Shown here: one piece after another, positions 1-64,000 of the stretch
How the letters are laid out: every line of letters begins with the position of its first letter
Position numbering within the stretch: the first letter of the stretch is position 1
The notes under the pieces: model-generated
What the model was told of the DNA's origin: nothing
The model's input: the letters and a program-made list of their open reading frames with translations, nothing else
Databases searched by the model: none
Position numbers and translations under genes: made by a program
Source of the DNA: Shigella phage JK32
Reading direction: 5' to 3' (one strand)
Sequence record: MK962753.1
Length of the DNA stretch: 64,000 bases

Positions 1-2109
1 TTAAAATTTAACATTCTTAACCAGTTTCATAAAGTCTTGTGCGCGTTTGTCGTTATGCAGAATACGATACCAGTTATCTACAATATCATACAGTAACGGG
101 CTATTCTCTTTAAACTTCGCACAAACTGCTTTAATTCGTTCGTTTGCTGCCGTGAATTTTTCATCACAGATCTTTTTAGTTTCTTCGTCCATAATCCAAC
201 GAGTATGAAGGAGTAACTTGGAAACCTCTTTATTATAATGACGACCGTACAGTCTGTCAACAAATTCTGGAATACAGCGTTCTAATTCATCGTCATGATA
301 CAACATAGTGATCACACCCAGATATTCGCCATACCCCAGATGATTGGTCTTAACCTTCTTAGCTAGACCAGCCAGCTTACCGCGAACAAATTCTAGCGCA
401 CATTCCAGTTGTTCGTCAACGAGATATTTTTGTGTCTCGTTTCGAGTAATAATATACTTTGTTACCCCGAAGTAGTCAAGCGCCGTGTGTAATGTATTTT
501 CACTATAGATCGATTTACGACTACGGCTTTCGAATGCATCACCTACGCGGAACATGTGCAAGCCTGACAACTCGCGAATCTCTGCCGCTTTCATGTGATG
601 GCTGGTTTTATGCCAACTGTCACCAATCTTTTCCATAATATACACGTTAGGCAGCTTAGGAGTCGCTTCACGTTGTGTACGCTCGGTCTTCTCCGGTTTA
701 ACTGCTTTAGCACGCAGATCATCGGCCTCGGACACTTTAATCACGGTCATTTCAGATTCATCATAATACTGTTTGATGTACTCGAAAGTCTCCATATGTT
801 TTTCGTTGTTCTGACGGAACACCAGTACCTTTTTATTGATGCCGTATTCCTGGACCATGCCGTTAAGAGTCAGTGCACGCAGTTTCGGTTTATCGGTATC
901 ATCAATAAGACACGTAATATCTTCTTTATGCATCCATACAAAATGCGTAATGTTGTATTGACTGCTAACGAAAGCAGGGCGCAATTTACTGATTGTGTGT
1001 CGAGTACGATACAGAGTATACACTTGACCTTCTACGTCATTAGGCGAATCTTTACCAGCATTAACAAACTTATTATAGATTTCTACCGGATCATCCCATT
1101 GTCCGATCTTACCCATCTTGCTAATAATATTGCGTTGAGTCGATGAATACTCGCTCATAAATTGCGCAAGTTTACGCTCTGTTTTAATGTTGGCGATCTT
1201 TTCTTTAACCTTTTCCAACATCATTTCATTGATTTCTGCAATGCGTTTTTCGATGTTCGCTTTAGTCTCAATTGACAAGTGAACTTCTTCACGCGATGGC
1301 ATCAGGTCCAGATCACCCAACTCAAAATTAATGTAAATGGTCTGGTGCTGGCGGTTTACAGCTTCTAACCATGTTCCGCGAACATATTCATACGGGATCG
1401 GATACTGGATCTTACCCATGATTGCATATACCACATACGCATCATTATCGCGACCATTACAAACATAATAATTATCAAAGATAGGGAAATAATTAATTTC
1501 GATTGCATTGATATTAGGTTTGTGTTCCCCAAAATGACGCAGTACAAATTGTGCTTCTCGATGCCATGTCTGAATATCTTTTTCTTTCACTGGAATAGTG
1601 ATTTTCAGACCATTGTCTTCATCAGTCGGTTCGTCGAAAATCTGCACCATTTTCGGCATAGAGTTTTGCACAAATGCCGTAAAGCCATAAGCGCGACCAT
1701 TGTAATAGTTTACGATTGTAAAGGTGTCGGTATAGCTATAAGCAGACTTCGCACCCAAACCAAAAGATCCAATATAATCATTAGTCTGGTCTTTTGTTGA
1801 TTCAAAGTAAACTGTAAACAGTTTTTCTAATTCCTTCTTAGATACAATGCCAGTGCCATAGTCACGCACAGAGAAATAAGGTTCAATTGCGGTAGGCAAA
1901 TGAATATCAAACGGACGATCTAAGGTTCCGGCTTCTTTGTGGGTGTCGGTAGCATTACATGAATACTCACGGACACAAGCACGTTCACAATATTGATAAG
2001 TGTTTTTAGAAAGCACCATAAAAGCCTTGCTACTTGCTTTCAGAGAAAAATCAACCGCACCGCTCAAGTCACTACCAAATACTTCTTCATTATCAATATG
2101 CATTTTCAT
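1..2109 (-). CDS. rIIA: rIIA protein (membrane-associated rII protein A)
   Basis: 702-aa ORF; N-terminal ATPase-like region and overall sequence resemble T4 rIIA; stop codon at window start. Confidence 0.85.
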   Translation of the reverse strand: MKMHIDNEEVFGSDLSGAVDFSLKASSKAFMVLSKNTYQYCERACVREYSCNATDTHKEAGTLDRPFDIHLPTAIEPYFSVRDYGTGIVSKKELEKLFTVYFESTKDQTNDYIGSFGLGAKSAYSYTDTFTIVNYYNGRAYGFTAFVQNSMPKMVQIFDEPTDEDNGLKITIPVKEKDIQTWHREAQFVLRHFGEHKPNINAIEINYFPIFDNYYVCNGRDNDAYVVYAIMGKIQYPIPYEYVRGTWLEAVNRQHQTIYINFELGDLDLMPSREEVHLSIETKANIEKRIAEINEMMLEKVKEKIANIKTERKLAQFMSEYSSTQRNIISKMGKIGQWDDPVEIYNKFVNAGKDSPNDVEGQVYTLYRTRHTISKLRPAFVSSQYNITHFVWMHKEDITCLIDDTDKPKLRALTLNGMVQEYGINKKVLVFRQNNEKHMETFEYIKQYYDESEMTVIKVSEADDLRAKAVKPEKTERTQREATPKLPNVYIMEKIGDSWHKTSHHMKAAEIRELSGLHMFRVGDAFESRSRKSIYSENTLHTALDYFGVTKYIITRNETQKYLVDEQLECALEFVRGKLAGLAKKVKTNHLGYGEYLGVITMLYHDDELERCIPEFVDRLYGRHYNKEVSKLLLHTRWIMDEETKKICDEKFTAANERIKAVCAKFKENSPLLYDIVDNWYRILHNDKRAQDFMKLVKNVKF

Positions 2110-2123
2110 AATATAATCCTCAC

Positions 2124-2381
2124 TTAATTAAAATCTTCTTTGTCCATCTCTGCGTAGATTACATCCCACGCCCATAAATCAATAAACGCATTATATGTCA
2201 CGGTGCAATCGTTGTCAATCACTTCTTTCGCATATTTCTTGATGTTTTCGTAGGAAACTTGCGGATTAATTTTGTTCTTCCGAAGGTGCGCATATTCATA
2301 CCTCAAACATTTCATAAACAGGTCCATCGATTTCTTTTCTCGATGACACTTGGCGATCATAAAATCAAAACTTCGACTCAT
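2124..2381 (-). CDS. hypothetical protein (rIIA.1 position)
   Basis: 85-aa ORF directly downstream of rIIA, same strand. Confidence 0.4.
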   Translation of the reverse strand: MSRSFDFMIAKCHREKKSMDLFMKCLRYEYAHLRKNKINPQVSYENIKKYAKEVIDNDCTVTYNAFIDLWAWDVIYAEMDKEDFN

Positions 2382-2392
2382 TTTTCTACTCC

Positions 2393-2587
2393 TTACACAT
2401 TTTCAATCACCCATTGCAGATGGGCTTCTTCGGCAACCAGTTCAGCGCGGCTTTTCTCTAAGCACTTGCTGTATTCTTTACGTTCCCACTCGGCAATTTC
2501 GTTTTTCAGGACTTCTTCATAGTAAGCAATTACGCCTTTCAGATCGGAAACTCTACGGCTTGCCAGTTCGATGTAATGGTTACGCAT
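2393..2587 (-). CDS. hypothetical protein
   Basis: 64-aa ORF, co-directional, preceded by AAGGAG-like site. Confidence 0.3.
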   Translation of the reverse strand: MRNHYIELASRRVSDLKGVIAYYEEVLKNEIAEWERKEYSKCLEKSRAELVAEEAHLQWVIENV

Positions 2588-2828
2588 TTTGATTCTCCTT
2601 TGTTACTAGATAACGAATTTGGTCTTGCATTGCGATCAGTTCCCAGCGTGCTACTTTCATCATGGAAACTGACTCTTTGAACATAATATTAGCTTTTTCC
2701 TTTTCCCCTGTCAAGTAGATTTCTGCAATTTTTTCACAAAATTTTTGAGTTTCTTCATTCTTAAACGGTTTCATATAAGTCAACCTTTTGTTTTCGATGG
2801 GGATATTATGATATATCCCCGATCTCAT
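2580..2828 (-). CDS. hypothetical protein
   Basis: 82-aa ORF, co-directional. Confidence 0.3.
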   Translation of the reverse strand: MRSGIYHNIPIENKRLTYMKPFKNEETQKFCEKIAEIYLTGEKEKANIMFKESVSMMKVARWELIAMQDQIRYLVTKENQNA

Positions 2829-2841
2829 GTCAACAACTTTT

Positions 2842-3141
2842 TTAATCTTTTTTCAGTGCATCCATTACTCGCTCTGCGATCAGTTCTCGTAAGCACTGAT
2901 AACCATGATATTTGATGGCAATATCACGCAGATCATTAACCAGTTCCCGTACTTCATGGTCTTTCAAATCGTCTCTGTATTTCGATTTAACCGTGTCTTT
3001 AGGTGGATTGCGGATAACCTGAAACCCTTGTTCTGCAATCACTGCGGCTTCTCGCTGGCGTTCGTGTTGTACTGTATTTTTGATTAGGTCTGCTTCCATG
3101 AACTTTGCCATACTCATCATCATGTTATTCTTTTTGCTCAT
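2842..3141 (-). CDS. hypothetical protein
   Basis: ORF 2842-3222 trimmed to internal Met (MSKKNN...) that is preceded by GAGGA; upstream lies a promoter cassette. Confidence 0.35.
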   Translation of the reverse strand: MSKKNNMMMSMAKFMEADLIKNTVQHERQREAAVIAEQGFQVIRNPPKDTVKSKYRDDLKDHEVRELVNDLRDIAIKYHGYQCLRELIAERVMDALKKD

Positions 3142-3164
3142 CGTTAAATCCTCATAAAAGAAAA

Positions 3165-3203
3165 GGGAGACTCCCATTATAGAGAATCTCCCTTGTATGT
3201 CAA
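3165..3203 (-). promoter_or_regulatory. early sigma70-like promoter with stem-loop (minus TTGACA 3203-3198, TATAAT 3181-3176; inverted repeat GGGAGA/TCTCCC)
   Basis: -35/-10 hexamers at 16-nt spacing read directly; same architecture recurs upstream of many genes. Confidence 0.5.
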
Positions 3204-3206
3204 GTG

Positions 3207-5030
3207 TTATGATTGCATCCAAATTTTGCGTTGATCTGCATCTTCACTATAGAGCAAATCGAATAGCTCTTTATAGTTTTCCGGTAACGTGATGATCTCC
3301 ATTACAGGATCGTTGATCACGCGATGATAATCTGATTCTGTGAGCGATGCTAAACCTTTGATATATCGAATGTTGTAACCTTTGATATTATCGCGATCGT
3401 TCTCGAAATCTTCTAGGTCATAATACCATCGAACATCATCACCTTTCTTTGGTTCCGCAATGATAATAGGTGTTTTGATAAACCGGATTCGTCCATCTTC
3501 GAACAATTCAGGCCAACGAGCAAAGAAAGAGATCAGACTAGGCTTAATAGACCCGATCCCGTCAGTATCAGCGTCCGTCATAATCGCAATATTTTTGTAT
3601 TGCATAACTTCCAGTGCATCAACACCAAATTGCAAACCAGTGATCGCCATGATGTTAAAAATTTCGGCGTTCTTAACGATCTTTGCCTCTGGTTGTTCCC
3701 ACGTTGTAAGAGTTTTACCTCGCAACGGGAAACCGCCATGTAAATCTTGATCACGTACAGAGATCAGATAGTTGATCGCGGAATCACCTTCCGTCAAGAA
3801 CAGGGTAGTTTCTGCGTCAGTTCCAATAAGGTTAGCTTTAACGTGTTTTGCTACCTTAGCCCGTTTTGCTGCCTTTGCTGCCTTAGTCGCTGCCGCTTTA
3901 TCTGCTGCCTCTTTGCGTGCCAAAACTACAGCAATAATAGGCATGATAATGTTTTCTTTCTTCGCAATGACTTTAGCCAGTTTTTTAAAATCCAGATCAA
4001 TGTGTCGCTTGATATCACCAGTTGGATTAGTCAAGCGTTCTTTTGTCTGTGAATCAAAACGAAGGTTAGGCAATTCACGAACAATAAGAATACAGGTCAA
4101 TCCAGACTTAACCGCAGCTTTAGTAACATCAACCTTATATTCTTTCTTGATTCGTTTTACAATCTCTTCACAAAGATCATCTGTCACGTAGTCTACGTGT
4201 GTTCCCCCGTTTTTGGTAAACAGACCATTAGCAAAGGATACTGATTTAAAACCTTCTCCCTCGACCGCAGGAACTAGGGCAAGTGAAAAGTTTTTATCCT
4301 CGATGACAAACGGATCATCATTGTATAGTTTAGCATAATCCTTGAATTTGCTTGTTATCTTTTTGCCGTTAAATTTAAACGTGATCTTAGGAAAGATTAC
4401 ACTCAATGAATACATTCGGTCGCAAATCACATCTGAAATTTCTTGTGACATGATCATACCTTCAAAATGATCGAAATCGGGGCAGAACGTAACCTTAGTT
4501 CCTTTCAGTTTTGACGGCTTAGATGACCAGCTAATATTTTCTGCACCATTGGTACATTGAACGGTCAGTTCATTCTCTCCGTCACACGTCACACCAGTAA
4601 ACCAGGACGAGAAAAATGATGTGAGCGCGCTTCCGATCCCATTCATACCCATAGTAACACGATTTGTATCATCAAAGTTAGACCCTGCTTTAGCTCGTGT
4701 CCATGCAGCAACTGGTTGTGGAATCTGTTTCCCTTCTGGCGTCGTAACAATATGTTGCGGAATACCGCGACCATTATCTGTTACTGACACAATGTTATCT
4801 TTTATATCCACACTAATAACATTAGCGTACTCAAAATTAGTGCGGATCGCCTCGTCTACCGAGTTGTCGATGATCTCATCAATGATTTTAACCAGTCCAG
4901 GAACGTATGAAACTTTGGTCCATTTTCCAAATAGGAAACGATTGTGTGATTCATAAGTCGTTGACCCGATGTACATTGAAGGTCTCTTAAGACAGTGAGC
5001 GCGATCATCTAACAGCAAAAATTCAGACAT
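3207..5030 (-). CDS. 39: DNA topoisomerase II large subunit, single-gene form (equivalent to T4 gp39 plus gp60)
   Basis: 607-aa ORF; GyrB-like ATPase N-terminus and Toprim-like C-terminal region in one frame; size matches fused 39/60 of T4 relatives. Confidence 0.85.
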   Translation of the reverse strand: MSEFLLLDDRAHCLKRPSMYIGSTTYESHNRFLFGKWTKVSYVPGLVKIIDEIIDNSVDEAIRTNFEYANVISVDIKDNIVSVTDNGRGIPQHIVTTPEGKQIPQPVAAWTRAKAGSNFDDTNRVTMGMNGIGSALTSFFSSWFTGVTCDGENELTVQCTNGAENISWSSKPSKLKGTKVTFCPDFDHFEGMIMSQEISDVICDRMYSLSVIFPKITFKFNGKKITSKFKDYAKLYNDDPFVIEDKNFSLALVPAVEGEGFKSVSFANGLFTKNGGTHVDYVTDDLCEEIVKRIKKEYKVDVTKAAVKSGLTCILIVRELPNLRFDSQTKERLTNPTGDIKRHIDLDFKKLAKVIAKKENIIMPIIAVVLARKEAADKAAATKAAKAAKRAKVAKHVKANLIGTDAETTLFLTEGDSAINYLISVRDQDLHGGFPLRGKTLTTWEQPEAKIVKNAEIFNIMAITGLQFGVDALEVMQYKNIAIMTDADTDGIGSIKPSLISFFARWPELFEDGRIRFIKTPIIIAEPKKGDDVRWYYDLEDFENDRDNIKGYNIRYIKGLASLTESDYHRVINDPVMEIITLPENYKELFDLLYSEDADQRKIWMQS

Positions 5031-5036
5031 ATTATA

Positions 5037-5795
5037 TCATTCTCCGTCAGTTCGTTTCAGGTATTCCAATGCCGCATATAATCTTTGAGGATCGTCTTTG
5101 AACATCCCTAATCCGGCATTACATTTTCCACAAAGAACACCTCTTATCTTACCAGTCTTATGATTATGGTCAAGATGTTTCCACTTTTGGCGTTTTCTCT
5201 CGCCGCATCGTTCATTTATGAATTTTACACCGCATATCTCGCAATTGTCAACTCTGCCTAAAATTTCTAACGCTTCTCTTTTTGATATTTTTATACCATT
5301 TTCGGCATGATGATATGGCCTATCTAGTTCTCGCTCTCGCTTCTCAAACAATCGACACTCATCAGAACAATACTTTTGAGATGCGTTTATTGCAACAAAT
5401 GGTTTACCACATTTAGCGCATTCTCGTTCAATCTTTATGTTTTGTGCCTGGTCCAACGATGCGCAACGAGAACAGCAAAATTTATGATAGCCTCTAGAGT
5501 ATGTATGATAATTTACAGGATTTGGGCATCTTGCACACTTAACTATTCCTGTTATTCCGTGGCGCAATCTATAAACAGCCTCGTTATATGGTTGTTGATT
5601 TCTGAGACCTCCATTACAGAACTTAAACTCATTCCTTATAATCTGAAATTCCGCAGGATACAATTTTTCCATTTCTGGAATTTTATTTTCTTTAAAAAGA
5701 TTTGAGTTTAGTCTATTTCCGCTTTTCGCCTCCAGAACATCAACAATGAACTTTTTGATGTTCACTTTTCTCTCTCCAATACATAACATAACCAT
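5037..5795 (-). CDS. endonuclease VII-domain nuclease with N-terminal Cys-rich zinc-finger region (mob-like)
   Basis: C-terminal DHNHKTGKIRGVLCGKCNAGLG resembles T4 endonuclease VII catalytic region; multiple CxxC pairs. Confidence 0.55.
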   Translation of the reverse strand: MVMLCIGERKVNIKKFIVDVLEAKSGNRLNSNLFKENKIPEMEKLYPAEFQIIRNEFKFCNGGLRNQQPYNEAVYRLRHGITGIVKCARCPNPVNYHTYSRGYHKFCCSRCASLDQAQNIKIERECAKCGKPFVAINASQKYCSDECRLFEKRERELDRPYHHAENGIKISKREALEILGRVDNCEICGVKFINERCGERKRQKWKHLDHNHKTGKIRGVLCGKCNAGLGMFKDDPQRLYAALEYLKRTDGE

Positions 5796-5867
5796 AACTT
5801 ACTGCAACCGCCACAAAGACGGCTGCAACAATCATATTAAAAATTGAGTGATTGTCAAGTATATGAC

Positions 5868-6041
5868 TCATGACACGCGCACATTTTTATCGTAATACCC
5901 GCCATTAATCCCGCGCGGGGCGGTTAATCCCTGTTTGCATTCTTTACCACATTCAGGGCATTCTGCCTTTTCACGCTCGGAAATTTTGCGGATTTTCTGA
6001 AATTGACCGTGTTCTTCACAAGAATAATCATATAATGGCAT
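5868..6041 (-). CDS. small zinc-ribbon protein (FmdB-like CxxC...CxxC)
   Basis: ORF trimmed to MPLYDYSCEEHG start preceded by AGGGGA; two Cys pairs. Confidence 0.45.
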   Translation of the reverse strand: MPLYDYSCEEHGQFQKIRKISEREKAECPECGKECKQGLTAPRGINGGYYDKNVRVS

Positions 6042-6042
6042 A

Positions 6043-6711
6043 TTATCCCCTTTGTTTCTTAACTGAATTTGGATCTGGATTTTCTGGCAAGTCTTCCAGA
6101 CCCATAGCATAACGTTGTGCATAGATTAGCATAAGAATATCGCGAGCGCAATCATGAATTGCATCATGTGCGATAAAACCATCTAGCGTACCCATTGGTA
6201 ACGGGCATTCACACATACCACGATGCATCAATGTACGCTCAATGGCGGTACGAACATCTCGGATGTTCCAGAATCGCACAGGTTCAAGGCTGAACGTCTC
6301 TCGTGTATTGTGTGCACGGCGGATCATATCAACTAGTAACGGAATATCAAACGCATTGCCGCGTGACCACATTACGGATTTAACCGGATCTACTCCTACG
6401 GCTTCACAGAATGCGTTAAAACGCGCTAAACCTTCTTTAGTTGATACTTCCGTACCATTTGTGATTAATTGCTTTCTCATGCCTTCTGAGGCGGTATTCT
6501 TCCACCATTCAACCACACCATGATCAAAGATCCTTACACCTTTCTGGGAAGGAATATCAAATTTTACCAGAAAGGAATTGTCAACCAGTTCTTTAAATGT
6601 AGGTGGATTATGTGGATCTTCTTTAAATCCGATTGCCGCCATATTGATTACCGCCCCATCAGGCGGATAACCTAAACTTTCAAAGTCAATCATTAAATCC
6701 ACTGGAAGCAT
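6043..6711 (-). CDS. dexA: exonuclease A (DnaQ-like 3'-5' exonuclease)
   Basis: Resembles T4 DexA; start set at Met (MLPVDLMIDFE) preceded by GGAGG, ORF track gives longer 6043-6783. Confidence 0.7.
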   Translation of the reverse strand: MLPVDLMIDFESLGYPPDGAVINMAAIGFKEDPHNPPTFKELVDNSFLVKFDIPSQKGVRIFDHGVVEWWKNTASEGMRKQLITNGTEVSTKEGLARFNAFCEAVGVDPVKSVMWSRGNAFDIPLLVDMIRRAHNTRETFSLEPVRFWNIRDVRTAIERTLMHRGMCECPLPMGTLDGFIAHDAIHDCARDILMLIYAQRYAMGLEDLPENPDPNSVKKQRG

Positions 6712-6712
6712 T

Positions 6713-6955
6713 TTAAATATCCTCCGCGATATGCCGGAACAACTCCAGATCGTTTTTATCCAGAATGAAACCGCTACAATCAATAATCCCTTTACCGTAA
6801 TTATCGGTTAACAGTCGGTCCGTTGCCATGTATGCGCGTACTTTGTTGTTAAAATTCATTACATGTTGTGCATAGTCACAATGAATCTTTTGACGGTTCC
6901 ACGCGACAATTGATTGTAGATGTATTACATTAGCCATATCATTAATAACAACCAT
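6713..6955 (-). CDS. hypothetical protein (dexA.1 position)
   Basis: 80-aa ORF. Confidence 0.35.
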   Translation of the reverse strand: MVVINDMANVIHLQSIVAWNRQKIHCDYAQHVMNFNNKVRAYMATDRLLTDNYGKGIIDCSGFILDKNDLELFRHIAEDI

Positions 6956-6956
6956 A

Positions 6957-7124
6957 TCAAAACCCTCGCTTAGTGAAATGCTCGATCATTTTATTGATAC
7001 ATGCAGCTTCACTATCGCCGGACACATTCCAGCCATATAGACCCCATCTAAAACACATGGTAACAGTTCCATTGTGACGGCTTACCGTCACATCATTAAA
7101 TTCTGGGATACTTCGCATAATCAT
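6957..7124 (-). CDS. hypothetical small protein (55 aa, not in ORF track)
   Basis: ATG at 7124-7122 preceded by GAGG overlapping dda stop; translation MIMRSIPEFNDVTVSRHNGTVNHVFRWGLYGWNVSGDSEAACINKMIEHFTKRGF read by hand. Confidence 0.3.
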   Translation of the reverse strand: MIMRSIPEFNDVTVSRHNGTVTMCFRWGLYGWNVSGDSEAACINKMIEHFTKRGF

Positions 7125-7134
7125 AATAATTTCC

Positions 7135-8526
7135 TCAAATATAGTCTACTCGATACCGCGCACGGGTAACACCCACATATAATAACTGCATTGCCAATTC
7201 AAAGTCAACATTGTCTGTACACATGCAAGGAGTATACAGGAACACGCGGTCTACGCTGATCCCTTGTGACTTATGAATGGTGCAAGCTGGTAATGCTTTT
7301 ACATTCAAGAACATACGTTTCATCGTCCAGAAGGAATCCCAATCTGGTTTAAATTTTGGATTCTCTTTCTTCATTTCGCGATATTGTCCGGCGACCGTAT
7401 TCAGATAGATAGAGAAAATGTTCTTCTGACGTTGTTCTGTCAGAATGTTGATTTCTACTAAATCCGGTTTATCTGTAGTGATTCCGACTGCATCTAAACC
7501 AACTTTCTGATTTAGGATTTCTTTGTCTTCGTCATCATCGACGCTTTCCACTTTCAGAGTATAGCCTAAAACTGGTTGCGGATCTACCCCCGTGCAACGT
7601 AATGTAAATTCACGCGGGATGACCTCTTTAACTCGGATCATCTCACCATTGTTAAAAATAACATTGGGAATCTTCTTCCCGCGTTCATCTCGCAGATATT
7701 CGATCAATGGTTCCTGAGTAACCAGAATTTCATCTACAATCACTGGTTCATCGGTGTTATAAACGCGCTTACGTACAATTTCATTGAGTTTTTCGACGCT
7801 CTTGTTAGTGTAGGCCAGAATACGGTTTTCTAGAAGGTCTTCCGGCGTTTTAACGGTTTCGAAATAATGCTTCATAAACTCCGGTAGAGTTGAGCTATGG
7901 AATACACCCTCGTTACCGCACTGCTTTTCGAATACCCATTTACCGTTACGAACAGCGGTCGCCACATCAATGATCGGTGCATTAGATCGTTTAATTTCTG
8001 TCAACTCCACGTTTTGAAAATTTTCATCCGTGAAGAAAGGAGAAATTGACGTTGCACCACTCGGATCAACTGGTCGTAACTGGTGCGGATCGCCAACTGC
8101 AATAACAACAATTCGACCGTTGATACTCTTCATGAGAATATCAAATAGTTTCTTATCGACCATACTCGCTTCATCAACAATGATGATCTGAACATCATCT
8201 AGTTTAGGAGTATCTTTTTGCTCAAATACTTGAGTATCTTCATAGTTGGTCGGGTTTAGTCGCAGTAGTGCATGTAAAGTAAATGCTTGACGACCTACCG
8301 CTTTACTCAAAACTTTTTTAGCCTGGTGGGTAGGCGTTGCCAAAACCACACCAGTCACACCACGGCGGACCATTTCCTGAACAATGAATTTCATCATTGC
8401 GGTTTTACCAGTACCCGCCGCACCACGGACAGTTGTATGCTTCTTTTGTTCAATGCGTTTCATTAGAACATCAAAAGCATGTTTTTGTCCGTCTGTCAAC
8501 ATGTCGAAAGTTAATACTCTGCTCAT
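7135..8526 (-). CDS. dda: Dda DNA helicase (SF1)
   Basis: 463-aa ORF; GAAGTGKT Walker A and strong collinear similarity to T4 Dda. Confidence 0.9.
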   Translation of the reverse strand: MSRVLTFDMLTDGQKHAFDVLMKRIEQKKHTTVRGAAGTGKTAMMKFIVQEMVRRGVTGVVLATPTHQAKKVLSKAVGRQAFTLHALLRLNPTNYEDTQVFEQKDTPKLDDVQIIIVDEASMVDKKLFDILMKSINGRIVVIAVGDPHQLRPVDPSGATSISPFFTDENFQNVELTEIKRSNAPIIDVATAVRNGKWVFEKQCGNEGVFHSSTLPEFMKHYFETVKTPEDLLENRILAYTNKSVEKLNEIVRKRVYNTDEPVIVDEILVTQEPLIEYLRDERGKKIPNVIFNNGEMIRVKEVIPREFTLRCTGVDPQPVLGYTLKVESVDDDEDKEILNQKVGLDAVGITTDKPDLVEINILTEQRQKNIFSIYLNTVAGQYREMKKENPKFKPDWDSFWTMKRMFLNVKALPACTIHKSQGISVDRVFLYTPCMCTDNVDFELAMQLLYVGVTRARYRVDYI

Positions 8527-8840
8527 TATCCTAAAATCCTCACCTTGCGAACACAGATAGTATTGAGTTCTCGCCGTACCCGTTCTTTTTCATATTCAGG
8601 AATTTTGTATTCTATACCATCCCGAACAATTTCAGAAGATCGGATTATACCAAATTTTCGTTTAGGCACAACCTTGTATTTCGGTTCACCTGCCAATAGA
8701 CTCTCACAATAATCTATCTGATCACACATTGACGCTAACGCAGCATCATGTGTTTCGCAAGTTAGGACGCGACCTTTCGCGTCCACTGAGTATTGAAAGA
8801 ATCCGTCTTTATCACGATAACATACAGCAAATACATGCAT
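8526..8840 (-). CDS. hypothetical protein (dda.1 position)
   Basis: 104-aa ORF. Confidence 0.35.
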   Translation of the reverse strand: MHVFAVCYRDKDGFFQYSVDAKGRVLTCETHDAALASMCDQIDYCESLLAGEPKYKVVPKRKFGIIRSSEIVRDGIEYKIPEYEKERVRRELNTICVRKVRILG

Positions 8841-9595
8841 TATAAACCTACCTTCGCTTTCATCAATTCAATCCACGACGCATCAATCGGAAGCCCGTAT
8901 TTCACGCGTTCTTTTTGTGCTGGCGTTAAGTTCTCATACTTAGAAAGAGATTCAATCAAAACGCTGGTATATTTTAGCACGATTTCGGTATTGTTTGCAA
9001 TAGCCTTAAGTTTTTCCTCTTTCTTGTTGATTTCGCTAAGGGCTTGCTTGAGATCTGCAATTTTCTGATAACGTTCTTCCATACGGAAGAGAGTATTTTT
9101 AATCGCTCGCTCGGCTGCCTCTGCTTTCTCCGGTTCGTTGTGCTTTTTGTGGCGCTCGATTGCTAATTTCTTTTCTTCGATTGCCATTTCCTGATTTTTG
9201 ATGCGATTCTCGTTAAGTTCGATCCACTCGATGTACTTCGCACGTAGGGCAATTTCATCATCAGAAAGTTTACCGTTAGTTCCTAGTTCCTGGATCTCTT
9301 TAAGAGATTCGATAGTGTGATTGCCACGGAAAGAATTGTATTTCAGTTTAACCGGAATTACATTGCCATCAACATATCCCAGATTGCAATCAATGCGCTC
9401 TAAGGAGAGTCCGTCATCACCTTCACCGAAAGCCTCACCTGAATAGGCGCAATGAGTCTGACGGTAAATGTTACGCACAGTGACTAAGCTCATAGAGAAG
9501 TCTTTGTTGCGACGTGAAGCGCCAGCCATGATAGAGTTCAGACGGAAAACAACCAGCGCCAATTCTTCGTTAGATTTAAAAGCAAACAGTTTCAT
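8840..9595 (-). CDS. hypothetical protein with coiled-coil C-terminus (position of T4 srd)
   Basis: 251-aa ORF; assignment positional only. Confidence 0.3.
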   Translation of the reverse strand: MKLFAFKSNEELALVVFRLNSIMAGASRRNKDFSMSLVTVRNIYRQTHCAYSGEAFGEGDDGLSLERIDCNLGYVDGNVIPVKLKYNSFRGNHTIESLKEIQELGTNGKLSDDEIALRAKYIEWIELNENRIKNQEMAIEEKKLAIERHKKHNEPEKAEAAERAIKNTLFRMEERYQKIADLKQALSEINKKEEKLKAIANNTEIVLKYTSVLIESLSKYENLTPAQKERVKYGLPIDASWIELMKAKVGL

Positions 9596-9624
9596 AATTG
9601 ATTCTCCTTAGTTGGTATGTGTGT

Positions 9625-9653
9625 ATTATTGTCTGTCTGGTTTGTGCTGTCAA
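9625..9653 (-). promoter_or_regulatory. early sigma70-like promoter (minus TTGACA 9653-9648, AATAAT 9630-9625)
   Basis: Hexamers with 17-nt spacer upstream of AAGGAG and ATG at 9595. Confidence 0.5.
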
Positions 9654-9656
9654 CAC

Positions 9657-10160
9657 TTAAATTAAAGAAAATTTGTAAATCTCTATCAGATCGCCATTAC
9701 ACGCGTAAACTTCCTCGATCTCATCAAGGATCATGGTCGTCCCTGTCTTGTATATACACTCGCGCTCATCTGCCAACATAGCATACAAAGACAGTCGAGT
9801 AGTCGGATTGTCATACTCTTTAGACACCACTCGGTCAATAGCATGTTCGTAATAATTCATGCAAGGCTTGGTAGGTTTTATTGCAATAATCTTTCCTGTT
9901 GCATAAACATCGGTTGCAAAGTCCTCTGCTGTTGATTGCAGTGGCGTAAAGCTCATAGGACGCTCTACAACGAAAGAATCACCTACAATTAGGGTATCCA
10001 GCTTACGGCCTTCTCTTTTGCTCACACCGCGATACAAGGCTTCATGATGCACTAACCGTTCAGTCTTTTCAATCAATCCATTAAGGATCGACATATCGAT
10101 ATTTTCTTTAGAGTTCATCACTTCATCAATGATGTTAAGTTCTTCTGGTGTAAATTGCAT
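9657..10160 (-). CDS. putative ADP-ribosyltransferase (ModA/ModB-like)
   Basis: 167-aa ORF at the T4 modA/modB position; candidate R, S-T and E-x-E motifs (YRG, QSTAE, ERE). Confidence 0.4.
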   Translation of the reverse strand: MQFTPEELNIIDEVMNSKENIDMSILNGLIEKTERLVHHEALYRGVSKREGRKLDTLIVGDSFVVERPMSFTPLQSTAEDFATDVYATGKIIAIKPTKPCMNYYEHAIDRVVSKEYDNPTTRLSLYAMLADERECIYKTGTTMILDEIEEVYACNGDLIEIYKFSLI

Positions 10161-10193
10161 AATAAAAAAGCCTCCAATCTTTCGACGGGAGGC
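10161..10193 (-). terminator. rho-independent terminator (stem GCCTCC/GGAGGC plus T-run on minus strand)
   Basis: Hairpin followed by TTTTTT on transcribed strand directly after gene 56. Confidence 0.5.
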
Positions 10194-10229
10194 ATAATAA
10201 AACCATTATAGAGTAGTGTCAACTAATTT

Positions 10230-10754
10230 TTAGTATCCGCGTTCTTGACGGGCGAAGTTTTCAGCATTTTTCAGATAGTACAGAATAAAGAGTTCTTGAG
10301 CGTCAATACCCAGCGGGATCATCTTTGACAGAATGAAGTGGATCGCGTCCACAAATTCAAATTTCACTTCAAGCTGATCTTCTGGTGACAGTTCAGAGAA
10401 TTTACGCGCTCGCGCTTCCCCGTGGTTCTTTTTCCACATTTTCCAGATTGCACTTGCATCTTTGCCATTGGACATTCCACCCAGCGATGTGTAAAGCTCT
10501 CGTGTTTCGTCTGCGATAGCGTCATCCATCCGTTGCATCCAATCCAGCATTTCACCGCAAGTCTCTAGCTTAGTTGGATTTGGGACCCAATCAAATTTTT
10601 CGGATAATGCAACCTGCAAACCAGTTTGCATTTCTAGCATCACCTGAAACGGATCTTTACCTTCTGCAATCGCGTGATGATATGCGGCGATAGCCGCGTT
10701 AATATCTTTTTCGTTAACCAGACCAGCACAAGAATTAAATTCTGACATATTCAC
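10230..10754 (-). CDS. 56: dCTP pyrophosphatase (dCTPase)
   Basis: 174-aa ORF with strong similarity to T4 gp56, including the C-terminal ...LYYLKNAENFARQERGY. Confidence 0.85.
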   Translation of the reverse strand: MNMSEFNSCAGLVNEKDINAAIAAYHHAIAEGKDPFQVMLEMQTGLQVALSEKFDWVPNPTKLETCGEMLDWMQRMDDAIADETRELYTSLGGMSNGKDASAIWKMWKKNHGEARARKFSELSPEDQLEVKFEFVDAIHFILSKMIPLGIDAQELFILYYLKNAENFARQERGY

Positions 10755-10762
10755 CTCATTAA

Positions 10763-11791
10763 TTAAAATTTACAATATTTCATAAACCGCATTTTAGCCA
10801 TCAGACCTTGTACGGTGTTCTCTTTGATATATTCCATGATCTGGTCGCGTGTAGCGCCCTCGTCCTGAATCATGGCGTTAACGTCTTTAGAATGCCACGG
10901 GCAACGATCCCACAAAACAATCTTTTCCCCTGCATTGATAAACTTTTCCAGTCGGTGCATTGTATCGGCTGACCGTGGTTCGGCGTCAAGTACAAACACT
11001 CGCTGATCAGGGAAAGGGATTTCATCTAATCCCAAAGTACCGCCAGTAATTGCACACCCGTTATCAATAAACAATGAATCGATCGGACCTTCTAAGAAAT
11101 ACACTGGCTTACTCGGATCGGCGCGTTCAAGACCATAGACCTTACTCGCTAACTCGTGAGTTTTAATCGTCATATATTTGGTCTTTCCGTAATCCTTTCT
11201 CAATGCTCGCCCCTGAATGGATTCTATCTTGTTCTCACGGTTAAAGATAGGAATCACTAAACGCGGTTCAGGTTGTGGATTCTTGAAAGTATCAGCCTTA
11301 ATGTGATTTGCTACCTTTTGCCATTCTCTCGTGAAATACAGAAGATCCCATTTATCGTGGGGAATGCAACGATCACTGACATACTTTATTATAGGATGAT
11401 TAGCCGGAAGAGTATCTAATCTCTCGCAGAAAGGCAATGTTTGCACTTTCTTAATCTCCGGCTTTTCTACCTTTTTCAGTGGCTTGAACGTGGTGTTCTT
11501 GTGGTCGCCTTGTTCCTTACGTCGTTCCATAAGCCATTCCCTGAATAGGTCCGGCTTATACTGTTTGAGAAATTCACCTAACGGCTGATTGTAGTTACAG
11601 TTGAAACAGCCGCAACGCAAACTATCCTTATAGGTATAGATACGGAATCTCGCCATTGTGCTATTCTTTTTGGAATCTCCGCAGATCGGACAACTTGCTA
11701 CTAACGTAAATGAGTTAGTATGTAACCGCTTGAAATTTCGTTCGCCGTATAATGCTTTTTCGGCTATTTCATAATCTGCGTAGTAAATCAT
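10763..11791 (-). CDS. 61: DNA primase
   Basis: 342-aa ORF; CPICGDSKKN zinc ribbon and Toprim region collinear with T4 gp61. Confidence 0.9.
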   Translation of the reverse strand: MIYYADYEIAEKALYGERNFKRLHTNSFTLVASCPICGDSKKNSTMARFRIYTYKDSLRCGCFNCNYNQPLGEFLKQYKPDLFREWLMERRKEQGDHKNTTFKPLKKVEKPEIKKVQTLPFCERLDTLPANHPIIKYVSDRCIPHDKWDLLYFTREWQKVANHIKADTFKNPQPEPRLVIPIFNRENKIESIQGRALRKDYGKTKYMTIKTHELASKVYGLERADPSKPVYFLEGPIDSLFIDNGCAITGGTLGLDEIPFPDQRVFVLDAEPRSADTMHRLEKFINAGEKIVLWDRCPWHSKDVNAMIQDEGATRDQIMEYIKENTVQGLMAKMRFMKYCKF

Positions 11792-11800
11792 AATAACCTC

Positions 11801-12004
11801 TTATAGCTCAAATTTCATGAAAGTTCCTACACTTTCATTTTCATTCTCTCCGTTCTCATCTAAGCCAAATTTGTAGACACTACCATCTGGCGATGTGTAA
11901 GAGAATACACGAAAACGGCCTACCGGATCAAGTTCTGTAAATTCATATTCTTTTCCGGCTTCAAAAAGTGCATATGTGCTTTTAAGACATTTCATCGTAA
12001 TCAT
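11801..12004 (-). CDS. hypothetical protein
   Basis: 67-aa ORF. Confidence 0.35.
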   Translation of the reverse strand: MITMKCLKSTYALFEAGKEYEFTELDPVGRFRVFSYTSPDGSVYKFGLDENGENENESVGTFMKFEL

Positions 12005-12192
12005 TTAAGCGCCACCGACAACAGAATGAGAATTACACCAACATACATTGTGATCTCGGATAACTTTTCTGTTTTTGTTTTGTGTCCAGATAATCCGAAA
12101 ACAACAACACCTATAATAGCGGACAGCAAGCCAACGATAAACATGATGATACTAAGCACCGTCTTTCTCCTTCTTGCGTTTTTCTTTACCAA
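12001..12192 (-). CDS. small membrane protein (two hydrophobic helices)
   Basis: 63-aa ORF, hydrophobic. Confidence 0.35.
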   Translation of the reverse strand: MVKKNARRRKTVLSIIMFIVGLLSAIIGVVVFGLSGHKTKTEKLSEITMYVGVILILLSVALK

Positions 12193-12324
12193 CTACACTA
12201 GGTCCACGATTGGTAATAGATCCGCTCGTTTCCCCCGCTGCGATCTTCTCAGGATTGCCGCCAGCATCGCCAGCGGTCATATCTTCTTTGAGTTTATTTT
12301 CTTCAACAAACTGTTTAAAGCCAA

Positions 12325-12699
12325 TCATAGAATAATCTCTTTCAGTAAGTCAACAATCTGGTCTTTCGTCAGTTTATCCTGATTCTCTACAATCTTGATG
12401 ACACAAGCGTTAACATCTTTGCGAGTCACGCGGGAGATCGTTTTAATACGATGAAACGGTTCGTAGAAATATACTGCTTCATTATAGAGCGCAGCAATTT
12501 TTCGACGCATTTGATCTTTATCAGCCAGAAAAACAATTGCAGTTTTCGGATCTACACCAGCCACATCATAAAGTTCGGCGACTCCCCAGCGTCCTTCCGG
12601 TTCAACCATACCAGCATGTTTACCGTTAATAAAGATAAGAATGTCTCCGTTATTTGCGGTTTTAAATGCTACATCTTCCGGTGTAATCATATTTTTCAT
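12325..12699 (-). CDS. hypothetical protein
   Basis: 124-aa ORF. Confidence 0.4.
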   Translation of the reverse strand: MKNMITPEDVAFKTANNGDILIFINGKHAGMVEPEGRWGVAELYDVAGVDPKTAIVFLADKDQMRRKIAALYNEAVYFYEPFHRIKTISRVTRKDVNACVIKIVENQDKLTKDQIVDLLKEIIL

Positions 12700-12729
12700 A
12701 ATATAGTCTCCTTAGAGTTTCATTATAGG

Positions 12730-13365
12730 TCAAGCGAACGTAGAAAGCAAATGTTTTGTTTCTTTCAGTTGTCGTTCAAGATCTTTGCGTTTCTCTTTAA
12801 GTTGCATTTTAGCATTGTTTCGCTGTTTTTCAACATCTTTATCGATGTGCTTAGTCCAATTATCAATATCAGAATAAGTTGGCATACCCAATTCTAAACC
12901 TAATGCGGTTGGATACAGGGTAACAGTCCATAAACCGCTAATCTTCTTAAATAGGTCAGGGTGTAGTGTACTACCTACATCTTCCGGTGTCAACTCTTTT
13001 TCTTCTTTCAGTGGTGGGATCTCGTCATATGGTTCCAGTGCATTTACTTTAATATCAGATACCTCATCAAAGAATCCGCGTACATCCGCAGGAAATACAC
13101 AAGCAATTTCCCAACCGTGATCACGCAGAGAAGTAATATTTTTCACTCCCCCACCATGTGTGATGATTGATGTGACATTGCCATCAAGGTCCACCGAATT
13201 TACGAGAAATGGCTTATCGTCTGTCAGATCATTATAAAACTGTGCTTCGGCTGTAGTCATCTCCAGAAACAGATCTCGGATCGGACGACCATCAGGTGCG
13301 TTACCTTCCTTGAGAGTATAAAAGCGACTTACGATCCATTTTGGCGGTAAAGCATTAGCGATCAT
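12730..13365 (-). CDS. hypothetical protein
   Basis: 211-aa ORF between primase and helicase. Confidence 0.4.
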   Translation of the reverse strand: MIANALPPKWIVSRFYTLKEGNAPDGRPIRDLFLEMTTAEAQFYNDLTDDKPFLVNSVDLDGNVTSIITHGGGVKNITSLRDHGWEIACVFPADVRGFFDEVSDIKVNALEPYDEIPPLKEEKELTPEDVGSTLHPDLFKKISGLWTVTLYPTALGLELGMPTYSDIDNWTKHIDKDVEKQRNNAKMQLKEKRKDLERQLKETKHLLSTFA

Positions 13366-13415
13366 GTTATATCTCCTATCAAATCATTCACCAGCGCCCC
13401 GTAGGGCGCATTTTA

Positions 13416-14828
13416 TTAGAAAGTCATGTTATTTGCTAGCTCGTCGAGTTTTTCGCGTTTCTCGGCTTGCTGTGCGCTTTGTGGTTTAACTTGTGCATTC
13501 TCCTGATCTGCGATCTGGTTTGGTACTTCATACCAACGCTGATTTCCTTTTTTCACACCAACGTTAAACCGTGAATAGTAGTTCTTATCACCGTAACGAG
13601 ACTTGATCTGCTTCATGAGTTGGACGCCCATTTTAGCCAGGTCTTCGGTTTCAATTACACCCAACATAAAATCTGCAGTAGCCGGAAGACCTGCTGATTC
13701 AGCGGTATCACTCATGTTAAGGTCGGAAGCATCCCAACCCGCGCGGGTAGTTTGTGCCGCAGTCCAACCAACAACATCCCACTTAACAAAAAATCCGCGA
13801 AGTTCTTCCGCAATCGCTTTAACGAGAGTGTAGCTATTCTCAGAGTATACACGCAAGCGAGACGATGCGCAAATCCCCAGATAGTCAACAATCACAACAT
13901 CAGGTTTAAACTGTTTCTTGAGTCGCAATTCATTCATTAACGCCTCAAAGTGGTTGGAGTTCGCGCCACCTGTCGGATATTGCTTGATCATCAATTTTCC
14001 AACCGGACGATCTCCGATCTTCTTATTCTTGACACGCTTCATACGTGCGGAATATTCAGCAAAGGAAACATTACCACTATCCAATTCATCTAAGGTAATG
14101 TCAAGCAAGTTTGCGTCAATACGTTTGGCTACGACATGCTCTGCCATTTCCATAGAGATATACAGAACATTATAACCGCATTCCATATAGTCCGCAGCAA
14201 GAGAACACAAACCCAATGATTTGCCAACGTTTACACCAGCGAGTAAAACATTCAATGTCTTTTTCTCTGCCCCACCTTTCGTGATTTTATTCAACATCGG
14301 CAGCTTAAACGGGATCTTATTCGCTTTAGTCTGATATAGCAAGAATCGTTTTTCAAAGTCATTAAACCAGTCATGACCTACATCAGAATCAAACGTAATT
14401 GATAATGCCTCCTGCATGATCTCAGGAATAGCACCCTCACTCGGCAATTTCTTATTCTGTTTCTCTTTTGGTAGTTGTGCGTTCGCCTGAATCTCAAGCG
14501 CCCGTGACATTGCGTTATACATGGCACGGTCACGAATAAATTTTTCGGTTTCCTTCATTAACCAATCAAGGTCTTCCGGTGTATTCTCAAGCGAATCAAG
14601 AAGAGTTTTAGCCCCTTCATATGTTGTCTGATTGCCTCTCTCCTTGTCTAAAGCAATCTGTAATGCAGTTGGCGTAGGAATATTGGAATATTCGTCTACG
14701 TGCTTTTTAATCAGCTTATAAATCAGTTTTTCTTCGTCTTCGGTGAAGTAGTCCGCTTTAAGATGAGGCCATACATTCGTAAAGAATGCGCCATTGTAAA
14801 TCAACTGTGAAAAGATAGTTTTAATCAT
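13416..14828 (-). CDS. 41: replicative DNA helicase (DnaB-like)
   Basis: 470-aa ORF; GVNVGKS Walker A; collinear with T4 gp41. Confidence 0.9.
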   Translation of the reverse strand: MIKTIFSQLIYNGAFFTNVWPHLKADYFTEDEEKLIYKLIKKHVDEYSNIPTPTALQIALDKERGNQTTYEGAKTLLDSLENTPEDLDWLMKETEKFIRDRAMYNAMSRALEIQANAQLPKEKQNKKLPSEGAIPEIMQEALSITFDSDVGHDWFNDFEKRFLLYQTKANKIPFKLPMLNKITKGGAEKKTLNVLLAGVNVGKSLGLCSLAADYMECGYNVLYISMEMAEHVVAKRIDANLLDITLDELDSGNVSFAEYSARMKRVKNKKIGDRPVGKLMIKQYPTGGANSNHFEALMNELRLKKQFKPDVVIVDYLGICASSRLRVYSENSYTLVKAIAEELRGFFVKWDVVGWTAAQTTRAGWDASDLNMSDTAESAGLPATADFMLGVIETEDLAKMGVQLMKQIKSRYGDKNYYSRFNVGVKKGNQRWYEVPNQIADQENAQVKPQSAQQAEKREKLDELANNMTF

Positions 14829-15142
14829 ACATAGCCCCCAACTACACGCATAACAAAGGTCTTTAGTTTATACCAGAAAGTTTCTTTTTTCAACTTTTCT
14901 TCTGCTTCTTTGATCTGCGCTGTTAACGCCTTAATGACGTGAGGATATACCACATCACGATCTGACGGCGTGGAGTAGTCGACCACAATACCTTTAGTGT
15001 CTGGATCGTATTCAACATTATGAATATAGACAATATGATGCTCTCCCTCTTCATCAACAATTATCAGTTCCTGAATAACTGTCTTCATTGCTTCTTGAAT
15101 CAAGCCGTGTGCTTCTTCTAAACTTGTTGGTTTCTTATCCAT
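14825..15142 (-). CDS. hypothetical protein (position of T4 gene 40)
   Basis: 105-aa ORF; positional only. Confidence 0.3.
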   Translation of the reverse strand: MDKKPTSLEEAHGLIQEAMKTVIQELIIVDEEGEHHIVYIHNVEYDPDTKGIVVDYSTPSDRDVVYPHVIKALTAQIKEAEEKLKKETFWYKLKTFVMRVVGGYV

Positions 15143-15162
15143 AATATAATCCTCTCTAGATA

Positions 15163-15187
15163 TGAAAAAGGGGCACGTAGCCCCTTT
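15163..15187 (-). terminator. rho-independent terminator after uvsX (stem AAAGGGGC/GCCCCTTT)
   Basis: GC-rich hairpin followed by T-run on minus strand. Confidence 0.5.
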
Positions 15188-15197
15188 ACTACCATTG

Positions 15198-16268
15198 TTA
15201 TGCTAACATATCTTCGATTTCTTTGTCAACTGCTTCGTCGCTGATCACTTGCCCCAGCTTATAATGATCGTTGATTGCTTCGTTAAACTTATCGTTTGTC
15301 AGAAGTGGTTTCCAGAACTCAATGCTATTGGTTTCTTTAGCACGGAACTTGCGTTCTTCGGTTTCCATCTCTCCGGTCTCAGTATTCAGGATTGAACGAG
15401 AATACCAGCCGTTTGACGGTTTCACTACCCAGCCTAACTCTACAGCCAACTCCAGCAAACCGGAATAAGGATCGATGCCACCGCTAAATGTTACGCTAAT
15501 CGGGAACTTAGATTTTTCTTTAACGGTTCGTGATTTTTCCGCATTCAGGATAAAATCATAACCAGTAATTTCGGTTCCTTCTTTCTGCTGACGACGACCA
15601 ATAATGAAAACTTCATTGGCTGAATACATCGCGCCCGTACCGCCGGACATAACGGTCTTACTAAACATTTCTTGCGTTTCGTAAGTGTGGTTAATAGCGA
15701 TGCACGGGATATCATTCATAGTCAGATACGGCGTAACCATACGGAACAAGCCTTTAAGTGCTTTAGCTCGCGTCATATCCTGCGCGGATTTCTCATTAAT
15801 CGCGTCTTCAACTTCTTTTTTACTTGCCAAGTTACCGATTGAGTCAATAAAGATGATCACTTTATCTTCACGGGTAATTTGCTCAAGCTGGTTCATGATT
15901 TCAAATTTAAGTTCTTCGATGTTCTTGATTGGAACATGCACCACGCGATCAGGATCTACGCCCATAGATTCCAGATATGCGGAAGTAATACCGAACTCAG
16001 AATCAAAGAACAAACAAGCCGCATCGGGATTCTGTTTCATGTATGCACTAACACAAGTTAATCCCATGTTTGATTTAAAGTGCTTAGACGGACCAGCAAA
16101 GAAAATCAGACCAGATTGAAAGCCTTTTTTAAGATCACCTGAAAACGCAATATTCAGCATCGGGATCTTAGTGCGAGTATTTGTTTTTTCGTTAAAGAAG
16201 CTGGATTTAGACAGTACCGCAGTAGTTTTCAGGGTAGAGTTCTTTTTCAGTTTTTCAAGTACAGACAT
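15198..16268 (-). CDS. uvsX: UvsX recombinase (RecA-like)
   Basis: 356-aa ORF; GPSKHFKS Walker A; strong similarity to T4 UvsX. Confidence 0.9.
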   Translation of the reverse strand: MSVLEKLKKNSTLKTTAVLSKSSFFNEKTNTRTKIPMLNIAFSGDLKKGFQSGLIFFAGPSKHFKSNMGLTCVSAYMKQNPDAACLFFDSEFGITSAYLESMGVDPDRVVHVPIKNIEELKFEIMNQLEQITREDKVIIFIDSIGNLASKKEVEDAINEKSAQDMTRAKALKGLFRMVTPYLTMNDIPCIAINHTYETQEMFSKTVMSGGTGAMYSANEVFIIGRRQQKEGTEITGYDFILNAEKSRTVKEKSKFPISVTFSGGIDPYSGLLELAVELGWVVKPSNGWYSRSILNTETGEMETEERKFRAKETNSIEFWKPLLTNDKFNEAINDHYKLGQVISDEAVDKEIEDMLA

Positions 16269-16279
16269 TATTAATACCT

Positions 16280-16507
16280 CTATTCAGTTAATCCGTAATA
16301 CTTTAATTGCTTCATTGTTATTCGATCTTTGTAGTGCTCTTGAATTAACTTTTTCATCGCATCAACATCGATCGTCACAAATACTTCGTTGCTGTGATTT
16401 CCGTGAACTTTCTTGAAATGCTCTATACCTTCCTCACGTTCACGTTTAATCTTTTCAATGTCTCTCATAGTATATTTCTCACGTTGGCGGGTATCGTCAC
16501 CCAACAC
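16280..16507 (-). CDS. hypothetical protein
   Basis: 75-aa ORF; only gene between uvsX and gene 43. Confidence 0.3.
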   Translation of the reverse strand: MLGDDTRQREKYTMRDIEKIKREREEGIEHFKKVHGNHSNEVFVTIDVDAMKKLIQEHYKDRITMKQLKYYGLTE

Positions 16508-16529
16508 CCGCCATTATACACACTTTATC

Positions 16530-18006
16530 TTAAATGTCAAACAGGTCTGTAAGAGATGCCACTTTTTCATATTGCAGCTTTGCAGCCGTGGTAATGTTCT
16601 CCAGTGGTTTGACGAAAGTCTTATTAAACAACAAAGGCCAGTCTAACCACTTTAACACCTCTGATTCAATTTCTGGAGGAATACGAGTACCGGACAACCA
16701 ACCAAAACAGATTTCTCCAAACGGATTTCGGTCTTTAAGCGGTACAATCATAACCTTCTCGCCTTCACGAATCGGATCTAGTCCGAATTTTCTGGCATTA
16801 CGATTATAACACAATACACTCTTAACCGCATACGGACAACCCTTAATCGGATACCCGTTTGAATCGCTGTATTTCTGTAGGTTGTTTGCAGATGATACCG
16901 CAGCAACCTCAAGATAATCAAGTTTTCTAAATTCTTGCTCAAAAATACCGTAGTATTCCTGCAATGACTCTTCACCTTCCTGCAACATACGGCGAATACA
17001 TTCTTTCAGTGATTTCTGACATGCTTTAGGGGTAGAGCTACGTTGCGTTTCCAAGCCCATGATTTTTAGCTTAGGTTCAGCAAAGCGTGTTCCTTCCATA
17101 TCCCAAACATTAAGAGCATAACGCTTTTTACCAGTCCAGAATCCACCGATACCCGCAGATTTCAACGGAGGACCAGCAATTGCCTCACGGTCCATAAACA
17201 TCAAGTGCTCATAGTTGTTCATGTACTCGCATAACTCGCGATATCCTTTGTCGATAATCGGTTCCATTCGATGTTTACCGAAATTATCAAGGAAGTCAAC
17301 AAGTTTTTCGGTATCGTCAAAACGGTCTTCCCCGCCAACCTTATCAACAACATTGTTAACCAGCACATAAACGGAGTCAGTATCACAATAACGAACATAT
17401 GCAAAATCAGTTGTTCCGCAAAGCTCGTTTAAGTATTCGTTAATCTTACGCTCAATCCACTGAATTGCAAGCTGACCGAACAGTGTGATCGCACTAGCGT
17501 TACGGAGATCATAAAAACGGAATTTAGGATTCCCCAACGCACCATAAAGGGAGTTGATCAAAACTTTTCGAGAAAGCTGGTTTGTATTGCACAAGATCGA
17601 CTCGTCTTTACATTCTTCCAGCAATTTCTCTAAGGCATCTTTGCTCAATTCAGAAAGCATCGATTTAAACGCTTCATCGAAGTCGTGACGCACTTCAACG
17701 CTATAGCTAATGGTTCCCCCATAAACATGATTTTCATCGTGTAGAATCGCTTTACAGAGTTCAGCATTGCGATCACATGCCAACATCATGTTTTTGTACT
17801 GCTTACGCTGGTCAAATACCTTTTTAATCTCAATCGGTACGATACCATGAATATCTTTTCGATACATCCATCCGTTAGGCGAGCAAGAATACTCATCACT
17901 CGGACGCGGGGCAGTTTTATTAATATACTCGTGCATCGGTGCAGCATCAAAAGATCCAGCGATTGTTTCCGGCGAAATGTTAGCCTGACGAATGATTGAT
18001 GGATAC
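16530..18006 (-). CDS. 43: DNA polymerase gp43, exon 2 (polymerase domain; KILINSLYGALGN and YCDTDSVYV motifs)
   Basis: Frame reads WYPSIIRQANISPETI... directly after an in-frame stop, upstream of the annotated Met at 17936; family-B motifs B and C present. Confidence 0.8.
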
Positions 18007-18146
18007 CATTATGTTCAGCGCGGTTCGCTACTCCCGCGCCCGTTCTCTTGCGAACTGCTACATGTCACCATGTAGATCAGACTATATCACATTCTCATAG
18101 AGAATCCTGCCATTTCGAATCGCTTGATTCTACTCTACTCGGTTCG

Positions 18147-18971
18147 TTACCCTTTCGATAGTCGTTGAACAACTGCATCTTTAAGCTCATTTTGATCAAA
18201 CGGTGTTCTCTTACAGTACCCGCTATAATTCTTAGCAAAAGGTTTCTTCTTACCAAAGATCTCTTTTCCTGAATTATATGCTTCAACAAGAAAATTCACC
18301 ATTTCATCAAATGTGAAACTTGCAAATTTAGCATAAGTTTCATTACGTTTTGACATTATTTTACTCATAACTTCCGGTCGTTTAGACGCTGAATTTTCTC
18401 GTTTCTCGCCAGTATTAAATGATACTAACTCACCGGAAACATATCTAGGATCGTCACAACTAACTCTAAACCGATTTCCTTCCTTATCCTTAACGATAAC
18501 AGTATTCTTTAGCTTTTCTGCCATAGAATCAAGACCTTTTCGTATAGTGTCCTCATCAGCCCCGAAATATTTCTTTCCGCTCATATCGGTTCTGGCTTTT
18601 CCGGTCTTGTTTTCGGATATTTTCCGTCTAACTTCCTCTCGCTTGGCTGGGTTATTGTCTCCAGCGAATGCATCTTTGGTTAACGCCTTCACTTTATCGT
18701 CATAAGACCCTCTAGAGATGAAAGCATATGCTCTCTTACACTCACCGTTATTGAATATTAAACACAACAACCGATGCGCCTCTACATGGTCTTCAAACTT
18801 TAGTCTTACGAGATTCCATTTATCTAACCGATGTTCAGGAAACATGGACTTCGGGCATATATGATGCACCTCGGAATATTCTTCACCCTGATACGGATTA
18901 GACACCAGTTTAATGTAGTCGTTTAATGCTTCCTCGTTATGTATTTCGTACTTTCTTAAAATGTCTTTCAT
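18147..18971 (-). CDS. intron-encoded HNH homing endonuclease
   Basis: EVHHICPKS...N...H HNH motif; start set at ATG (MKDILRKY) preceded by GGAGG, ORF track starts upstream at a non-ATG codon. Confidence 0.7.
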   Translation of the reverse strand: MKDILRKYEIHNEEALNDYIKLVSNPYQGEEYSEVHHICPKSMFPEHRLDKWNLVRLKFEDHVEAHRLLCLIFNNGECKRAYAFISRGSYDDKVKALTKDAFAGDNNPAKREEVRRKISENKTGKARTDMSGKKYFGADEDTIRKGLDSMAEKLKNTVIVKDKEGNRFRVSCDDPRYVSGELVSFNTGEKRENSASKRPEVMSKIMSKRNETYAKFASFTFDEMVNFLVEAYNSGKEIFGKKKPFAKNYSGYCKRTPFDQNELKDAVVQRLSKG

Positions 18972-18994
18972 CTCGCGCCTCCAATGTATATCAA

Positions 18995-19002
18995 TATTTA
19001 TA
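18995..19002 (-). promoter_or_regulatory. late promoter consensus TATAAATA upstream of intron ORF
   Basis: Exact TATAAATA on minus strand about 24 nt upstream of the endonuclease ATG. Confidence 0.5.
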
Positions 19003-19120
19003 TACATTATAAGACACGTTAGCTCAAAATGCAACTGCTGCTGATTGTCTCCTTAGAGATTTCCCAGCAATTAAGCAGGTTATTCGATCACTGTCACCAG
19101 TGAAAGCCCCATATCAGTTT

Positions 19121-20352
19121 AGGGAAGTAAGGTCAAAACTCATCATCCATCTGTAAGCATTAGGCACTGGCTCTTTTACGAATGCACCCGGATATGTCTG
19201 TTTAGGCTGTATCTTATTTTCAGGTACTACTTTACCCTCAGCTTTCAGAGATCCGAAAATAATAGCATCCCATACTTTCATCGGGTTATAAACATGGTTA
19301 AATTTAATCTTTGCATAGAAACATAGACTATACACAAGATCGATAAATCCACGCTTTTTATCAATCGCCAGCACACGATCAACGTCGCCGATGTTATAAT
19401 CGATGTAAAGTTGATGGTTGTCATCACGCAATTTCTTTAACGGACCATCATAATCAACCTTACCGATTCCTGTCTCATATTCAGCAACATAATCTAACGC
19501 ATATGTTGGTTGAGTCGTAAAGCTAAATTTCTTGTACAGGTCAATATAATCAAGGCTTTCGATCCCCATGATCGTAAATGCTTCACGCTCGTTGCCAAAA
19601 TCATCCTGTGAGATTCGGGATTTAATCTTACCGCACGGGCTTAGACGGTTAGCGGTTCTACTTCCGAACTTATTACTGATACGTTTAATGATATATGGAA
19701 TATCGAATGTTTCTGTGTTCCAGCCAGTGAAACCAACGGGTCGGTTTTCCTCAAAGAATCGGATGTATTCTAACAGCAATTCATCTTCTGTATCATAGAC
19801 GTTATAAACAACGCGCTCTACAATATCAGGTCGAAGAATAGACTTTCTTGCTTCCCAGATTTCACCGTTTCTTCCTTTCAAATCAAATACAAAGAAACGA
19901 TCATGTACGGAATCATAATGCGTAATTGCATCGATAGGATATTTCGCTTCTTCTGGTTTAGGAAATTCTGGGGCGGTGACCTCAATATCAACCCATGCTA
20001 CACGGATTTTATTTCGGTCATATCGAATCTCGCCTTTATATGTATCGGACAGATAGGAGATGATAAAATCATCCATCCCTAGTGCCTCTTGCCCCATTTC
20101 TCCCATCTTTTTACGCCATTTGTTGGCCTCGTTCATAGATGGGAATTTTTTAGCAATGCAAGGCTTGCCATAGATATCTTTATAATTCGTAACCATACCA
20201 GGCGCGGCATGATGAAATAAAGTTGGCGTATATTCAACGTAACGCTCTTGTTCTTGTCCAGCATCATCAATATAACGCTCGTAGATCTTATCACCTACTC
20301 GCTCACATGACAGAAAATACATAATATAAACTCCTTCACTTACGAAAGACAC
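19121..20352 (-). CDS. 43: DNA polymerase gp43, exon 1 (N-terminal and 3'-5' exonuclease domains)
   Basis: Collinear with T4 gp43 residues 1 to about 410; ORF terminates one codon after ...SFDLTSL. Confidence 0.8.
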
Positions 20353-20404
20353 TCATTATAGGGGAATCGACTTAGTTTGTCAATACCCCTATCCCATCAG
20401 TATC

Positions 20405-20767
20405 TTATCGCCCGATCTGATATTTCTCGATCAGCGTCCACTCTTCTTTCTGTTTGAAAGACAATACACGGAAATTATTAACTTCGGTAGTTTCAAAATC
20501 ACTATCAATCAGGGTACACAGATTCCACTGCGCCAGAAGTTTTGCAATGTTATTACGGCGTAATTCATCTTCCCACGTCATTTTAACACTACGACCATCT
20601 AATTTCAACAACTCCTTGAAATGAACGATGTAATAGCGCCCTTTCTTCTGGAGAATATGACAAGACTGATACAGTGTCTTGTCTCGATTGTTGGCAATGC
20701 CGCAGCGGGTTAAAGTTTCCTTAATTTTAAGGAAGTTTTCAGGACTAATCAAATTAATTTCAATCAT
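20405..20767 (-). CDS. regA: RegA translational repressor
   Basis: 120-aa ORF with strong similarity to T4 RegA (LYQSCHILQKKG, NNFRV.SFKQK). Confidence 0.85.
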   Translation of the reverse strand: MIEINLISPENFLKIKETLTRCGIANNRDKTLYQSCHILQKKGRYYIVHFKELLKLDGRSVKMTWEDELRRNNIAKLLAQWNLCTLIDSDFETTEVNNFRVLSFKQKEEWTLIEKYQIGR

Positions 20768-20768
20768 T

Positions 20769-21347
20769 TTACCACCTTTCTATAATCTTTTTAAGTCGTT
20801 TCCTTTCTGTCTGATTCTTAGTAACACCCGCCAAAAGTTCATCGGTCGCATACGGTTTAATGTGCTTCAATAACTTGTCCATATATCCCTTTTCATTAGC
20901 CAAATCGAGATAAAACCGGGCGTCATCCATATTTACACAATATGCTTTCGCCACTGCCATTAAAACCAATTTTTGGTCCAATTCTTCTGTTAGTTTAGCC
21001 CATTTACCGTATCGTTTCCCCTTAGAAATACTCTGTAAGAGATAATCAAAATGCATTTGATCTGGGAGGCCATGACCGATTAAATTCATCACATACGCGC
21101 TATATAGACAATCTGCGTGCTGGGAAAGAGCGGTATTAATCCATCTCTGATTGTATGCAGAATTATTCCCAACATTAACGCGCTGTTTATCTAAGGTGAT
21201 ATGATCCATCAGAGCAAATAATGCATTGTCGGTTTTCTCGGTGAATGTGTCCGCTAGTTCAGACACTTTTTCCCAATCACGAGAGCGCCATGCAATTTCA
21301 TGCTCGTTTAATTGTGTATCATCTTCACCGAAAAATTGACCTAACAT
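20769..21347 (-). CDS. 62: clamp loader small subunit
   Basis: 192-aa ORF at conserved position between regA and gene 44. Confidence 0.65.
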   Translation of the reverse strand: MLGQFFGEDDTQLNEHEIAWRSRDWEKVSELADTFTEKTDNALFALMDHITLDKQRVNVGNNSAYNQRWINTALSQHADCLYSAYVMNLIGHGLPDQMHFDYLLQSISKGKRYGKWAKLTEELDQKLVLMAVAKAYCVNMDDARFYLDLANEKGYMDKLLKHIKPYATDELLAGVTKNQTERKRLKKIIERW

Positions 21348-22321
21348 TATACGAACTCCAATTCAACCATTAATTGCATTAACAAAAAGACAATGTGAAT
21401 CTCTTTATCAGCCGCGTGCGCAAACATCTGATTATTTTCACCGATAATCTCGGTCAGTCGGATAATCGACGCTGGCTTAACTTGAGTATACAACTCATTA
21501 TAAAGTTTCTTGACAAATTGAGCGTATGTGTTGGTATATCGCGGTGCTAGTTTACGCACATTAGCAAACTGTTTAGTTTTAAGTGCTTCCACCACATCGG
21601 TTACTTCGGTATTGCTACTTTCGATAACCATGCTCAATACGCCAGCATCAATTTTGCCATGTTTAGCGTAGCGGTCCAAAAGTTTCATTACGCGCCGGAA
21701 GTCTGGGAAGTTCTGCTTAACCAGTTCCGCCAGTACGCGCATTTCTTCTACTGGCACACCTTCTTTATCAAGAATTGCTTTACACCGGACGATCATTTCT
21801 TTCATCATGCGAAGCTGATCATCTTTGGTCGGAGATCCAAACGTGATGGGGTCAAATCGAGATCGCAACGCTGGGATAATACCTTCTAGATCATTTGCTG
21901 TAATGATGAATGTCACATTGTTTGAGTATGCCTCAGAGAAACTACGCAAGTGTCTTTGAGCATCAGCCAGCCCCGCTCGGTCATACTCATCGATAATAAC
22001 AACTTTGCCTTTTTCTCGTTTTTCTTCATCGAGTGATACACTCTGCGCAAAGCGTGTAATCTCATCGCGGATAAAATCAATCTTACAATCTGCGCCGTTA
22101 ACAAACAGATAATCAACACCCACATCTTCGCAAAGCGCCTTAGCAACGGTTGTTTTACCAGTACCCGGCGATGGGCTATGCAGAATCATTGAAGGGATTC
22201 GGCCTTGCTTAACAATCTGCGCGAAGATCTTTTTATCTGCTTCCGGCAGAATACATTCAGAAATTGATTTCGGACGGTATTTCTGTTCCCACTGAAACTC
22301 ATTTTCATTAACACTCAGCAT
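21347..22321 (-). CDS. 44: clamp loader ATPase subunit (AAA+)
   Basis: SPSPGTGKTTVAKAL Walker A; collinear with T4 gp44; start set at MLSVNENEF Met after GAGGTGA (ORF track extends to 22336). Confidence 0.85.
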   Translation of the reverse strand: MLSVNENEFQWEQKYRPKSISECILPEADKKIFAQIVKQGRIPSMILHSPSPGTGKTTVAKALCEDVGVDYLFVNGADCKIDFIRDEITRFAQSVSLDEEKREKGKVVIIDEYDRAGLADAQRHLRSFSEAYSNNVTFIITANDLEGIIPALRSRFDPITFGSPTKDDQLRMMKEMIVRCKAILDKEGVPVEEMRVLAELVKQNFPDFRRVMKLLDRYAKHGKIDAGVLSMVIESSNTEVTDVVEALKTKQFANVRKLAPRYTNTYAQFVKKLYNELYTQVKPASIIRLTEIIGENNQMFAHAADKEIHIVFLLMQLMVELEFV

Positions 22322-22346
22322 ATAATCACCTCTCACAAATTACATC

Positions 22347-22374
22347 ATTAAAACGGGGAGTATTTGCACTCCCC
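22347..22374 (-). terminator. rho-independent terminator after gene 45 (stem GGGGAGT/ACTCCCC)
   Basis: Hairpin followed by GTTTT on minus strand. Confidence 0.5.
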
Positions 22375-22386
22375 ACAAACATTATA

Positions 22387-23076
22387 TTAGTCGGTGTAGC
22401 TGGAGTCAAGGTCACACGCGATCATATAAGATACGGTTTCACCTGCCAGCCATACAGCCTTACGGCGAGTGAAGCTCAGTTTGTAATCGCCGAAGTCAGT
22501 AGCAACCAGTTTCATGTTATCTTTACGAATAAAGAAATGGAAGTCGGCGGTTCCGGCATATTCGCCCATGTCAAGACAAAACATCTCATTCGGATTATTT
22601 TTGTCAATCTCTTCCCAACCTTTGATCATCAGACGACCATCAATCGGTAGAAACTCAAGGCGATCCACTTTAAGCTGATTGCTCATTTTCATAAGCTGTT
22701 TCAGATCGTCGTTGCTCAGTTCGTAATCTACATCGCTTGCAGGTGGAGTAACTCGGCCTTTCGGTGATACGATAGCAGCAGCACTAGCACCAGGATAATT
22801 AATTTTCAGTCGATCGTTAGACACACGAATGTTTCCAGTTCGGTCATCAACCGTAATATCTGCTTCATCGCCTACCAGATTCAGAATACCCAGGAAAGAG
22901 TTAAGATCATAGATCCCAATTTCGTGTTCCAGTTCTTGATTCAGAGTCGCTTCACCATATACAACGTTTGTCATGTTTTTGGTGATCAGGACGTTTCCTT
23001 TTTTCAGGATGATACCTGGGTTAATAGCGGAAAAGTTTTTCAGGGTAGCAATGGTTTCTTTAGTCAGTTTCATCAA
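22387..23076 (-). CDS. 45: sliding clamp
   Basis: 229-aa ORF collinear with T4 gp45. Confidence 0.85.
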   Translation of the reverse strand: MMKLTKETIATLKNFSAINPGIILKKGNVLITKNMTNVVYGEATLNQELEHEIGIYDLNSFLGILNLVGDEADITVDDRTGNIRVSNDRLKINYPGASAAAIVSPKGRVTPPASDVDYELSNDDLKQLMKMSNQLKVDRLEFLPIDGRLMIKGWEEIDKNNPNEMFCLDMGEYAGTADFHFFIRKDNMKLVATDFGDYKLSFTRRKAVWLAGETVSYMIACDLDSSYTD

Positions 23077-23103
23077 ATCACCTTTATCATGTTAATCAAT
23101 TAA

Positions 23104-23502
23104 TTACGGGTTTACTTCGTGTTCATTACGAATCTTGAGCATTTTGTTTTGGAAGTTTTCCGCAGCTTGCTCATCAATAGTATGAGTATATCTGAATCCA
23201 ATGTATGCTGTCAAGTATTGTTGCAGAGCATAGACAGTAACAGGATTCTTTGCGGTCTTCTTGCCTTCGAGATATACCAGATCCCCACAAGGTTCAAAAG
23301 CAAGTTTACGACGAATCACATTATCAACAAACTCATCAACAACAAAATGCCAAATGTTGCTATCGGTTCCAATATCAAAATTAACCACACTGCCACGTTT
23401 GACATAATCAAACGGTATCGGGAATAGTTTATAGTCAAGTTCGATAAACATTAATTGTTCTTTTAAGCTCATACGTTTCATTCTATCACTTCCCATCAGC
23501 AA
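23104..23502 (-). CDS. hypothetical protein (position of T4 rpbA)
   Basis: 132-aa ORF; positional assignment only. Confidence 0.35.
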   Translation of the reverse strand: MLMGSDRMKRMSLKEQLMFIELDYKLFPIPFDYVKRGSVVNFDIGTDSNIWHFVVDEFVDNVIRRKLAFEPCGDLVYLEGKKTAKNPVTVYALQQYLTAYIGFRYTHTIDEQAAENFQNKMLKIRNEHEVNP

Positions 23503-23878
23503 TTGCGATCAGACGAGTTACTACTACGCTAGCGGCTTCAATCAGCAGTTCATCAGTGTCAATCTGATAACCTTTTTCGAGAATATCTTTACCTCGAATA
23601 GTTTTAGCTCCTTTAGCAATTGAATCATCGTAATACTTGCGCATTGCCGCGATCCATTCTTTTTGCACCATATCATCAATATGCGCGTACAGTTCAAAGC
23701 GTGCTTGCTGCGGGATAACCTTCATTTTAGCTTTCTCGCTTTCCGGCATTTGTAGTACCCACGCTTTACGGATCTTGTTCATTGCTCGGTCAAATTCGAG
23801 ACTGGTTTTCTTGTTCTGAATGTCTGCTACAGTAATTTTAGCCAGGTTTGCGGAAGTAGTCATAATATTAATCTCCAA
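23486..23878 (-). CDS. hypothetical protein (45.1 position)
   Basis: 130-aa ORF. Confidence 0.35.
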   Translation of the reverse strand: MEINIMTTSANLAKITVADIQNKKTSLEFDRAMNKIRKAWVLQMPESEKAKMKVIPQQARFELYAHIDDMVQKEWIAAMRKYYDDSIAKGAKTIRGKDILEKGYQIDTDELLIEAASVVVTRLIAIADGK

Positions 23879-23893
23879 AATAAAATCAGTATA

Positions 23894-24124
23894 TCACGTT
23901 CTAAAGTTTGTTGCAATACCCGAATCGGGAAAATCTAACTTATTAAACATAGGTACTAACAAAAATTGACTATGGCGATTTGACAACATTTTAGTAATCT
24001 CGGTCTCACTATAAACGCTATTTTTCATATCGTCCATAGTCACAACATATTCTTCACCAGAGAATAGATTCGTTAAGGTATACAATTCTAACTCAGGTTG
24101 TGTCACTCTGTCAAATGTTAACAT
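23894..24124 (-). CDS. hypothetical protein (45.2 position)
   Basis: 76-aa ORF. Confidence 0.35.
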   Translation of the reverse strand: MLTFDRVTQPELELYTLTNLFSGEEYVVTMDDMKNSVYSETEITKMLSNRHSQFLLVPMFNKLDFPDSGIATNFRT

Positions 24125-25808
24125 TCATTTCAGTGAATCGCCCACGTTTAACCATCTTGAGATGACGGCTAAAATCATCAGGGTTATGGTCACGATGGCT
24201 GATAATATACACGTTATCATCTAACTTGTCAATGATGGAATCAAGTGCTTTTACGCCTTGAACGTCCGTAGCCCCATCATAAATTTCGTCGAGTACCAAC
24301 AAAGAAATATTAGTACCAGATACTTTACCAGCAACATCACGCCATGTAAAGAGCATCGCAAGGTCAATACGTGCCTTTTCGCCTTGACTGAATGATGTAT
24401 ACGAAAACGATTCACGCCCCCGTGATTTGATTGTTTCGTTAAACTCTTCATCTAGCGTAAAGATATAATCCGCTTCCATGATATCAAGATAATACGCAAT
24501 CCGATCATTGAAATATGGAATATATTTCTTGACGATAGACGCCTTAACACCGGAATCCTTCAACATTTCTGTTACAAATCCACGATGATATTTTTCAAGA
24601 ACTAGCTTTGATTTTTCATTAGTGATCTCTACCAGTTCGTGTTCCAGTTTAGCAAGTTCTTCGGAATTGTCAACCCTTTCTTTTTGTAATTCCTGAATTG
24701 CTTTCTGGATCTGTTTAGCACGACCTACAGATGCCGTTAAATTCGCTCTCTGTGACTCTATAGCGCGTTTAATTTCCAAGACCTTAGTTTGTGCTGTCTG
24801 GAAAGAATTGGCTTTCTCTGCGTATTCTACGCGTTTCTCGTCAATAAGAGACAGTTTATGTTCTGCTTGTGCTTTTTGTTCGCGTACAGCCCGATCATTA
24901 CCCTGAATGATCGGTTGTGTGCACGTAGGACAGATCCCGCCTTTCTCGTGCATATGGATAACACGGTCAAAGTTCTGGATCTGCGCACCAATCTGTGCGA
25001 TAGCCGTATTAATTTTAGCCAATGCCGCGCTAGGATCTTCCGGCATAACAACAGCCAATAGCTCATCGGTCAAGCGCGTTTCTTCGGCTTTAAATGCTTT
25101 AGCCGATTCTACCTCTTTATCATACATATTCTGCAAACGCTGTAGATTCTCGGCACTAGCCTTGCTCGCGTCCTCTATGTACTTTTTATGAGTGTTGATT
25201 TGTTGCTGAACGTGATTAGCTTTCATTTCCTGCATTTGGATATTCTGGGTAATCTCGCGCACATACGCTTTATTCAGTTTATCCATTTCGCCTAGCGTAG
25301 CAATATCAAGCAAATCCTCGACCAGTTTACGGCGACCCGCTGCCGGAAGACTCATAAACGGAACATAACCAGCAGTACCTAAAACAACGATCTGTTTAAA
25401 GCTGGCTAGGTTCATGCCTATGATACCTTCAAAATATTCCTGAAAGTCTTTGGTGCTTGCGCTCTCGTCGATCTTTTGACCGTCGCGATGCACTTCGAAT
25501 ACTTCCGGTTTTTGACCACGTTTGATATAAAACTCTTTCCCGTCCAGTTCAAACCAGACTTCGACTAACAGTTTCTTTTTGTTGACGCTGTTAATCAATT
25601 GGCCTTTCTTGATACTACGAAACGGTTTACCGAACAACACAAAGCAAAGCGCCTCGATCATGGTCGATTTACCAGCACCGTTAACACCAGTGATTAGTGT
25701 CTTTTTGAATCCGTCTAGCTGAATCTCAACAGGTTCAGCACCCACGCTCATTATATTTTGATAGCGCAAGGTTTTAAAATTTAACTTTGCCATTAATCCA
25801 CTCCGCAA
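24111..25808 (-). CDS. 46: recombination endonuclease subunit (Rad50/SbcC-like ATPase)
   Basis: 565-aa ORF; GVNGAGKST Walker A, central coiled coil, LLVLDE Walker B. Confidence 0.85.
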   Translation of the reverse strand: MRSGLMAKLNFKTLRYQNIMSVGAEPVEIQLDGFKKTLITGVNGAGKSTMIEALCFVLFGKPFRSIKKGQLINSVNKKKLLVEVWFELDGKEFYIKRGQKPEVFEVHRDGQKIDESASTKDFQEYFEGIIGMNLASFKQIVVLGTAGYVPFMSLPAAGRRKLVEDLLDIATLGEMDKLNKAYVREITQNIQMQEMKANHVQQQINTHKKYIEDASKASAENLQRLQNMYDKEVESAKAFKAEETRLTDELLAVVMPEDPSAALAKINTAIAQIGAQIQNFDRVIHMHEKGGICPTCTQPIIQGNDRAVREQKAQAEHKLSLIDEKRVEYAEKANSFQTAQTKVLEIKRAIESQRANLTASVGRAKQIQKAIQELQKERVDNSEELAKLEHELVEITNEKSKLVLEKYHRGFVTEMLKDSGVKASIVKKYIPYFNDRIAYYLDIMEADYIFTLDEEFNETIKSRGRESFSYTSFSQGEKARIDLAMLFTWRDVAGKVSGTNISLLVLDEIYDGATDVQGVKALDSIIDKLDDNVYIISHRDHNPDDFSRHLKMVKRGRFTEMNVNI

Positions 25809-26037
25809 TCACACATTCCATAATATTAAATGCTAACACATCTTCATCAATGTTGTAAACACTTGCCGCCTTCACTTTAACTAATGTGTCTCTGCGATCT
25901 GGCAACATGATAACATAATCCAGTGTCGACGGATCATATGTCATAAAGGGATCAACATAAATCCCTTTATTCAATGCCAGATATTCGCGAAGACCTTCTA
26001 TAACCCTGTGTCTAAGGTAGGTCATCGATAGAATCAT
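25774..26037 (-). CDS. hypothetical protein
   Basis: 87-aa ORF. Confidence 0.35.
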   Translation of the reverse strand: MILSMTYLRHRVIEGLREYLALNKGIYVDPFMTYDPSTLDYVIMLPDRRDTLVKVKAASVYNIDEDVLAFNIMECVIAEWINGKVKF

Positions 26038-26630
26038 TTTAGTTTATATTCCTCTAAAAATTCTTCAATTTCACCTTGCAGGTCTTCCGCTTGTTGTTCC
26101 AGAATATCGCGAAATTCACCTACAGTCAAGCGGTAATCACACTTCACCAGTCGATGTGGGAGAATATACCCTTTATACATCGTCTCTGACGCTTCCAGAA
26201 ATACCCCACTATGCATGACAGAGATCCAACCTGTTAGCGTCAATGGAGTATTCGGAAAATAATATTTGCTGGATTGTTTCCACTGGACGAAAGCACCGTA
26301 TACAATCGGATTATATTCACCAACCACACTCTTAATAATGGATTCTACTTTGTCTTTTACAAAGTCGCCAATGTCCATAGTTACCATCAAATCCTGTGGA
26401 TGAATCACTTTAAGGTAACGACGGTAGCCGTCATCATACCACATCTTAACCACTGGCTGACCCCACATTTTAGCAATACGCGCTTTCAGATAGCCATAGA
26501 TCGGATTCTTGCAATGTGATTGTTTTAGTGTGTATGTTTGCACCAATTCAATAAAATGTTCCATTACCAGCGAATCAGAATCAGCCGCGAGCATAGTCGT
26601 ATTCATAATATGTTCCTCGTTCAATTTCAT
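26034..26630 (-). CDS. hypothetical protein
   Basis: 198-aa ORF; true start may be internal. Confidence 0.35.
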   Translation of the reverse strand: MKLNEEHIMNTTMLAADSDSLVMEHFIELVQTYTLKQSHCKNPIYGYLKARIAKMWGQPVVKMWYDDGYRRYLKVIHPQDLMVTMDIGDFVKDKVESIIKSVVGEYNPIVYGAFVQWKQSSKYYFPNTPLTLTGWISVMHSGVFLEASETMYKGYILPHRLVKCDYRLTVGEFRDILEQQAEDLQGEIEEFLEEYKLK

Positions 26631-26898
26631 ATTGTTTCAGGTCTTCTAAAAGTTCATCCACTGCTTGTTTCAGCACATGACGCAGCGTAAAGTAATAGCT
26701 TTCATCAAATTCTATTTCCGCGCGAGGAATAGAGCGAAACTTACACTTAACAGTAGTATCGGTGAGTCGCTTTTCGACCATCATCCGAACTTCTTCATGC
26801 TCTTTGGAATACCATACATCAACGGAGATTCCCTTACGGCGAGCGAACATAGGCAACGCTGCATTAAATTCCATTACTTTTTGTGCAAGTGTTTTCAT
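26581..26898 (-). CDS. hypothetical protein
   Basis: 105-aa ORF. Confidence 0.35.
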   Translation of the reverse strand: MKTLAQKVMEFNAALPMFARRKGISVDVWYSKEHEEVRMMVEKRLTDTTVKCKFRSIPRAEIEFDESYYFTLRHVLKQAVDELLEDLKQYEIERGTYYEYDYARG

Positions 26899-27158
26899 CG
26901 TACAGACTCCATAGACCCACGAGCAATAACATTCTGGGTAATATCAGCAATCTTACGGGATACGATGTTTGTTAGCCCCTCTTTGGTGATATTTTCACGA
27001 TCAAATGGGATTTCGTCATGAGTCCACAAACCATAGTTAGACCGAAATGATAGCATATACTGACCATCTCGCACAACCTCAAATACATGGATCTTAGTGA
27101 ATTTCGATAAACCTTCGTTGATTTCTTTCAGTGCATTAGTAATCATAACAACCTCCAA
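26895..27158 (-). CDS. hypothetical protein
   Basis: 87-aa ORF. Confidence 0.35.
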   Translation of the reverse strand: MEVVMITNALKEINEGLSKFTKIHVFEVVRDGQYMLSFRSNYGLWTHDEIPFDRENITKEGLTNIVSRKIADITQNVIARGSMESVR

Positions 27159-27200
27159 TCAATTTTTAGAGAGTATAACGGGGATTTCTCCCCGCGTCAA

Positions 27201-28235
27201 CTAACTTTTTGCGCTATTTACTTCGGCTAAAAGTTCATCAGAAATACGCTTGACCGCCGCAAGTTCTTCCGGTTCTAGGTTTTGTTCTTCCAGATATTCA
27301 TAGACCATCTGAATAGTGCTTTTAACTTCAATAACACCTGTTTCCTGTGATGCGCTACTCTCCAGCTTATGGACCACTTTTAGCTTGTGTACAACGGCCT
27401 CTAATGCGCTTTCTAACTTAGTTAACCCATTATCAGCGACCGTTGCGATAAGACGCACACTAAGCCCCTTAAAGCGTTCTACATCGATTTTATCATCTGA
27501 CGGGTAAGTGATACGCACATGATAAGTTTTGTCATTCTGGATAAACTCTTTTTTGTGTGTATCGGTATCGAATACCCAAAAACCACGCGGATCATTTTCG
27601 TCACCCGCCGTTAGTGTGTATGGTGTGCCAATATACGTTACGTTACCACCATCGCTGATAGTATGAAAGTGACCAGAAAACACTTCACGGTATTTCTTGA
27701 GGAAGTCCGCGCTATAACCTTCAGATTTTAGCCCTTTATAGAAATAGTAACCGGACAATTCCCAATGGCCTACACAATATTCGCTGAATGAGTTTTGAAT
27801 AAACTCTAAAATCTCTGATTTATTGTCATCACAAAACCACGGGAACAGATCAAATGATACACCATCAAAGGTAACTGTTTCCGGTTTATCGATAACCTTA
27901 ATGCAATCATACTGGCTTAACACTTCACGCGGTGCGTTAGGCTGGATCTTGTTTCGTTTAAACATATCATGGTTCCCGACCGTGATATAACAAGTAATAC
28001 CAGCCTCTTCCAGTAACGGGATGATTTTCGTTCTATTAAAACGCATAGTTGCATGTGTGATTGCTTTTCGGCAATCAAACCAGTCCCCTGTCTGAATCCA
28101 TGCCTTAATATTATGTTTTTTTGAATAATCGACTGCCTTTTTAATAGTATCAAGAATATACTCATGTATCCACGGATCATCGTTGCCGATACCAGTATGC
28201 AGATCACCCAAAAGCAAAATTTTCATATTATACAT
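27201..28235 (-). CDS. 47: recombination nuclease subunit (Mre11/SbcD-like phosphoesterase)
   Basis: 344-aa ORF; LLGDLHTG and GNHD phosphoesterase motifs. Confidence 0.85.
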   Translation of the reverse strand: MYNMKILLLGDLHTGIGNDDPWIHEYILDTIKKAVDYSKKHNIKAWIQTGDWFDCRKAITHATMRFNRTKIIPLLEEAGITCYITVGNHDMFKRNKIQPNAPREVLSQYDCIKVIDKPETVTFDGVSFDLFPWFCDDNKSEILEFIQNSFSEYCVGHWELSGYYFYKGLKSEGYSADFLKKYREVFSGHFHTISDGGNVTYIGTPYTLTAGDENDPRGFWVFDTDTHKKEFIQNDKTYHVRITYPSDDKIDVERFKGLSVRLIATVADNGLTKLESALEAVVHKLKVVHKLESSASQETGVIEVKSTIQMVYEYLEEQNLEPEELAAVKRISDELLAEVNSAKS

Positions 28236-28241
28236 AATCTC

Positions 28242-28796
28242 CTAAAAATTTTTAACACCATATTCACCAAAATAAAGATCAACCGCTTTGTCATAAGCTC
28301 TGGCCGCATCTTCTTCGTTGACATAATACCCAAGAGATATTAGTTTATCATTATTTCGTATTCTTGCAACCCATTTCTTCGTATGTTTATGCCAGCTAAC
28401 CCCTTTATACTTGCTTGCTTTATTCTTGTACTTTCCAACGTTACAAGCATTTTTCTTTGCGTCGGACTCTCTAAGATTGCGTGGTGCGTTGTTTAAAGGA
28501 TTTCGGTCTATATGATCTATAATTTCTGGTTGTGTTCCATGCTCAAGAAACCATACAATACGATGTACATATGGCTTTAAAACCCTCCCATTATCCATAA
28601 CAATTGCAATTTGGAGATGATCCTGACTTTTAAAAGTTTTTACTTTATCTCCTGCCTTATAAAACTTTCCTTCGTAATTCTTTCCTCCGGCTCGGCTATT
28701 CTTTAAATGATAAAGAATACCATCGTCGTCATGTCTATATCTTTCTCGTATAATTCGTTGCGTTTCTTCATCCCACAATTTGGAACGTCTACTCAT
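28242..28796 (-). CDS. free-standing HNH endonuclease with AP2-type DNA-binding domain
   Basis: HRIVWFLEHG...IDHIDRNPLNN HNH core plus YKGVSWHKHTKKWVARI AP2-like segment. Confidence 0.65.
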   Translation of the reverse strand: MSRRSKLWDEETQRIIRERYRHDDDGILYHLKNSRAGGKNYEGKFYKAGDKVKTFKSQDHLQIAIVMDNGRVLKPYVHRIVWFLEHGTQPEIIDHIDRNPLNNAPRNLRESDAKKNACNVGKYKNKASKYKGVSWHKHTKKWVARIRNNDKLISLGYYVNEEDAARAYDKAVDLYFGEYGVKNF

Positions 28797-28840
28797 AGTC
28801 TCTTCCTCTCTTCGTTTTCGATGCTCTCACTATATCACAG

Positions 28841-28865
28841 AAAAATAAAAAGGGAAACCCCTTTC
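28841..28865 (-). terminator. putative terminator hairpin (approximate)
   Basis: AAAGGG/CCCTTT stem followed by T-rich run on minus strand. Confidence 0.3.
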
Positions 28866-28886
28866 AGAGTCTCCCTTATAAAGCCA

Positions 28887-29174
28887 TTACAGCATACTTA
28901 ATACCGTTTGCCGTGTACTAATCCACATAGCAGAAAGCAGTTCTGGCGTGTGTGGCTGTTTGTAGATATCACGTAATTTTCCGATAGCGTAGATATACGC
29001 ATCACGGTTATCATCGATGATAGCTTGTTCAGCCCACCGCTTAAGGCGTGCAATCTCTCGCGAGTTCTTACGCAAGATCTTTTCCGCTTTCTTAGCGGCT
29101 TTCGCCTCTAGTTCTGCTTGTACTTTGTCTACTTCATTCACTGCAATCTTGTCATGCTGTTCATCGTAAGTCAT
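28887..29174 (-). CDS. hypothetical protein
   Basis: 95-aa ORF. Confidence 0.35.
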   Translation of the reverse strand: MTYDEQHDKIAVNEVDKVQAELEAKAAKKAEKILRKNSREIARLKRWAEQAIIDDNRDAYIYAIGKLRDIYKQPHTPELLSAMWISTRQTVLSML

Positions 29175-29175
29175 G

Positions 29176-29409
29176 TTATTTTCCTTCTGGGATATAGTCG
29201 ATGATTAAAGAAAATTCATCTTCTGATACATTATAGCTATGTGAGATTGTACCCGTAAAGACCTCAAGATCCGGTGACTTGATATTACACGGATCGATAA
29301 TCACCGGAACGCCGCAATCTCTCAAAAATAATTTGGCGAAATACGGCACAAGGTCAGTTTCAAACTCTGCTTCTTCCAGCAAACGGGAAATGTTAATTTT
29401 CAATCTCAT
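29176..29409 (-). CDS. hypothetical protein
   Basis: 77-aa ORF. Confidence 0.35.
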
Positions 29410-29926
29410 AAAATTGGTCCAGGCTAGGCAATTCCTCGGTCAATACATCTTCAACCTTTGGCGCTTTCGGTTTATTGACCGATTCCTCGTAGTTGTTGAT
29501 TTTATCGTAAATGTCCTGTATGAATGCCTCATCCGCAATCTGGCACATATCAGCGTCGCGTTCGTCATATACATGATGCACAAAATATTTGTATTTTGCG
29601 GCTGTCGCTGTTCTTTCTTTTTTAATGCGTTGCACAAAAGCATTAAAGCACGCTTGCGTAATGTAAGCATGAGGATTTTTATACTTTGTCTCGTCAAAAT
29701 TAATCAAACCCTTGACCGCCGCTTCGATTCCATCGTCGATCATTTCTTCGCGCCATGTTTGACTATAGCCAGAAAAGTTAAAACGCCGTGATAGATTTTT
29801 AGAGATTTGCATAATTGCTAGGCCGATTTGGTTGCTCATAGGCACTTGTCGACCTTCGGCTGCAATTCGTTGTTTCCAACGACAAATTTCTTCGTAAAGC
29901 TCTTTATTGTTTACATAATCAGACAC
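29393..29926 (-). CDS. 55: late transcription sigma factor gp55
   Basis: 177-aa ORF with strong similarity to T4 gp55 ([36 protein letters not shown]). Confidence 0.85.
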
Positions 29927-29966
29927 TTCGCACCCTCGCTATTATTTAGGAAATAACCCTTTCGGG

Positions 29967-31436
29967 CTATTCCCCATTACCATTATACTTTCTTTGCTTA
30001 GTTATCCACACTCTAACCATCTCTACAGATTCGCCGTCAGACGGATCAAGAGTTTTTCCTTTTTTCTTCATGCGGTACTTAAATCCGTTAAATCTTGCAT
30101 TCTCTTGCTCGTTAAAGTCGAACATCTTTTTAAATGATTTTCGCCCTTTACGCTCACCGCATTCTAGAGGAATCATTCGGTCTGTTATTACATTGGCATT
30201 AGGTAGAAACGTTTTTAGATAATCTACCAACGCCCAATCAGGAACATATAGATTAACATTCTCCTTGCTCTCGTTGTCTCTCAGGTTACAACGCAAACAT
30301 AATTGAAATGCTGGTTCCAGATAATCAGACACATGACGCGCTTTCAAAAACTCGTTTGTCGGGAGATCGCAACTATTAGCAAGACCTTTTAAAATATCAA
30401 TCTCCCATCGTTGAGGGTTAAAGCTGAACATCACAGCAACGTTTTTATGATGAATGTAAGAGTTAAGACCATAAGACCCGTAAGGTATCCGCTCACCAAT
30501 ACCATTTGTGCACGCTTCTCGGTCCCGATTCACGGTATAAATGAAGTCATCACCGCATTCATTTTTAACCATATCAACAAGACGTTCAAAGGTATTGTTT
30601 GTTTCTGACTGGTGACGCGACCATCGTTCAGAGTCCGTCATAAGGATGATGTTAACTCTATCTGTATTTTTATACTCTTTGAAATATAGCCTTGATTCTA
30701 GCGCACTAGGAACAAAATCGCAATTTGCATAGTATCGTAGATACTTCCCACTATATGTATCAAAGAGATTTGCACATGCTATCGTAACCTTTTTAAAGTC
30801 TCCCCACGTACCGTGTTTGTTATCGTTCAAGAAAACAATTTTCGACCCGTTCTTCCGGTGTCCTTCGTTATGTTTTACCATAACGTTGATTTTCTTCTCT
30901 AATAACGCCTCATAAAGCCCTCTAAGAGAAGAATCGATCATATCAGTACCATCCTTTGCACTTTCTATCTTTTCTTTGATAGCGGCCTTCTCAGAGTCTT
31001 TTAGAACTAAGTTCTGTAGGCATTCCGATTCGTCGGCGATTGGTTCGCAATGCTTCGTGATAAGTTCAAGATTAGACTTAAACGGATACTCATTAAATTC
31101 AACCAGTTGAGGAACTTCATCAATGTAAAGAGCATATTCACTAAACATTTTTGAACGCTCCATATTAGATAACGCTGTATGTGTGATGAATATCACATCA
31201 GCACCATCTTTAACTGATTGCATTATCGACGCTTGCACTGTCTTAAGGCTTCTTAGTCTGGTGCTATCAATCAAGACAGCACGACCGCCCATTCTTTTAA
31301 ACTTATTGTAAGATTGTTCACTTAAAACACGAGATGGCGAAGCAATAACCGCTTTTTCTTTTGTCTCTAGGACGTGGGAAAGTATAGCATCAGTTTTCCC
31401 CGCCGCTGGCAATGCGATTAATGTTTCAATCTTCAT
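29967..31436 (-). CDS. P-loop NTPase of unknown function
   Basis: 489-aa ORF; N-terminal LPAAGKTD Walker A and candidate Walker B YIDEVPQ; rest unassigned. Confidence 0.4.
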   Translation of the reverse strand: MKIETLIALPAAGKTDAILSHVLETKEKAVIASPSRVLSEQSYNKFKRMGGRAVLIDSTRLRSLKTVQASIMQSVKDGADVIFITHTALSNMERSKMFSEYALYIDEVPQLVEFNEYPFKSNLELITKHCEPIADESECLQNLVLKDSEKAAIKEKIESAKDGTDMIDSSLRGLYEALLEKKINVMVKHNEGHRKNGSKIVFLNDNKHGTWGDFKKVTIACANLFDTYSGKYLRYYANCDFVPSALESRLYFKEYKNTDRVNIILMTDSERWSRHQSETNNTFERLVDMVKNECGDDFIYTVNRDREACTNGIGERIPYGSYGLNSYIHHKNVAVMFSFNPQRWEIDILKGLANSCDLPTNEFLKARHVSDYLEPAFQLCLRCNLRDNESKENVNLYVPDWALVDYLKTFLPNANVITDRMIPLECGERKGRKSFKKMFDFNEQENARFNGFKYRMKKKGKTLDPSDGESVEMVRVWITKQRKYNGNGE

Positions 31437-31741
31437 TAGAAACCCTTACGTCGTGCTTTCTGGCATTTCTTGATCATTTTATCAGAAATTTCGCGCTTCG
31501 GTGCAATCTCTTTCACACCGAAAGCACTAATGCCAAATTCAGAGAGAATATATTCAACCAACAATTCACGCACACGCGCTTTACCGATATTCACGCCGTT
31601 ATTTTTCAGATATGTCTGGCCTTCGACTTGCATCAGATCTAAATCCGCGTCGGTAATATTGATTTCTTCCATGCGCCCAAATCGAGAATAAACCATGTGT
31701 GCGATTGCATTGTGTACTAACATAATATATTCCTCACTCAA
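31436..31741 (-). CDS. hypothetical protein
   Basis: 101-aa ORF. Confidence 0.35.
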   Translation of the reverse strand: MSEEYIMLVHNAIAHMVYSRFGRMEEINITDADLDLMQVEGQTYLKNNGVNIGKARVRELLVEYILSEFGISAFGVKEIAPKREISDKMIKKCQKARRKGF

Positions 31742-31892
31742 GAATTACTTAATGATACTTACTTTACCAGATCCGTGACAATGAGCGCAACACCCATCAC
31801 CGCGCAATCCTGTTCCGTTACAGTGTTTACACGTCTTCAACGGTAAAGCCATTATAGCAAATAAAGCAATAATGAACACCGAAACTAAATTC

Positions 31893-32162
31893 TCAATAAT
31901 CATAAATAGCCCTCAGTTCTTTATAGCCTCCAATGTGCTCGTTGTCAATGAATATCTGGGGGTATACAAATCGGAGGCTCTTTGAGTTCAGCCTCCCCGC
32001 CAGTTCTTCAATCATATCACGGTCGGGAATAATGTCAACCCCGACCTGCTTGAATACTGGTTTAAGTGTATACGGAATACCCAGATCATCCAGTAGCTTC
32101 ATTGCACCAATACAACCATAACAATGATAAGCCTCTTTCGGTATACCGTATATCTCGATCAT
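31893..32162 (-). CDS. glutaredoxin-like protein (NrdH position)
   Basis: 89-aa ORF with CYGC redox motif. Confidence 0.5.
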   Translation of the reverse strand: MIEIYGIPKEAYHCYGCIGAMKLLDDLGIPYTLKPVFKQVGVDIIPDRDMIEELAGRLNSKSLRFVYPQIFIDNEHIGGYKELRAIYDY

Positions 32163-32659
32163 TTCTCAGCCTTTAATCTTTCTAGTTCTTCTTCCAGTTC
32201 CTTGATCCGTTGGTCACGTTCAAAGTCACGCTGTAACTTAGTGGCGAATACTCGTTTAAACTGATTGTAATCATCGATTTTAAACACTTCTTCTTCGCCA
32301 TAGCGACGTACAGAAACTTCGTAGTTGTTGAAGAATTGTTGCATCATTGCTTCGGATGACAGTTCTGCTGATACTACTTTAAAATATTGATCTTCTGTAG
32401 GCGAAAACCAATTACAAGCATAAAGATAAACCTTTTCATTGTCTGGACACTGGTAAGCCTTACCATCGATTTCAATCACAGAAACATATTCAGGTATACT
32501 AGATGAATCAATAGCTAAGACTTTAAACGCACGGTCCCCGATAAACTCGGAGATCACACGATTCGCATCACTGGTTGCAAATGCTTTACGCGCTTGTTCG
32601 TTTTTCCACTTATAGGTCATACCAACAACAAACATATTACCAACCTCGCTCTTTACCAA
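32159..32659 (-). CDS. paralogous family protein (TYxWK domain plus charged helical tail)
   Basis: MTYKWKNEQARKAF N-terminal motif and RIKELEEELERLKAEK tail. Confidence 0.45.
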   Translation of the reverse strand: MVKSEVGNMFVVGMTYKWKNEQARKAFATSDANRVISEFIGDRAFKVLAIDSSSIPEYVSVIEIDGKAYQCPDNEKVYLYACNWFSPTEDQYFKVVSAELSSEAMMQQFFNNYEVSVRRYGEEEVFKIDDYNQFKRVFATKLQRDFERDQRIKELEEELERLKAEK

Positions 32660-33470
32660 TCAAAAATTCAACTTCACGACGTTTAATGTCTTCTTGAAGG
32701 TCTTTAATCTTCTGGCGATCTTGCATGATTTCATCCATCTTGTCAAGTGCCGCAATGAAATCATCGAAACGTTCAAAGGTTTTACCTTCATTTGCTTCGC
32801 CAAATTTAACCATTGTCAGGCCGTAACGACTACTAAACAGACGTTTCAACTGTCCAACGACCTTAGAATCATCGTTCACCTTTTCTTCTGGTTCTTTCGC
32901 TGTTTCAACTTCACGAAAATATTTTCGTTCAAGCCCAACAAACCACACAGCATCAACATCATCATCAACACCCGCCGAATGAGGATTAAATGTTCCACAA
33001 ACATTATCATTATTGACGTCGATCATAGTAACGAAACCAACAGAATCAACGGAAGATACCGTAAAAGTCTCATCTCCTATCCAATCAGCAATTTTACGGT
33101 TGATATTAGAACAGTGAGAAAACGTCACTTTTGCGTTTACATCCTTCCAAATATAAGTTTTACCAACTTCCCATTTAGGAGGAACTTCTTCAACTTCACG
33201 AAAGAATTTTATATCAAATGGACTAAACAAATATGTTGACGTCCAAATGTCTTTTCCTGTAGCCGTTTTCGCCGTATGATAAACACCGTCTAGCTCTATT
33301 GCATCAATCCAACCATTACCCTCGATCTCGATGATGGTAAATGGCTTGTCACCAATAGCTGCACTGATATCGCTGTTAAGTGGAGAAAGATCACCTGCTA
33401 CGTTAGTAATAAACTCAGTTTTAGCGTTTTCATCTTTCCAAGTGTAAGTTTTACCAATTTCCCATTTCAT
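32637..33470 (-). CDS. paralogous family protein, two tandem domain copies
   Basis: KWEIGKTYTWKDENAKTEF and KWEVGKTYIWKDVNAKVTF within one ORF. Confidence 0.45.
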   Translation of the reverse strand: MKWEIGKTYTWKDENAKTEFITNVAGDLSPLNSDISAAIGDKPFTIIEIEGNGWIDAIELDGVYHTAKTATGKDIWTSTYLFSPFDIKFFREVEEVPPKWEVGKTYIWKDVNAKVTFSHCSNINRKIADWIGDETFTVSSVDSVGFVTMIDVNNDNVCGTFNPHSAGVDDDVDAVWFVGLERKYFREVETAKEPEEKVNDDSKVVGQLKRLFSSRYGLTMVKFGEANEGKTFERFDDFIAALDKMDEIMQDRQKIKDLQEDIKRREVEFLIGKERGW

Positions 33471-33482
33471 AATATATTCCCC

Positions 33483-33962
33483 TTAACCGATTTTATCAAG
33501 TTCGTTTAATGCTTTCTCTGCTTCCTGTATAGCTTGCACTCTTTCCGGCATTTTGTCAAGAAAATCTTTCAACTCTTCAAAACTGGAGATATGACGCAAG
33601 GCGTTAGCACCGATAGCCGCATGTGATTTGCATTCAAAGCGAATTTTATAATTATCCATCGCCAACTTGAGAAGGTCCATCAGTTTAGATTCTTCTGGAA
33701 TAATAATTTCTTCAAATCTGCTACGGTCATGATCCAGAAACCAACAAGATAGACCTACATCGGTTGAACTCATATAAGTTCCATCATGAAGATAAACAGA
33801 CCGCACGTATCCTTTTTTCGCATCAACCGACGCAACTTTAAACGGTAATCTCAGATATTTCAAATAATCAACATCATACCATTTAAAAAATTGGTTTGCA
33901 TCTTTTACATCTTTCCACGCATAGGTCTTACCAGCTTCCCATTTCATAATATCATCTCTCAT
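33483..33962 (-). CDS. paralogous family protein
   Basis: KWEAGKTYAWKDVKDANQF; tail LKDFLDKMPERVQAI. Confidence 0.45.
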   Translation of the reverse strand: MRDDIMKWEAGKTYAWKDVKDANQFFKWYDVDYLKYLRLPFKVASVDAKKGYVRSVYLHDGTYMSSTDVGLSCWFLDHDRSRFEEIIIPEESKLMDLLKLAMDNYKIRFECKSHAAIGANALRHISSFEELKDFLDKMPERVQAIQEAEKALNELDKIG

Positions 33963-34506
33963 TTTTGATACGTGATTCTAATTGGATCATACGGTCGCGC
34001 GTTTGTTTGTATTCTCGGATAGCACCGATCCGGCTAGGCATACCATCCAGTACGCTCTTAATATCTTCTAGGGTAGTAATTTTGGCAATGCTATTATGTA
34101 ACCCCATCTTATCGATCAACTGAATGTCGTAGGCTTCCATAAGCAGACCCAGACGTTCTAATGTTAAATCCGGTTCTTGTTCTTTATCTTCTTCCTTTTC
34201 TTCCGGTTCTGGGATTTCTTTGTCAATAGTAGCTTCGGTAAAGAAACGACGCTCACCAGCCCAAAACCACACACCGGAAAAGCCAATAGGGGATTCTTTT
34301 AACGTCATAGAGTCGTAACCACTGCCGATAATAGTAATTTCTCTAACATCACCATCATCGTCAATGTCTTCTACCCTAAACGGGCGACCAGCCAACAAGT
34401 CCACAATACGTCTGTTAATAGACGACGAAAATTTAGTCAGTTCGGCTTTCGACGCTTCGCATTCAATCTTGTAAGTTTTACCAACTTCCCATTCCATAAT
34501 AATCAC
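33952..34506 (-). CDS. paralogous family protein
   Basis: EWEVGKTYKIE...; tail LEDIKSVLDGMPSRI. Confidence 0.45.
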   Translation of the reverse strand: MIIMEWEVGKTYKIECEASKAELTKFSSSINRRIVDLLAGRPFRVEDIDDDGDVREITIIGSGYDSMTLKESPIGFSGVWFWAGERRFFTEATIDKEIPEPEEKEEDKEQEPDLTLERLGLLMEAYDIQLIDKMGLHNSIAKITTLEDIKSVLDGMPSRIGAIREYKQTRDRMIQLESRIKNER

Positions 34507-34507
34507 C

Positions 34508-35017
34508 TCAAATAATTTTCACTGGAATACTATTAACAATCTTGTATTGTACTTGATTGTCAGACCCCCGCCACGGCTTCTTCGTTGGCATATCTTTAAT
34601 ATAACGCCCATCGATGAACATGTCAACTGATTCTACAATTTTTCTTTGCTCATCATTCAATTGGTCAAGGGTATAACCGGACCATAGCCAAATATCTTTA
34701 TTTGGCATCCATGATTTTACCTCATCGATGATCCGCTGTACACCCTTTAAATTGCGTTTATACAGTGGATCACCACCTAAGAATGTTAGCCCCTGAATAA
34801 AATCAGGTCTAAGCAGATCCAGAATCAATCCCATTGTATCATCGGTGAATGGTTCCCCGTTCTTAGGATTGAGTAGGCTAGCATTAAAGCAACCATCACA
34901 TGCGTGTGAACATCCGGTAACGTAAAGGGAGACTCTCACTCCCTCACCGTTAACCATATCACAATCTTTAATATCGGCATAGCGTAGTTTGCCGTATGTA
35001 TCAGAACTCATATTCAA
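34508..35017 (-). CDS. nrdG: anaerobic ribonucleotide reductase activating protein (radical SAM)
   Basis: 169-aa ORF with CSHACDGC cysteine cluster. Confidence 0.8.
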   Translation of the reverse strand: MNMSSDTYGKLRYADIKDCDMVNGEGVRVSLYVTGCSHACDGCFNASLLNPKNGEPFTDDTMGLILDLLRPDFIQGLTFLGGDPLYKRNLKGVQRIIDEVKSWMPNKDIWLWSGYTLDQLNDEQRKIVESVDMFIDGRYIKDMPTKKPWRGSDNQVQYKIVNSIPVKII

Positions 35018-35228
35018 TTACCCCGAACTCGTTTACAATCTGCGCTTTATAGTAACCACCGCGAGATGCCAATAGATAAGCTGGGCTTAGGTATTCGTAT
35101 TCACGGATTTCTACTTGTGCGTTTTCAGTTTCCCAAATCAGTAAAGTCCACATATTTGATTCTCCTGTAAAGTTGTATCTCGTCTTGATGAATATAGTAT
35201 AGGGGATCTCGCGATCCCCGTCAAGCAT
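35001..35228 (-). CDS. hypothetical protein
   Basis: 75-aa ORF. Confidence 0.3.
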   Translation of the reverse strand: MLDGDREIPYTIFIKTRYNFTGESNMWTLLIWETENAQVEIREYEYLSPAYLLASRGGYYKAQIVNEFGVIEYEF

Positions 35229-35762
35229 TTATTTTAAATTTTTTCGAATGTATTCAGACCATTCTCTGCCAGTAAGTTCGGTCCCATTCTGGAAACTGAA
35301 ATATTCATACGGCATCGAGTCAAGATAAAACAGGATCATACATCGCGCCATATAATACCAATCACGATTAAAGTAAACTACGTTATCGCCAGTACCATCA
35401 ACCCCTTTATCATAACCATCGCGGGTACGGGCGACCCATTGAATAGTATCATTTTTCTCACGGATAGTAACAGGTTCCCAATATCCAGCACAGCCAGCAT
35501 GACCACACGAACAAGTAAGGAAATATTGACCTTTTGCTTTGTTGTCATCCCATTCACGATGAATTGGTTCGATTTCGTGAAACAGTGCCAAGCAATCATG
35601 ATTATGCAACACTGGCTTACCATCAATCAATGCATGGAATGTATGCAAACGACCAGTAGACAAATAGCTATCCTCACGCTCAACCAGTTCAATAGCAATC
35701 TTTTTAGCTCGTTCTTTGTGTCGTTGTGCTTTACGCTTACGGTTTAATGATTTCATACTCAC
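35229..35762 (-). CDS. hypothetical protein
   Basis: 177-aa ORF. Confidence 0.4.
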   Translation of the reverse strand: MSMKSLNRKRKAQRHKERAKKIAIELVEREDSYLSTGRLHTFHALIDGKPVLHNHDCLALFHEIEPIHREWDDNKAKGQYFLTCSCGHAGCAGYWEPVTIREKNDTIQWVARTRDGYDKGVDGTGDNVVYFNRDWYYMARCMILFYLDSMPYEYFSFQNGTELTGREWSEYIRKNLK

Positions 35763-35775
35763 CTCACAATTTCAA

Positions 35776-36309
35776 TTAGCAACGATACTGCACATTATCA
35801 AAATGAGAATGTACATTACCGATGGTATAGATCAAAAATCCCTCGTCCGGCGATTGCACCACAAATTGAGTAGGTCCAACTGCAACAACCTTAAACACAC
35901 GATCACTAACTTTGTGTTTAATCTCTGCGCCAACTTCCAAAGGAACAAATTTTACTGTGGAAAGTTCAATACCAAAACCATCATCATGCAAACGAATAGG
36001 TTTATTGTTATCGATCATTTTCACATATTCAAGATCATACAATTCGCGGGTGCTATCAGTGTAAACCAATACTGTATTGTTATGATAACGAATTACATAC
36101 ATGTTATGGTCATCATCAAGTACACATAAATTACGAATCGGTGTACCCTCTCCTTTTTTACTCCAACAGATATTAACCACATTACCTTGAATTGTGAATG
36201 GCTTAGACGTTCCGAAAGTCGCTAAAGTGCTTTCTCTCATCTGGACGGTTACGCGAGTCCCAATAGTCAGCGGCTTAAAATCATACCCATTAGTCAGTAC
36301 ACAAAACAT
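35776..36309 (-). CDS. hypothetical protein
   Basis: 177-aa ORF. Confidence 0.4.
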   Translation of the reverse strand: MFCVLTNGYDFKPLTIGTRVTVQMRESTLATFGTSKPFTIQGNVVNICWSKKGEGTPIRNLCVLDDDHNMYVIRYHNNTVLVYTDSTRELYDLEYVKMIDNNKPIRLHDDGFGIELSTVKFVPLEVGAEIKHKVSDRVFKVVAVGPTQFVVQSPDEGFLIYTIGNVHSHFDNVQYRC

Positions 36310-36341
36310 AATGTTATCCTCTCTTTGTTTTCGATGTGAGC

Positions 36342-36369
36342 ATTATACATTAGCTAATCAGGTTGTCAA
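36342..36369 (-). promoter_or_regulatory. early sigma70-like promoter (minus TTGACA 36369-36364, TATAAT 36347-36342)
   Basis: Hexamers, 16-nt spacer. Confidence 0.5.
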
Positions 36370-36374
36370 CACCT

Positions 36375-36407
36375 AAAAACGAAAAAGCCGACCCTTTCGG
36401 ATCGGCT
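36375..36407 (-). terminator. rho-independent terminator after nrdD (stem AGCCGA/TCGGCT, UUCG-type loop)
   Basis: Hairpin plus T-run on minus strand. Confidence 0.5.
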
Positions 36408-36412
36408 AAAAA

Positions 36413-38275
36413 TTACATGTGCTTAACGCGGTTTACCATCTCAGAGTGTTTCCCGTGGTTAAATGGACGCAGATCAACAGACCCAAGATATCCACTAACG
36501 CGACGGATAACATTCATCTTTTCCAGATTGTCATTGCCGCAATCAGGACAAACAAAACCAAACTCGGTCGCTCTCATTTCCTTAGTAGATCCGCATACAT
36601 GACATACATCAGAAGGAGTATTAACACCGAAGTAGTGCAATTTATCCATTGCATAATCTACTACGGTTTCAAGCCCTTTCAGGTTGTTTTTCATGTCTGG
36701 GAACTCAACATAAGAGATCATACCACCGGACGCCAGCCAGTGATAATCTTTCTCAAAGTCGATTTTCTCAAACGGTGTGACTTTCCGGTCTACGTCAAGG
36801 TGGAATGAGTTGGTGTACCAGTCTTTATCGGTAGCACCCTTAACAATACCAAATTGCTCTCGGTCCAGTCGATTAAATCGATAGCAAAGGCTTTCGGCTG
36901 GCGTACCGTAAAGACTAAACCCAAGTCCGGTTTCGTCCTTCCATTTTTCAGTATAATGACGCAAGATCTTAAGAATATGTTTACCGTATCGCTGCGCTTC
37001 TTCCGAATCAAACGGATGAACACCAAACAGGACGCTCAATACTTCATGTAAACCAATATATCCAAGCGAGATACTAGCGCGACCATCTTTCAGCACTTCC
37101 AAAATTTCATCGTTTTGATGGATACGGAAAAATGCACCTTCTGTATACAGCACCGGAGCAACATTGGCTTTAGCCCCTTTTAAAGCGTCTACGCGACTCA
37201 TCAGCGCATCAAAGCAAATAGGCATACGATTAGCCAGCTCTTGTTCGAATAGCTCAATTCTGCGCATTACAGACGCTTTACCAGCACGACGCGCGGCAAT
37301 AAGAGCAATACGCGGAAGATTCAGAGTCACAACACCTAAGTTATTACGTCCGTCTAATACTTCTTCGCCTTTCTCATTATGCCACACACCCAGGAAGCTA
37401 CGACAACCCATCGGGCTAACCGGAACACTAGATCCAGTGATACTACGGTTATTCTTCGCAGAGATATAATCAGGGTAAAGACGCTTACTAGAACATTCCA
37501 ATGCAAGTTGCTTAATGTCGTAGTTCGGATCTTCCGGTTTAAGGTTTAATCCTTCTTCTAAGAACATCACCAGCTTAGGAAACACCGGAGTGATACCATC
37601 TTTACCTAAACCTTTAGTTCGAACGTTCAGGATCGCTTTCTGAATCAGTTTTTCTTCCCAGCTAGTACCCATACCAAAGGTTAAAGTCACAAAAGGCGTT
37701 TGACCATTGGTAGAGAACAAAGTGTTGATCTCATATTCCAACGCCTGATATCCGTCTAACGTTTCTTTTTCTGTCTTCTCTTGTGCATAGAGAGTATCAG
37801 CTTTGATTCCGTAGGTTTCGGCATCAGCAAGGTGTTTATGATATGTTTTCTCAACGTATGGCGCTAAAACCTGATCAATGTTTGCTATGGTAGTTCCGCC
37901 ATATTGATGACTTGCCACCTGTGCGATAATTTGAGCGGTTACAGCACATGCAACACCGATTGATTTCGGACTTTCGATTTGTGCACTACCCAATTTAAAA
38001 CCATTCTCTAACATGTCTTTGAGATTAACAAGACAGCAGTTAGTAAACGGCATAGCGGGTGCATAATCCATATCATGATAATGAATATCACCGTCTACAT
38101 GCGCTTTATAGATGTGCTCAGGTAACACGGTTTTAGCAATCTGTTTAGACACAGCGCCAGCAATCAGATCTCGACGTGTCGGGAATGTTCGCGCGTCTTT
38201 GTTCGCGTTCTCTTTGCTTACTTCGTTTTCTTTACCCGTTGCGATCTCTGTAATGTCTTTGATTAGTTTTTCCAT
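36413..38275 (-). CDS. nrdD: anaerobic ribonucleoside-triphosphate reductase
   Basis: 620-aa uninterrupted ORF; C-terminal Zn ribbon (CHVCG...CPDCG) and glycyl-radical region (VIRRVSGYLG). Confidence 0.9.
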   Translation of the reverse strand: MEKLIKDITEIATGKENEVSKENANKDARTFPTRRDLIAGAVSKQIAKTVLPEHIYKAHVDGDIHYHDMDYAPAMPFTNCCLVNLKDMLENGFKLGSAQIESPKSIGVACAVTAQIIAQVASHQYGGTTIANIDQVLAPYVEKTYHKHLADAETYGIKADTLYAQEKTEKETLDGYQALEYEINTLFSTNGQTPFVTLTFGMGTSWEEKLIQKAILNVRTKGLGKDGITPVFPKLVMFLEEGLNLKPEDPNYDIKQLALECSSKRLYPDYISAKNNRSITGSSVPVSPMGCRSFLGVWHNEKGEEVLDGRNNLGVVTLNLPRIALIAARRAGKASVMRRIELFEQELANRMPICFDALMSRVDALKGAKANVAPVLYTEGAFFRIHQNDEILEVLKDGRASISLGYIGLHEVLSVLFGVHPFDSEEAQRYGKHILKILRHYTEKWKDETGLGFSLYGTPAESLCYRFNRLDREQFGIVKGATDKDWYTNSFHLDVDRKVTPFEKIDFEKDYHWLASGGMISYVEFPDMKNNLKGLETVVDYAMDKLHYFGVNTPSDVCHVCGSTKEMRATEFGFVCPDCGNDNLEKMNVIRRVSGYLGSVDLRPFNHGKHSEMVNRVKHM

Positions 38276-38287
38276 TGTATCACCTAT

Positions 38288-38309
38288 GAAAAAGCGGGAT
38301 TTCTCCCGC
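38288..38309 (-). terminator. putative terminator hairpin (AGCGGGA/TCCCGCT)
   Basis: Hairpin plus short T-run on minus strand upstream of nrdD. Confidence 0.35.
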
Positions 38310-38319
38310 TCGTTGATAG

Positions 38320-38814
38320 TTATTTTACCAGTTCTGCTAATTCTTTTTCCGCCGCTTCCAGTTCAGCTTTCAGTTGTTTAATCTCTTGTCGCTTCTTATT
38401 AGCGGCTTCCTGCTTACTATTTCGGATAACCTGATCTAGATATGAATCCCACTCCTGAATATTTTTGATAATGTAACCGTCAACGTTCAGAACTTTAATA
38501 TTAAGAACTTCTTCCAGCTTACTTAAAGAACGTTGTGTTTCGGGGAAGAAATAGTCATATTCACCTCGGTCAAACCAGTAGCGTATGCCAGCTTTATCTA
38601 AACGACGATGCAATTCATCAAAATCTCTACCATCTTCGACGATGAGTTTGTCTACATCGCCATTACAGTTAACAGAGACTTTGAATCTAATATTATCAAC
38701 CCCACCAAAAACATCAATAAGGATAGTTCCTATCGTGTTATCCGCGCTTCCAGTATCCATAAAAGATTCTAGTTTTTCTTGATTAGTAACGTACCAAACA
38801 TCTTGTTTCCACAT
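38320..38814 (-). CDS. paralogous family protein (coiled-coil tail)
   Basis: 164-aa ORF; C-terminal QEIKQLKAELEAAEKELAEL. Confidence 0.4.
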   Translation of the reverse strand: MWKQDVWYVTNQEKLESFMDTGSADNTIGTILIDVFGGVDNIRFKVSVNCNGDVDKLIVEDGRDFDELHRRLDKAGIRYWFDRGEYDYFFPETQRSLSKLEEVLNIKVLNVDGYIIKNIQEWDSYLDQVIRNSKQEAANKKRQEIKQLKAELEAAEKELAELVK

Positions 38815-38838
38815 AATATAATCCTCTCGTTGTTAAGT

Positions 38839-38872
38839 GGGAGTATTATAGCATACTCCCTTCGCATGTCAA
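38839..38872 (-). promoter_or_regulatory. early promoter with stem-loop (hairpin GGGAGTA/TACTCCC spanning TATAAT; minus TTGACA 38872-38867)
   Basis: Direct reading; -10 lies in hairpin loop. Confidence 0.5.
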
Positions 38873-40047
38873 GCACTAACTTTTTTCTTTACTGCTTTCA
38901 CCTTCTGGCGAATTGCTCGAATCTCTTCGATCTCTTTTTCAGTCTCTTTAACAATTTCTTTGCGATTCTGAATATCTGTATCGAGATTATCATCAAGTTT
39001 AGGCAGCATGTCAATCAAGAACTTTTTAAAGTCTTTCAGGTTTCTGATAACAGCACCTTCACCCATTACCGCCACCCCTACACCATCCGGCAGATCGCCA
39101 AACAGTTTAACCAGTTCAGACAGATGATCATGATCTTCTAGTGCTTCTTCCGGTTCAGATGGCAGTTCAACAAAGTTATAACGTTCATCATTGCTGATGA
39201 GGTGATACCAGCAAAGCCCGAATGATTTCGGTGTATATTCTACACCATCAATTTCAACCGAGTCAACACTTCCATAATCATCTACTTTAGTTACCTTAAA
39301 TCCTTGTCCCAGCTTTTGAACAATTTCAACAACATGACTTGATACAGTTTCAGCGGTAAACCAATATGGCAAATTATGCTGATTTGGCTTGTAGCGTTCA
39401 CCTACTTTAAATCTCTGACCAGCCGCTTGCATAGCATGAAATTGTTGTTTCGTGATTTCCGCGAAGTATTCAAATTCGCTACCATCAAACACACAAGCCC
39501 ATTGATCACAAAAACGATCTGCCTTGACGGTTTCACCTTTCGCGGTGATCATGGTAGCTGATCCGTGCAATTCTTCTTCAACTAAAAAGCCATATTCGAC
39601 AAAATCGACAAGTTTCATGGCTTCTTTGTGCTCTGGATCATGCTCTCCCCAGAATCGCTTAAATTCTTGCAAACCTTCCGGGGTAAACGAATAACATTTA
39701 CCTTTTTCAAAGTAAGTCGGCATTGCATCCTCTTTCTTGTTCATCGCTTCGTATGCCTCTTTTGAGATGCGTTTAAAGTATTTGCGCTCATTGTGCATAA
39801 TCATAGTAGACCAATAATAAACGATATCCTCAGCGGAATAAACTACATCTCCAGCTTCAATAGTAATAACATGACCGTGGTCATCTTTTTCTAATACTTT
39901 AAAGCCCTTTTCTACGATTTCAGCAACCCGAATATGACCACGGCGCGAAGCATCGGTCAGAATAATTGAATAGCGAGAAAAGTCTAGAAACTCATCTTTA
40001 CCGCCTTCACGGAATGCATAGTAATGACCTTCAAAGAATTTAGCCAT
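38869..40047 (-). CDS. paralogous family protein, three tandem domain copies
   Basis: FEGHYYAFREGGKDEF, FEKGKCYSFTPEGLQEF and a third repeat; tail LKDFKKFLIDMLPKLDD. Confidence 0.45.
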   Translation of the reverse strand: MAKFFEGHYYAFREGGKDEFLDFSRYSIILTDASRRGHIRVAEIVEKGFKVLEKDDHGHVITIEAGDVVYSAEDIVYYWSTMIMHNERKYFKRISKEAYEAMNKKEDAMPTYFEKGKCYSFTPEGLQEFKRFWGEHDPEHKEAMKLVDFVEYGFLVEEELHGSATMITAKGETVKADRFCDQWACVFDGSEFEYFAEITKQQFHAMQAAGQRFKVGERYKPNQHNLPYWFTAETVSSHVVEIVQKLGQGFKVTKVDDYGSVDSVEIDGVEYTPKSFGLCWYHLISNDERYNFVELPSEPEEALEDHDHLSELVKLFGDLPDGVGVAVMGEGAVIRNLKDFKKFLIDMLPKLDDNLDTDIQNRKEIVKETEKEIEEIRAIRQKVKAVKKKVSA

Positions 40048-40071
40048 AATATAATCCTCTCGTTGTTAAGT

Positions 40072-40106
40072 GGGAGTATCTTACTACTCCCGTTTCATCA
40101 TGTCAA
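40072..40106 (-). promoter_or_regulatory. early promoter with stem-loop (GGGAGTA/TACTCCC; minus TTGACA 40106-40101)
   Basis: Direct reading. Confidence 0.45.
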
Positions 40107-40687
40107 GCGTTAAATGACTTTTGGATCTCTTTCAGTTCAGCTACTTTATCGGCGCTGAATTTAGCGTAGGTATCATGTCGAATAATTTCACTTTCAAGAA
40201 AGGTTTCCAGACGAGATCTATTTTCAATAAGGAACTCTTTCAGGTCTTCCGCGTTCTTGATAAAGATTTTATTGTCGGTAATGTCATCTTCAATCGCAAA
40301 GGAGATAGAGCGAACTTTACCAAACAAGTTAATCAGATCTTCCAGAGATTCTTCTTTCTTAACTGGTTTCATTTCTTCAAACTGCTTTTTAGTGATTCGT
40401 TTAAAGTATTTGCGCTCGCTTGCATCAATCATGATTGACGCGCCCTCATAATCATGAGTTTCTACCAAATACACTTTACCCATAACATTAACCGTCAGAA
40501 CTTTAAAGCCCTTGTGAAGCACACCATACAGGAACTTGTTATGTTGTGGATAGCGTTTAACAAATTCCTCTGCGGACTCAGCATTACGGAAAGTGTAATA
40601 ACGACCTCGTTCAAAAACAGCATCATTTGAAGACTTAGCCGGATACAATTTATACGTTTTCTGTACCATAATATAATCCTCTATCAT
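40103..40687 (-). CDS. paralogous family protein
   Basis: FERGRYYTFRNAESAEEF; tail AEDLKEFLIENRSRL. Confidence 0.45.
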   Translation of the reverse strand: MIEDYIMVQKTYKLYPAKSSNDAVFERGRYYTFRNAESAEEFVKRYPQHNKFLYGVLHKGFKVLTVNVMGKVYLVETHDYEGASIMIDASERKYFKRITKKQFEEMKPVKKEESLEDLINLFGKVRSISFAIEDDITDNKIFIKNAEDLKEFLIENRSRLETFLESEIIRHDTYAKFSADKVAELKEIQKSFNA

Positions 40688-40956
40688 TTCACTAATTGAA
40701 CAGCACGAAACAGAATGCGGTCACACGGAAGCAGCATAAATTCCCAACGCGGTTCAAAGTCTTTAGCGGTATATGTTTTCCCATCAACCGAGATTTCACT
40801 TACATAACCAATAGGTGACACTTTAAGAACAGTAAATCCATTCTTGATGACTTCGTAGGTATCTTTCAATCCGTCGTAGTCATCCTCTAGGAAGTCTTTA
40901 CGTGCTTGCTCAGATTTAAAAACATAGGCCACACCGGATTTAAACATCTTACGCAT
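40684..40956 (-). CDS. paralogous family protein (single domain)
   Basis: Start set at MRKMFKSGVAYVFKSEQARKDF after AAGGAGAA; ORF track extends to 41016 into the promoter. Confidence 0.4.
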   Translation of the reverse strand: MRKMFKSGVAYVFKSEQARKDFLEDDYDGLKDTYEVIKNGFTVLKVSPIGYVSEISVDGKTYTAKDFEPRWEFMLLPCDRILFRAVQLVK

Positions 40957-40981
40957 TGTTGATTCTCCTTCTTGATTAGAT

Positions 40982-41016
40982 GGGAGTATTTTATTACTCC
41001 CATTTCTTATTGTCAA
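40982..41016 (-). promoter_or_regulatory. early promoter with stem-loop (GGGAGTA/TACTCCC; minus TTGACA 41016-41011)
   Basis: Direct reading. Confidence 0.45.
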
Positions 41017-41019
41017 CTA

Positions 41020-41508
41020 CTATCTTAATCTTTGTATAAATTGTTTCTTATACTTCTTCGTGATCTCTTCTCTTGTATCCGCGTCGCAGTAATCGAAACC
41101 TTCTGCGTCCATAATAGCAACCATCTCCGCGCGTGTCAAGCGTGAAAATCGTTTTACTTTATCAACAGCATATTGAGGATGTAAATGATTGTTGGTGTAG
41201 TCTCCTTTGATGTAATTAACATAGTTTGTAGCCCAAACAACGAAATCAGCACCTAAAGCACCAACACCAAACCGTTTAAAGTCTCCAGTCAACGATCCTT
41301 CTAGGCGGTTGCAACACGAATGAAGCAATCCCCTTACGCGGCCTTGCCCTTTCCCATCTAGATCGTGGTCGTGGTCAAGATGGTTTTTGCTCATATCCTC
41401 AAAAAGTGGCAATTGACAAAGGGGGCAATTGCCCCCCTGTTTTTCGAATAGTTCTTGTTTGTACTCTTTAGCACTCTTAGCAGTCAGTAACATAAATTCA
41501 CCCTCCAA
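41020..41508 (-). CDS. 49: recombination endonuclease VII (Holliday junction resolvase)
   Basis: NHLDHDHDLDGKGQGRVRGLLHSCCN matches T4 gp49 catalytic region; collinear. Confidence 0.85.
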   Translation of the reverse strand: MEGEFMLLTAKSAKEYKQELFEKQGGNCPLCQLPLFEDMSKNHLDHDHDLDGKGQGRVRGLLHSCCNRLEGSLTGDFKRFGVGALGADFVVWATNYVNYIKGDYTNNHLHPQYAVDKVKRFSRLTRAEMVAIMDAEGFDYCDADTREEITKKYKKQFIQRLR

Positions 41509-41517
41509 AGAAGGTAT

Positions 41518-41811
41518 TTAACCATTAATCTTGTTTTTGACTACAAAGGATCGGAACTCATCAAAACCACCGATATAATCACCATTATAGAAAATCTGCG
41601 GCATGGTGGCAATAACTTCTACCCCTGCGCGATCCTGAATGTCGGCAATGATAGAATCAATCTTTACCGGACGACCGTTTTCGTCCACACCATCATTAAC
41701 CGGAATGTAGATGTAAGGGATCTTACGCGCTTCACAAAGGCGCTTTGCATTCTGGCAATACTTACAGTTGTAACCTTCAAAACCAAAAATTTCTACCATG
41801 TTATACCTCAA
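41518..41811 (-). CDS. nrdC: glutaredoxin/thioredoxin (NrdC-like)
   Basis: CKYCQNAKRL redox site and TMPQIFYNGDYIGGFDEF resemble T4 NrdC. Confidence 0.7.
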   Translation of the reverse strand: MRYNMVEIFGFEGYNCKYCQNAKRLCEARKIPYIYIPVNDGVDENGRPVKIDSIIADIQDRAGVEVIATMPQIFYNGDYIGGFDEFRSFVVKNKING

Positions 41812-42620
41812 TCTACGTTAGTTACATAAACTTCTTGTGTATCAGAAGACTTGCCACCTGAACGATCTAGACAATAGGTCTTATTCAACAGGACGCAGTT
41901 TAGATCATTCCGCTTGATAAAGTCAAGAAGATGATCATTTACCTTTCCCTTATGATGTGTGACATTACTGATACCAAACTGAAAACCACGCGCCATAATA
42001 GATTCTACCCACTGATAGAATTTAATCTCTTCCTCGTCACTCCAGAACTTATTATATTCCGCAGAAGTGATAAGGTACGGCGGGTCCAAATAAACGAAAT
42101 CACCTGGCAAGATCTCGATCTCGTCATATCGTCCAGAAGTAAAATTGATTCGACCGTCTTTGTTTTCATACTTAAAATTCAGGACACGCTCTACCGCGTT
42201 TTCGTTAAAAGTCCGGCGACCAAAATTAGCATTAAATTCACCCTTCCGGTTATGTCGGTTAATGTTGCTAAAACTGTGCTGAATCAGAACAAACAGAGAT
42301 AGCGGATCTGGATTCTCGTTATACTTCTTGCGGAATGCCATATAAGAATCTTTATCATCACGAGACAGACCATTCTCGGCAATAATACGCTTGATTGTCG
42401 AAACCGGATCAGGACACTCGTCAATCGCTTTGTAAGCGTCAATTAAGCGGTGATCATAGTCATTAGCCAGCACATCACCTTCAACATACAGAGACACGCT
42501 CAAACCGCCACAAAAGGCATCGACAAAGCGGTTATAGTGCTTAGGGAAATACTTACTGACACCAGGCAATAACTTTTCCTTATTGCCAGTATAGGGAATT
42601 AAACCTAATGCTTTCTTCAT
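41808..42620 (-). CDS. dam: DNA adenine methyltransferase (Dam, N6-A)
   Basis: FVDAFCGGLSV and DFVYLDPPYL motifs; collinear with T4 Dam. Confidence 0.85.
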   Translation of the reverse strand: MKKALGLIPYTGNKEKLLPGVSKYFPKHYNRFVDAFCGGLSVSLYVEGDVLANDYDHRLIDAYKAIDECPDPVSTIKRIIAENGLSRDDKDSYMAFRKKYNENPDPLSLFVLIQHSFSNINRHNRKGEFNANFGRRTFNENAVERVLNFKYENKDGRINFTSGRYDEIEILPGDFVYLDPPYLITSAEYNKFWSDEEEIKFYQWVESIMARGFQFGISNVTHHKGKVNDHLLDFIKRNDLNCVLLNKTYCLDRSGGKSSDTQEVYVTNVD

Positions 42621-43051
42621 TATCCCTTCCTCAAATAAGTTCTTTCGGTTTCTACCAGTTCGAAAAATTCATCCCAATCACACGGAAAGTTGCAGTTTCC
42701 AAAATGGTCTTCGTTATAGAGTTCTTTACCGGATGGCAGCTTAATATCTGTTACAGTATACCAACCGCAACAATCGCAATCACCCTCAGCAACAGAAACC
42801 TTCGTAGGAATTTGCATCATTGCCAGATAGGTCGGTACGTCAGACTGTTCAAAGATCATGTAACCTTCATGGTCAAACGAGACAAAATTGTCATCACCCA
42901 AAAAAGGAATGTAATGGTCATAATCGGTTACAGGTTGACCGTGCAATTCCCACTCTACAATTTTAACATTACCGCTAAACTTGATACCCATAATTTCAAC
43001 AAGAAAATGAGTATCGTCAATGTAAATCTTACTAGGGGTTGGATAAACCAT
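42620..43051 (-). CDS. hypothetical protein
   Basis: 143-aa ORF. Confidence 0.35.
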   Translation of the reverse strand: MVYPTPSKIYIDDTHFLVEIMGIKFSGNVKIVEWELHGQPVTDYDHYIPFLGDDNFVSFDHEGYMIFEQSDVPTYLAMMQIPTKVSVAEGDCDCCGWYTVTDIKLPSGKELYNEDHFGNCNFPCDWDEFFELVETERTYLRKG

Positions 43052-43061
43052 TATATAATCC

Positions 43062-43358
43062 TCATATATCAGAGAATAGAATCTCTGTTAGCTTCACTGA
43101 CTGCTCTCTGAATGTTAGCGTATACTCGAAAGGAAAGTCAACACCTAATTTCAGAAGAGAATAGCCTACCGCCTCTTTATGCTTATCGGTTAGGGCAATC
43201 CTAACCAATTCCCGTTGAATCTCTTTAGGCGGTGAATGGATAGTAACACGGGTATCATGCAATGTCCAGTCACCATTTCGAATTAAGATTAACGGTTTAT
43301 CATCATTGAAGATCACCGACCCCTTTCCGGTCGGTGAGTGTTTTATACTAATCATCAA
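43062..43358 (-). CDS. hypothetical protein
   Basis: 98-aa ORF. Confidence 0.35.
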   Translation of the reverse strand: MMISIKHSPTGKGSVIFNDDKPLILIRNGDWTLHDTRVTIHSPPKEIQRELVRIALTDKHKEAVGYSLLKLGVDFPFEYTLTFREQSVKLTEILFSDI

Positions 43359-43569
43359 ATTCTAAGAAATATTCTGGAACGATATACCCGTTAAAGTCAT
43401 TGCACTTATAAAAATGTGGTGCATTCAATGCTGGATGAGCGTTTGTAAACCGCACGTCAGCCAGAAACAGAACGTAATTAACAGGTCTGATACCGACAGA
43501 ATCAGGATCTAATCCCTTTTCTCTCAGTTCAGCCAGCGTTAAAACTCGTCCAGATCGTAACTTAGCCAT
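43348..43569 (-). CDS. hypothetical protein
   Basis: 73-aa ORF. Confidence 0.3.
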   Translation of the reverse strand: MAKLRSGRVLTLAELREKGLDPDSVGIRPVNYVLFLADVRFTNAHPALNAPHFYKCNDFNGYIVPEYFLEFDD

Positions 43570-43855
43570 GATTTACCCCCAATTCATCAAGATTATGTCG
43601 CAGCATTTCAGAGTATTTTTCTACTTCCTTGATCTTAGTGTGGATCTCCACGATCTCATCTTCACTATCAGAAAGTTTAATGGCAATAGGGGTGCTGCTT
43701 TTACCCGCCTTGATCGCTTCTTTCAGTTCAACCAACATGTCCGCGTGTTTCAATAGTAATTCTTCACGTCGAACATAAGCGACGGTCAAAGCCTCATCAG
43801 CGATTTCTAAAGCATTTTCAGCGACACCAACAACCATTTTACGAGTAGACAGCAT
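43562..43855 (-). CDS. hypothetical protein
   Basis: 97-aa ORF. Confidence 0.35.
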   Translation of the reverse strand: MLSTRKMVVGVAENALEIADEALTVAYVRREELLLKHADMLVELKEAIKAGKSSTPIAIKLSDSEDEIVEIHTKIKEVEKYSEMLRHNLDELGVNHG

Positions 43856-43869
43856 AAATTCACCTCACA

Positions 43870-44178
43870 TTATTTCACGTTAACGCCGTCATCAATCCAG
43901 CCGACGCTATTTGGTTTAACAGTTTTACCATAGGATGCATACTTAATCAAGCATGGTTTAACATCATTATCAAATCTTCCTAAACGTACTCCAAAATCAG
44001 GAATATCCATGTATGCGGCTTTATATCCCCATGTGCCATATTCAGAATCAATCTCAACCGGACGGCCTTTAAAAGCATACACTACACCGTGACGGTCAAC
44101 GATAACATAGCAATAGCCAGCCGGAAGATACACAGTTTCGCCGTAAACTTTAACTGGAGTAGCAGAAGAGATAAACAT
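43870..44178 (-). CDS. hypothetical protein
   Basis: Start set at MFISSATPV after GAGG; ORF track extends to 44214. Confidence 0.35.
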   Translation of the reverse strand: MFISSATPVKVYGETVYLPAGYCYVIVDRHGVVYAFKGRPVEIDSEYGTWGYKAAYMDIPDFGVRLGRFDNDVKPCLIKYASYGKTVKPNSVGWIDDGVNVK

Positions 44179-44204
44179 AATATAATCCTCACATCGTTCA
44201 TTTG

Positions 44205-44241
44205 ATGCGGTCATTATATGATAACCGCATTTTCATGTCAA
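44205..44241 (-). promoter_or_regulatory. early promoter with stem-loop (ATGCGGT/ACCGCAT spanning TATAAT; minus TTGACA 44241-44236)
   Basis: Direct reading, 17-nt spacer. Confidence 0.5.
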
Positions 44242-44247
44242 CAGTTT

Positions 44248-44622
44248 TTAAAAATCTTCTTCCGGTTTATATCGACCGTCATCGACTGGTTTTGGACTGA
44301 ATCCGGTATGTGTTCGCGGTTTAGCTTCCGGTTTGCCAGCAATCATCAAACCAAAACATTTCAATCCTTTATAGCACATAACAATATTAACCACTGTCCA
44401 CGTTATAGGCCATACGATTGCAGCAATACAAAATGCTCCTGTATCGACCTCTTTGGTGTCCTTGTCGAATCTGGCGTACAAGCAGAATACTAGATACGAG
44501 ATCATTGCACCCGTAGGCCAGATATAAAGCACATTAACAATATCTTGTGTTGTCACGTTATCCTCCTTACATGTCTTGCAGTGCATAAAAGCATTTTTCT
44601 TCGTAGTCATAGAAAATGTCAA
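44248..44622 (-). CDS. membrane protein (several hydrophobic helices)
   Basis: 124-aa hydrophobic ORF. Confidence 0.4.
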   Translation of the reverse strand: MTFSMTTKKNAFMHCKTCKEDNVTTQDIVNVLYIWPTGAMISYLVFCLYARFDKDTKEVDTGAFCIAAIVWPITWTVVNIVMCYKGLKCFGLMIAGKPEAKPRTHTGFSPKPVDDGRYKPEEDF

Positions 44623-44845
44623 AGTATGCTTTTTCTACATACTCGCCATTGATCCAAGCGGCAGTAACAATCAGAGTGGTCCAGTTAGATCCGCTCTCAA
44701 CGGTAAAGGTTTTAATACCCAGCTTCGCTGCTAAGTCGAACGCAAACCGGACGCAACCACGGCAGGAAGTGATATTGGAAGTTTTGATTTTAAAGCCACC
44801 GCGAGTTTTAGAAATTTCTACTTTAGCGAAAGACAGGTTGCTCAT
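44567..44845 (-). CDS. hypothetical protein
   Basis: 92-aa ORF after promoter cassette. Confidence 0.35.
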   Translation of the reverse strand: MSNLSFAKVEISKTRGGFKIKTSNITSCRGCVRFAFDLAAKLGIKTFTVESGSNWTTLIVTAAWINGEYVEKAYFDIFYDYEEKCFYALQDM

Positions 44846-44887
44846 TTTGATTCTCCTTAAGAAAGTGTGTTTCGTTTTGATGTGTGT

Positions 44888-44916
44888 AGTATAGGGGATC
44901 GGTGATCCCCTGTCAA
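44888..44916 (-). promoter_or_regulatory. early sigma70-like promoter (minus TTGACA 44916-44911, TATACT 44893-44888; hairpin GGGGATC/GATCCCC in spacer)
   Basis: Direct reading. Confidence 0.45.
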
Positions 44917-44925
44917 CAACTTTTT

Positions 44926-45255
44926 TTATGAGTTTAGTGAATTAACTACTACATCAAAATGATGTACAGAGTACACCTTATTAAACACATACTCATCGTG
45001 TTTAGGAATAGCCCCTAATCGCTCTATTTCGCTCGCTAACACGATAAACCGTTTATCCGGTGCATTTACCTTATATGCTTCAACAACGCACGGGAAACGC
45101 GTTTCAGAGAGTTCTGGATAGTTTTCTGAATCCATCAGGACAATGAATACCCTGTTACATTGATTGTAGAATCCTGTTTTTGATTTCATCAAGTTTTCTT
45201 CTCTGTACAATTCGTGCAATCTTCCTTTCATGATTTCGTTGGTTCTTGTCTTCAC
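44926..45255 (-). CDS. hypothetical protein
   Basis: 109-aa ORF; overlaps next ORF by about 100 nt so start uncertain. Confidence 0.3.
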   Translation of the reverse strand: MKTRTNEIMKGRLHELYREENLMKSKTGFYNQCNRVFIVLMDSENYPELSETRFPCVVEAYKVNAPDKRFIVLASEIERLGAIPKHDEYVFNKVYSVHHFDVVVNSLNS

Positions 45256-45496
45256 AGTTTACCCACTCAACAAGATCTTTACCTAACTCGAAAGCCCATT
45301 CTCGGTCTTGCTTTACGTTTTGTAGGTATGGACTTTCTGACACTCTACGAAGTGATGTTGTCGTAACAAGAATGATCCCCGGAATGGTCGGATGTTCCTT
45401 TCCATATACAATAGGACGCGAGTCACTATCAATACCTTGTAAGAAGGTGTATCCTGAATCACTTAGAATCATATACTTTTTCATTTCACACATCAC
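45155..45496 (-). CDS. hypothetical protein
   Basis: 113-aa ORF. Confidence 0.3.
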   Translation of the reverse strand: MMCEMKKYMILSDSGYTFLQGIDSDSRPIVYGKEHPTIPGIILVTTTSLRRVSESPYLQNVKQDREWAFELGKDLVEWVNCEDKNQRNHERKIARIVQRRKLDEIKNRILQSM

Positions 45497-45750
45497 AGTT
45501 TCCTCAACCAGTTATTAAAGCGAGCAAACCATGATGCTTTTCGTGCTTCTTTTACTTTATGTGCACGTAAACTACTGAAACACCATTCATAATCATCACT
45601 GAAACATGATTCAACAGGAACACCCGCATTTCGTAGTTCTCTGGTCTTTATCATGAATCCTTGACATAAGGGGCGACCTTCAACAATGATAGGAAGTTTA
45701 ACTTTTTCCATGAAAGTATACCCAGCACGGTCAATAATTTCAATTTTCAT
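45493..45750 (-). CDS. hypothetical protein
   Basis: 85-aa ORF. Confidence 0.35.
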   Translation of the reverse strand: MKIEIIDRAGYTFMEKVKLPIIVEGRPLCQGFMIKTRELRNAGVPVESCFSDDYEWCFSSLRAHKVKEARKASWFARFNNWLRKL

Positions 45751-45995
45751 TTTACATTATCTCCATAGATCTTTCCATCAATATCAATTTCACCAGCGCG
45801 AACATCTAGGATAAGATGCGGTAGGTGTATGCAGTTTTCCCACCCTACGCGCTTCATTTCTGAAACAGTGACGTAAGCCCACCCGTTCGCTGTAATAAAG
45901 TCTACTTCAACCTTGAGAGGAAAGCAAGACTTTTCTATGTCTTCGAATCCGATAATGTGTTTTGTCGTTGAATATGGAATATATCCGATGATCAT
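45747..45995 (-). CDS. hypothetical protein
   Basis: 82-aa ORF. Confidence 0.35.
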   Translation of the reverse strand: MIIGYIPYSTTKHIIGFEDIEKSCFPLKVEVDFITANGWAYVTVSEMKRVGWENCIHLPHLILDVRAGEIDIDGKIYGDNVK

Positions 45996-46453
45996 TTTGT
46001 GATCTCCTTATACTCAACACACCATAAGCGGGTAGCCCATGATAAACGCTCATAACGCTGGCAGAAATCGGACCATAGATATTGTGTACCGTCTTGCATG
46101 GTTGAAATATGCGTTTTCTCACCTACTTTCACGAAAGAAGTATTCGATTTTGTGATCTCGACCGGAGTATATCCGAAAGCTGGTTCCAAGTCAACATCTG
46201 AACTAAATGCTAATTTAACAGAATTTGTTTTTCTGACCGCTGTCCGGTTTCCTTCTGGGTATAGCACAGCAGGTTTAGCGCCTAAGCGGATAAACTCAGT
46301 GTTTTTAATGAACAGAATATCATGATAACCGTCATATTCCGACACTTCCATAGTAACAGGAAAATCGACATGTTCTAAACCTGGTAGATCTCGCATATCA
46401 TGAAATGTAGCCATCAACTTTTTCATCTTGTATTCCTCACTCTTCTGTTTCAT
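45992..46453 (-). CDS. hypothetical protein
   Basis: 153-aa ORF. Confidence 0.4.
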   Translation of the reverse strand: MKQKSEEYKMKKLMATFHDMRDLPGLEHVDFPVTMEVSEYDGYHDILFIKNTEFIRLGAKPAVLYPEGNRTAVRKTNSVKLAFSSDVDLEPAFGYTPVEITKSNTSFVKVGEKTHISTMQDGTQYLWSDFCQRYERLSWATRLWCVEYKEITK

Positions 46454-46673
46454 TTCTTTTATATGGTACTATAACAGGATTAATACAGCAAGCACCAATT
46501 ACGTTATGAGCACCACAATTTAAGCATTTATAATCATGGAACTTATTAAGGAATCGACCAAACTCATAACCGACTAGCGCCGCATGTACTTGAGTCTCGA
46601 TCTCATCCATATCAGCCAATGTTTTAACCTTCATAGTATAATCCTCAAACGGTAGTTTTGCGAAGATGGTCAT
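46437..46673 (-). CDS. hypothetical protein
   Basis: 78-aa ORF. Confidence 0.35.
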   Translation of the reverse strand: MTIFAKLPFEDYTMKVKTLADMDEIETQVHAALVGYEFGRFLNKFHDYKCLNCGAHNVIGACCINPVIVPYKRNETEE

Positions 46674-46935
46674 TACATGCTTTTAATGCATCAGTCGCGG
46701 TGTCATAGCGAGTATTATCATAGCACCAGTAACCATCGGTCAACTGATAAATCAATCCATCCCTTTTAGCTTCGATGAAAGATAACTCTTTGAAAGTTTC
46801 TACTTTCTTTGCTGATACTCCACGGTCACGGCGCTTATAGAGTTTAGCTAAAATGCGTTCAGCTTGTTCCTCTTTATCACCAGACAGATCCCAAATAATG
46901 TTGCGGATATGTTTGATTAATTGTTCAGTGGTCAT
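46645..46935 (-). CDS. hypothetical protein
   Basis: 96-aa ORF after promoter cassette. Confidence 0.35.
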   Translation of the reverse strand: MTTEQLIKHIRNIIWDLSGDKEEQAERILAKLYKRRDRGVSAKKVETFKELSFIEAKRDGLIYQLTDGYWCYDNTRYDTATDALKACNDHLRKTTV

Positions 46936-46964
46936 CTTTGATTCTCCTTAGTTGGTATGTGTGC

Positions 46965-46992
46965 ATTATAGCACTATGATTTTCATTGTCAA
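46965..46992 (-). promoter_or_regulatory. early sigma70-like promoter (minus TTGACA 46992-46987, TATAAT 46970-46965)
   Basis: Consensus hexamers, 16-nt spacer. Confidence 0.55.
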
Positions 46993-47002
46993 CAACTAAA
47001 AA

Positions 47003-47029
47003 CAAAAAAGGCTACCCCGAAGGATAGCC
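47003..47029 (-). terminator. putative rho-independent terminator after adhesin-like gene
   Basis: Imperfect GC hairpin with UUCG-type loop followed by T-run on minus strand. Confidence 0.4.
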
Positions 47030-47036
47030 CATAAAA

Positions 47037-47816
47037 TTACACGCGAGCACCGTAGATCGTGCCTACTTTATCCCAGCGAGGGGCATTGCCAGTAACAGCC
47101 TTACCAGCCGCTCCGCCATTATATTCCGACCCCTGTCCACGGATATTACATTTACCACCAGCACCACCAGCATCACCACCGTTACCGCCATTATATACAC
47201 CGTTGACAGACCCCTTACCTGGCGCGGAAATAGTACCAGCAGTAGCACCCCGTTCCATATTAGCAGACCCACCGGCAGCACCAAATGGACGACCGCCACC
47301 TCCACCAAAAGTCAATTTCATTTGTGAAAAAGGAGAATAATACCCGCCGCCACCGCCGCCACCACCGCCGCAAATAGCGCCGTTATTTGTGATGCGTAAG
47401 CGTGTGCCTATACCGTTGTTAATTGCATTACCACCAGCACCACCAGCGGAGTTATTGCCACCATTACCACCACGCCCCCAAACATGAACACCTGCGTTAA
47501 TGATCAATGTTACATATTCGTTTGTTAACGAGCTAGGGAAGTCAAGACAAGGAACGCCAGTAGATTGGGAAACAATATTACCTGTGATAGTAATTACTAC
47601 CGGAGTAGATCCTTGTGCTTTCATCCAGTTAATAAGAGTGTCTTTATTGTAAGAGTTACTAGCGCCAATGCTATAATGAATCTCTTTAGAGCGTCCGACC
47701 ATCGCCGACATATACGCCGGACGACCTAAGCGAACAGCTTGCATTGCGGCGCTCATCCACCGTTGACCAGTCTCGGACACAGCCGATGATCCGACCCAAC
47801 CTGCTTTAATTGCCAT
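47037..47816 (-). CDS. glycine-rich protein resembling T2-type gp38 tail-fibre adhesin
   Basis: 259-aa ORF; N-terminus MAIKAGWVGSSAVSETGQRWMS and repeated glycine-rich motifs (GRGGNGGNNSAGGAGGNA, GGGGGGGGGY, FGGGGGRPFGAAGG) recalled as typical of T2/T6 gp38. Confidence 0.45.
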   Translation of the reverse strand: MAIKAGWVGSSAVSETGQRWMSAAMQAVRLGRPAYMSAMVGRSKEIHYSIGASNSYNKDTLINWMKAQGSTPVVITITGNIVSQSTGVPCLDFPSSLTNEYVTLIINAGVHVWGRGGNGGNNSAGGAGGNAINNGIGTRLRITNNGAICGGGGGGGGGYYSPFSQMKLTFGGGGGRPFGAAGGSANMERGATAGTISAPGKGSVNGVYNGGNGGDAGGAGGKCNIRGQGSEYNGGAAGKAVTGNAPRWDKVGTIYGARV

Positions 47817-47870
47817 AAAGTTTCCTCACAAGAAAAGCCCCAATTAAGGGGCATTGATTAATAATATTAC

Positions 47871-48092
47871 TTAGATGACCTCTGCTTCACCATTCAGGAA
47901 GAAAGACCATGTTTTGTTAGGATAGCGAAGCGCCCATGATTCAGCAGTTTTAACACCAGCTTCGAACAATTGACGGCTGGTTACTTTAGCCATACCATCT
48001 TCGATGGCAACGTTTTCAATAATCATCGGGTACTTAGCGCCACGCATGAAACCGAAGCCAGCGGAAGATTTGATAATTTTAACAGTTGCCAT
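47871..48092 (-). CDS. hypothetical protein
   Basis: 73-aa ORF. Confidence 0.35.
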   Translation of the reverse strand: MATVKIIKSSAGFGFMRGAKYPMIIENVAIEDGMAKVTSRQLFEAGVKTAESWALRYPNKTWSFFLNGEAEVI

Positions 48093-48133
48093 TTTTGATT
48101 CTCCTAGAAAGTGTATCTCGTTTCGATGGGTGT

Positions 48134-48162
48134 ATTATGCAATAACACCGGATCGCTGTCAA
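48134..48162 (-). promoter_or_regulatory. early sigma70-like promoter (minus TTGACA 48162-48157, CATAAT 48139-48134)
   Basis: Direct reading, 17-nt spacer. Confidence 0.5.
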
Positions 48163-48180
48163 CACTTTCTAAGAAAAATT

Positions 48181-48465
48181 TTAAATTAATCGAATATAGC
48201 CCAGAATTTCAGCACTTTTAGCCAGTCCTAAAACTTCCCATTCAATGTCGCCGTAGTCATAATTTGCAACCATCAACTGACCATTTTTCATGCAGCATTC
48301 ATGAGAGAAAATTTGCCCCGCATAAACTACGATCGTAATAAACTTTCCTGATTCTGGCGGTATGGAAGACAAAGCGACCATATGACCATTCAATTTAGTC
48401 ACCAGTGATGGAACAATAAAATTCGGGCTTACCTGAATGTCGTTAAATTCGTTTGTGTCTTTCAT
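48181..48465 (-). CDS. hypothetical protein
   Basis: 94-aa ORF. Confidence 0.35.
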   Translation of the reverse strand: MKDTNEFNDIQVSPNFIVPSLVTKLNGHMVALSSIPPESGKFITIVVYAGQIFSHECCMKNGQLMVANYDYGDIEWEVLGLAKSAEILGYIRLI

Positions 48466-48812
48466 GCCAGACCTCGCAAAACACTAATAGCATAATCATG
48501 CTGGTTATTCATAATATCAATTGCATTGTGATAACGAGCTAAACCGTCAAGGATAAATTCTTGTTTATCCTGTTTTAGCTTAGTATCACGCGCAGCCATA
48601 AGAGCATCGAGAACAGGTCCAAAGTGATTATCTAATTCATCTTCGGTTGCAATGTTTCCTATTGCCTCGTCGATCCGTGATTCTAATGCTTGCTTTTCGT
48701 TGATCACTTGCTGGGTATATTCCAACACATCAAGAATATCGCGGGTAACGTCGCCATGATAAGGTATTCCCGCATGAAGATGATCAATTAATCGCTGAAT
48801 ATCAATGTTCAA
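48462..48812 (-). CDS. hypothetical protein
   Basis: 116-aa ORF. Confidence 0.35.
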   Translation of the reverse strand: MNIDIQRLIDHLHAGIPYHGDVTRDILDVLEYTQQVINEKQALESRIDEAIGNIATEDELDNHFGPVLDALMAARDTKLKQDKQEFILDGLARYHNAIDIMNNQHDYAISVLRGLA

Positions 48813-49147
48813 TTGTAACCCTCCTCTGAAAGCACATCCCAGATCGTTGCATCAAGGTGCATTAAATTCCACATAATAGAGTCATAACTACCGAAGCCAG
48901 AAGTAAAAATTACATCACACTGGCGATAGGTCTTATGAAAATCGGTGGCTGTATCTGCATCAATAGGCATATCGTCACCGGAAAGCACCAGACATTTAAG
49001 AATCATAACTCTGTTAGCCGTTGGCGCTTGCTTAGTCTTTTCAGCATATTTTTCGATGATCCGTTTTGCCTTTTCTTCTTTGATACGTCCAGACCAAATC
49101 CGGTTTCGGTATTGATTCATAATAATTTCAATCACATCATTTTGCAT
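48809..49147 (-). CDS. hypothetical protein
   Basis: 112-aa ORF. Confidence 0.35.
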   Translation of the reverse strand: MQNDVIEIIMNQYRNRIWSGRIKEEKAKRIIEKYAEKTKQAPTANRVMILKCLVLSGDDMPIDADTATDFHKTYRQCDVIFTSGFGSYDSIMWNLMHLDATIWDVLSEEGYN

Positions 49148-49346
49148 TCTTCACGGTCTCCATAATTGTTTTGTAAGCCAGTTTAAGATGATCACCGAAA
49201 AACTTTGCAGTGTTACCCTTCGGATCGCGGAGCATGGTTTCTACGATCTCATCGGCAGTAACAATTTCTCCTTTCTTTGCTGCATGTCCTACCATATACT
49301 TCAAAGTTTCTTCGGAAGCAAGTGCTGCGGCTACTGGATTAATCAT
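49137..49346 (-). CDS. hypothetical protein
   Basis: 69-aa ORF. Confidence 0.35.
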   Translation of the reverse strand: MINPVAAALASEETLKYMVGHAAKKGEIVTADEIVETMLRDPKGNTAKFFGDHLKLAYKTIMETVKNAK

Positions 49347-49375
49347 TTTGATTCTCCTTTGTTGTCGATGTGTGC

Positions 49376-49404
49376 ATTATGCTATACCCTATTCCGGTTG
49401 TCAA
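49376..49404 (-). promoter_or_regulatory. early sigma70-like promoter (minus TTGACA 49404-49399, CATAAT 49381-49376)
   Basis: Direct reading, 17-nt spacer. Confidence 0.5.
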
Positions 49405-49408
49405 CACC

Positions 49409-49445
49409 TAAAAACGAAAAAAGCCACCCTTTCGGATGGCTTTTG
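49409..49445 (-). terminator. rho-independent terminator after the 712-aa gene
   Basis: GCCACCC/GGATGGC hairpin with T-run on minus strand. Confidence 0.45.
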
Positions 49446-49450
49446 ATTAA

Positions 49451-51589
49451 TTAAGGATTTCGGCCAGGGTAATGCTTAAATCGACCGTAACCAGTTTCAA
49501 TGCTCATATCTCGTTGACGCACAATCGCCCAATAACCGTTGCAGGAATCTTGAAGATATAGATCCTTACCTTTTAGGAACTCATTAAAAATAGTGATCTG
49601 CCAATCATAATAGACCGCATCAGCAAGACTACCCATCCAACCGTGCGGATCTTCCATCAGTTCGACAAGTTCATCAATTACCCAATATGGACAAGGGCTA
49701 AATTTACCCTTACTAAAATCGCTGAACATAGTAACGATCTTGACTTCCGGTCGAGGCTGATCGGGAATATCTGGACGTTTGTTAACTACGACTTGCACAT
49801 ATTTTGTGTAGCCTACAATTTCACCTTCATCTAAGTTAGTGTTATTGTTTTTGTCGGCAAATGCAACAAATTTGTAAACACCAGAATCGTTTAATGTTGC
49901 ATTAGCTTTACGATATACCGGAACACTGGAATCTGCAATAGGTAATTTAATACCACTTTTACTAAATTCATAGGTCGGCACATAGTTAGATGGCGGTTTA
50001 ATCATGGTTGCTTCCAGCACCAACGGATCACCCTCAGTAATTTGCACCGGATGCGGACCGTCAAATTCCATATTAGGAATTACTTCAACTTTATAGGTTG
50101 CACGTCCTGCAATATCATATCCGGTATGCGCACTATGAGGATCTCGGCTAGGGCTATCGCGATATTCATGAGACCAGATACCATTATGTTCTTTATCCGC
50201 CGCATCAGTAATCTTATATTCTTTCGTTTCAATCGGCAATTCTGTTACAAGAACATCGTTTTTCAAAATTGCTAACGAACGAGTTTGAGTCGGGTCATTA
50301 CTTGCTGGCGGTTCTGGATCAACAATTTTAATAACAATAGGTTCCCCAACCTCAATACCGCTATAATCATGCTCGACGTCATAGATATCTAACATACGGC
50401 GATCATAAAATAATGGGCGAGAAGTTGGAGTTCTCTGCGGATCATCATCACGCGCAGGAGCTACCAACAATTGCAGGGCTACACTATTATCATATTGCAA
50501 TTTCTCAAGACTAATACGGTCATAACCAGGATCACCATATTTCTTGCTTTGTAATTGCGTACCACCTAACATCCACGTAAAGTAGACATTATTTGTTAAT
50601 AAACCATAATGTCGGTTCCATGAATTATCAACAGGGGAAACTGGCATATCAATACTAACAGAAGACCCAGAAGGATAACGAAATTCAATAGCAGAAAAAT
50701 CTCGGCTAAAAAATTCGTTTTCCTTGACGTTAACGCGGAATCGATGGCGCTGACCATCCAGATACGATTCACTACTACCAGGACCATTTTCAACCTTATA
50801 GGAACGAATACAAGCGACATAATCACCTGCATCTGCTTCGGTAGCATGTTTCGTCACATATAAAGTTTTATTCTTTGATTCATAAACCAAAGTACCATCG
50901 CCACGTTCCAGACGATAACGAACTATGGTATGTTCAGCGTCATTTGGGGCATCGTCTTCTACAGTATAATAGGCAGGTGCATATTTTTGTACATTGAATA
51001 CAGCTAAATTTTCTCGAATTGTTGCTGTAAACGGATATACAAATTTAACATCACCTGTTTCGTCGCTTAATTCCATTCGATAAAGACCGGAAAATTCAGG
51101 CCATGCGAATTTTGCAATTTTAAATTCACGATGATCCAATCCCAAATCACCATCCACGGAATCAACTAGACCATTATTATAATACAAGTCAACAGAGATA
51201 TTAGCAGGAATATTACTACGAAAAACAATTTTCGCTTTAAGTTCATCACCAATATTAAATGATGTCGGAGGATATACATGTTCAACATATGGATTATCAA
51301 ATAACTTAAATGTAAAGTTTTCCGTGCCAATATCGATAGAATCACCACTAAATGATGTGTCGCCTAGCGCATAACCTCGAACGTTTACAGACCATCCGGT
51401 AACATCGTCTTCTTTAACGGAATCCAATGTAAATGTCGGAGAGGCACTTGTTGCTATAATCTGGTCATTTTTCTTCCAGACATAACCTTTTTTCGGTTTT
51501 GTTGAATCAGGGCTTTCATCAACAATACAGCAGCTAAAATCGTGCGGCATCCAAATCATATTATTGACCGTGGTGTTTACTACTGCCAT
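49451..51589 (-). CDS. large protein with probable Ig-like repeats (possible virion decoration or fibre protein)
   Basis: 712-aa ORF; recurring D.G.Y...F/C segments (DAGDYVACIRSY, DSGVYKFVAF) suggest Ig-like beta-sandwiches; inference. Confidence 0.35.
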   Translation of the reverse strand: MAVVNTTVNNMIWMPHDFSCCIVDESPDSTKPKKGYVWKKNDQIIATSASPTFTLDSVKEDDVTGWSVNVRGYALGDTSFSGDSIDIGTENFTFKLFDNPYVEHVYPPTSFNIGDELKAKIVFRSNIPANISVDLYYNNGLVDSVDGDLGLDHREFKIAKFAWPEFSGLYRMELSDETGDVKFVYPFTATIRENLAVFNVQKYAPAYYTVEDDAPNDAEHTIVRYRLERGDGTLVYESKNKTLYVTKHATEADAGDYVACIRSYKVENGPGSSESYLDGQRHRFRVNVKENEFFSRDFSAIEFRYPSGSSVSIDMPVSPVDNSWNRHYGLLTNNVYFTWMLGGTQLQSKKYGDPGYDRISLEKLQYDNSVALQLLVAPARDDDPQRTPTSRPLFYDRRMLDIYDVEHDYSGIEVGEPIVIKIVDPEPPASNDPTQTRSLAILKNDVLVTELPIETKEYKITDAADKEHNGIWSHEYRDSPSRDPHSAHTGYDIAGRATYKVEVIPNMEFDGPHPVQITEGDPLVLEATMIKPPSNYVPTYEFSKSGIKLPIADSSVPVYRKANATLNDSGVYKFVAFADKNNNTNLDEGEIVGYTKYVQVVVNKRPDIPDQPRPEVKIVTMFSDFSKGKFSPCPYWVIDELVELMEDPHGWMGSLADAVYYDWQITIFNEFLKGKDLYLQDSCNGYWAIVRQRDMSIETGYGRFKHYPGRNP

Positions 51590-51610
51590 GAATCCTCCTT
51601 ATAACTGAAA

Positions 51611-52009
51611 TTAAGCCAGTCGAGTGAGTTTATAAATGGTTTTAAAGCATAGAACTTTGATATCGTCTAAAACGCTCTGCAACGAGCTATCAACATCATT
51701 ATAAATCTCACTAGCCATTTGCGTTAACTCTTGCAAATAGGCAATTTCGCTAATCTCCTTGCGGACGACCAACGTTGGCTGATACCGACCAGTGATCCCA
51801 ATATTGGTTTCTGTGAAATTATCAACCAATTCTTGCATTTCAAGATAGAACTCTTCTAGAGCCTTATGTTTTGAATAAGACCCAGGTCCAGTTACCCCAA
51901 AATGCGCAGAATGCATATAAGTAACGCTCATTAGGCATTCACCAATAAAGCGGTCTACTTTATTAGCTTTTCCTTCCTCGGAAGTCTGCCTAAATTCACT
52001 GAATTTCAT
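51611..52009 (-). CDS. hypothetical protein, possibly ferritin/Dps-like
   Basis: Start set at MKFSEF after GGAG; MHSAHFGVTGPGSYSKHKALEEFYLEMQE loosely resembles Dps ferroxidase region. Confidence 0.3.
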   Translation of the reverse strand: MKFSEFRQTSEEGKANKVDRFIGECLMSVTYMHSAHFGVTGPGSYSKHKALEEFYLEMQELVDNFTETNIGITGRYQPTLVVRKEISEIAYLQELTQMASEIYNDVDSSLQSVLDDIKVLCFKTIYKLTRLA

Positions 52010-52295
52010 TATATCGATTCTCCATTTTATTAAGCACAATAAATTGATTTGCGGCATACTCTCCCATCATGAAACAATGTTTAGCATCCATACATTTACT
52101 ACGTGCGTATGTTTTCATTATGTGGTCATGAAATTTTTGACTTGTCTCCACCGATGGTTGTATTTTGTTTATATACACGATCATAGCACCGTCGAAGTAA
52201 TCAGTAAAGTCACCAACAGGACATTGATCGGCACTTACGCTACCAACTGCCATAACGCATATACCCGCAACGAGTGTTTTACGAATAAATGACAT
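51996..52295 (-). CDS. secreted/periplasmic small protein (N-terminal signal-like segment)
   Basis: 99-aa ORF starting MSFIRKTLVAGICVMAVGSVSA. Confidence 0.4.
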   Translation of the reverse strand: MSFIRKTLVAGICVMAVGSVSADQCPVGDFTDYFDGAMIVYINKIQPSVETSQKFHDHIMKTYARSKCMDAKHCFMMGEYAANQFIVLNKMENRYNEIQ

Positions 52296-52327
52296 AAGTC
52301 ATTCCCCCAGATTAAAAATTTCAAGTA

Positions 52328-52335
52328 TATTTATA
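52328..52335 (-). promoter_or_regulatory. late promoter consensus TATAAATA
   Basis: Exact TATAAATA on minus strand about 33 nt upstream of start at 52295. Confidence 0.4.
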
Positions 52336-52356
52336 ATCTGGGGATATATTTACGCC

Positions 52357-52953
52357 TTAGTGGATAGATCCATCAATAAAATGTTTACGACAAACAGAAA
52401 CATATTTATCCTCTGCACCAACTTCTATTTGAGCACCATCGCGAATAACATTACCATCTTTATCTACGCGAAGGACCATAGTCGCTTTCTTGCCACAATG
52501 ACAAATACCCTTCATTTCGACCAGTTTATCAGCCAATGCCATTAATGCCGCAGATCCTTCAAATAGATTGCCCTGAAAGTCAGTGCGAAGGCCATAACAC
52601 AAAACAGGGATATTGGCATCATCAACCAGTGCACATAAGCCTAAAACATGTTCTTTAGTCATAAATTGGGCTTCATCTACAAATACAGCATCTGGACGCC
52701 AGCGATCCGGTCTACGCTTACCGAGTGATTCACGATAAACCAAGTCGAAAAGATCATCAGATTTAGTGAATGTGATCGCTGGAGCACTTAGACCAATTCG
52801 GGAAACAACTTCACTTTCTGAATCTCGATTATCAATCGCTGGTTTAAGAATTAATACTCGCATATCACGTTCGGTATAGTTATAAGCACTTTGTAATAAG
52901 GAAGTAGACTTACCAGCGTTCATAGATGCATAGTAGAAGTATAGTTGTGCCAT
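52357..52953 (-). CDS. tk: thymidine kinase
   Basis: 198-aa ORF; MNAGKST P-loop and C-terminal Cys cluster typical of TK1-type kinases. Confidence 0.85.
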   Translation of the reverse strand: MAQLYFYYASMNAGKSTSLLQSAYNYTERDMRVLILKPAIDNRDSESEVVSRIGLSAPAITFTKSDDLFDLVYRESLGKRRPDRWRPDAVFVDEAQFMTKEHVLGLCALVDDANIPVLCYGLRTDFQGNLFEGSAALMALADKLVEMKGICHCGKKATMVLRVDKDGNVIRDGAQIEVGAEDKYVSVCRKHFIDGSIH

Positions 52954-53246
52954 TAATTAATCTCCAAAAATCCAGAAAGACCTAAACCAACATAAACCCA
53001 GATACAAAGGAAAAAGAAGCAAACACCCATAGCAAAGATAAATCCGCGTAGTGTCTTTGGATAACCTACCCAATATTCCCGACCATCTTCTAACCGGATC
53101 AGTCTATTGCCTTGAGAGTCCATATCAATTACAACATGTTTATTTCTGGATTGTAACAGATATTGCTTGACAATCTCAATACCCGCCATAATAACAATAA
53201 CGAAATTAAAAGTCCACATAACAAGGTTAATGATAGTCTCAAGCAT
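52953..53246 (-). CDS. small membrane protein
   Basis: 97-aa ORF with two hydrophobic segments. Confidence 0.35.
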   Translation of the reverse strand: MLETIINLVMWTFNFVIVIMAGIEIVKQYLLQSRNKHVVIDMDSQGNRLIRLEDGREYWVGYPKTLRGFIFAMGVCFFFLCIWVYVGLGLSGFLEIN

Positions 53247-53481
53247 TTTCTATCACCTCCACCCAATCAGGCGTTTCCTGAAATACTCCTTCGCCTTCGT
53301 GGTGGATGCATCCTTTATTGCTACAATACATCCACCAATCCCACATTCCCCACGGTAAACGCTGCATATCGTCGTTACAGCAAGTGAAGACAATAGGCCA
53401 ACCACATCTACCACAACGGCAGTTTTCCTTCATGTGAGCGGTATTAGGCTTCTTCATAGATGACTCCAATATAATCGACAT
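53239..53481 (-). CDS. Cys-rich small protein
   Basis: 80-aa ORF with CRCGRCGW and CC pairs. Confidence 0.35.
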   Translation of the reverse strand: MSIILESSMKKPNTAHMKENCRCGRCGWPIVFTCCNDDMQRLPWGMWDWWMYCSNKGCIHHEGEGVFQETPDWVEVIENA

Positions 53482-53684
53482 TTACATTTAGGGCAATGCG
53501 GTTCTTTAATATAATACCCGTCTGTCTTTGGAACACTAACAGGAGCGGTTTTTATATTGTATTCAGTGAAACAGCGAAAACAAGTTACGTTTTCTACAGA
53601 CTGACGTTTCACCCAATCACCGGAATATAGATCATTTTTATTTGTCATATTCAACCACCACAATATTGATATCTGGAGTAGCAA
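53454..53684 (-). CDS. zinc-ribbon small protein
   Basis: CFRC...CPKCKC. Confidence 0.35.
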   Translation of the reverse strand: MLLQISILWWLNMTNKNDLYSGDWVKRQSVENVTCFRCFTEYNIKTAPVSVPKTDGYYIKEPHCPKCKCRLYWSHL

Positions 53685-54093
53685 TATTAATGATCTCTTC
53701 TACACATTCCCACTCAAGGCCACCGATACCGCAACCGATTTTAGGAATATAGAAAGGCTGTATAGCACCTTCAAAAACATCATTGATAGTCTCAAATCCT
53801 TTCAGGATAGCACCATATTCAGCATTTGGACCAGGCCGGAATTGGGTATAGAGATTCACCCCGCACCAGTTATAACCATTAACTTGATGCGTCCAGACAC
53901 TAAACCCACCCAGCTTTTCTACCTTACCGCGAGAAGTTTGCTTGTCAATTTCTAACGCTTGCGGGAACTCTTTCGCGATCTTTGCAGCAATACCAGCGCC
54001 CATAGTATGAAAACAATTACAACCATGAATTAAATGACCGTTTCCTTGTTTAAACAGGGCGATGAGATCGCCCTTTACAGTATCAATAATCAT
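53638..54093 (-). CDS. macro-domain-like protein (putative ADP-ribose binding/processing)
   Basis: 151-aa ORF; HGCNCFHTMGAGIAAKI and IPKIGCGIGG segments resemble macro-domain glycine-rich loops; by eye only. Confidence 0.45.
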   Translation of the reverse strand: MIIDTVKGDLIALFKQGNGHLIHGCNCFHTMGAGIAAKIAKEFPQALEIDKQTSRGKVEKLGGFSVWTHQVNGYNWCGVNLYTQFRPGPNAEYGAILKGFETINDVFEGAIQPFYIPKIGCGIGGLEWECVEEIINIATPDINIVVVEYDK

Positions 54094-54108
54094 AATATAA
54101 ACCTCTCA

Positions 54109-54468
54109 TTAGTCACGGGATGACAACCCAGCCATAAAACGGCTTAACAGTGTGTCGCGATAAGCAAAGCACAATTGCTTATCAGGGGCAGTATCACACA
54201 GGTTGCGTTTTGTTTTAGCAAAGCTGGCAATACTAAGATCCCATGCTCGATTTTTTCGTTTTTCGTCTCGACCTTGTTTGTATGCTTCGTCGAGTTCAAG
54301 TGCGATAAAATCGCTACACATGTTATCATTATCACAGAAGGTTTTAATGATCTTTTTGTTGATCTCAAATCCTTTGTATTCGAACTTTGGATAAGGGCGC
54401 TCATTACTAGCAAGCGCACCAGCCGAGAACATCATAGCAATCATAGCAATTATTGTCAACTTTTTCAT
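54109..54468 (-). CDS. secreted small protein
   Basis: 119-aa ORF with signal-like N-terminus MKKLTIIAMIAMMFSAGALA. Confidence 0.4.
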   Translation of the reverse strand: MKKLTIIAMIAMMFSAGALASNERPYPKFEYKGFEINKKIIKTFCDNDNMCSDFIALELDEAYKQGRDEKRKNRAWDLSIASFAKTKRNLCDTAPDKQLCFAYRDTLLSRFMAGLSSRD

Positions 54469-54475
54469 ATATTCC

Positions 54476-55066
54476 TCAATAGCGTTTAGTTTTAAGAATG
54501 CCTTTACTCTTTAGATGGTTAGCCTTTTTTAGTACGTCATCAGCATAACCCAATCCGGCTTTATAGTTCCATCCAGCATTGTAAGAAGCTAGCGCGAGTC
54601 GGATATTACCGTTTCGAACATCCAGCCAGTATGCTAACTCATCCATCGCGTAGAATGCAGAAACCTCGCGATTCATGATAAAGTTGATAGTCTGGCGATC
54701 ACTCATTTTAACACCGCGCTTTGCATTTTTCGCTTTCACCGTTTTAAGGTAATTTTGAAATAATCCATAAGCATGATGATTTTTCTTTGGTGCTAAGTTT
54801 GCACCCGCGCTTGATTCTTGCCATGCGATACCCGCCATGATGTGACCTAAACCCTTTCCGTTATAGCGAATATTCGGATGGTCATGTTTCAACTTACCGC
54901 TTTTCTCGAATTGTTCGCCGTATTGATAGGCGAAATGTAAATTATCTAGTTGGTGTGCTGTAAAGTTGTCTATCGGCGCTTTTTTGATCGGTGCGCTAGT
55001 CGATGCGTGTGTAGCACCAACGGCTAGTGACAGACTCAATACTATCGCTTTTAGAACTTTTAACAT
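54476..55066 (-). CDS. secreted lytic transglycosylase (SLT domain)
   Basis: Signal-like N-terminus; SLT signature motifs IAWQESS, AYGLFQ and SYNAGW. Confidence 0.7.
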   Translation of the reverse strand: MLKVLKAIVLSLSLAVGATHASTSAPIKKAPIDNFTAHQLDNLHFAYQYGEQFEKSGKLKHDHPNIRYNGKGLGHIMAGIAWQESSAGANLAPKKNHHAYGLFQNYLKTVKAKNAKRGVKMSDRQTINFIMNREVSAFYAMDELAYWLDVRNGNIRLALASYNAGWNYKAGLGYADDVLKKANHLKSKGILKTKRY

Positions 55067-55151
55067 TAATTTCTCCTGTTTGGTTTAACTTTCTGATTCC
55101 ATAATATAGCCCTATCACCAGAAAGTCAAGCATTAATTTAACCAATTTCCA

Positions 55152-55574
55152 TTATTGGTCCACTTTCAAAACAACAGCCGACATTTTACCCGCCAGTCGT
55201 TTTGGATTCTCTATAATCATTCGACAGCATAGACCGTGATATGGCTTACCGTCTTCAATTAGGTCTACTGTCATCCCGATCCACATGTTACCGTCAGTAA
55301 TTTCTAATCGATTAGGTCGGTCTTCCATTTTCAGGAAGTCGAAGATCTCCGGCAAACGAGTCTCTACCTTATTGAATAGTTCCATTGTCTTATGTTCATC
55401 AATATGACGGTCGGTTAATCTGTCGATCATATGCGGACTAAAGCGAATGAAAATATACTCACCGTAACCATCATTCAAGCACTTTTCTTTGATCTGCGCA
55501 TTGGTTTTGCGCATTTCGGTTTCGAAGAATCTACGCAGCTTACTACGGCGAACGTGTACATTAATTGTTTCCAT
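55152..55574 (-). CDS. hypothetical protein
   Basis: Start set at METINVHV after AAGGAG; ORF track extends to 55646. Confidence 0.35.
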   Translation of the reverse strand: METINVHVRRSKLRRFFETEMRKTNAQIKEKCLNDGYGEYIFIRFSPHMIDRLTDRHIDEHKTMELFNKVETRLPEIFDFLKMEDRPNRLEITDGNMWIGMTVDLIEDGKPYHGLCCRMIIENPKRLAGKMSAVVLKVDQ

Positions 55575-55575
55575 T

Positions 55576-55914
55576 TTATTCTCCTTTCTTAAACAAATTG
55601 CGAAGCCAGTATACAAACGGGATTTCTTTAAACTTGAACTTGTCAATAGTTAATTCTTTAGTAGCAAGATGAATACCATAAGCATCATGTGTCACGATAT
55701 GCCATTTTCTATAGTCCAAATGTGAACAACCGTCTGAATCTAGGTTAATAATAGTTTCTCGCTCACTAGGATTGTTTTTCCACAATTTTGTAATCGGATC
55801 ACACATAATTCGACCTAGCGTACCATGAATAATCTCACAACGGTAAAGTTTTCCGGCAGTGATATAGGCACACCCGTCATAGTCGGTATAAACAAACACT
55901 TCTTTAACACTCAT
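55576..55914 (-). CDS. hypothetical protein (small YxF-motif paralog)
   Basis: 112-aa ORF. Confidence 0.35.
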   Translation of the reverse strand: MSVKEVFVYTDYDGCAYITAGKLYRCEIIHGTLGRIMCDPITKLWKNNPSERETIINLDSDGCSHLDYRKWHIVTHDAYGIHLATKELTIDKFKFKEIPFVYWLRNLFKKGE

Positions 55915-55940
55915 TTTTAATACTCCTTTGTTGTGTCGAT

Positions 55941-55975
55941 GGGGGTATATTACTACCCCCGATCATGGGTGTCAA
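55941..55975 (-). promoter_or_regulatory. early promoter with stem-loop (GGGGGTA/TACCCCC; minus TTGACA 55975-55970)
   Basis: Direct reading, 17-nt spacer. Confidence 0.45.
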
Positions 55976-56236
55976 CTACTTTTTCAAGAATTTTTTAATT
56001 GCGTTCCAAAGACCTTTATTCTCAGGCTGTTTTGGTTCTTCGATCAGTGTCCACGGACGGTCGTCAAGATATGCACAGCTTTTCAGAGAAATAAAAAGTT
56101 TGTATCCTTTATCATCTTTGATGTAACCGTAGGTAGACATTCTTTCATCTGGCGTAAACTTATACAGTTTATTTGGGGTGATGTAAGATCTACTACTATA
56201 AGGTGTCATTACATATTTCATGGTACTAACTCCCAT
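55976..56236 (-). CDS. hypothetical protein (small paralog)
   Basis: 86-aa ORF; similar to 56218-56412 product (YxFTP...GYI.DD.G). Confidence 0.35.
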   Translation of the reverse strand: MGVSTMKYVMTPYSSRSYITPNKLYKFTPDERMSTYGYIKDDKGYKLFISLKSCAYLDDRPWTLIEEPKQPENKGLWNAIKKFLKK

Positions 56237-56412
56237 TTATCACCGCGAAGATGAGAACATCCACCATCAAGAAGGATCGTAATACGAAACCCCGCATCAT
56301 CTTCAATATACCCGATAGTCGGTGGATGTTCGTCGTCTCGTGCCGGGGTAAAATCATACATCTTACCAGGCGTAATATCTTGTCCTTTATTGCTATTGGT
56401 ATAAACTTGCAT
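56218..56412 (-). CDS. hypothetical protein (small paralog)
   Basis: 64-aa ORF. Confidence 0.35.
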   Translation of the reverse strand: MQVYTNSNKGQDITPGKMYDFTPARDDEHPPTIGYIEDDAGFRITILLDGGCSHLRGDKWELVP

Positions 56413-56433
56413 TTTCTTAATCTCCTATATTAA

Positions 56434-57132
56434 CTAACCACGGGTATAGTGTTCCAGAACAACTGTCAGATGAATATATTCTAATAGATCTTTCCAAAAG
56501 TCAACATCTGGTTCTTCCGGCATACCGTTTTTCTTTGCCTCTTCACGCGCGAGTTTAACACGTTCGTAGAGATCTTTCAATTCTTCCCGCACATTATCAA
56601 ATGTTCTTTCTCCTAACTTACACGCTAAAATAGAAGAACGTCGCGCGAGCGGGAATTGTAGATCACCAGTTTGATAGATTTCAAGTAGCTGATAACCAAC
56701 ACGCAGAGCATGAGAAAGATCTTTCCAGTTACTGAAATATTTTTCAGATTTGACTACCTGCTTTTTGAGATAACCAGACAAACCCCACATACCAACATGA
56801 TAGAATTTATCGCGATGTGTTCGGATGTATTCCCATTCTCTGGAGGATTCAATCAACATGTTACTAGGCGCGTGCACCATATCAATAGCGCCGATATCAC
56901 CTTTACATGCCAGATTGATAAACCGTTTTAGACTGAACATATTAACATCAATATCGTCTTTGGTGTTCTTGATACCTTGACCGCTAGTGCTTTGGTCATA
57001 GTGTTCTTTCATCGATCCTAAGATAATTTCTTTCGCAGTCGGAACAAAGATACCACGATAATCTTTATCTGAATTTTCAGTATCAAGACCGTATAAGTGA
57101 GATCCGAAGACCATTTTAACCATTGTATGCAT
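56434..57132 (-). CDS. putative nucleotidyltransferase (Pol-beta superfamily-like)
   Basis: N-terminal GSHLYGLDTENSDKDYRGIF fits the G[SG]x9-13Dx[DE] nucleotidyltransferase signature. Confidence 0.45.
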   Translation of the reverse strand: MHTMVKMVFGSHLYGLDTENSDKDYRGIFVPTAKEIILGSMKEHYDQSTSGQGIKNTKDDIDVNMFSLKRFINLACKGDIGAIDMVHAPSNMLIESSREWEYIRTHRDKFYHVGMWGLSGYLKKQVVKSEKYFSNWKDLSHALRVGYQLLEIYQTGDLQFPLARRSSILACKLGERTFDNVREELKDLYERVKLAREEAKKNGMPEEPDVDFWKDLLEYIHLTVVLEHYTRG

Positions 57133-57150
57133 AATTAAACCCTCATGTTA

Positions 57151-57744
57151 TTAAACGTATTCAGCAACAACATTATGTTTAAAATTACCGCTCATTTTTG
57201 GATTTGGATTTTTCAATCGACTATGTATTAAATTTTTGTTGTATCCGGTTGCTTTAGACGCTTCGCCAATACTTTGATAAACAACACCATTAACACGAAT
57301 CGGACGAGACTTATTAAACAGTTTATTCAATCCGGCATCATATGCATGGTTTTGGTTTTCTTGTCTCGTTGCGATCTCAAGATTCCAAACACAATTACAA
57401 GATTTTACCCCACTTTTATGATTAATTTCAAGCCCTTCACAATCACCTATAAAGTGTTCAGCGACTAGTCTATGAATATAGCGATATTTCTTAGTTTCCC
57501 CGTCATGCAAGCATACATTATAATAACCATCACCAGCGCGTTTAGGTCGGAGTAGTTTACCTTTAACACGTTTTATAGTAGGGAACTCACCAAATTGATT
57601 TCGCTGGACAAACGAAATCTCGCGGTCTAATGAACGGATTCGACCATAGTTAGACACTTGATAAAAACTTTCATAGCCTTTAATTGGCTTCCATATCTCA
57701 GGGATTTCTACACCATCAATAACAACAAGTTTAAATTCTTCCAT
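57151..57744 (-). CDS. free-standing HNH endonuclease (NUMOD4-like N-terminus)
   Basis: YQVSNYGRIRS segment plus HRLVAEHF...INHKSG...N HNH core. Confidence 0.6.
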   Translation of the reverse strand: MEEFKLVVIDGVEIPEIWKPIKGYESFYQVSNYGRIRSLDREISFVQRNQFGEFPTIKRVKGKLLRPKRAGDGYYNVCLHDGETKKYRYIHRLVAEHFIGDCEGLEINHKSGVKSCNCVWNLEIATRQENQNHAYDAGLNKLFNKSRPIRVNGVVYQSIGEASKATGYNKNLIHSRLKNPNPKMSGNFKHNVVAEYV

Positions 57745-57753
57745 ATTTCACCT

Positions 57754-57789
57754 CATAAAAAAATAAAGCCAACCCTTTCGGATTGGCTT
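57754..57789 (-). terminator. rho-independent terminator (stem AAGCCAA/TTGGCTT plus T-run)
   Basis: Hairpin and T-run on minus strand after GrcA-like gene. Confidence 0.45.
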
Positions 57790-57794
57790 GTCGA

Positions 57795-58208
57795 TTACAT
57801 AGATTCCGTAAAGGTACGGGTGATGATATCAAGTTGTTGTTCGCGTGTCAAGGCGTTGAATCGGGTAGCATAACCACTGATTCTAATAGTCAGTTGTGGG
57901 TATTTTTCAGGATTTTCTAACGCATCAAGAAGAGTTTCCCGACGCAGCACGTTCGCGTTGAGATGATGACCAGCGTTACTATTTACCCCGTTATCAATTG
58001 CTACAGGACGGAAGCTAGTTGTGTGTAGTGCCAGCGAATCGACGTCTTCTGCGGTGATCACATGGTCTTCTGCGAAAGTTTTACTAACAATTACTTTAGC
58101 GCCGATCAGTGCTTTCGGTTCGGATACCAGAATCATAGGCGCGAAATGTCCACCGATAATAGTACCTTTATGCTCACCTTTCATGATTTGAATTGCTTTA
58201 AATTCCAT
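57795..58208 (-). CDS. autonomous glycyl radical cofactor-like protein (GrcA/YfiD-like)
   Basis: C-terminal [12 protein letters not shown]...[33 protein letters not shown] closely resembles E. coli GrcA and the glycyl-radical RVSGY motif. Confidence 0.65.
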
Positions 58209-58343
58209 AATTCACCTCTTATAGATCAGGACGTTCGTCATTAACTTTTCCAACCAAAACCCCATAGAGTTTATCAGGTTGGACTTTACGATTCTTATTG
58301 ATTGTAGCACGGAATCGACGAGCTACGCTATCTTTATTTTTCA

Positions 58344-58835
58344 TTAGTTGATACCTAAGCCAATGAAAATAGGTTGGTCTTCTACATTACCCATTCCAAC
58401 ACTACGTCGATTTAACTCTAAAAACTGCAATACGCTGTCAGTAAATCCGCGCATGGTAGTATCTAGGATAAAGATTGTTTTGTCAAGCCGACGACCTCGC
58501 CATGTAATCGGATTCAGGAAAGTTCGGATCGACGTACAATCTACATTTGAAATATTGACATTTTCACCACGACCGCGATCTCGGATCGTTTTGACATGTT
58601 CCCGCGTTGTCGAAACGATAAAGACACTATAGCCTTTTCGCGTATAATGGTCATATAACTTGATTGTAGCGTCTGTATGCCCTGTTTGACGCCCTAAATT
58701 GATTGAGACGATGGAATCTAGGTCATCAGCAAAATTGCGTCGCTTACGGCGTTCTATGATGCCATCTACGGCAGAAACACATGCAGCATAAATCAAATCT
58801 TTACTTTCTAATTTTACATCAATATTCATTGTCAA
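58344..58835 (-). CDS. hypothetical protein
   Basis: 163-aa ORF. Confidence 0.4.
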   Translation of the reverse strand: MTMNIDVKLESKDLIYAACVSAVDGIIERRKRRNFADDLDSIVSINLGRQTGHTDATIKLYDHYTRKGYSVFIVSTTREHVKTIRDRGRGENVNISNVDCTSIRTFLNPITWRGRRLDKTIFILDTTMRGFTDSVLQFLELNRRSVGMGNVEDQPIFIGLGIN

Positions 58836-58891
58836 GTCTCCAGTGAACGGGGAGAGATCCTTAGATTGTCTCCCCGTTGATGGTTAATATT

Positions 58892-59467
58892 TTATTTTGG
58901 ATCTGGGAAATTCAATAGAGCATATTCTCCATAAAATTTCCTAGCTGCATTATCATAAGCGATTGCAGCTTCGATTTCTGTGTCATATTGTCCAAGAACA
59001 TGTCTTTGTAGGTTGACCATTATACTAGCTCTCCATTTCTTACGCAAATCCTTCCTGTTACACTTACTAACACCCTTATACACACTAGAAAACTTTTTAG
59101 ACTTCTTCTTTCTATTATGTTGATTTTGCGCGTCGGTTGCCTCCCTAAGATTTGGAGGATTGTTATTAGCAGGATTACCGTCAATATGATCAATTAATCT
59201 AACTTGCGTCCCATGTTCTAGAAACCAAACAACCCTATGCACGAATAGATGAACTCTAGGAAGACCGTCATCTCTACTATGCCAAAATCTAAGATGACCA
59301 TCTTTATTTGTTCTGACTTTAACTAAATCGCCGTGTTTATATCTACTCCCTAATGGTCGTCCTTTGATAGCTTTACTATCGACTCTATAATATAAGATAC
59401 CCTCTATATGAGCATATCTAAGTTTTATCTCGTTTTGTAGGGATTCATCCCAATATTTAAAGGTCAT
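58892..59467 (-). CDS. free-standing HNH endonuclease with AP2-type domain (paralog of 28242-28796)
   Basis: HRVVWFLEHGTQ...IDHIDGNPANN and YKGVS...WRASI segments. Confidence 0.65.
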   Translation of the reverse strand: MTFKYWDESLQNEIKLRYAHIEGILYYRVDSKAIKGRPLGSRYKHGDLVKVRTNKDGHLRFWHSRDDGLPRVHLFVHRVVWFLEHGTQVRLIDHIDGNPANNNPPNLREATDAQNQHNRKKKSKKFSSVYKGVSKCNRKDLRKKWRASIMVNLQRHVLGQYDTEIEAAIAYDNAARKFYGEYALLNFPDPK

Positions 59468-59512
59468 TTTATAATCCTCACAAAGCCAGCGATTAAGCTG
59501 GCTTTATTTTAG

Positions 59513-59902
59513 TTATACCGGGTCTGGATATACCTTTTTATCGAGTTCCATATGCGGTCCGTCTTTAAAAGTAACCCAATCAACACCGCAGATAACAGGA
59601 ACACCCAATTCTCGACCAGCTTGTTTAAATGCATCAGCGATCATGCGGTAATATTTCATGTTCCATGTATCCTTATCTTTAGGATACGCTACAACGTCAA
59701 CCGCGAAACCGTGAAGATGACGAGATTTCATAGTCTTAGATTTACCTTCCGCAACATATTTCTTTTGCGTTTCTAGACTACGCACACCTTCCGTAATACC
59801 AAAATCGACCGGAGTCAGTTCTAATGCACGATGAACGACTTTTACTAGGTCTGGATGTACACCAACAAGCCGATCTTTGCTTCTTTGAGATAATTTAAAC
59901 AT
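59513..59902 (-). CDS. endolysin, peptidase M15-type (L-alanyl-D-glutamate peptidase-like)
   Basis: SRHLHGFAVDV and DGPHMEL zinc-binding motifs; 129 aa. Confidence 0.7.
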   Translation of the reverse strand: MFKLSQRSKDRLVGVHPDLVKVVHRALELTPVDFGITEGVRSLETQKKYVAEGKSKTMKSRHLHGFAVDVVAYPKDKDTWNMKYYRMIADAFKQAGRELGVPVICGVDWVTFKDGPHMELDKKVYPDPV

Positions 59903-59930
59903 TATTCACCCCCTTTGTGAGTGATAATAT

Positions 59931-60122
59931 TTAGATTCCGGTGATCCTGCATAGAGTTCTTGTATTAGCACCAATCAGGATCGCATTAACGACAACCATT
60001 CCCCAATCAACCCACTGATTATTATAAATGCTAAACCCGTTTGCAAGACCAAATACAAGCATTCCGGTACACATACTCAGAGCAATAATCAACATCACGG
60101 TAAAACCAAATGCAAATCTCAT
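59931..60122 (-). CDS. small membrane protein (lysis-cluster candidate)
   Basis: 63-aa hydrophobic ORF upstream of endolysin. Confidence 0.4.
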   Translation of the reverse strand: MRFAFGFTVMLIIALSMCTGMLVFGLANGFSIYNNQWVDWGMVVVNAILIGANTRTLCRITGI

Positions 60123-60123
60123 A

Positions 60124-60339
60124 TTATTTTCCTTTTCTCTGTTTACGTTTATAAAAGTAATACATTACCTCATCGCGTCCGGTGATCCAACATGCTAGGG
60201 CAGTAAACAGGTTTACAATTCCCAACACACCTACGGATGCGGCGCTGTCAACAGACATAGGAACAGTAAAGGCCATAGCTAACATAGCAACGCCACAAAT
60301 GACATTAAGCACCATTATAATAAGACCGAAGAAAACCAT
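60124..60339 (-). CDS. small membrane protein (lysis-cluster candidate)
   Basis: Start set at MVFFGLII after GGGAGGA; ORF track extends to 60390. Confidence 0.4.
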   Translation of the reverse strand: MVFFGLIIMVLNVICGVAMLAMAFTVPMSVDSAASVGVLGIVNLFTALACWITGRDEVMYYFYKRKQRKGK

Positions 60340-60341
60340 TG

Positions 60342-60521
60342 TCAATCCTCCCAAATAAGAAAACCAACAATCACGCCAGTGATAAGACATGATGCACCAC
60401 TAATCAGACAACCCGCGCCAAGCGATTCCCACCAGATCAGGGAAGCGACAATAACACCGAATCCCCAGACTACCGCAATCACAACATAGGCAAAGATCGC
60501 CCAAAACATATATTTGTTCAT
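60342..60521 (-). CDS. small membrane protein (lysis-cluster candidate)
   Basis: Start set at MNKYMFW overlapping upstream stop (ATGA); ORF track extends to 60533. Confidence 0.35.
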   Translation of the reverse strand: MNKYMFWAIFAYVVIAVVWGFGVIVASLIWWESLGAGCLISGASCLITGVIVGFLIWED

Positions 60522-60706
60522 AATAAACCCCATTCACCAAACAAATAAGAAAAAAGCCATATCAACAGAAACGAGGCAATTGATCCGGCAAGCAAAATGA
60601 TATTAGAGAATCCGCTGTTTATCCAGTCGATCAAACAGAATACACCAGTATAGAAGCATAATCCCATTACAAAGCATACTATAAGCAACCATAGATAAAA
60701 CGCCAT
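60518..60706 (-). CDS. small membrane protein; its 5' end lies inside the tandem duplication
   Basis: 62-aa hydrophobic ORF. Confidence 0.4.
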   Translation of the reverse strand: MAFYLWLLIVCFVMGLCFYTGVFCLIDWINSGFSNIILLAGSIASFLLIWLFSYLFGEWGLL

Positions 60707-61122
60707 AGAAAGCCCTCTAGTGAGCTAATTTAGTGCGGGTAGTACATTACCCTACCCGCATTGTTAATCATCGCAGAGCGTGTTCTAGAACGATTCCACA
60801 CCAACCGCTAACCACACCCAAACACACAGCAACAAGCAGATTCATTCGGTCTTTTGAGCAAAATGATATTAGAGAATCCGCTGTTTATCCAGTCGATCAA
60901 ACAGAATACACCAGTATAGAAGCATAATCCCATTACAAAGCATACTATAAGCAACCATAGATAAAACGCCATAGAAAGCCCTCTAGTGAGCTAATTTAGT
61001 GCGGGTAGTACATTACCCTACCCGCATTGTTAATCATCGCAGAGCGTGTTCTAGAACGATTCCACACCAACCGCTAACCACACCCAAACACACAGCAACA
61101 AGCAGATTCATTCGGTCTTTTG
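60591..61122. repeat. perfect tandem direct duplication, 2 x 266 bp (60591-60856 and 60857-61122)
   Basis: Identical sequence read twice head-to-tail; also betrayed by identical plus-strand ORF prefixes at 60733 and 60999. Confidence 0.85.
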
Positions 61123-61194
61123 GAATCATCGCAAACAGAACAACACCCACACAGAAAGCCATCACCATTGAAGTTAACATTTGTTCAACCATTA

Positions 61195-61533
61195 TCACAC
61201 CTTTAAAGTCATAGACGCATAAACATTAATGCCAGGCCAGTTAGGATCGCAATTATACTCAACATCCCACAAATAAAGCGGTTTAGATGTATCAGCCAAG
61301 TTTTTAAAATCTTCTACCCACATTTCAATGCTATATGATGGATAAACTAGGCTGTCATATCCTCCGTAACGTTGGCCTACTGGTCGGTCAGTAAAAACTA
61401 CCTCAAGATCCGGTAATTCTTTTTCAAGGATAACCGCCAGCGCATAAATCAGACGGTCTTCCTTGTTACGCTGCCGAAGGACCGTTGTCAGTTGGTTTTT
61501 CTGGTTCACTAGCAAGCACCTCCACATTTTCAC
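61195..61533 (-). CDS. hypothetical protein
   Basis: 112-aa ORF. Confidence 0.35.
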   Translation of the reverse strand: MKMWRCLLVNQKNQLTTVLRQRNKEDRLIYALAVILEKELPDLEVVFTDRPVGQRYGGYDSLVYPSYSIEMWVEDFKNLADTSKPLYLWDVEYNCDPNWPGINVYASMTLKV

Positions 61534-61786
61534 AGAATGAAATTTTCACAGACACAATTTTACCATAAGTGAAGAATGAATATACATTATCGAGATATTC
61601 AACGTCACCTACAATCACATCAAACTGCGGATCAGCAACCGCCGCAACATATTCTACCAGTTCATCAAGAGAATGCAACTTAATTTCATCAATTCGGCTG
61701 TATTTGGTTGCATCTTTAATTTTAAAACCACGTTCTTTCAGTTTGTCAATCAGAATTTCACGCGGAGTTTCAAACAGTTTGCTCAT
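61466..61786 (-). CDS. hypothetical protein
   Basis: 106-aa ORF. Confidence 0.35.
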   Translation of the reverse strand: MSKLFETPREILIDKLKERGFKIKDATKYSRIDEIKLHSLDELVEYVAAVADPQFDVIVGDVEYLDNVYSFFTYGKIVSVKISFCENVEVLASEPEKPTDNGPSAA

Positions 61787-61807
61787 AATATAATCCTCAC
61801 ATTAAAT

Positions 61808-62008
61808 CTAAAATTTGTTAACGACGAATTGCATAATTAGACTAATCACAAACATTGCAAACCAAGTATAAATGCAACAGATAAAAGCTACATACAATTC
61901 AATCTGGTCAGAGAATACACCGGGTAAAAGCATTAGCAAAATAACAACAGTAAAGACGCTAGCGATACCCGCAACAAAACCAATATCATTTTTACTAATC
62001 GTCATCAA
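61808..62008 (-). CDS. small membrane protein
   Basis: 66-aa hydrophobic ORF. Confidence 0.35.
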   Translation of the reverse strand: MMTISKNDIGFVAGIASVFTVVILLMLLPGVFSDQIELYVAFICCIYTWFAMFVISLIMQFVVNKF

Positions 62009-62202
62009 GTCACCGTTTTGTAAAGAAACACAATAAAATCCAAGACAAGAAAGACAGTGTAAATGATCATCGTCAAGACAGTAAACACTGTCAGATTTTC
62101 ATCGTTAGTTAATTCATAGTCGCCCATCCATACAATAACAAGATATAGCATTGAAAGAATGGAAGCACCTACGAAGTTAAAAACATATTCTTGAGCGTCA
62201 TA

Positions 62203-62385
62203 TTAACAACCATCGCGGCTTAAGTCAACAGCAATTGCATACAGCATAATGAATATGCTAGCAGATCCGAGAATCAATGCACCCTCACATTTTGAAACTC
62301 GCTCATCAAAATGTAACATTATCCATCCGAGGATGTTAAAGGCGCAGACCGCGCCTATGTTCGCTAACCAATTAATCTTTTTCAT
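62203..62385 (-). CDS. small membrane protein
   Basis: 60-aa ORF. Confidence 0.3.
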   Translation of the reverse strand: MKKINWLANIGAVCAFNILGWIMLHFDERVSKCEGALILGSASIFIMLYAIAVDLSRDGC

Positions 62386-62393
62386 AATATACC

Positions 62394-62720
62394 TTAGAAA
62401 GAAACAGTTTTCAAGAAATCCAGATTTTTAGTACCGAAAACAGAAAAGTAGTGTTTTCCTTTTTCGGTTTTAGAGAAAGCGATTGTCTTCTCTACATGGT
62501 GACGGAAGCCAGACAGACGATCACCCAAGTCAAGGCGGCAAGCGTAAGTAGTGCCGTTTTCGAAAGTAACCTCGATTTGAGTTTTGTCATATTCGCTTTC
62601 ATAGGCTTTTGCTGCCGCGTCCTTTGCTTTACGCTCGAAGTCTTCGAAGTGGAATACTTCGTTTGCGTTAGCGAATACAGAAGATTCAGAGAAGATAACT
62701 TTAACAGATACTGGTTTCAT
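62394..62720 (-). CDS. hypothetical protein
   Basis: 108-aa ORF after promoter cassette. Confidence 0.4.
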   Translation of the reverse strand: MKPVSVKVIFSESSVFANANEVFHFEDFERKAKDAAAKAYESEYDKTQIEVTFENGTTYACRLDLGDRLSGFRHHVEKTIAFSKTEKGKHYFSVFGTKNLDFLKTVSF

Positions 62721-62762
62721 TTTGATACTCCTTAGTAGTTCGTGTTTCGTTTCGATGGGTGT

Positions 62763-62791
62763 ATTATGCTATACACCCTCTCGCGTGTCAA
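62763..62791 (-). promoter_or_regulatory. early sigma70-like promoter (minus TTGACA 62791-62786, CATAAT 62768-62763)
   Basis: Direct reading, 17-nt spacer. Confidence 0.5.
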
Positions 62792-62799
62792 CAACTTTT

Positions 62800-62988
62800 T
62801 TAGTCTTTTTTCATAATTTCTAGAGCAGTTTCTACCGCACCTTTCCAACCTTCCCACATAATGGACATAGTAATGAAGTTAAAGCACCCGCAGAAATCAA
62901 CCTTTTTAGAGATAAACCATTCTACAAACGCTTCGCTCATACCATGCTCTTTAGCGGATTCGCGTAATTGTTCAATTTGGTCTTCCAT
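62800..62988 (-). CDS. hypothetical protein
   Basis: 62-aa ORF. Confidence 0.35.
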   Translation of the reverse strand: MEDQIEQLRESAKEHGMSEAFVEWFISKKVDFCGCFNFITMSIMWEGWKGAVETALEIMKKD

Positions 62989-62997
62989 AGTATCACC

Positions 62998-63186
62998 TCA
63001 ACATTTAACGTTATTCAAACGATTTTGAAAGTACATATAGCAAGCATAATTTTGCTTTGGTTGTACCGTGTCAGATAGACACGCTTTTACAGCCTCGCGG
63101 TCCGATGGATCTACACCCTCAGCCTTAAGTAATGCTAAAATCTGGTTATAGCGTACTCTTAGTTGTACTAATGGTTTCTCTCCCAT
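62998..63186 (-). CDS. hypothetical protein
   Basis: Start set at MGEKPLV after AAGGGG; ORF track extends to 63249. Confidence 0.35.
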   Translation of the reverse strand: MGEKPLVQLRVRYNQILALLKAEGVDPSDREAVKACLSDTVQPKQNYACYMYFQNRLNNVKC

Positions 63187-63196
63187 ATTACACCCC

Positions 63197-63424
63197 TTAC
63201 AGTTGATCAGCGATGTATGCGGTGCAAGCGCGGAGTTTTGCCATAGCACCGCCTTTCATGTCACTAGCACCGACAATGTTCATGATCTCTAAGCGATCCG
63301 CTGGATTTAAGCGGGTAGCCCAGATCTGATTAGCCAGTTCCAGTTTACCCATTTGAGGTTCAATTTCTAACATTTCACGCTCAAAGTCGATGATTTCTTT
63401 TGCTGCTTCTTTAAAGTTGATCAT
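63197..63424 (-). CDS. hypothetical protein
   Basis: 75-aa ORF. Confidence 0.35.
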   Translation of the reverse strand: MINFKEAAKEIIDFEREMLEIEPQMGKLELANQIWATRLNPADRLEIMNIVGASDMKGGAMAKLRACTAYIADQL

Positions 63425-63453
63425 TTTGATTCTCCCGTTTCGTTGATGGTTGT

Positions 63454-63482
63454 ATTGTAGGGGAGTTATACTCCCCTGTCAA
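63454..63482 (-). promoter_or_regulatory. early sigma70-like promoter (minus TTGACA 63482-63477, TACAAT 63459-63454; hairpin GGGGAG/CTCCCC in spacer)
   Basis: Direct reading. Confidence 0.45.
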
Positions 63483-63491
63483 CACTTTTTA

Positions 63492-63677
63492 TCAGAAATA
63501 TGCGATATAGTTTGCCAGTCCTACAGAGTCATCATTCGGCATTGCTTTTACTGCTAGTTCAAACCCTGCTTCAACTTTCTGTTTAGCGGATTCTTCGTTA
63601 TAACCCCAGATTACCAGAATAGCTACTACGTTTTCTTTGCTTACTGCTTTCAGTGCTTTAGTGATGCGACGTGCCAT
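63492..63677 (-). CDS. hypothetical protein
   Basis: 61-aa ORF. Confidence 0.35.
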   Translation of the reverse strand: MARRITKALKAVSKENVVAILVIWGYNEESAKQKVEAGFELAVKAMPNDDSVGLANYIAYF

Positions 63678-63723
63678 AATTTGATTCTCCTAGTTAGAAA
63701 GTGTGTTTCGTTTCGATGGGGGT

Positions 63724-63752
63724 ATTATGCTATAGGCGTGATCTGGTGTCAA
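63724..63752 (-). promoter_or_regulatory. early sigma70-like promoter (minus TTGACA 63752-63747, CATAAT 63729-63724)
   Basis: Direct reading, 17-nt spacer. Confidence 0.5.
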
Positions 63753-63773
63753 CAACTTTTTTAAAAAAATTTA

Positions 63774-63805
63774 GGCAATAAAAAAAGCCACTCCGAAGAG
63801 TGGCT
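63774..63805 (-). terminator. strong rho-independent terminator (8-bp stem AGCCACTC/GAGTGGCT, UUCG loop, T7 run)
   Basis: Perfect GC-rich hairpin with tetraloop followed by TTTTTTT on minus strand. Confidence 0.7.
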
Positions 63806-63806
63806 T

Positions 63807-63955
63807 ATAGGGAAGGTAGCGAATCTTCCTTGTCTCCAACCTGCTAGCGGCCTAGCAAGTGAATGCTTTAGCGTACCGGGTCACCCCATACGCTGTAATA
63901 AATGCGGCTAGGTGACGTCCAAATCATTCTAACCGCGCTGTCTTTAGTTCACTAT
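63807..63955 (-). ncRNA. candidate small non-coding transcript between late promoter and terminator
   Basis: About 150 nt with no convincing ORF, bounded by TATAAATA and the strong terminator; internal hairpin TGCTAG/CTAGCA; no tRNA cloverleaf found. Confidence 0.25.
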
Positions 63956-63963
63956 TATTTATA
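63956..63963 (-). promoter_or_regulatory. late promoter consensus TATAAATA
   Basis: Exact TATAAATA on minus strand. Confidence 0.4.
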
Positions 63964-64000
63964 TCGCTTTCTCTCGCGACGTTTTTGATCTTCTTCCTTG

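Follow-up and report, generated by a model that had tools for sequence, protein, structure and literature searches.

A conserved gene upstream of gene 55 in T4-type phages encodes a predicted superfamily 2 helicase whose model structure resembles DinG/XPD

The 489-residue ORF upstream of gene 55 in Shigella phage JK32 (record MK962753.1; the window analyzed here comprises 64,000 nucleotides) is a real, conserved gene. Both its sequence and its predicted structure support a superfamily 2 (SF2) helicase/translocase fold, and, on the evidence of the model, the protein appears to most resemble the Fe-S-less XPD/DinG (SF2B) DNA helicases. We hypothesize, with about evenly balanced confidence, that the gene encodes an active SF2 ATP-driven motor, a DinG/XPD-like accessory DNA helicase/translocase for phage replication/recombination intermediates, which, as part of the same explanation, would be additional to the T4 replisome helicases and act from within a block of replication, recombination and nucleotide-metabolism genes.

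The ORF is complete, with an ATG start that is preceded at a spacing of about 8 nt by a Shine-Dalgarno-like AAGGG, and a TAG stop. It corresponds to ORF044 of Phi1, and the window itself belongs to a Krischvirus, i.e., a T4-like phage of the RB49/Phi1 type. The protein matches phrog_2467 (E 2.6e-174), and its distribution among related phages, which the initial annotation had proposed to determine, turned out to be wide: homologues are present in 243 phage records, almost all from T4-type myoviruses, and 237 of them, across many genera, are full-length. Since the phrog_2467 score is accompanied by full-length homologues in so many phage genomes, the match is far beyond chance. Phages with the gene include Krischvirus and phages of Aeromonas, Cronobacter, Citrobacter, Enterobacter and Proteus. 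All 243 records annotate it as "hypothetical", an NCBIfam search of the protein gave no match, and no copy was found in E. coli genomes.

Conservation was assessed in an alignment of 42 close homologues (A1) and one of 73 distant members (A4), and the features below are referred to these, with residue numbers of the 489-aa protein.

29967..31436, minus strand: complete ORF, 489 aa plus TAG; Phi1 ORF044; phrog_2467 (ORF reading, homologue matches)
31107..31436, minus strand: first segment of RecA-like domain 1 (residues 1-110), with motifs I, Ia, VIFITHxAL and II (Pfam DEAD, alignment, AF2 secondary structure)
31389..31409, minus strand: motif I/Walker A, PAAGKTD (residues 10-16); P10, G13, K14 and T15 invariant in A1, K14 also in the 73 distant members
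31311..31343, minus strand: motif Ia-like ASPSRVLSEQS (residues 32-42); S33, L38 and S42 invariant, A32, S35, R36 and Q41 conserved in at least 90%
31170..31196, minus strand: VIFITHTAL (residues 81-89), a conserved strand plus TH..L motif; V81, F83, T85 and L89 invariant
31110..31121, minus strand: motif II/Walker B, DEVP (residues 106-109); D106, E107 and P109 invariant, D106 and E107 in the wide family too
30792..31106, minus strand: inserted alpha/beta domain (residues 111-215), between motifs II and III (AF2, hhalign)
30768..30788, minus strand: motif III-like VTIACAN (residues 217-223), on the strand returning to RecA1 (E216-221); T218 and N223 conserved in at least 90%
30177..30671, minus strand: RecA-like domain 2 (residues 256-420)
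30462..30473, minus strand: motif V-like YGLN (residues 322-325); G323 and N325 invariant in alignments A1, A3 and A4
30279..30305, minus strand: motif VI, QLCLRCNLR (residues 378-386), with the arginine fingers; Q378, R382 and R386 invariant in A1, A3 and A4
29970..30176, minus strand: basic helical C-terminal tail (residues 421-489); 17 K/R versus 10 D/E, E445 and W477 invariant

SF2 motifs I, II and VI are thus all present, and their core residues are invariant in the close and the distant homologues alike; catalytic residues and fold are conserved. The initial annotation had recognized an N-terminal Walker A in LPAAGKTD, where G13, K14 and T15 never vary among the 42 homologues, and a plausible Walker B in YIDEVPQ, and both readings are borne out. 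VTIACAN is a candidate for motif III, and VIFITHTAL may correspond to 'vvv(T)NHalL', an element of DinG/XPD helicases. The insert between motifs II and III is modelled as a block of secondary structure elements (E112-119 to H209-213, pLDDT 78-93), which hhalign finds homologous to the insert of longer relatives described below.

At the level of the fold, the AF2 model (pLDDT 87.7, pTM 0.77) has two RecA-like domains. The structure comparison suggested earlier placed DNA helicases first: the top 14 Foldseek matches are all CasDinG, DinG or XPD (E 7e-11 to 9e-8), and although hundreds of SF2 structures match the model, those of DinG/XPD align over 315-368 residues versus about 250 for other SF2 proteins. 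Sequence searches were less specific. Pfam DEAD was the sole Pfam family above its cut-off (28.6 bits versus 26, residues 11-130), and neither Helicase_C, DEAD_2 and Helicase_C_2 nor other DinG/XPD Pfam families were matched by the 489-aa protein (E<=1) or by the 42 members (E<=0.1). Searching the PDB with the close-homologue profile A1 gave no match, and with the wider profile A4 only generic RecA1 matches (PriA, DDX52, Mfd).

The earlier description of the C-terminal region as Cys-containing and without a recognisable fold did not stand, for what lies there is RecA-like domain 2 of the helicase followed by the short basic helical tail. It has 10 Cys, of which the T4-like clade conserves just C130 and C380, and neither is invariant among the 73 distant members; the stretch of about 63 residues that separates motifs Ia and II is Cys-free. 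Because the Cys are not conserved, we rejected the possibility of an Fe-S or Zn protein.

The gene lies, as initially stated, between gp55 (29393-29926, downstream) and an NrdH-like glutaredoxin gene (31893-32162, upstream), and is surrounded by genes 43, 44, 62, 45, 46, 47, nrdH, nrdG and nrdD. The slot between genes 47 and 55, which carries alpha-glucosyltransferase in T4, was likewise correctly described as taken by an HNH-AP2 endonuclease (HNH_3+AP2, 28242-28796) and two small ORFs, here matched to a-gt.4-like DUF2654 and a-gt.5-like DUF5491. On the upstream side, the features are as follows.

31436..31741, minus strand: gp55.2 homologue (Pfam DUF7570, 1.4e-28; 42% identity to T4 gp55.2, E 9e-20)
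31745-31903: 52-aa CxxC ORF, between the gp55.2 homologue and the NrdH-like glutaredoxin gene
31752..31781, minus strand: sigma-70-like match TTGTCA-18-TATCAT, 10/12, just upstream of the 55.2 homologue (consensus match only)
32011..32038, minus strand: stronger sigma-70-like match TTGACA-16-TATGAT, 11/12, with TG, inside nrdH and directed towards the helicase gene (consensus match only)

The stop codon of the gp55.2 homologue overlaps the helicase start in a TAATG junction, and this overlap suggests that the two genes are co-transcribed and translationally coupled. Sigma-70-like sites are not significantly enriched in the region (21 versus 14.7 expected), no late-promoter motif TATAAATA was found near the helicase gene, and expression is probably early.

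In Krischvirus, Biquartavirus and Roskildevirus alike, the gene keeps its place directly ahead of gene 55; Citrobacter phage Miller has gene 34, not 55, after the helicase gene. The helicase, at 37% identity, shows a divergence consistent with that of the vertically inherited neighbours gp55 (51%) and gp47 (48%). The genes upstream differ between genera, and the context therefore names no specific partner. T4 and its closest relatives lack this helicase gene, and in T4 the counterpart slot upstream of gene 55 is filled by 55.1, with 55.2 still kept next to 55. The T4-type life cycle as such therefore does not require the gene.

Among the roles initially considered, those of a P-loop NTPase and a helicase/translocase are supported by the SF2 core residues, the two-RecA fold and the DNA helicases among the best structural matches. 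A nucleotide-dependent modification enzyme is not: DNA modification was rejected, as no such domain is present and no neighbour points to it; for anti-restriction there was no signal. An anti-correlation of the gene with hmC glucosylation was rejected, since the helicase gene and one for alpha-glucosyltransferase occur together in Erwinia phage Cronus; Phi1 has the helicase gene and no alpha-glucosyltransferase in the stretch that was read.

Taken together, a working model for the accessory helicase can be proposed, in which a motor built from two RecA-like domains, a basic helical tail and an accessory domain that separates motifs II and III would be made along with the gp55.2 homologue from a shared, probably early transcript. 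ATP would be bound and hydrolyzed in the cleft between RecA1 and RecA2 (K14, D106/E107, R382/R386), and the ATP cycle may move the protein along a DNA single strand that is held beneath the insert, so that a duplex or an RNA:DNA hybrid is unwound, or proteins are stripped, on phage replication/recombination intermediates. We infer the DNA substrate and a function in the DNA metabolism of the phage, and by analogy with XPD/DinG the polarity would be 5'-3'.

The profile of the wider family retrieved about 1,330 cluster representatives (50% identity, E<=1e-3), and residues 1-419 of the phage protein, insert included, are homologous to relatives of about 800 aa (hhalign probability 100%, E 2.4e-46) that share its invariant residues. 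In a minority of these long forms the C-terminal module gave weak matches to PriCT_1, PriCT_2 and RepB_primase_C; Pfam searches of 27 such C-terminal sequences returned weak PriCT_1 matches in five and weak RepB_primase_C matches in two, and a Pfam search with two sequences returned none. PDB searches of the module, by single sequence and by profile, had no match, and hhalign against the putative archaeo-eukaryotic primase (AEP) part of P0130 was not significant; it is for these reasons that we infer a primase identity of the module only tentatively. In bacterial islands, the long forms adjoin integrases, a resolvase or a transposase, in two loci with an HTH_17 gene between relative and integrase. 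The PriCT-type modules and the integrase neighbours point to DNA-replication chemistry.

The phrog_2467-type family is probably the one flagged by Kazlauskas et al. (2018) as "novel helicases of viruses and plasmids" (pVOG1685/pVOG9714), with homologues in T4-like phages and SPbeta, fusions in which the helicase is C-terminal to All3500-family AEP primases, and UL9 as the family closest to pVOG9714; that treatment is a one-sentence prediction that gives no structure, phage context or function (PMC5862659). SPbeta YonV matches our family HMM end to end (positions 6-431, 45.7 bits, only with HMMER filters off) with GSGKT, DE, Q..R..R and VP all aligned, and by this alignment is a remote member. 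In one relative, P0130 (877 aa), the helicase occupies residues 371-812, and the N-terminal part ahead of it, which carries the motifs FDFDEDED and GSGHVYV, looks AEP-like by eye and had no Pfam or PDB match. Nothing functional was found in the literature on phrog_2467, DUF7570, pVOG1685, YonV or the Krischvirus helicase.

It is conceivable, in light of these relatives, that the phage protein represents the helicase portion of a helicase-primase replicase of mobile elements and, analogous to UL9, serves as an initiator or origin-opening helicase, whose basic tail recognizes a specific site or structure, for example an origin or R-loop, and which makes this site accessible to the primosome of the phage, perhaps together with gp55.2 as co-translated Topo I inhibitor. 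The fusions to PriCT-containing modules, the integrase and HTH_17 neighbours, which are like those of island replicases, the P0130 extension, the UL9 similarity of pVOG9714, and a weak Foldseek match to the herpes origin-binding protein (E 1.6e-6) are all consistent with this role, as is the coupled start with the gp55.2 homologue, given that T4 gp55.2 inhibits Topo I (PMC4396842), which would favour R-loops. However, we consider it unlikely. The phage protein has no primase-like module, and similarity between its tail and the PriCT-like part of the long forms is not significant (hhalign probability 1.2%). AEP identity of the fused domains finds no support from Pfam, PDB or hhalign. No iterons or repeats were found near the gene, and Pfam Herpes_ori_bp (PF02399) was matched neither by the 489-aa protein (E<=1) nor by the 42 members (E<=0.1). 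Further, because T4 keeps 55.2 beside 55 without a helicase, the gp55.2-helicase adjacency is probably inherited synteny.

A neighbour-joining tree (no bootstrap) places the T4-like clade among helicase-only forms, with the fused long forms as a separate branch, and this too speaks against an initiator; on the same tree, a recent truncation of a long-form replicase was rejected. Searching for helicase-only relatives outside the T4-type phages, we obtained no match in viral-contig scans with single proteins, and only four proteins in a further homologue search. A more specific version, in which T4-type phages outside the T4 genus keep a replicase-family motor as a structure-specific initiator/R-loop helicase that opens or resolves origin R-loops with gp55.2, seems very improbable to us; if true, it would be a route of replication initiation or control that is absent from T4.

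Rather than serving core phage DNA metabolism, the helicase might counter a host defence, a satellite or a competitor, for example by displacing surveillance complexes or by interference with related island replicases. Its absence from T4 and the variable upstream gene content would fit such a role, the closest folds include the defence-associated helicases CasDinG, Hna and DdmD, and the islands with relatives also carry TIR, Mrr_cat and PLD-like genes. However, PADLOC had no helicase family match to the phage protein (its sole match, RTasSLATT, is marginal and unrelated, E 0.0087), and the N-terminal matches of the relatives (Csf4, Cas3, PbeA) are weak. In several genera the locus is stably maintained in synteny, with a vertical-like divergence, and the island relatives occupy the replicase position by the integrase instead of lying among cargo genes. 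We therefore regard a part in such conflicts, and with it a function outside core DNA metabolism, as rather doubtful.

A role on mRNA or RNA polymerase, as an RNA helicase or a motor linked to transcription, is very unlikely. Although DEAD is the only Pfam family above cut-off and the gene adjoins the late sigma factor gene 55 in most genera examined, motif II reads DEVP and not DEAD, the DEAD match is confined to the generic RecA1 domain with no Helicase_C match, the best full-length folds are DNA helicases, the fusions and contexts of the family involve DNA-replication modules, and in phage Miller it is gene 34 that comes next. A decaying or selfish passenger without function for the phage, to which the absence from T4 and its closest relatives and the uniform "hypothetical" annotation might point, is hardly credible given full-length ORFs in 237 of the 243 matching records from many genera, invariant catalytic residues and a fixed position with no recombinase or homing endonuclease attached.

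T4-type phages are the reference system for replication and recombination enzymology, yet this extra helicase, conserved in no fewer than 243 sequenced genomes of phages that are almost all T4-type, is still called 'hypothetical'. The SF2, DinG/XPD-like assignment improves the annotation of the whole family and ties the phage helicases to replication modules of integrative elements. It overturns nothing, as an accessory helicase is expected in a large phage and the family had probably been flagged computationally already in 2018.

Compared with known systems, the accessory helicase proposed here appears closest to XPD/DinG. There the Arch domain interrupts RecA1 after motif II and before motif III, and at exactly this position the phage protein has a candidate counterpart, its confidently modelled insert of about 105 residues. 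However, XPD and classical DinG are defined by a 4-Cys 4Fe-4S domain between motifs Ia and II that is absent from the phage protein, and XPD/DinG proteins, including the Fe-S-less CasDinG (type IV CRISPR) and Gram-positive DinG, are 550-740 aa long versus 489 aa. The Fe-S cluster is also missing from some accepted members, CasDinG among them. The likeness rests on a predicted model with 9-16% identity and no PDB profile match to XPD/DinG. DEAD-box RNA helicases, by contrast, have a Q-motif, D-E-A-D, SAT and Helicase_C.

Like the phage protein, the T4 helicases Dda, gp41 and UvsW are ATP-driven phage helicases encoded among replication genes; they work in DNA replication and recombination. Herpesvirus UL9 is also a viral SF2 helicase, but its C-terminal origin-binding domain is absent from the phage protein. 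The homologous helicase core is found in the ~800-aa integrative-element proteins, for example those annotated as 'DEAD/DEAH box helicase family protein' in Bradyrhizobium and Mesorhizobium, and in Agrobacterium jumbo phage Atu_ph07; these add about 310 residues that the phage protein does not have, comprising an alpha/beta domain (LDxDGG and RYRVxIP motifs) and a PriCT-like helical domain. Finally, whereas the pVOG1685/pVOG9714 fusions run from primase to helicase, most of the fusions found here are reversed, with the helicase N-terminal and the PriCT-containing module C-terminal.

The open reading frame at 29967–31436 (−) is a real gene and, as the initial annotation had it, encodes a protein of 489 amino acids; it starts with an ATG that shares bases with the TAA ending the gene before it (TAATG) and has a ribosome-binding-like AAGGG on its 5' side. 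The window belongs to a Krischvirus, i.e., to the RB49/Phi1/JSE-type T4-like phages, and the protein is 100% identical to its counterpart in phage vB_EcoM_Skers and 99.6% identical to Phi1 ORF044. By tblastn, 243 of 50,697 phage records carry the gene, full length in 237 of the 243. Nearly all of these are T4-type myoviruses, namely Krischvirus, Aeromonas phages (e.g., 31, 25, and 65), Pseudotevenvirus (RB16, Miller), phages of Cronobacter, Enterobacter, Citrobacter, Proteus, Serratia, and Yersinia, and Erwinia phage Cronus; the gene is present in a few Pseudoalteromonas phages as well. Every matching record annotates it as "hypothetical protein," and its PHROGs family, phrog_2467, has no assigned function. 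The gene is missing from T4, where gene 55.1 (87 amino acids) fills the 55.2–55 slot.

The complete SF2 helicase motif set was found both in A1, an alignment of 42 homologues with 32–74% identity, and in A4, which comprises 73 distant members of the family.

Conserved motifs of the phage helicase (basis for each: A1 and A4)
Motif I: PAAGKT
Motif Ia-like: ASxSRxLSxQS
Conserved strand: VIFITHxAL
Motif II: DEVP
Motif III-like strand: TIAxAN
Motif V-like: HGLN
Motif VI: FQLCxRxxxR

The catalytic residues are conserved, and K14, D106, E107, G323, N325, Q378, R382, and R386 are invariant family-wide, including in relatives of about 800 amino acids. Pfam reports only DEAD (residues 11–130, 28.6 bits against a cut-off of 26), and a search of NCBIfam gave no match. 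The initial annotation, which left the protein as an unassigned P-loop NTPase, pointed to a long Cys-containing C-terminal region; a metal site there was rejected because the cysteines are poorly conserved: within the T4-like clade only two of the 10, C130 and C380, are retained, and these two are not invariant across the wider family.

The fold is confidently predicted by AlphaFold2 from A1 (pLDDT 87.7, pTM 0.77).

Domains in the AlphaFold2 model
Residues 1–110 and ~216–255: RecA-like domain 1
Residues 111–215: inserted alpha/beta domain of ~105 residues, between motifs II and III
Residues ~256–420: RecA-like domain 2
After RecA-like domain 2: basic tail of two to three helices

With about even confidence, we hypothesize that the protein is an active ATP-driven SF2 motor on single-stranded DNA that processes replication and recombination intermediates. 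Such a motor would translocate along single-stranded DNA held underneath the inserted domain, and at these intermediates it might unwind duplex or RNA:DNA hybrid, or remove proteins. The DNA substrate, a 5'–3' polarity, and this biological role are inferred. No functional study of the family was found in the literature.

An exhaustive profile search collected ~1,330 cluster representatives of the family at E<=1e-3. Among 235 collected members, 130 are helicase-only (about 470–560 amino acids) and 98 have a common C-terminal module of about 310 residues; five have a different kind of C-terminal extension, one has an N-terminal extension, and one is extended N-terminally and carries the C-terminal module as well. 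Residues 1–419 of the phage helicase, insert included, are homologous to the ~800-residue long form (hhalign probability 100%, E 2.4e-46). The long-form module consists of an alpha/beta domain with LDxDGG, NSxS..RYRVxIP, GxDxSK, and FYLPC motifs and a four-helix end, the latter matching PriCT_1 in 5 of 27 members (best E 1.4e-4) and RepB_primase_C in two of the 27; PriCT_2 was matched by one member of a separate 50-member set. Since PriCT domains occur alongside primases, the module is probably primase-like.

Certain AEP primases of the All3500 family were reported to carry, at the C terminus, domains with remote similarity to SF2 helicases (Kazlauskas et al., 2018; PMC5862659). YonV of SPbeta aligns with our family HMM from end to end, every motif included (45.7 bits, bias 18, with HMMER filters off only), and by this alignment we regard it as a remote full-length member; yonV lies at 67250–68482 of NC_001884 (17250–18482 of our extract) and encodes 410 amino acids annotated "hypothetical." In a metagenomic relative, P0130, residues 1–365 form an extension N-terminal to the helicase with FDFDEDED, GSGHVYV, and CYAPFREDKNPS motifs, which looks like an AEP primase plus zinc knuckle; it has no match in Pfam or PDB sequences. 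Because of YonV and this motif-bearing extension, our family and the helicase family of that paper are very probably the same. We consider it rather unlikely that the phage protein is a UL9-like or replicase-derived initiator or an R-loop helicase.

Long forms occur in bacterial chromosomes, including Bradyrhizobium and Mesorhizobium, in metagenomic contigs, and in Agrobacterium jumbo phage Atu_ph07. At two loci (L007 and L008) they lie directly behind a tyrosine integrase and an HTH_17 gene, two further loci (L011, L012) have other integrases nearby, and another (L010) a resolvase and a transposase. These contexts have the layout of integrative-element replication modules, to which the family is tied. 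The helicase-only relative P0053 is flanked by a resolvase, a TIR-domain gene, and an integrase. That the phage protein itself serves as a conflict or anti-defence factor is improbable in our estimate.

Long-form loci and their surroundings
L007 8168–12445 and L008 6023–10300: long form; downstream Metallophos, PLD-like, phosphatase/ADP-ribosylglycohydrolase, and Mrr_cat genes, an island-like layout, possibly with defence cargo
L005 7998–10385 (Mesorhizobium sp. Root552): long form split over two ORFs, of 462 aa (helicase) and 289 aa (C-terminal module), then a protein of 490 aa, part of which resembles domain 3 of the type I restriction R subunit

In a neighbour-joining tree of helicase cores (no bootstrap), the T4-like clade is monophyletic and placed among helicase-only forms, away from fused forms; a recent truncation of the long form was therefore rejected.

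In transcription order, gene 55, which encodes the late sigma factor, comes directly after the helicase gene in Krischvirus, Aeromonas phage 31, and Erwinia phage Cronus; in Citrobacter phage Miller gene 34 follows it through rearrangement. That the protein is an RNA helicase or a transcription-linked helicase is very unlikely. The upstream gene at 31436–31741 (−) is a true gp55.2 homologue (42% identity to the T4 protein, E 9e-20; Pfam DUF7570); in T4, gp55.2 inhibits E. coli topoisomerase I (PMC4396842). A gp55.2 homologue also adjoins the helicase in Phi1, Miller, RB16, and Aeromonas phage 65, and was not beside it in Aeromonas phage 31 or Cronus. Because T4 has 55.2 by 55 without the helicase (55.2-55.1-55, vs. 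55.2-helicase-55 here), the adjacency is most simply read as inherited synteny. That the helicase is an R-loop- or origin-specific initiator working with the topoisomerase I inhibitor is very unlikely. Between Krischvirus and Aeromonas phage 31, the helicase is 37% identical, vs. 51% for gp55 and 48% for gp47, which is consistent with vertical inheritance over a long time, the helicase drifting somewhat faster. A passenger without function is highly improbable.

Other elements of the region
29957–29966 (−): small hairpin with GAAA loop, CCCGAAAGGG, immediately following the helicase stop, within the 40 nt that separate it from gene 55, which starts with GTG
31745–31903 (−): 52-aa ORF overlapping the nrdH end with its start; N-terminal hydrophobic stretch and CKHCNGTG...CCAHCHGSG, a DnaJ-like CxxCxGxG zinc-ribbon pattern
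32159–34506 (−): tandem paralogous ORFs between nrdH and nrdG, every module starting MKWE.GKTY.WKD and one ORF comprising two modules; no Pfam match; a 69-nt DNA segment repeated at 33116, 33407, 33884, and 34434
28242–28796 (−): HNH_3 + AP2 homing-endonuclease-type ORF between gene 47 and the a-gt.4 homologue; apparently a recent mobile insertion, as Phi1, otherwise about 99% identical in the region, has no gene there
Aeromonas phage 31, 4441–5004 of our extract L002: gene overlapping the helicase start, annotated "DprA-like recombination mediator"; no Pfam match
Aeromonas phage 31, 6571–6641 of L002: annotated repeat element 31repeatA_2 between helicase and gene 55

Sigma-70-like sites lie upstream of the helicase at 31781–31752 and 32038–32011, such sites not being significantly enriched in the region, and no late-promoter TATAAATA occurs within 10 kb of the gene; its expression is probably early. 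Phi1 has dda, 61, 41, uvsX, and 43 annotated as separate genes, and uvsW is a T4-core gene; the phage protein is therefore an additional helicase. That a 165-kb phage has an accessory helicase is no surprise; the assignment helps annotation, and bench tests are easy.

The 14 top Foldseek matches of the model are CasDinG, DinG, and XPD (E 7e-11 to 9e-8). The protein is an uncharacterised member of the SF2 helicases with XPD/DinG-like topology, and its family is very probably the one computationally flagged in 2018. In XPD structures, the stretch from motif II to motif III accommodates the Arch domain, and the one from Ia to II the Fe-S domain. The phage helicase is predicted to have an insertion between motifs II and III, whereas it lacks one between Ia and II. 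Its family profiles match PriA, DDX52, and Mfd by generic RecA1 similarity only and do not reach DinG or XPD; we therefore limit our claim to a protein whose build and probable mode of action, judged from the model, resemble those of an SF2B helicase lacking Fe-S, and do not call it a DinG.

Follow-up and report, generated by a model that had tools for sequence, protein, structure and literature searches.

The window analyzed here is the first 64 kb of the genome of Shigella phage JK32, an RB49-like coliphage of the genus Krischvirus, counted from the rIIA stop codon at position 1. This stop codon is the conventional start for RB49-like genomes. The minus strand carries every gene up to 64 kb, in the order of RB49 ORF001 to about ORF117 (gene names were taken from the RB49 and Phi1 annotation), and the G+C content is ~40%. 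The window is 92–98% identical to RB49, Phi1, JSE, GEC-3S, Brandy and FL20; megablast searches with the 36–42 kb and 42–64 kb portions matched only RB49-like coliphages (Krischvirus), namely FL20, Brandy, RB49, JSE, Phi1, GEC-3S and others, and returned no identical record.

The element in focus lies beside frd.2 and reads, on the minus strand from position 38872, TTGACA tgcgaaGGGAGTATgc TATAAT ACTCCC acttaacaacgaGAGGattatatt ATG. It combines a perfect −35 hexamer (38872–38867), a 16-nt spacer and a perfect −10 hexamer (38850–38845) with a leader, a GAGG Shine–Dalgarno (SD) sequence and an ATG at 38814, and an 8-bp inverted repeat, GGGAGTAT/ATACTCCC, brackets the −10 hexamer (RNA fold z = −2.9). 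A first-pass annotation had described this layout at 38839–38872, and the description is accurate for both hexamers, the spacer and the repeat. The 101 nt of the focal site are 96–100% identical across 58 of 58 Krischvirus records. The GEC-3S record labels the site 'promoter' and annotates a promoter and/or terminator at this and many other orthologous sites, and several orthologous sites in the RB49 RefSeq record are labeled 'hypothetical early promoter'.

Cassettes of this kind recur throughout the window (Table 1). The exact pattern TTGACA-N15–19-TATAAT has nine matches, all nine on the minus strand, compared to an expectation of 0.07. A relaxed promoter scan returned 64 matches on the minus strand and 8 on the plus strand, with ~9.8 in Markov-1 random sequence; once an SD and a start codon within 10–75 nt, opening an ORF of at least 35 aa, were also required, 28 minus-strand and no plus-strand matches were left, where random sequence gives 0.23. 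An unbiased repeat search of the window likewise recovered the cassettes as the main dispersed repeat families; in family D7, for example, c36369 and c49404 share 90% identity across 49 nt. The proposed recurrence of promoter-plus-stem-loop cassettes beyond chance is thus borne out by the statistical scans and the repeat search together. An nhmmer profile built from 21 cassette copies placed 32 of its 34 matches on the minus strand and added no convincing degenerate copies in the window to the consensus-scan set. Neither the profile nor the consensus scan found a strong cassette in the 56–62.7 kb stretch of small ORFs, where the junctions carry a stem-loop only. About 21–25 minus-strand cassettes are truly intergenic, so that the earlier count of 'at least 15' was conservative, and the six sites given as examples (3203, 40106, 41016, 44241, 55975 and 63482) were all verified.

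The cassettes are intergenic and co-oriented with the early genes, and most of them precede small, functionally unassigned ORFs in hyperplastic regions. The suggested preference for small genes in variable regions is reflected in the 15 of about 25 cassettes that fall at 35–64 kb, upstream of ORFs of 50–177 aa. The same scan applied to RB49, Phi1, JSE, GEC-3S and Brandy returned 31–33 cassettes per genome, and in at least eight window cassettes the hairpin segments recur identically at colinear positions in five relatives. When the whole window was compared with Rfam at gathering thresholds, no family matched, and the cassettes are therefore not a curated RNA family.

Table 1. Promoter and stem-loop cassettes of the JK32 window, ordered by coordinate.
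Cassette	Coordinates	Strand	Gene context	Promoter	Hairpin or terminator	Other features
c2833	2772..2853	-	upstream of ORF004		GGGGATAT/ATATCCCC around -10	
c3203	3139..3223	-		perfect	13-bp hairpin around -10, then T-run	overlapping promoter and terminator features at this site in GEC-3S
c9653	9593..9673	-	upstream of srd		none	leader 92% identical to that of c46992 (family D18)
c10222	10158..10242	-	upstream of modB		GCCTCC/GGAGGC and T-run, downstream of -10	
c16540	16466..16540	-	before ORF025 homologue	perfect hexamers	GGCGGGT/ACCCGCC downstream of -10	promoter annotated in RB49 and GEC-3S
c20383	20320..20403	-	before gene 43	perfect hexamers	weak hairpin	RB49: early promoter
c22409	22319..22409	-	before gene 44		hairpin and T-run downstream of -10	orthologous site in RB49 RefSeq: 'hypothetical early promoter'
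c27200	27144..27220	-		TTGACG-17-TATACT	GCGGGGA/TCCCCGT in spacer	
c35224	35151..35244	-		TTGACG-17-TATACT	GGGGATC/GATCCCC in spacer	
c36369	36307..36407	-		perfect	terminator 36407-36386 and T-run, then promoter	
c38872 (focal)	38812..38892	-	between frd.2 (ORF058 homologue) and ORF057 homologue	see text	see text	
c40106	40045..40126	-	upstream of frd.2	TTGACA-17-TAAGAT	GGGAGTA/TACTCCC around -10	leader equals c38872 leader over 35 nt (repeat family D10, 100%)
c41016	40954..41036	-	before ORF060 homologue	TTGACA-17-TAAAAT	9-bp ATGGGAGTA/TACTCCCAT around -10	
c44241	44176..44261	-		perfect	10-bp ATGCGGTTAT/ATGACCGCAT around -10, one G.T pair	
c44916	44843..44936	-			GGGGATC/GATCCCC in spacer	long leader ATCAAAACGAAACAC
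c46992	46933..47030	-		perfect	intrinsic terminator 47030-47009 and T-run, directly before promoter	
c48162	48090..48182	-		TTGACA-17-CATAAT	weak bulged hairpin around -10	long leader
c49404	49344..49444	-			11-bp terminator 49444-49419 and T-run, then promoter	indel boundary at 49449 (upstream edge)
c55129 (weaker)	55064..55149	-	upstream of vs.1	TTGACT-17-TATTAT		GEC-3S promoter at orthologous site
c55975	55912..55995	-		TTGACA-17-TAATAT	GGGGGTA/TACCCCC around -10	
c62791	62718..62811	-		TTGACA-17-CATAAT	GGGTGTAT/ATACACCC around -10	exact leader CCCATCGAAACGAAACAC
c63482	63422..63502	-			GGGGAGT/ACTCCCC in spacer	
c63752	63675..63772	-		TTGACA-17-CATAAT	no strong hairpin within promoter; upstream stretch ...ggagtggcttttttt may be a terminator end (candidate)	exact long leader

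On the minus strand, the common layout consists of an A/T tract, TTGACA, a spacer of 16–18 nt (slightly wider than the 16–17 nt first proposed), a TATAAT-like hexamer, a C-rich discriminator, a leader, an SD and ATG. The A/T tract is visible in an alignment of 21 cassettes, often as AAAAAGTTG, and the motif AAAAGTTGTTGACA, with up to two mismatches, has 10 matches compared to 1.1 expected. The −10 hexamer varies among TATAAT, CATAAT, TATACT, TAAGAT and similar forms, several of which (e.g. TAAGAT and TAATAT) carry two mismatches. Of the conserved leader in the first-pass annotation, only the beginning is widely shared: the full 18-nt CCCATCGAAACGAAACAC (up to three mismatches) occurs in only four cassettes, whereas a shorter C-rich/ATC(G/A)A start is found in about 12; a continuation, ...AACGAAACAC, is present in 4–5 copies. 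The ribosome-binding site, given as AAGGAG, resolves into two consensus types, GGAGAATCAAA-ATG (12 copies) and GAGGATTATATT-ATG (15 copies). Ten of the 12 minus-strand occurrences of GGAGAATCAAA lie in promoter cassettes. The GAGGATTATATT-ATG consensus is present also on genes without a promoter cassette, and part of the 'conserved leader' is therefore the general ribosome-binding consensus of the phage.

The inverted repeats, noted originally around the −10 hexamer or in the spacer, are strongly enriched relative to random 100-nt windows (Mann–Whitney p = 5e-10), and in 16 of 25 cassettes the hairpin exceeds the cassette's own shuffles at z > 2. Folding of ten cassettes as RNA with ViennaRNA recovered the expected hairpin, with z from −2.2 to −3.7. 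Nine hairpins lie around the −10 hexamer and four in the spacer, and there are two further classes, with three hairpins upstream of the −35 hexamer and 3–4 downstream of the −10. Every hairpin of the −10-bracketing class has a 6-nt loop that spans the hexamer, while the upstream class comprises three stems of 9–11 bp with a T-run, immediately before the −35 hexamer, which were called terminators in a scan of 35–55 kb. Across six genomes, 23 distinct −10-bracketing hairpins are 100% paired in register, compared to 45–64% when the partner is slid; since this set was preselected for at least six pairs, it is informative only in its variety of pair types. The arms include GGGGGTA, GGGAGTA, GGTGTAT, GGGATAT and CGGTTAT, with a complementary 3′ arm every time. 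Insofar as the arms differ yet the 3′ arm stays complementary, it is the pairing and not the arm sequence that is conserved, in a set that was selected for pairing. Pairs were counted on a loop-anchored gapless alignment; a MAFFT alignment was dropped because it lined the copies up by their −10 hexamers and 3′ arms, which left the 5′ arms in two different registers.

The canonical form of a rho-independent (intrinsic) terminator, a GC-rich hairpin followed by a U-run, was found in only 7 of the 19 classified hairpins; for the other 12, the sequence does not predict a terminator because the U-tract is absent. Specifically, the twelve promoter-embedded hairpins (spacer or −10-bracketing) have no T-run, with 1–4 T in the 9-nt tail. 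A strand asymmetry of the kind expected from G.T wobble pairs, measured as sense versus antisense folding energy, stood out in the three canonical upstream terminators alone; the promoter-embedded hairpins showed no clear asymmetry. Among orthologous −10-bracketing stems, single changes were seen in three cases, and each produced a G.T pair on the sense strand (3/3), a number too small for significance.

Elements of this description have been published for close relatives as PeSLs (promoter-early stem-loops). Arbiol et al. (2010, Genome Biol Evol 2:140, PMC2839356) defined 51 PeSLs in RB49 and 52 in phi1, mostly preceding ORFans in hyperplastic regions, each with an AT-rich region ahead of a near-perfect sigma-70 promoter (TTGACA-N17-TATAAT), with an SD and an ATG at the 3′ end, and with a polyG/polyC stem-loop (Gn-loop-Cn) that takes one of five positions with respect to the promoter. 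Comeau et al. (2014, PMC4122927) restate this consensus and stem for RB49 and phi1, and Nolan et al. (2006, PMC1524935) found that the RB49 early-promoter consensus fits the mapping of early-transcript 5′ ends, with C preferred at −3 to −1. The cassette c44916 is identical at 88 of 101 positions to PeSL211/210 of RB49, which has a spacer-class hairpin. The parallel drawn in the first-pass annotation with the promoter-early stem-loop cassettes of T4-type phages is therefore upheld by the match to the RB49/phi1 anatomy. Judged by their sequence, the window cassettes are PeSLs, which were already known for Krischvirus from a published description, from tests of some of them and from annotation in public records. 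We consider it highly probable (roughly 90%) that a single reading, in which the cassettes are the PeSLs of an RB49-type T4-like phage, combining promoter, read-through hairpin, leader and portable homology, best explains the observations.

By analogy with relatives, in which this has been shown, each cassette would serve as a strong sigma-70-type early promoter for unmodified host RNA polymerase immediately after infection, and the A/T tract ahead of TTGACA may play an UP-like role. The promoter of PeSL206/205 has a published activity of about 13,000 Miller units (PMC2839356). The first transcribed base is most likely the A in the conserved ATC(G/A)A, ~7 nt past the −10 hexamer. Given this start, a promoter-embedded hairpin would have its C-rich 3′ arm ahead of +1, in the untranscribed discriminator, so that the hairpin would be absent from the cassette's own mRNA and would form only in read-through transcripts from the upstream gene. 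In such read-through RNA, the hairpin may terminate or attenuate transcription, or form a stable 3′ end, and the small early genes would then be insulated units. For the twelve hairpins lacking a T-run, an attenuator role is suggested by the published test of one such element: the PeSL211/210 stem-loop, placed between a promoter and lacZ, cut expression about as much as rrnB T1 (PMC2839356). This is the single stem-loop tested in the published work, by reporter assay only (PMC2839356).

The ribosome-binding sites may add a second function. The T4 RegB/S1 cleavage consensus GGAGRAYARAA, as quoted in PMC3014915 from Durand et al. (2006), is matched by GGAGAAUCAAA at 10 of 11 positions; both occur in intergenic early translation-initiation regions, and the window encodes regB (55152–55574). 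RB49 RegB is described as significantly diverged from T4 RegB (PMC3014915). Given the 10/11 match, and with regB also encoded, early shut-off is a probable additional role of the GGAGAAUCAAA ribosome-binding sites, as candidate RegB targets.

Other roles for the hairpins have to be weighed against attenuation of read-through. They might serve mainly as mRNA 3′-end stabilizers or processing barriers for the upstream gene, acting against 3′ exonucleases after cleavage by RegB or RNase E. Such a role would suit the stability of the promoter-embedded hairpins (about −12 to −14 kcal/mol, with no U-tract) and their position just past the upstream stop codon and just ahead of the probable RegB site; however, the published reporter test gave a strong drop in downstream expression, read as termination (PMC2839356), and we regard stabilization as the main function as rather unlikely. 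The promoter-embedded repeats could instead act as DNA, either as a dyad operator for a shut-off or recombination protein or as a supercoil-extruded hairpin that exposes a single-stranded −10. Consistent with this, all twelve coincide exactly with the spacer or the −10 hexamer, lack a T-run, and are near-perfect Watson–Crick palindromes without strand asymmetry, and the loop over the −10 hexamer is of constant length. Nevertheless, the variation of the arms under preserved complementarity counts against recognition by a single sequence-specific protein, except one that reads the GGG/CCC ends alone, and the hairpin occupies varying positions relative to the promoter, in five classes. Moreover, the spacer-class stem-loop between promoter and lacZ lowered expression, which is a transcript-level effect (PMC2839356), and all three orthologous changes keep sense-strand G.T pairing, although this last point is weak. 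A DNA-level function thus appears improbable, and we would give similarly little credence to the twelve hairpins without a U-tract being a DNA/RNA-level switch rather than terminators, bound for instance by an early-promoter shut-off or nicking factor. If the switch were real, the hairpin together with the RegB-like GGAGAAUCAAA would make each cassette a self-contained on-then-off module.

Read as PeSLs, the cassettes would also matter for genome rearrangement. Units of ~100 nt, repeated every ~1–3 kb in the same orientation, could offer portable homology to the phage recombination system, leading to gene conversion between neighboring copies and occasionally to the deletion or insertion of a gene between two copies. 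Alignment of the window with five relatives revealed 16 distinct indel or replacement events, of which at least 6–7 are homing-endonuclease ORFs or intragenic inserts. A cassette is touched by 4 of the 16 (p = 0.04 when compared with random positions, but p = 0.27 under a gene-junction null, the junctions being counted with heuristic gene calls that began too far inside several long genes). The JSE deletion of ORF004 has its junction within the c2833 leader and retains a leader/SD remnant before ORF003; a JSE-specific ORF adjoins the −35 hexamer of c3203; a homing-endonuclease insertion in JSE ends in the c10222 promoter; and the insert carrying a 712-aa ORF has a boundary at the base of the c49404 terminator. 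Three further events fall at junctions with a stem-loop but no promoter. Because the enrichment is not significant against the gene-junction null, the association of breakpoints with cassettes in the window is weak.

Clearer evidence of exchange than that of the indel breakpoints appears to come from chimeras. The frd.2 cassette of the window, c40106, is a chimera with the leader of c38872, its nearest neighbor downstream, so that a 35-nt identical direct repeat flanks frd.2, where four relatives share only 23 nt. In Brandy, the cassette at frd.2 has a promoter and hairpin that are those of the ORF060 cassette. Compared at the sequence level, the chimeric makeup of the three cassettes around frd.2 shows exchange between neighboring copies. 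A mini-circle of frd.2 (38869–40047, with the 35-nt repeats on both flanks) is predicted to have its junction in ACTCCCACTTAACAACGAGAGGATTATATT; in RB49 and phi1, mini-circle junctions in PeSLs lie between the −10 hexamer and the ATG (PMC2839356). For modular gene shuffling, which the first-pass annotation mentioned for similar cassettes of T4-type phages, the support from the window is modest: the chimeras around frd.2 and the four cassette-bounded indels favor recombination between copies, and the enrichment of indels at cassettes over gene junctions is not significant.

The same observations bear on whether the cassettes are transcription punctuation only, their likeness reflecting functional convergence and common ancestry without a special role in gene shuffling. 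Such a view can draw on the lack of breakpoint enrichment at cassette-bearing junctions relative to gene junctions, on the predominance of homing-endonuclease ORFs among the indels, on orthologous cassettes staying in place in all 58 relatives, and on the genome-wide use of one of the two ribosome-binding consensus sequences. Yet the similarity exceeds functional need in the 100% identical c38872/c40106 leader and in the c36369/c49404 pair, and punctuation leaves unexplained the natural chimeras of neighboring cassettes in the window and in Brandy; the JSE ORF004 junction inside a cassette leader and the published mini-circle junctions inside PeSLs (PMC2839356) also speak against it. As an account of the cassettes as a whole, punctuation alone is therefore doubtful, if still worth entertaining; for most individual copies, punctuation without a recombination role is possible.

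PeSLs have been put forward in the literature as possible 'linker' sequences in Botstein–Campbell modular phage evolution. The window represents one more isolate in which they are present and conserved, and the cassettes themselves are not new. What the window adds is, first of all, the natural chimeras in the three cassettes of the frd.2 region, which show gene conversion between neighbors. In addition, more indels in this region come from homing endonucleases than from cassettes, and most promoter-embedded hairpins are free of a U-tract, which bears on how attenuation would work.

Among known systems, integron cassettes (attC) and lambdoid 'morons' resemble PeSL genes as small accessory genes that move as units with their own expression or recombination signals; unlike in integrons, an integrase and an attC-type site are absent in the window, and exchange would presumably proceed via general homologous recombination. 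The repeats of the T-even IP locus (Repoila et al. 1994, as summarized in PMC2839356) likewise combine an early promoter and a stem-loop beside small variable genes and were proposed as exchange points, but in that summary they have T4-type early promoters and weaker, AT-rich stems. Arbiol et al. call them analogues, not homologues, of PeSLs (PMC2839356). The PeSLs of T4/PST and KVP40/nt-1, and the PmSLs of nt-1, a middle-promoter version, also pair a promoter with a stem-loop in hyperplastic regions and near indels (PMC4122927). They differ from the window in their promoters (TTTACW...TAYWAT in T4/PST and TTGYVH...TAWWAT in KVP40/nt-1) and in their stems (AGNA/TCNT and A3–4G3/C3T3–4, respectively; PMC4122927), and the PST stem-loops are shown just upstream of the promoter (PMC4122927, fig. 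3 legend). The PeSLs of RB49 and phi1 are the closest in kind, being alike in genus, anatomy, orientation and preference for small ORFans in hyperplastic regions. Their positions are orthologous, the reporter-tested PeSL211/210 has a near copy in c44916, and their crossover zone between the −10 hexamer and the ATG matches the cassette chimeras in the window. Two points differ: homing endonucleases outnumber cassette-linked indels in the 64-kb window, and the promoter-embedded hairpins of the window are mostly without a U-tract, a point absent from the discussion of Arbiol et al. (PMC2839356). In essence, however, the window cassettes do not differ from the RB49/phi1 PeSLs, and represent the same elements in a separate isolate.

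Several of the differences between the window and its relatives RB49, Phi1, JSE, GEC-3S and Brandy lie at inserted ORFs. An insert of ~1.1 kb, which is missing in RB49, Phi1, GEC-3S and Brandy, breaks up the window's DNA polymerase gene (gene 43), leaving two ORFs; at the same gene 43 site, JSE carries a different, partly overlapping insert. Encoded within the window's insert is a 295-aa ORF for which Pfam returned no match. Four free-standing homing-endonuclease-type ORFs are also present, each coinciding with an indel in comparisons with relatives, and promoterless stem-loops flank two of them (57151-57744 and 58892-59467). Between the homologues of rI.-1 and ORF084 lies an inserted ORF of 712 aa, whose sole match, to Ig_3, is faint; it takes the place of 191 bp in RB49, JSE and GEC-3S. 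Brandy has a similar-sized annotated ORF at the corresponding place (Brandy 47245-49392), and its alignment with the window contains no indel there.

Coordinates of the features discussed, in window numbering
Feature	Position	Detail
Gene 43, whole region	16530-20352	two ORFs
Gene 43, ORF parts	16530-17936 and 19114-20352	
Insert in gene 43	18006-19132	~1.1 kb
ORF within insert	18147-19034	295 aa
Homing-endonuclease-type ORF	5037-5795	Endonuclease_7
Homing-endonuclease-type ORF	28242-28796	HNH_3+AP2
Homing-endonuclease-type ORF	57151-57744	NUMOD4+HNH_3
Homing-endonuclease-type ORF	58892-59467	HNH_3+AP2
Inserted ORF	49451-51589	712 aa
Divergent patch	32871-33140	
Repeat-sharing ORFs	33116-34502	four ORFs
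Doubly aligned segment	45578-45750	173 nt
Tandem duplication	60591-61122	266-bp unit
Initiation consensus, example sites	2107-2121, 40667-40681, 61784-61798	minus strand

Three other places involve repeated sequence, in the window or in its relatives. In a repeat search, a conserved N-terminal coding repeat of ~69 nt came up in each of four ORFs in a row (the counterparts of RB49 ORF049-051 and neighbours), which look like a local paralogous gene family; a nearby patch is divergent in the alignment with all five relatives. Elsewhere, a single segment of the window aligns with two adjacent places in RB49, Phi1, GEC-3S and Brandy, and these four genomes possess an extra small ORF (ORF074) that is absent from the window and JSE, a combination that suggests unequal exchange between adjacent paralogous ORFs. 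The third case is a perfect tandem duplication (two copies, 100% identical), the unit of which occurs once only in each of the five aligned relatives. Each copy takes in the 3′ part of one small ORF, together with a GCGGGTAG...CTACCCGC hairpin and the beginning of the ORF that follows.

A 15-nt translation-initiation consensus, GAGGATTATATTATG, recurs at 15 sites on the minus strand (0.3 expected), and is also found ahead of genes that lack a promoter cassette, including rIIA. In RB49, the GGAU Shine-Dalgarno sequence of regB is cleaved in vivo by RegB (review, PMC3014915), and by analogy the GAGGATTATATTATG sites might be further RegB targets.

Follow-up and report, generated by a model that had tools for sequence, protein, structure and literature searches.

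An open reading frame for a glycine-rich protein resembling the gp38 adhesins of T-even long tail fibers is found among early-type genes of Shigella phage JK32, and this locus raises the question why an adhesin gene should reside there, whether it represents an additional copy, a repurposed protein or the phage's own gene 38, and by which route it would be expressed. JK32 (MK962753, 176,009 bp) was assigned to the pseudo-T-even, RB49-like phages when it was published (PMC6832132), and the stretch of its genome analyzed here, in the following called the window, comprises 64,000 nucleotides of record MK962753.1, to which all coordinates refer unless stated otherwise. From the evidence presented below, we conclude with high confidence that the gene is gene 38 of this Krischvirus (RB49-like, "pseudo-T-even") phage, encoding a working adhesin and kept in the nrdC-tk region.

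Gene 38 and Its Product

The gene starts with ATG and exactly occupies positions 47037–47816 of the minus strand, encoding 259 aa plus stop. The product, a predicted long-tail-fiber tip adhesin, is identical to QEG05391.1, deposited as "tail fiber adhesin [Shigella phage JK32]." The Shine-Dalgarno motif GAGG, read from the sequence at 47824–47827 (minus strand), 8 nt upstream of the start, is kept in RB49, GEC-3S and SSG23. A previous sequence-only reading had pointed to T2/T6-type gp38 adhesins with their glycine-rich motifs, and the similarity searches bear this out with strong matches to the gp38 family in Pfam, PHROG and PDB. At the N-terminus, aa 1–40 match positions 1–40 of the 40-position profile Gp38_N (PF21721, E = 6.1e-18), and the remainder (aa 45–259) matches the full 218-position profile GP38 (PF05268, E = 3.7e-73). 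PHROG 2056, "tail fiber protein; host specificity," is hit with E = 2.6e-102, and the receptor recognition protein of Salmonella phage S16 (PDB 6F45_D) aligns nearly end to end, with aa 1–257 corresponding to its residues 1–247 (E = 5.1e-51). By homology, the product is identified as a monomeric gp38 adhesin, for which the full-length match to 6F45_D would predict a polyglycine-II sandwich fold as in S16 gp38.

Two functional parts can be delimited. Codons 1–47 (47676–47816, minus strand) correspond to a lineage-specific N-terminal gp37-tip attachment domain, as judged from the Gp38_N match and the pattern of identities, and codons 113–259 (47040–47480, minus strand) to a putative receptor-binding domain with glycine-rich motifs and hypervariable segments, marked by a drop in identity and a glycine content of 34% compared with 9% in aa 1–112. 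Within the latter domain, five glycine-rich blocks with short variable segments between them were counted. Accepting the homology to S16 gp38, the N-terminal approximately 47 residues would bind the trimeric distal tail fiber, gp37, at its tip, and the glycine-rich C-terminal domain would present the hypervariable loops to the host receptor. The attachment role of the N-terminus is adopted from PMC9569957, where the gp37-gp38 structure of S16 is cited for it. A 93-aa ORF on the plus strand (47059–47340) was dismissed as a gene, since its proline-rich translation arises when the GGN codons for glycine are read in antisense (as NCC).

Position of Gene 38 in RB49-Like Phages

The sequence-only reading had likewise placed the gene among early-region genes between nrdC and tk with no gene 37 next to it, and homology mapping and tblastn agree with this. 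Mapped by homology to the RB49 genes, nrdC is found at 41518–41799 and tk at 52357–52953, with gene 38 between them, and neither a gene 37 homolog nor a second gp38 was detected by tblastn in the 64-kb window. Directly upstream of gene 38 and co-oriented with it is a 73-aa ORF (47871–48092, minus strand) homologous to RB49 ORF080c and assigned to PHROG 7345, and the downstream neighbor is a 96-aa ORF (46645–46935, minus strand) homologous to RB49 ORF078c and assigned to PHROG 14129.

The 2.1 kb around gene 38 are 91–97% identical to RB49-like Krischvirus phages, and altogether 43 records cover this occupied locus. RB49 bears its gene 38 at 45367–46143 (RB49 coordinates) between the same neighbors, annotated as "38" (AAL15128); in GEC-3S (BN201_0080) and SSG23 the gene is found at the same locus with the same small ORFs on either side, and in Phi1 and JSE, which also match the 2.1-kb stretch, a gp38 annotation lies beneath the match. 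The tail-fiber cluster of RB49 is devoid of gene 38, as g34-g35-g36-g37 are followed there by ORF251w/Dc5 and then by the holin gene t, and displacement of RB49 g38 to a distant locus has been described (Trojet et al., 2011; PMC3157838). Hence, the nrdC-tk position is the standard gene 38 locus in RB49-like phages and a known lineage-wide exception; in this lineage, gene 38 is housed by the nrdC-tk hyperplastic region and not by the slot after gene 37. Because the locus is lineage-wide and already described, the displaced gene 38 of JK32 is ordinary: such genes have been known in the literature since at least 2011, are annotated in GenBank and have already been used in host-range and receptor studies. 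Pantoea phage Phynn was considered as a second displaced case and rejected, as its gp38-like match at 45.7 kb sits canonically, before the holin gene.

The labels given to gene 38 differ among Krischvirus records, ranging from "distal long tail fiber assembly catalyst" through "tail assembly protein" and "tail fiber protein" to "hypothetical protein." The first of these was inherited from the gp38 chaperone of T4, to which the adhesin is unrelated. Such mixed labels would mislead automated searches for receptor-binding proteins, and pipelines looking for these solely beside tail-fiber genes will overlook the adhesin in the majority of Krischvirus phages, a group that is often considered for phage therapy.

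Regulatory Signals and Route of Expression

Behind gene 38, the terminator and the downstream early-type promoter that the sequence-only reading had proposed were both found, at 47030–47009 and 46992–46965, respectively. The former is an intrinsic terminator (47009–47030, minus strand) directly following the gene, with a 9-bp stem, a UUCG loop and a U-tract (–14.7 kcal/mol, z –4.1), and the latter a perfect 12/12 sigma-70 promoter (46965–46992, minus strand; TTGACA-16-TATAAT with extended –10 TG) driving the next ORF. Together, they form the end of a PeSL-type (promoter-early stem-loop) cassette. Directly before gene 38, no sigma-70 promoter was found, the 54-bp spacer containing a hairpin and U-tract alone. 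This hairpin, located by the terminator scan between the 73-aa ORF and gene 38 (47837–47852, minus strand), has a 5-bp G+C stem, GCCCC-ttaatt-GGGGC, folds weakly (centroid –8.5 kcal/mol, z –1.55) and is invariant in sequence in four Krischvirus genomes; it is probably a leaky terminator or attenuator. The nearest upstream promoter is a sigma-70 early promoter preceding the 73-aa ORF (48134–48162, minus strand; TTGACA-17-CATAAT, 11/12 match), the equivalent of which is annotated in GEC-3S.

Tail-fiber genes of T4-type phages are late genes, and a structural gene made early alone would be unusual for these phages. It might therefore be expected that gene 38 encodes a true adhesin which is expressed late, either by read-through from the late core TATAAATA located after tk or from a non-consensus late promoter within the A+T-rich 54-bp spacer (taatattattaatcaat). 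The nearest T4-type late promoter core, TATAAATA (52328–52335, minus strand), lies between tk and rI on the same strand as gene 38 and corresponds to the predicted RB49 late promoter Pl:48756, and the hairpin before gene 38 is weak. However, this core is 4.5 kb upstream of gene 38 in JK32 (2.6 kb in RB49), a strong terminator with an 11-bp stem (49444–49419) intervenes, and the spacer is without any 8-mer within one mismatch of TATAAATA. When searching for TATAAATA, exactly or with one mismatch, or for ATAAATA, no site was found closer upstream than 2.6–4.5 kb in the window, RB49, GEC-3S or SSG23, the distance being 4.5 kb in the window and 2.6 kb in RB49. In line with this, Pl:48756 is the sole late promoter predicted in the region and none has been predicted at RB49 gene 38 (Nolan et al., 2006). 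RB49 is moreover without recognizable motA or middle promoters, and our literature search found neither an RB49 transcriptome (RNA-seq) paper nor any proteomics of virions. Late expression is considered a plausible though somewhat doubtful explanation for gene 38.

From the arrangement of these signals, early transcription through the leaky hairpin seems the more likely route compared with the late model. Transcription would start at the sigma-70 early promoter 320 bp upstream of gene 38, cross the 73-aa ORF and the weak hairpin and end at the strong terminator behind the gene. The gp38 thus made early would then wait for gp37, the C-terminal chaperone domain of which would be cleaved before gp38 binding.

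The late core at 52335–52328, the only one nearby, is itself situated inside the 5' arm of a very stable hairpin between tk and rI (region 52290–52360, minus strand; –23.8 kcal/mol, z –5.6). Early transcripts of tk could be terminated by this structure, late ones of rI being initiated on the same DNA.

Between rI.-1 and the gene 38 region, a 712-aa ORF is located (49451–51589, minus strand; QEG05397.1, JK32_00086), the exact match of which is unique to JK32 and which constitutes a singleton cluster at 90% identity. It was found in five phage records alone, Brandy, UPWr_E1, SSG23, SFHK24 and G2248, all at 73–78% identity, is absent from RB49 and GEC-3S and has left a 60-aa remnant in Phi1. Besides a weak Ig_3 match (E = 0.009), aa 510–693 match PHROG 1149, "Hoc-like head decoration" (E = 4e-6). 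With the late promoter at 52335 upstream of the ORF and no strong terminator separating the two, the product may be made late and belong to the virion surface. Among the RB49-like phages in PMC9569957, the broadest host range is that of Brandy49, which is one of the carriers.

A Presence/Absence Cassette Around Gene 38

In blastn comparison with FL04, a Krischvirus phage lacking gene 38 at this site, the alignment breaks at 47871, in the stop codon of the 73-aa ORF, and resumes at 46970, in the –10 hexamer of the downstream promoter. These breakpoints delimit a 900-bp presence/absence cassette (46971–47870, minus strand) comprising the hairpin, gene 38, the terminator and the –35 hexamer and spacer of the downstream promoter. 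In the FL04-type empty site, the 900 bp are replaced by 25 bp, leaving one promoter, TTGACAcggggagaaatccccgTATAAT, the spacer of which contains a stem-loop. By megablast, the empty-site junction was located in 57 Krischvirus records, being contiguous in 14 and split by the cassette in 43, where all three counts include RefSeq/GenBank duplicates; the number of split records agrees with the 43 covering the occupied locus. Additional places reported by megablast are not due to a second gene 38 but to a PeSL repeat, 46932–47010 matching a second PeSL about 2.3 kb upstream. An origin of the empty site by simple crossover between the borders of the cassette was rejected, the promoter spacer of the empty site being unrelated to either border.

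The empty-site genomes checked have gene 38 elsewhere. FL04 shows the canonical tail-fiber layout of g37, g38, ORF251w and t, and at least 9 of the 14 empty-site genomes bear gene 38 before ORF251w (FL04, LF73P4, KMB43, MIZ4, MIZ5, FL15, kvi, FL20 and G5211). In FL04, the g37-g38 module is 90–94% identical on the DNA level to Tequatrovirus phages such as T6, fPS-65 and KarlGJung, and the rest of the tail-fiber locus is 95–97% identical to RB49. The simplest interpretation would be that the ectopic gene 38 is the usual Krischvirus state and that some phages have imported a matched T6-type fiber and adhesin module and lost the unfitting cassette. In Lutz et al. (2025), gp38 of FL37 and FL38 is described as "not located near the holin," and these phages are treated as "exceptions."

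It had been suggested from the sequence that the JK32 gene could be an ectopic adhesin copy, i.e., an extra paralog alongside a canonical gene 38 that would provide two receptor specificities. For such a situation it may be argued that most Straboviridae, for example teqhal and Phynn, keep gene 38 after gene 37, that some Krischvirus phages such as FL04 do have a canonical gene 38 and that the JK32 genome, at 176 kb, is larger than any other in the group, with its tail-fiber locus outside the 64-kb window. Against this, the locus occupied in JK32 is the standard one in its RB49-like relatives, and canonical copies were shown in 9 of the 14 genomes having the nrdC-tk site empty. Records with the nrdC-tk copy align to the canonical FL04 locus from after gene 38, and consequently the FL04-type 3' end is absent from them, an absence that covers canonical copies with this type of 3' end. 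Moreover, SSG23 and PHB13, the closest relatives, each gave a single gp38 place in tblastn, and the 259-aa protein overall yielded 781 places in 773 records. Finally, Fig. 3 of Kaczorowska et al. (2019; PMC6832132), according to its legend, has Dc5 and not gp38 after gp37 in the pseudo-T-evens, JK32 included. An extra paralog is accordingly very unlikely, and gp38 seems to be encoded in the lineage by the displaced gene alone, a conclusion that for JK32 is based on its relatives and the published figure legend.

We tentatively propose that the adhesin gene of Krischvirus constitutes a self-contained, stem-loop-bounded host-range cassette which might be driven by the early sigma-70 promoter and alternate with imported Tequatrovirus g37-g38 modules. 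If true, synthesis of the adhesin would be uncoupled in time from the fiber it decorates, and the genus would switch between two mutually exclusive states, an ectopic own-type g38 and a canonical T6-type g37 plus g38. The 900-bp cassette, its lack in 14 of the 57 records and the lack of a nearby late promoter go beyond published statements, and neither early timing nor coupled replacement of Krischvirus g38 is spelled out in the literature examined. The polymorphism represents a natural experiment within one genus, ectopic own-type gene 38 versus imported T6-type g37-g38, that could show what matching of fiber tip and adhesin needs and whether an adhesin requires late expression.

The FL04 homolog of ORF078c (corresponding to 46645–46935 in JK32) is unannotated and interrupted by an in-frame stop (…tctggaTAAagagg…) some 20 nt ahead of the arbitrary point at which the linear record begins and ends; either a pseudogene or an artefact of assembly could account for this.

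Adhesin Function and Mosaic Receptor-Binding Half

Evidence for the role of the displaced gene comes from RB49 host-range mutants obtained by selection on a resistant strain, the genomes of which differ solely by gp38 E230K with or without Y231S (Golomidova et al., 2022; PMC9569957). As these host-range mutations map to gene 38, RB49 gp38 is a working adhesin, and it is treated as the long-tail-fiber receptor-binding protein in the same study, which reports binding of RB49 to OmpA and to certain O antigens; RB49 has also been modeled with OmpA (bioRxiv 10.64898/2026.04.02.716166). The partner fiber is of the corresponding type, RB49 gp37 ending in a Peptidase_S74 chaperone domain (PF13884, aa 871–930, E = 1.4e-11), and S74-ended gp37 is the kind that works with a separate gp38 adhesin. 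When comparing RB49 gp37 with solved structures, gp34-like trimerization domains were matched and the gp37 fragment of 6F45 was not, and for this reason the gp37-gp38 pairing is based on the Pfam S74 domain and the literature. A further reading, in which a glycine-rich protein has been repurposed for an early role outside the virion, for example, blocking of the receptor against superinfecting phages, could invoke the co-orientation with early genes behind an early-type promoter and the lack of a nearby late promoter, but is hardly credible given an intact N-terminal gp37-attachment domain 100% identical to that of RB49, RB49 host-range mutations located in gp38 and nowhere else, the lack of any other gene 38 in RB49 and the canonical gene 38 in 9 of the 14 cassette-less genomes, which fits an essential virion role.

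On the DNA level, the flanks of gene 38 are 94–99% identical to RB49, and identity falls to 60–77% in the 3' half of the gene (about 47100–47480). The same division is seen in the protein, which in comparison with RB49 is 100% identical over aa 1–47, 97% over aa 48–112 (98% for aa 1–112 taken together) and 76% over aa 113–259, the latter part showing indels in two hypervariable segments. These C-terminal residues are 99% identical to GEC-3S and 93% to Tequatrovirus teqhal, the whole protein being 98–99% identical to GEC-3S and SSG23. Comparison of these identities shows the receptor-binding half as a swapped mosaic of the GEC-3S type, nearer to some Tequatrovirus adhesins than to RB49. At the N-terminus, by contrast, aa 1–47 are only 64% identical to teqhal and 60% to FL04. 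In teqhal, gene 38 sits canonically in the order g37-g38-t, and its gp38 is 93–94% identical to the JK32 adhesin over aa 48–259, differing mainly in the first 47 residues. As divergence is concentrated in these residues, the attachment domain would stay with the resident fiber and the remainder be exchanged between genera.

The teqhal gene (4980–5765 of the teqhal sequence compared) is chimeric, combining aa 1–47 of the Tequatrovirus type with a Krischvirus-like part from aa 48 to 259, at a DNA identity of 78%. Such a structure points to an old exchange between the genera, the putative crossover lying just past the gp37-attachment domain. In addition, the first 54–64 residues of gp38 match unannotated regions of the approximately 60-kb Stx-converting/lambdoid phages P13368 and Stx1_2409 at 44–49% identity, and the fiber-attachment module seems to be common to phages beyond the T4-like group.

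With respect to the receptor, the variable segments YYSPFSQM(K/R)LT and CNIRGQGSEY are common to gp38 of JK32 and FL04, the latter being a Tsx-dependent adhesin. Tsx might, as a weak guess, be the receptor of the JK32 variant as well.

Comparison With Known Systems

The closest counterparts are gene 38 of RB49 and GEC-3S, which agree with JK32 in locus, neighbors, flanking hairpin, terminator, promoter and the architecture of the 259-aa product. The difference from RB49 resides in the receptor-binding half with its lower identity and the indels in two hypervariable segments. Like the gp38 of S16, T2 and T6, the JK32 protein combines a gp37-attachment N-terminus with a glycine-rich domain bearing hypervariable loops, and the partner gp37 ends in an S74 self-cleaving chaperone, for this lineage seen in RB49. 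Sequence has also been exchanged with Tequatrovirus adhesins, as seen with teqhal over aa 48–259. However, gene 38 of the S16/T2/T6 type follows gene 37 and precedes the holin gene t in the late tail-fiber unit, whereas in JK32 it is placed among early genes, about 110 kb away by RB49 coordinates.

A second comparison is with the PeSL cassettes defined for RB49 and phi1 (Arbiol et al., 2010; PMC2839356), where gene 38 is not mentioned as cargo. These cassettes share with gene 38 the location in the hyperplastic region, the order of a gene followed by stem-loop, consensus sigma-70 promoter and Shine-Dalgarno, and the presence/absence polymorphism, the empty site here being a lone PeSL whose stem-loop separates –35 from –10, as in the most frequent type of these elements (PMC2839356). 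A further hallmark of PeSL cassettes is their excision as encapsidated mini-circles, for which inverse PCR on phage DNA was used in PMC2839356. The downstream border of gene 38, with its 9-bp stem and 12/12 promoter, is a complete PeSL composite. In contrast to PeSL cassettes, the upstream border is a 5-bp hairpin without promoter, the nearest promoter being one ORF further upstream, and the unrelated spacer of the empty site is such that no simple crossover between flanking PeSLs can be reconstructed. The cassette around gene 38 differs most plainly in its cargo, which is an essential virion gene and not an ORFan.
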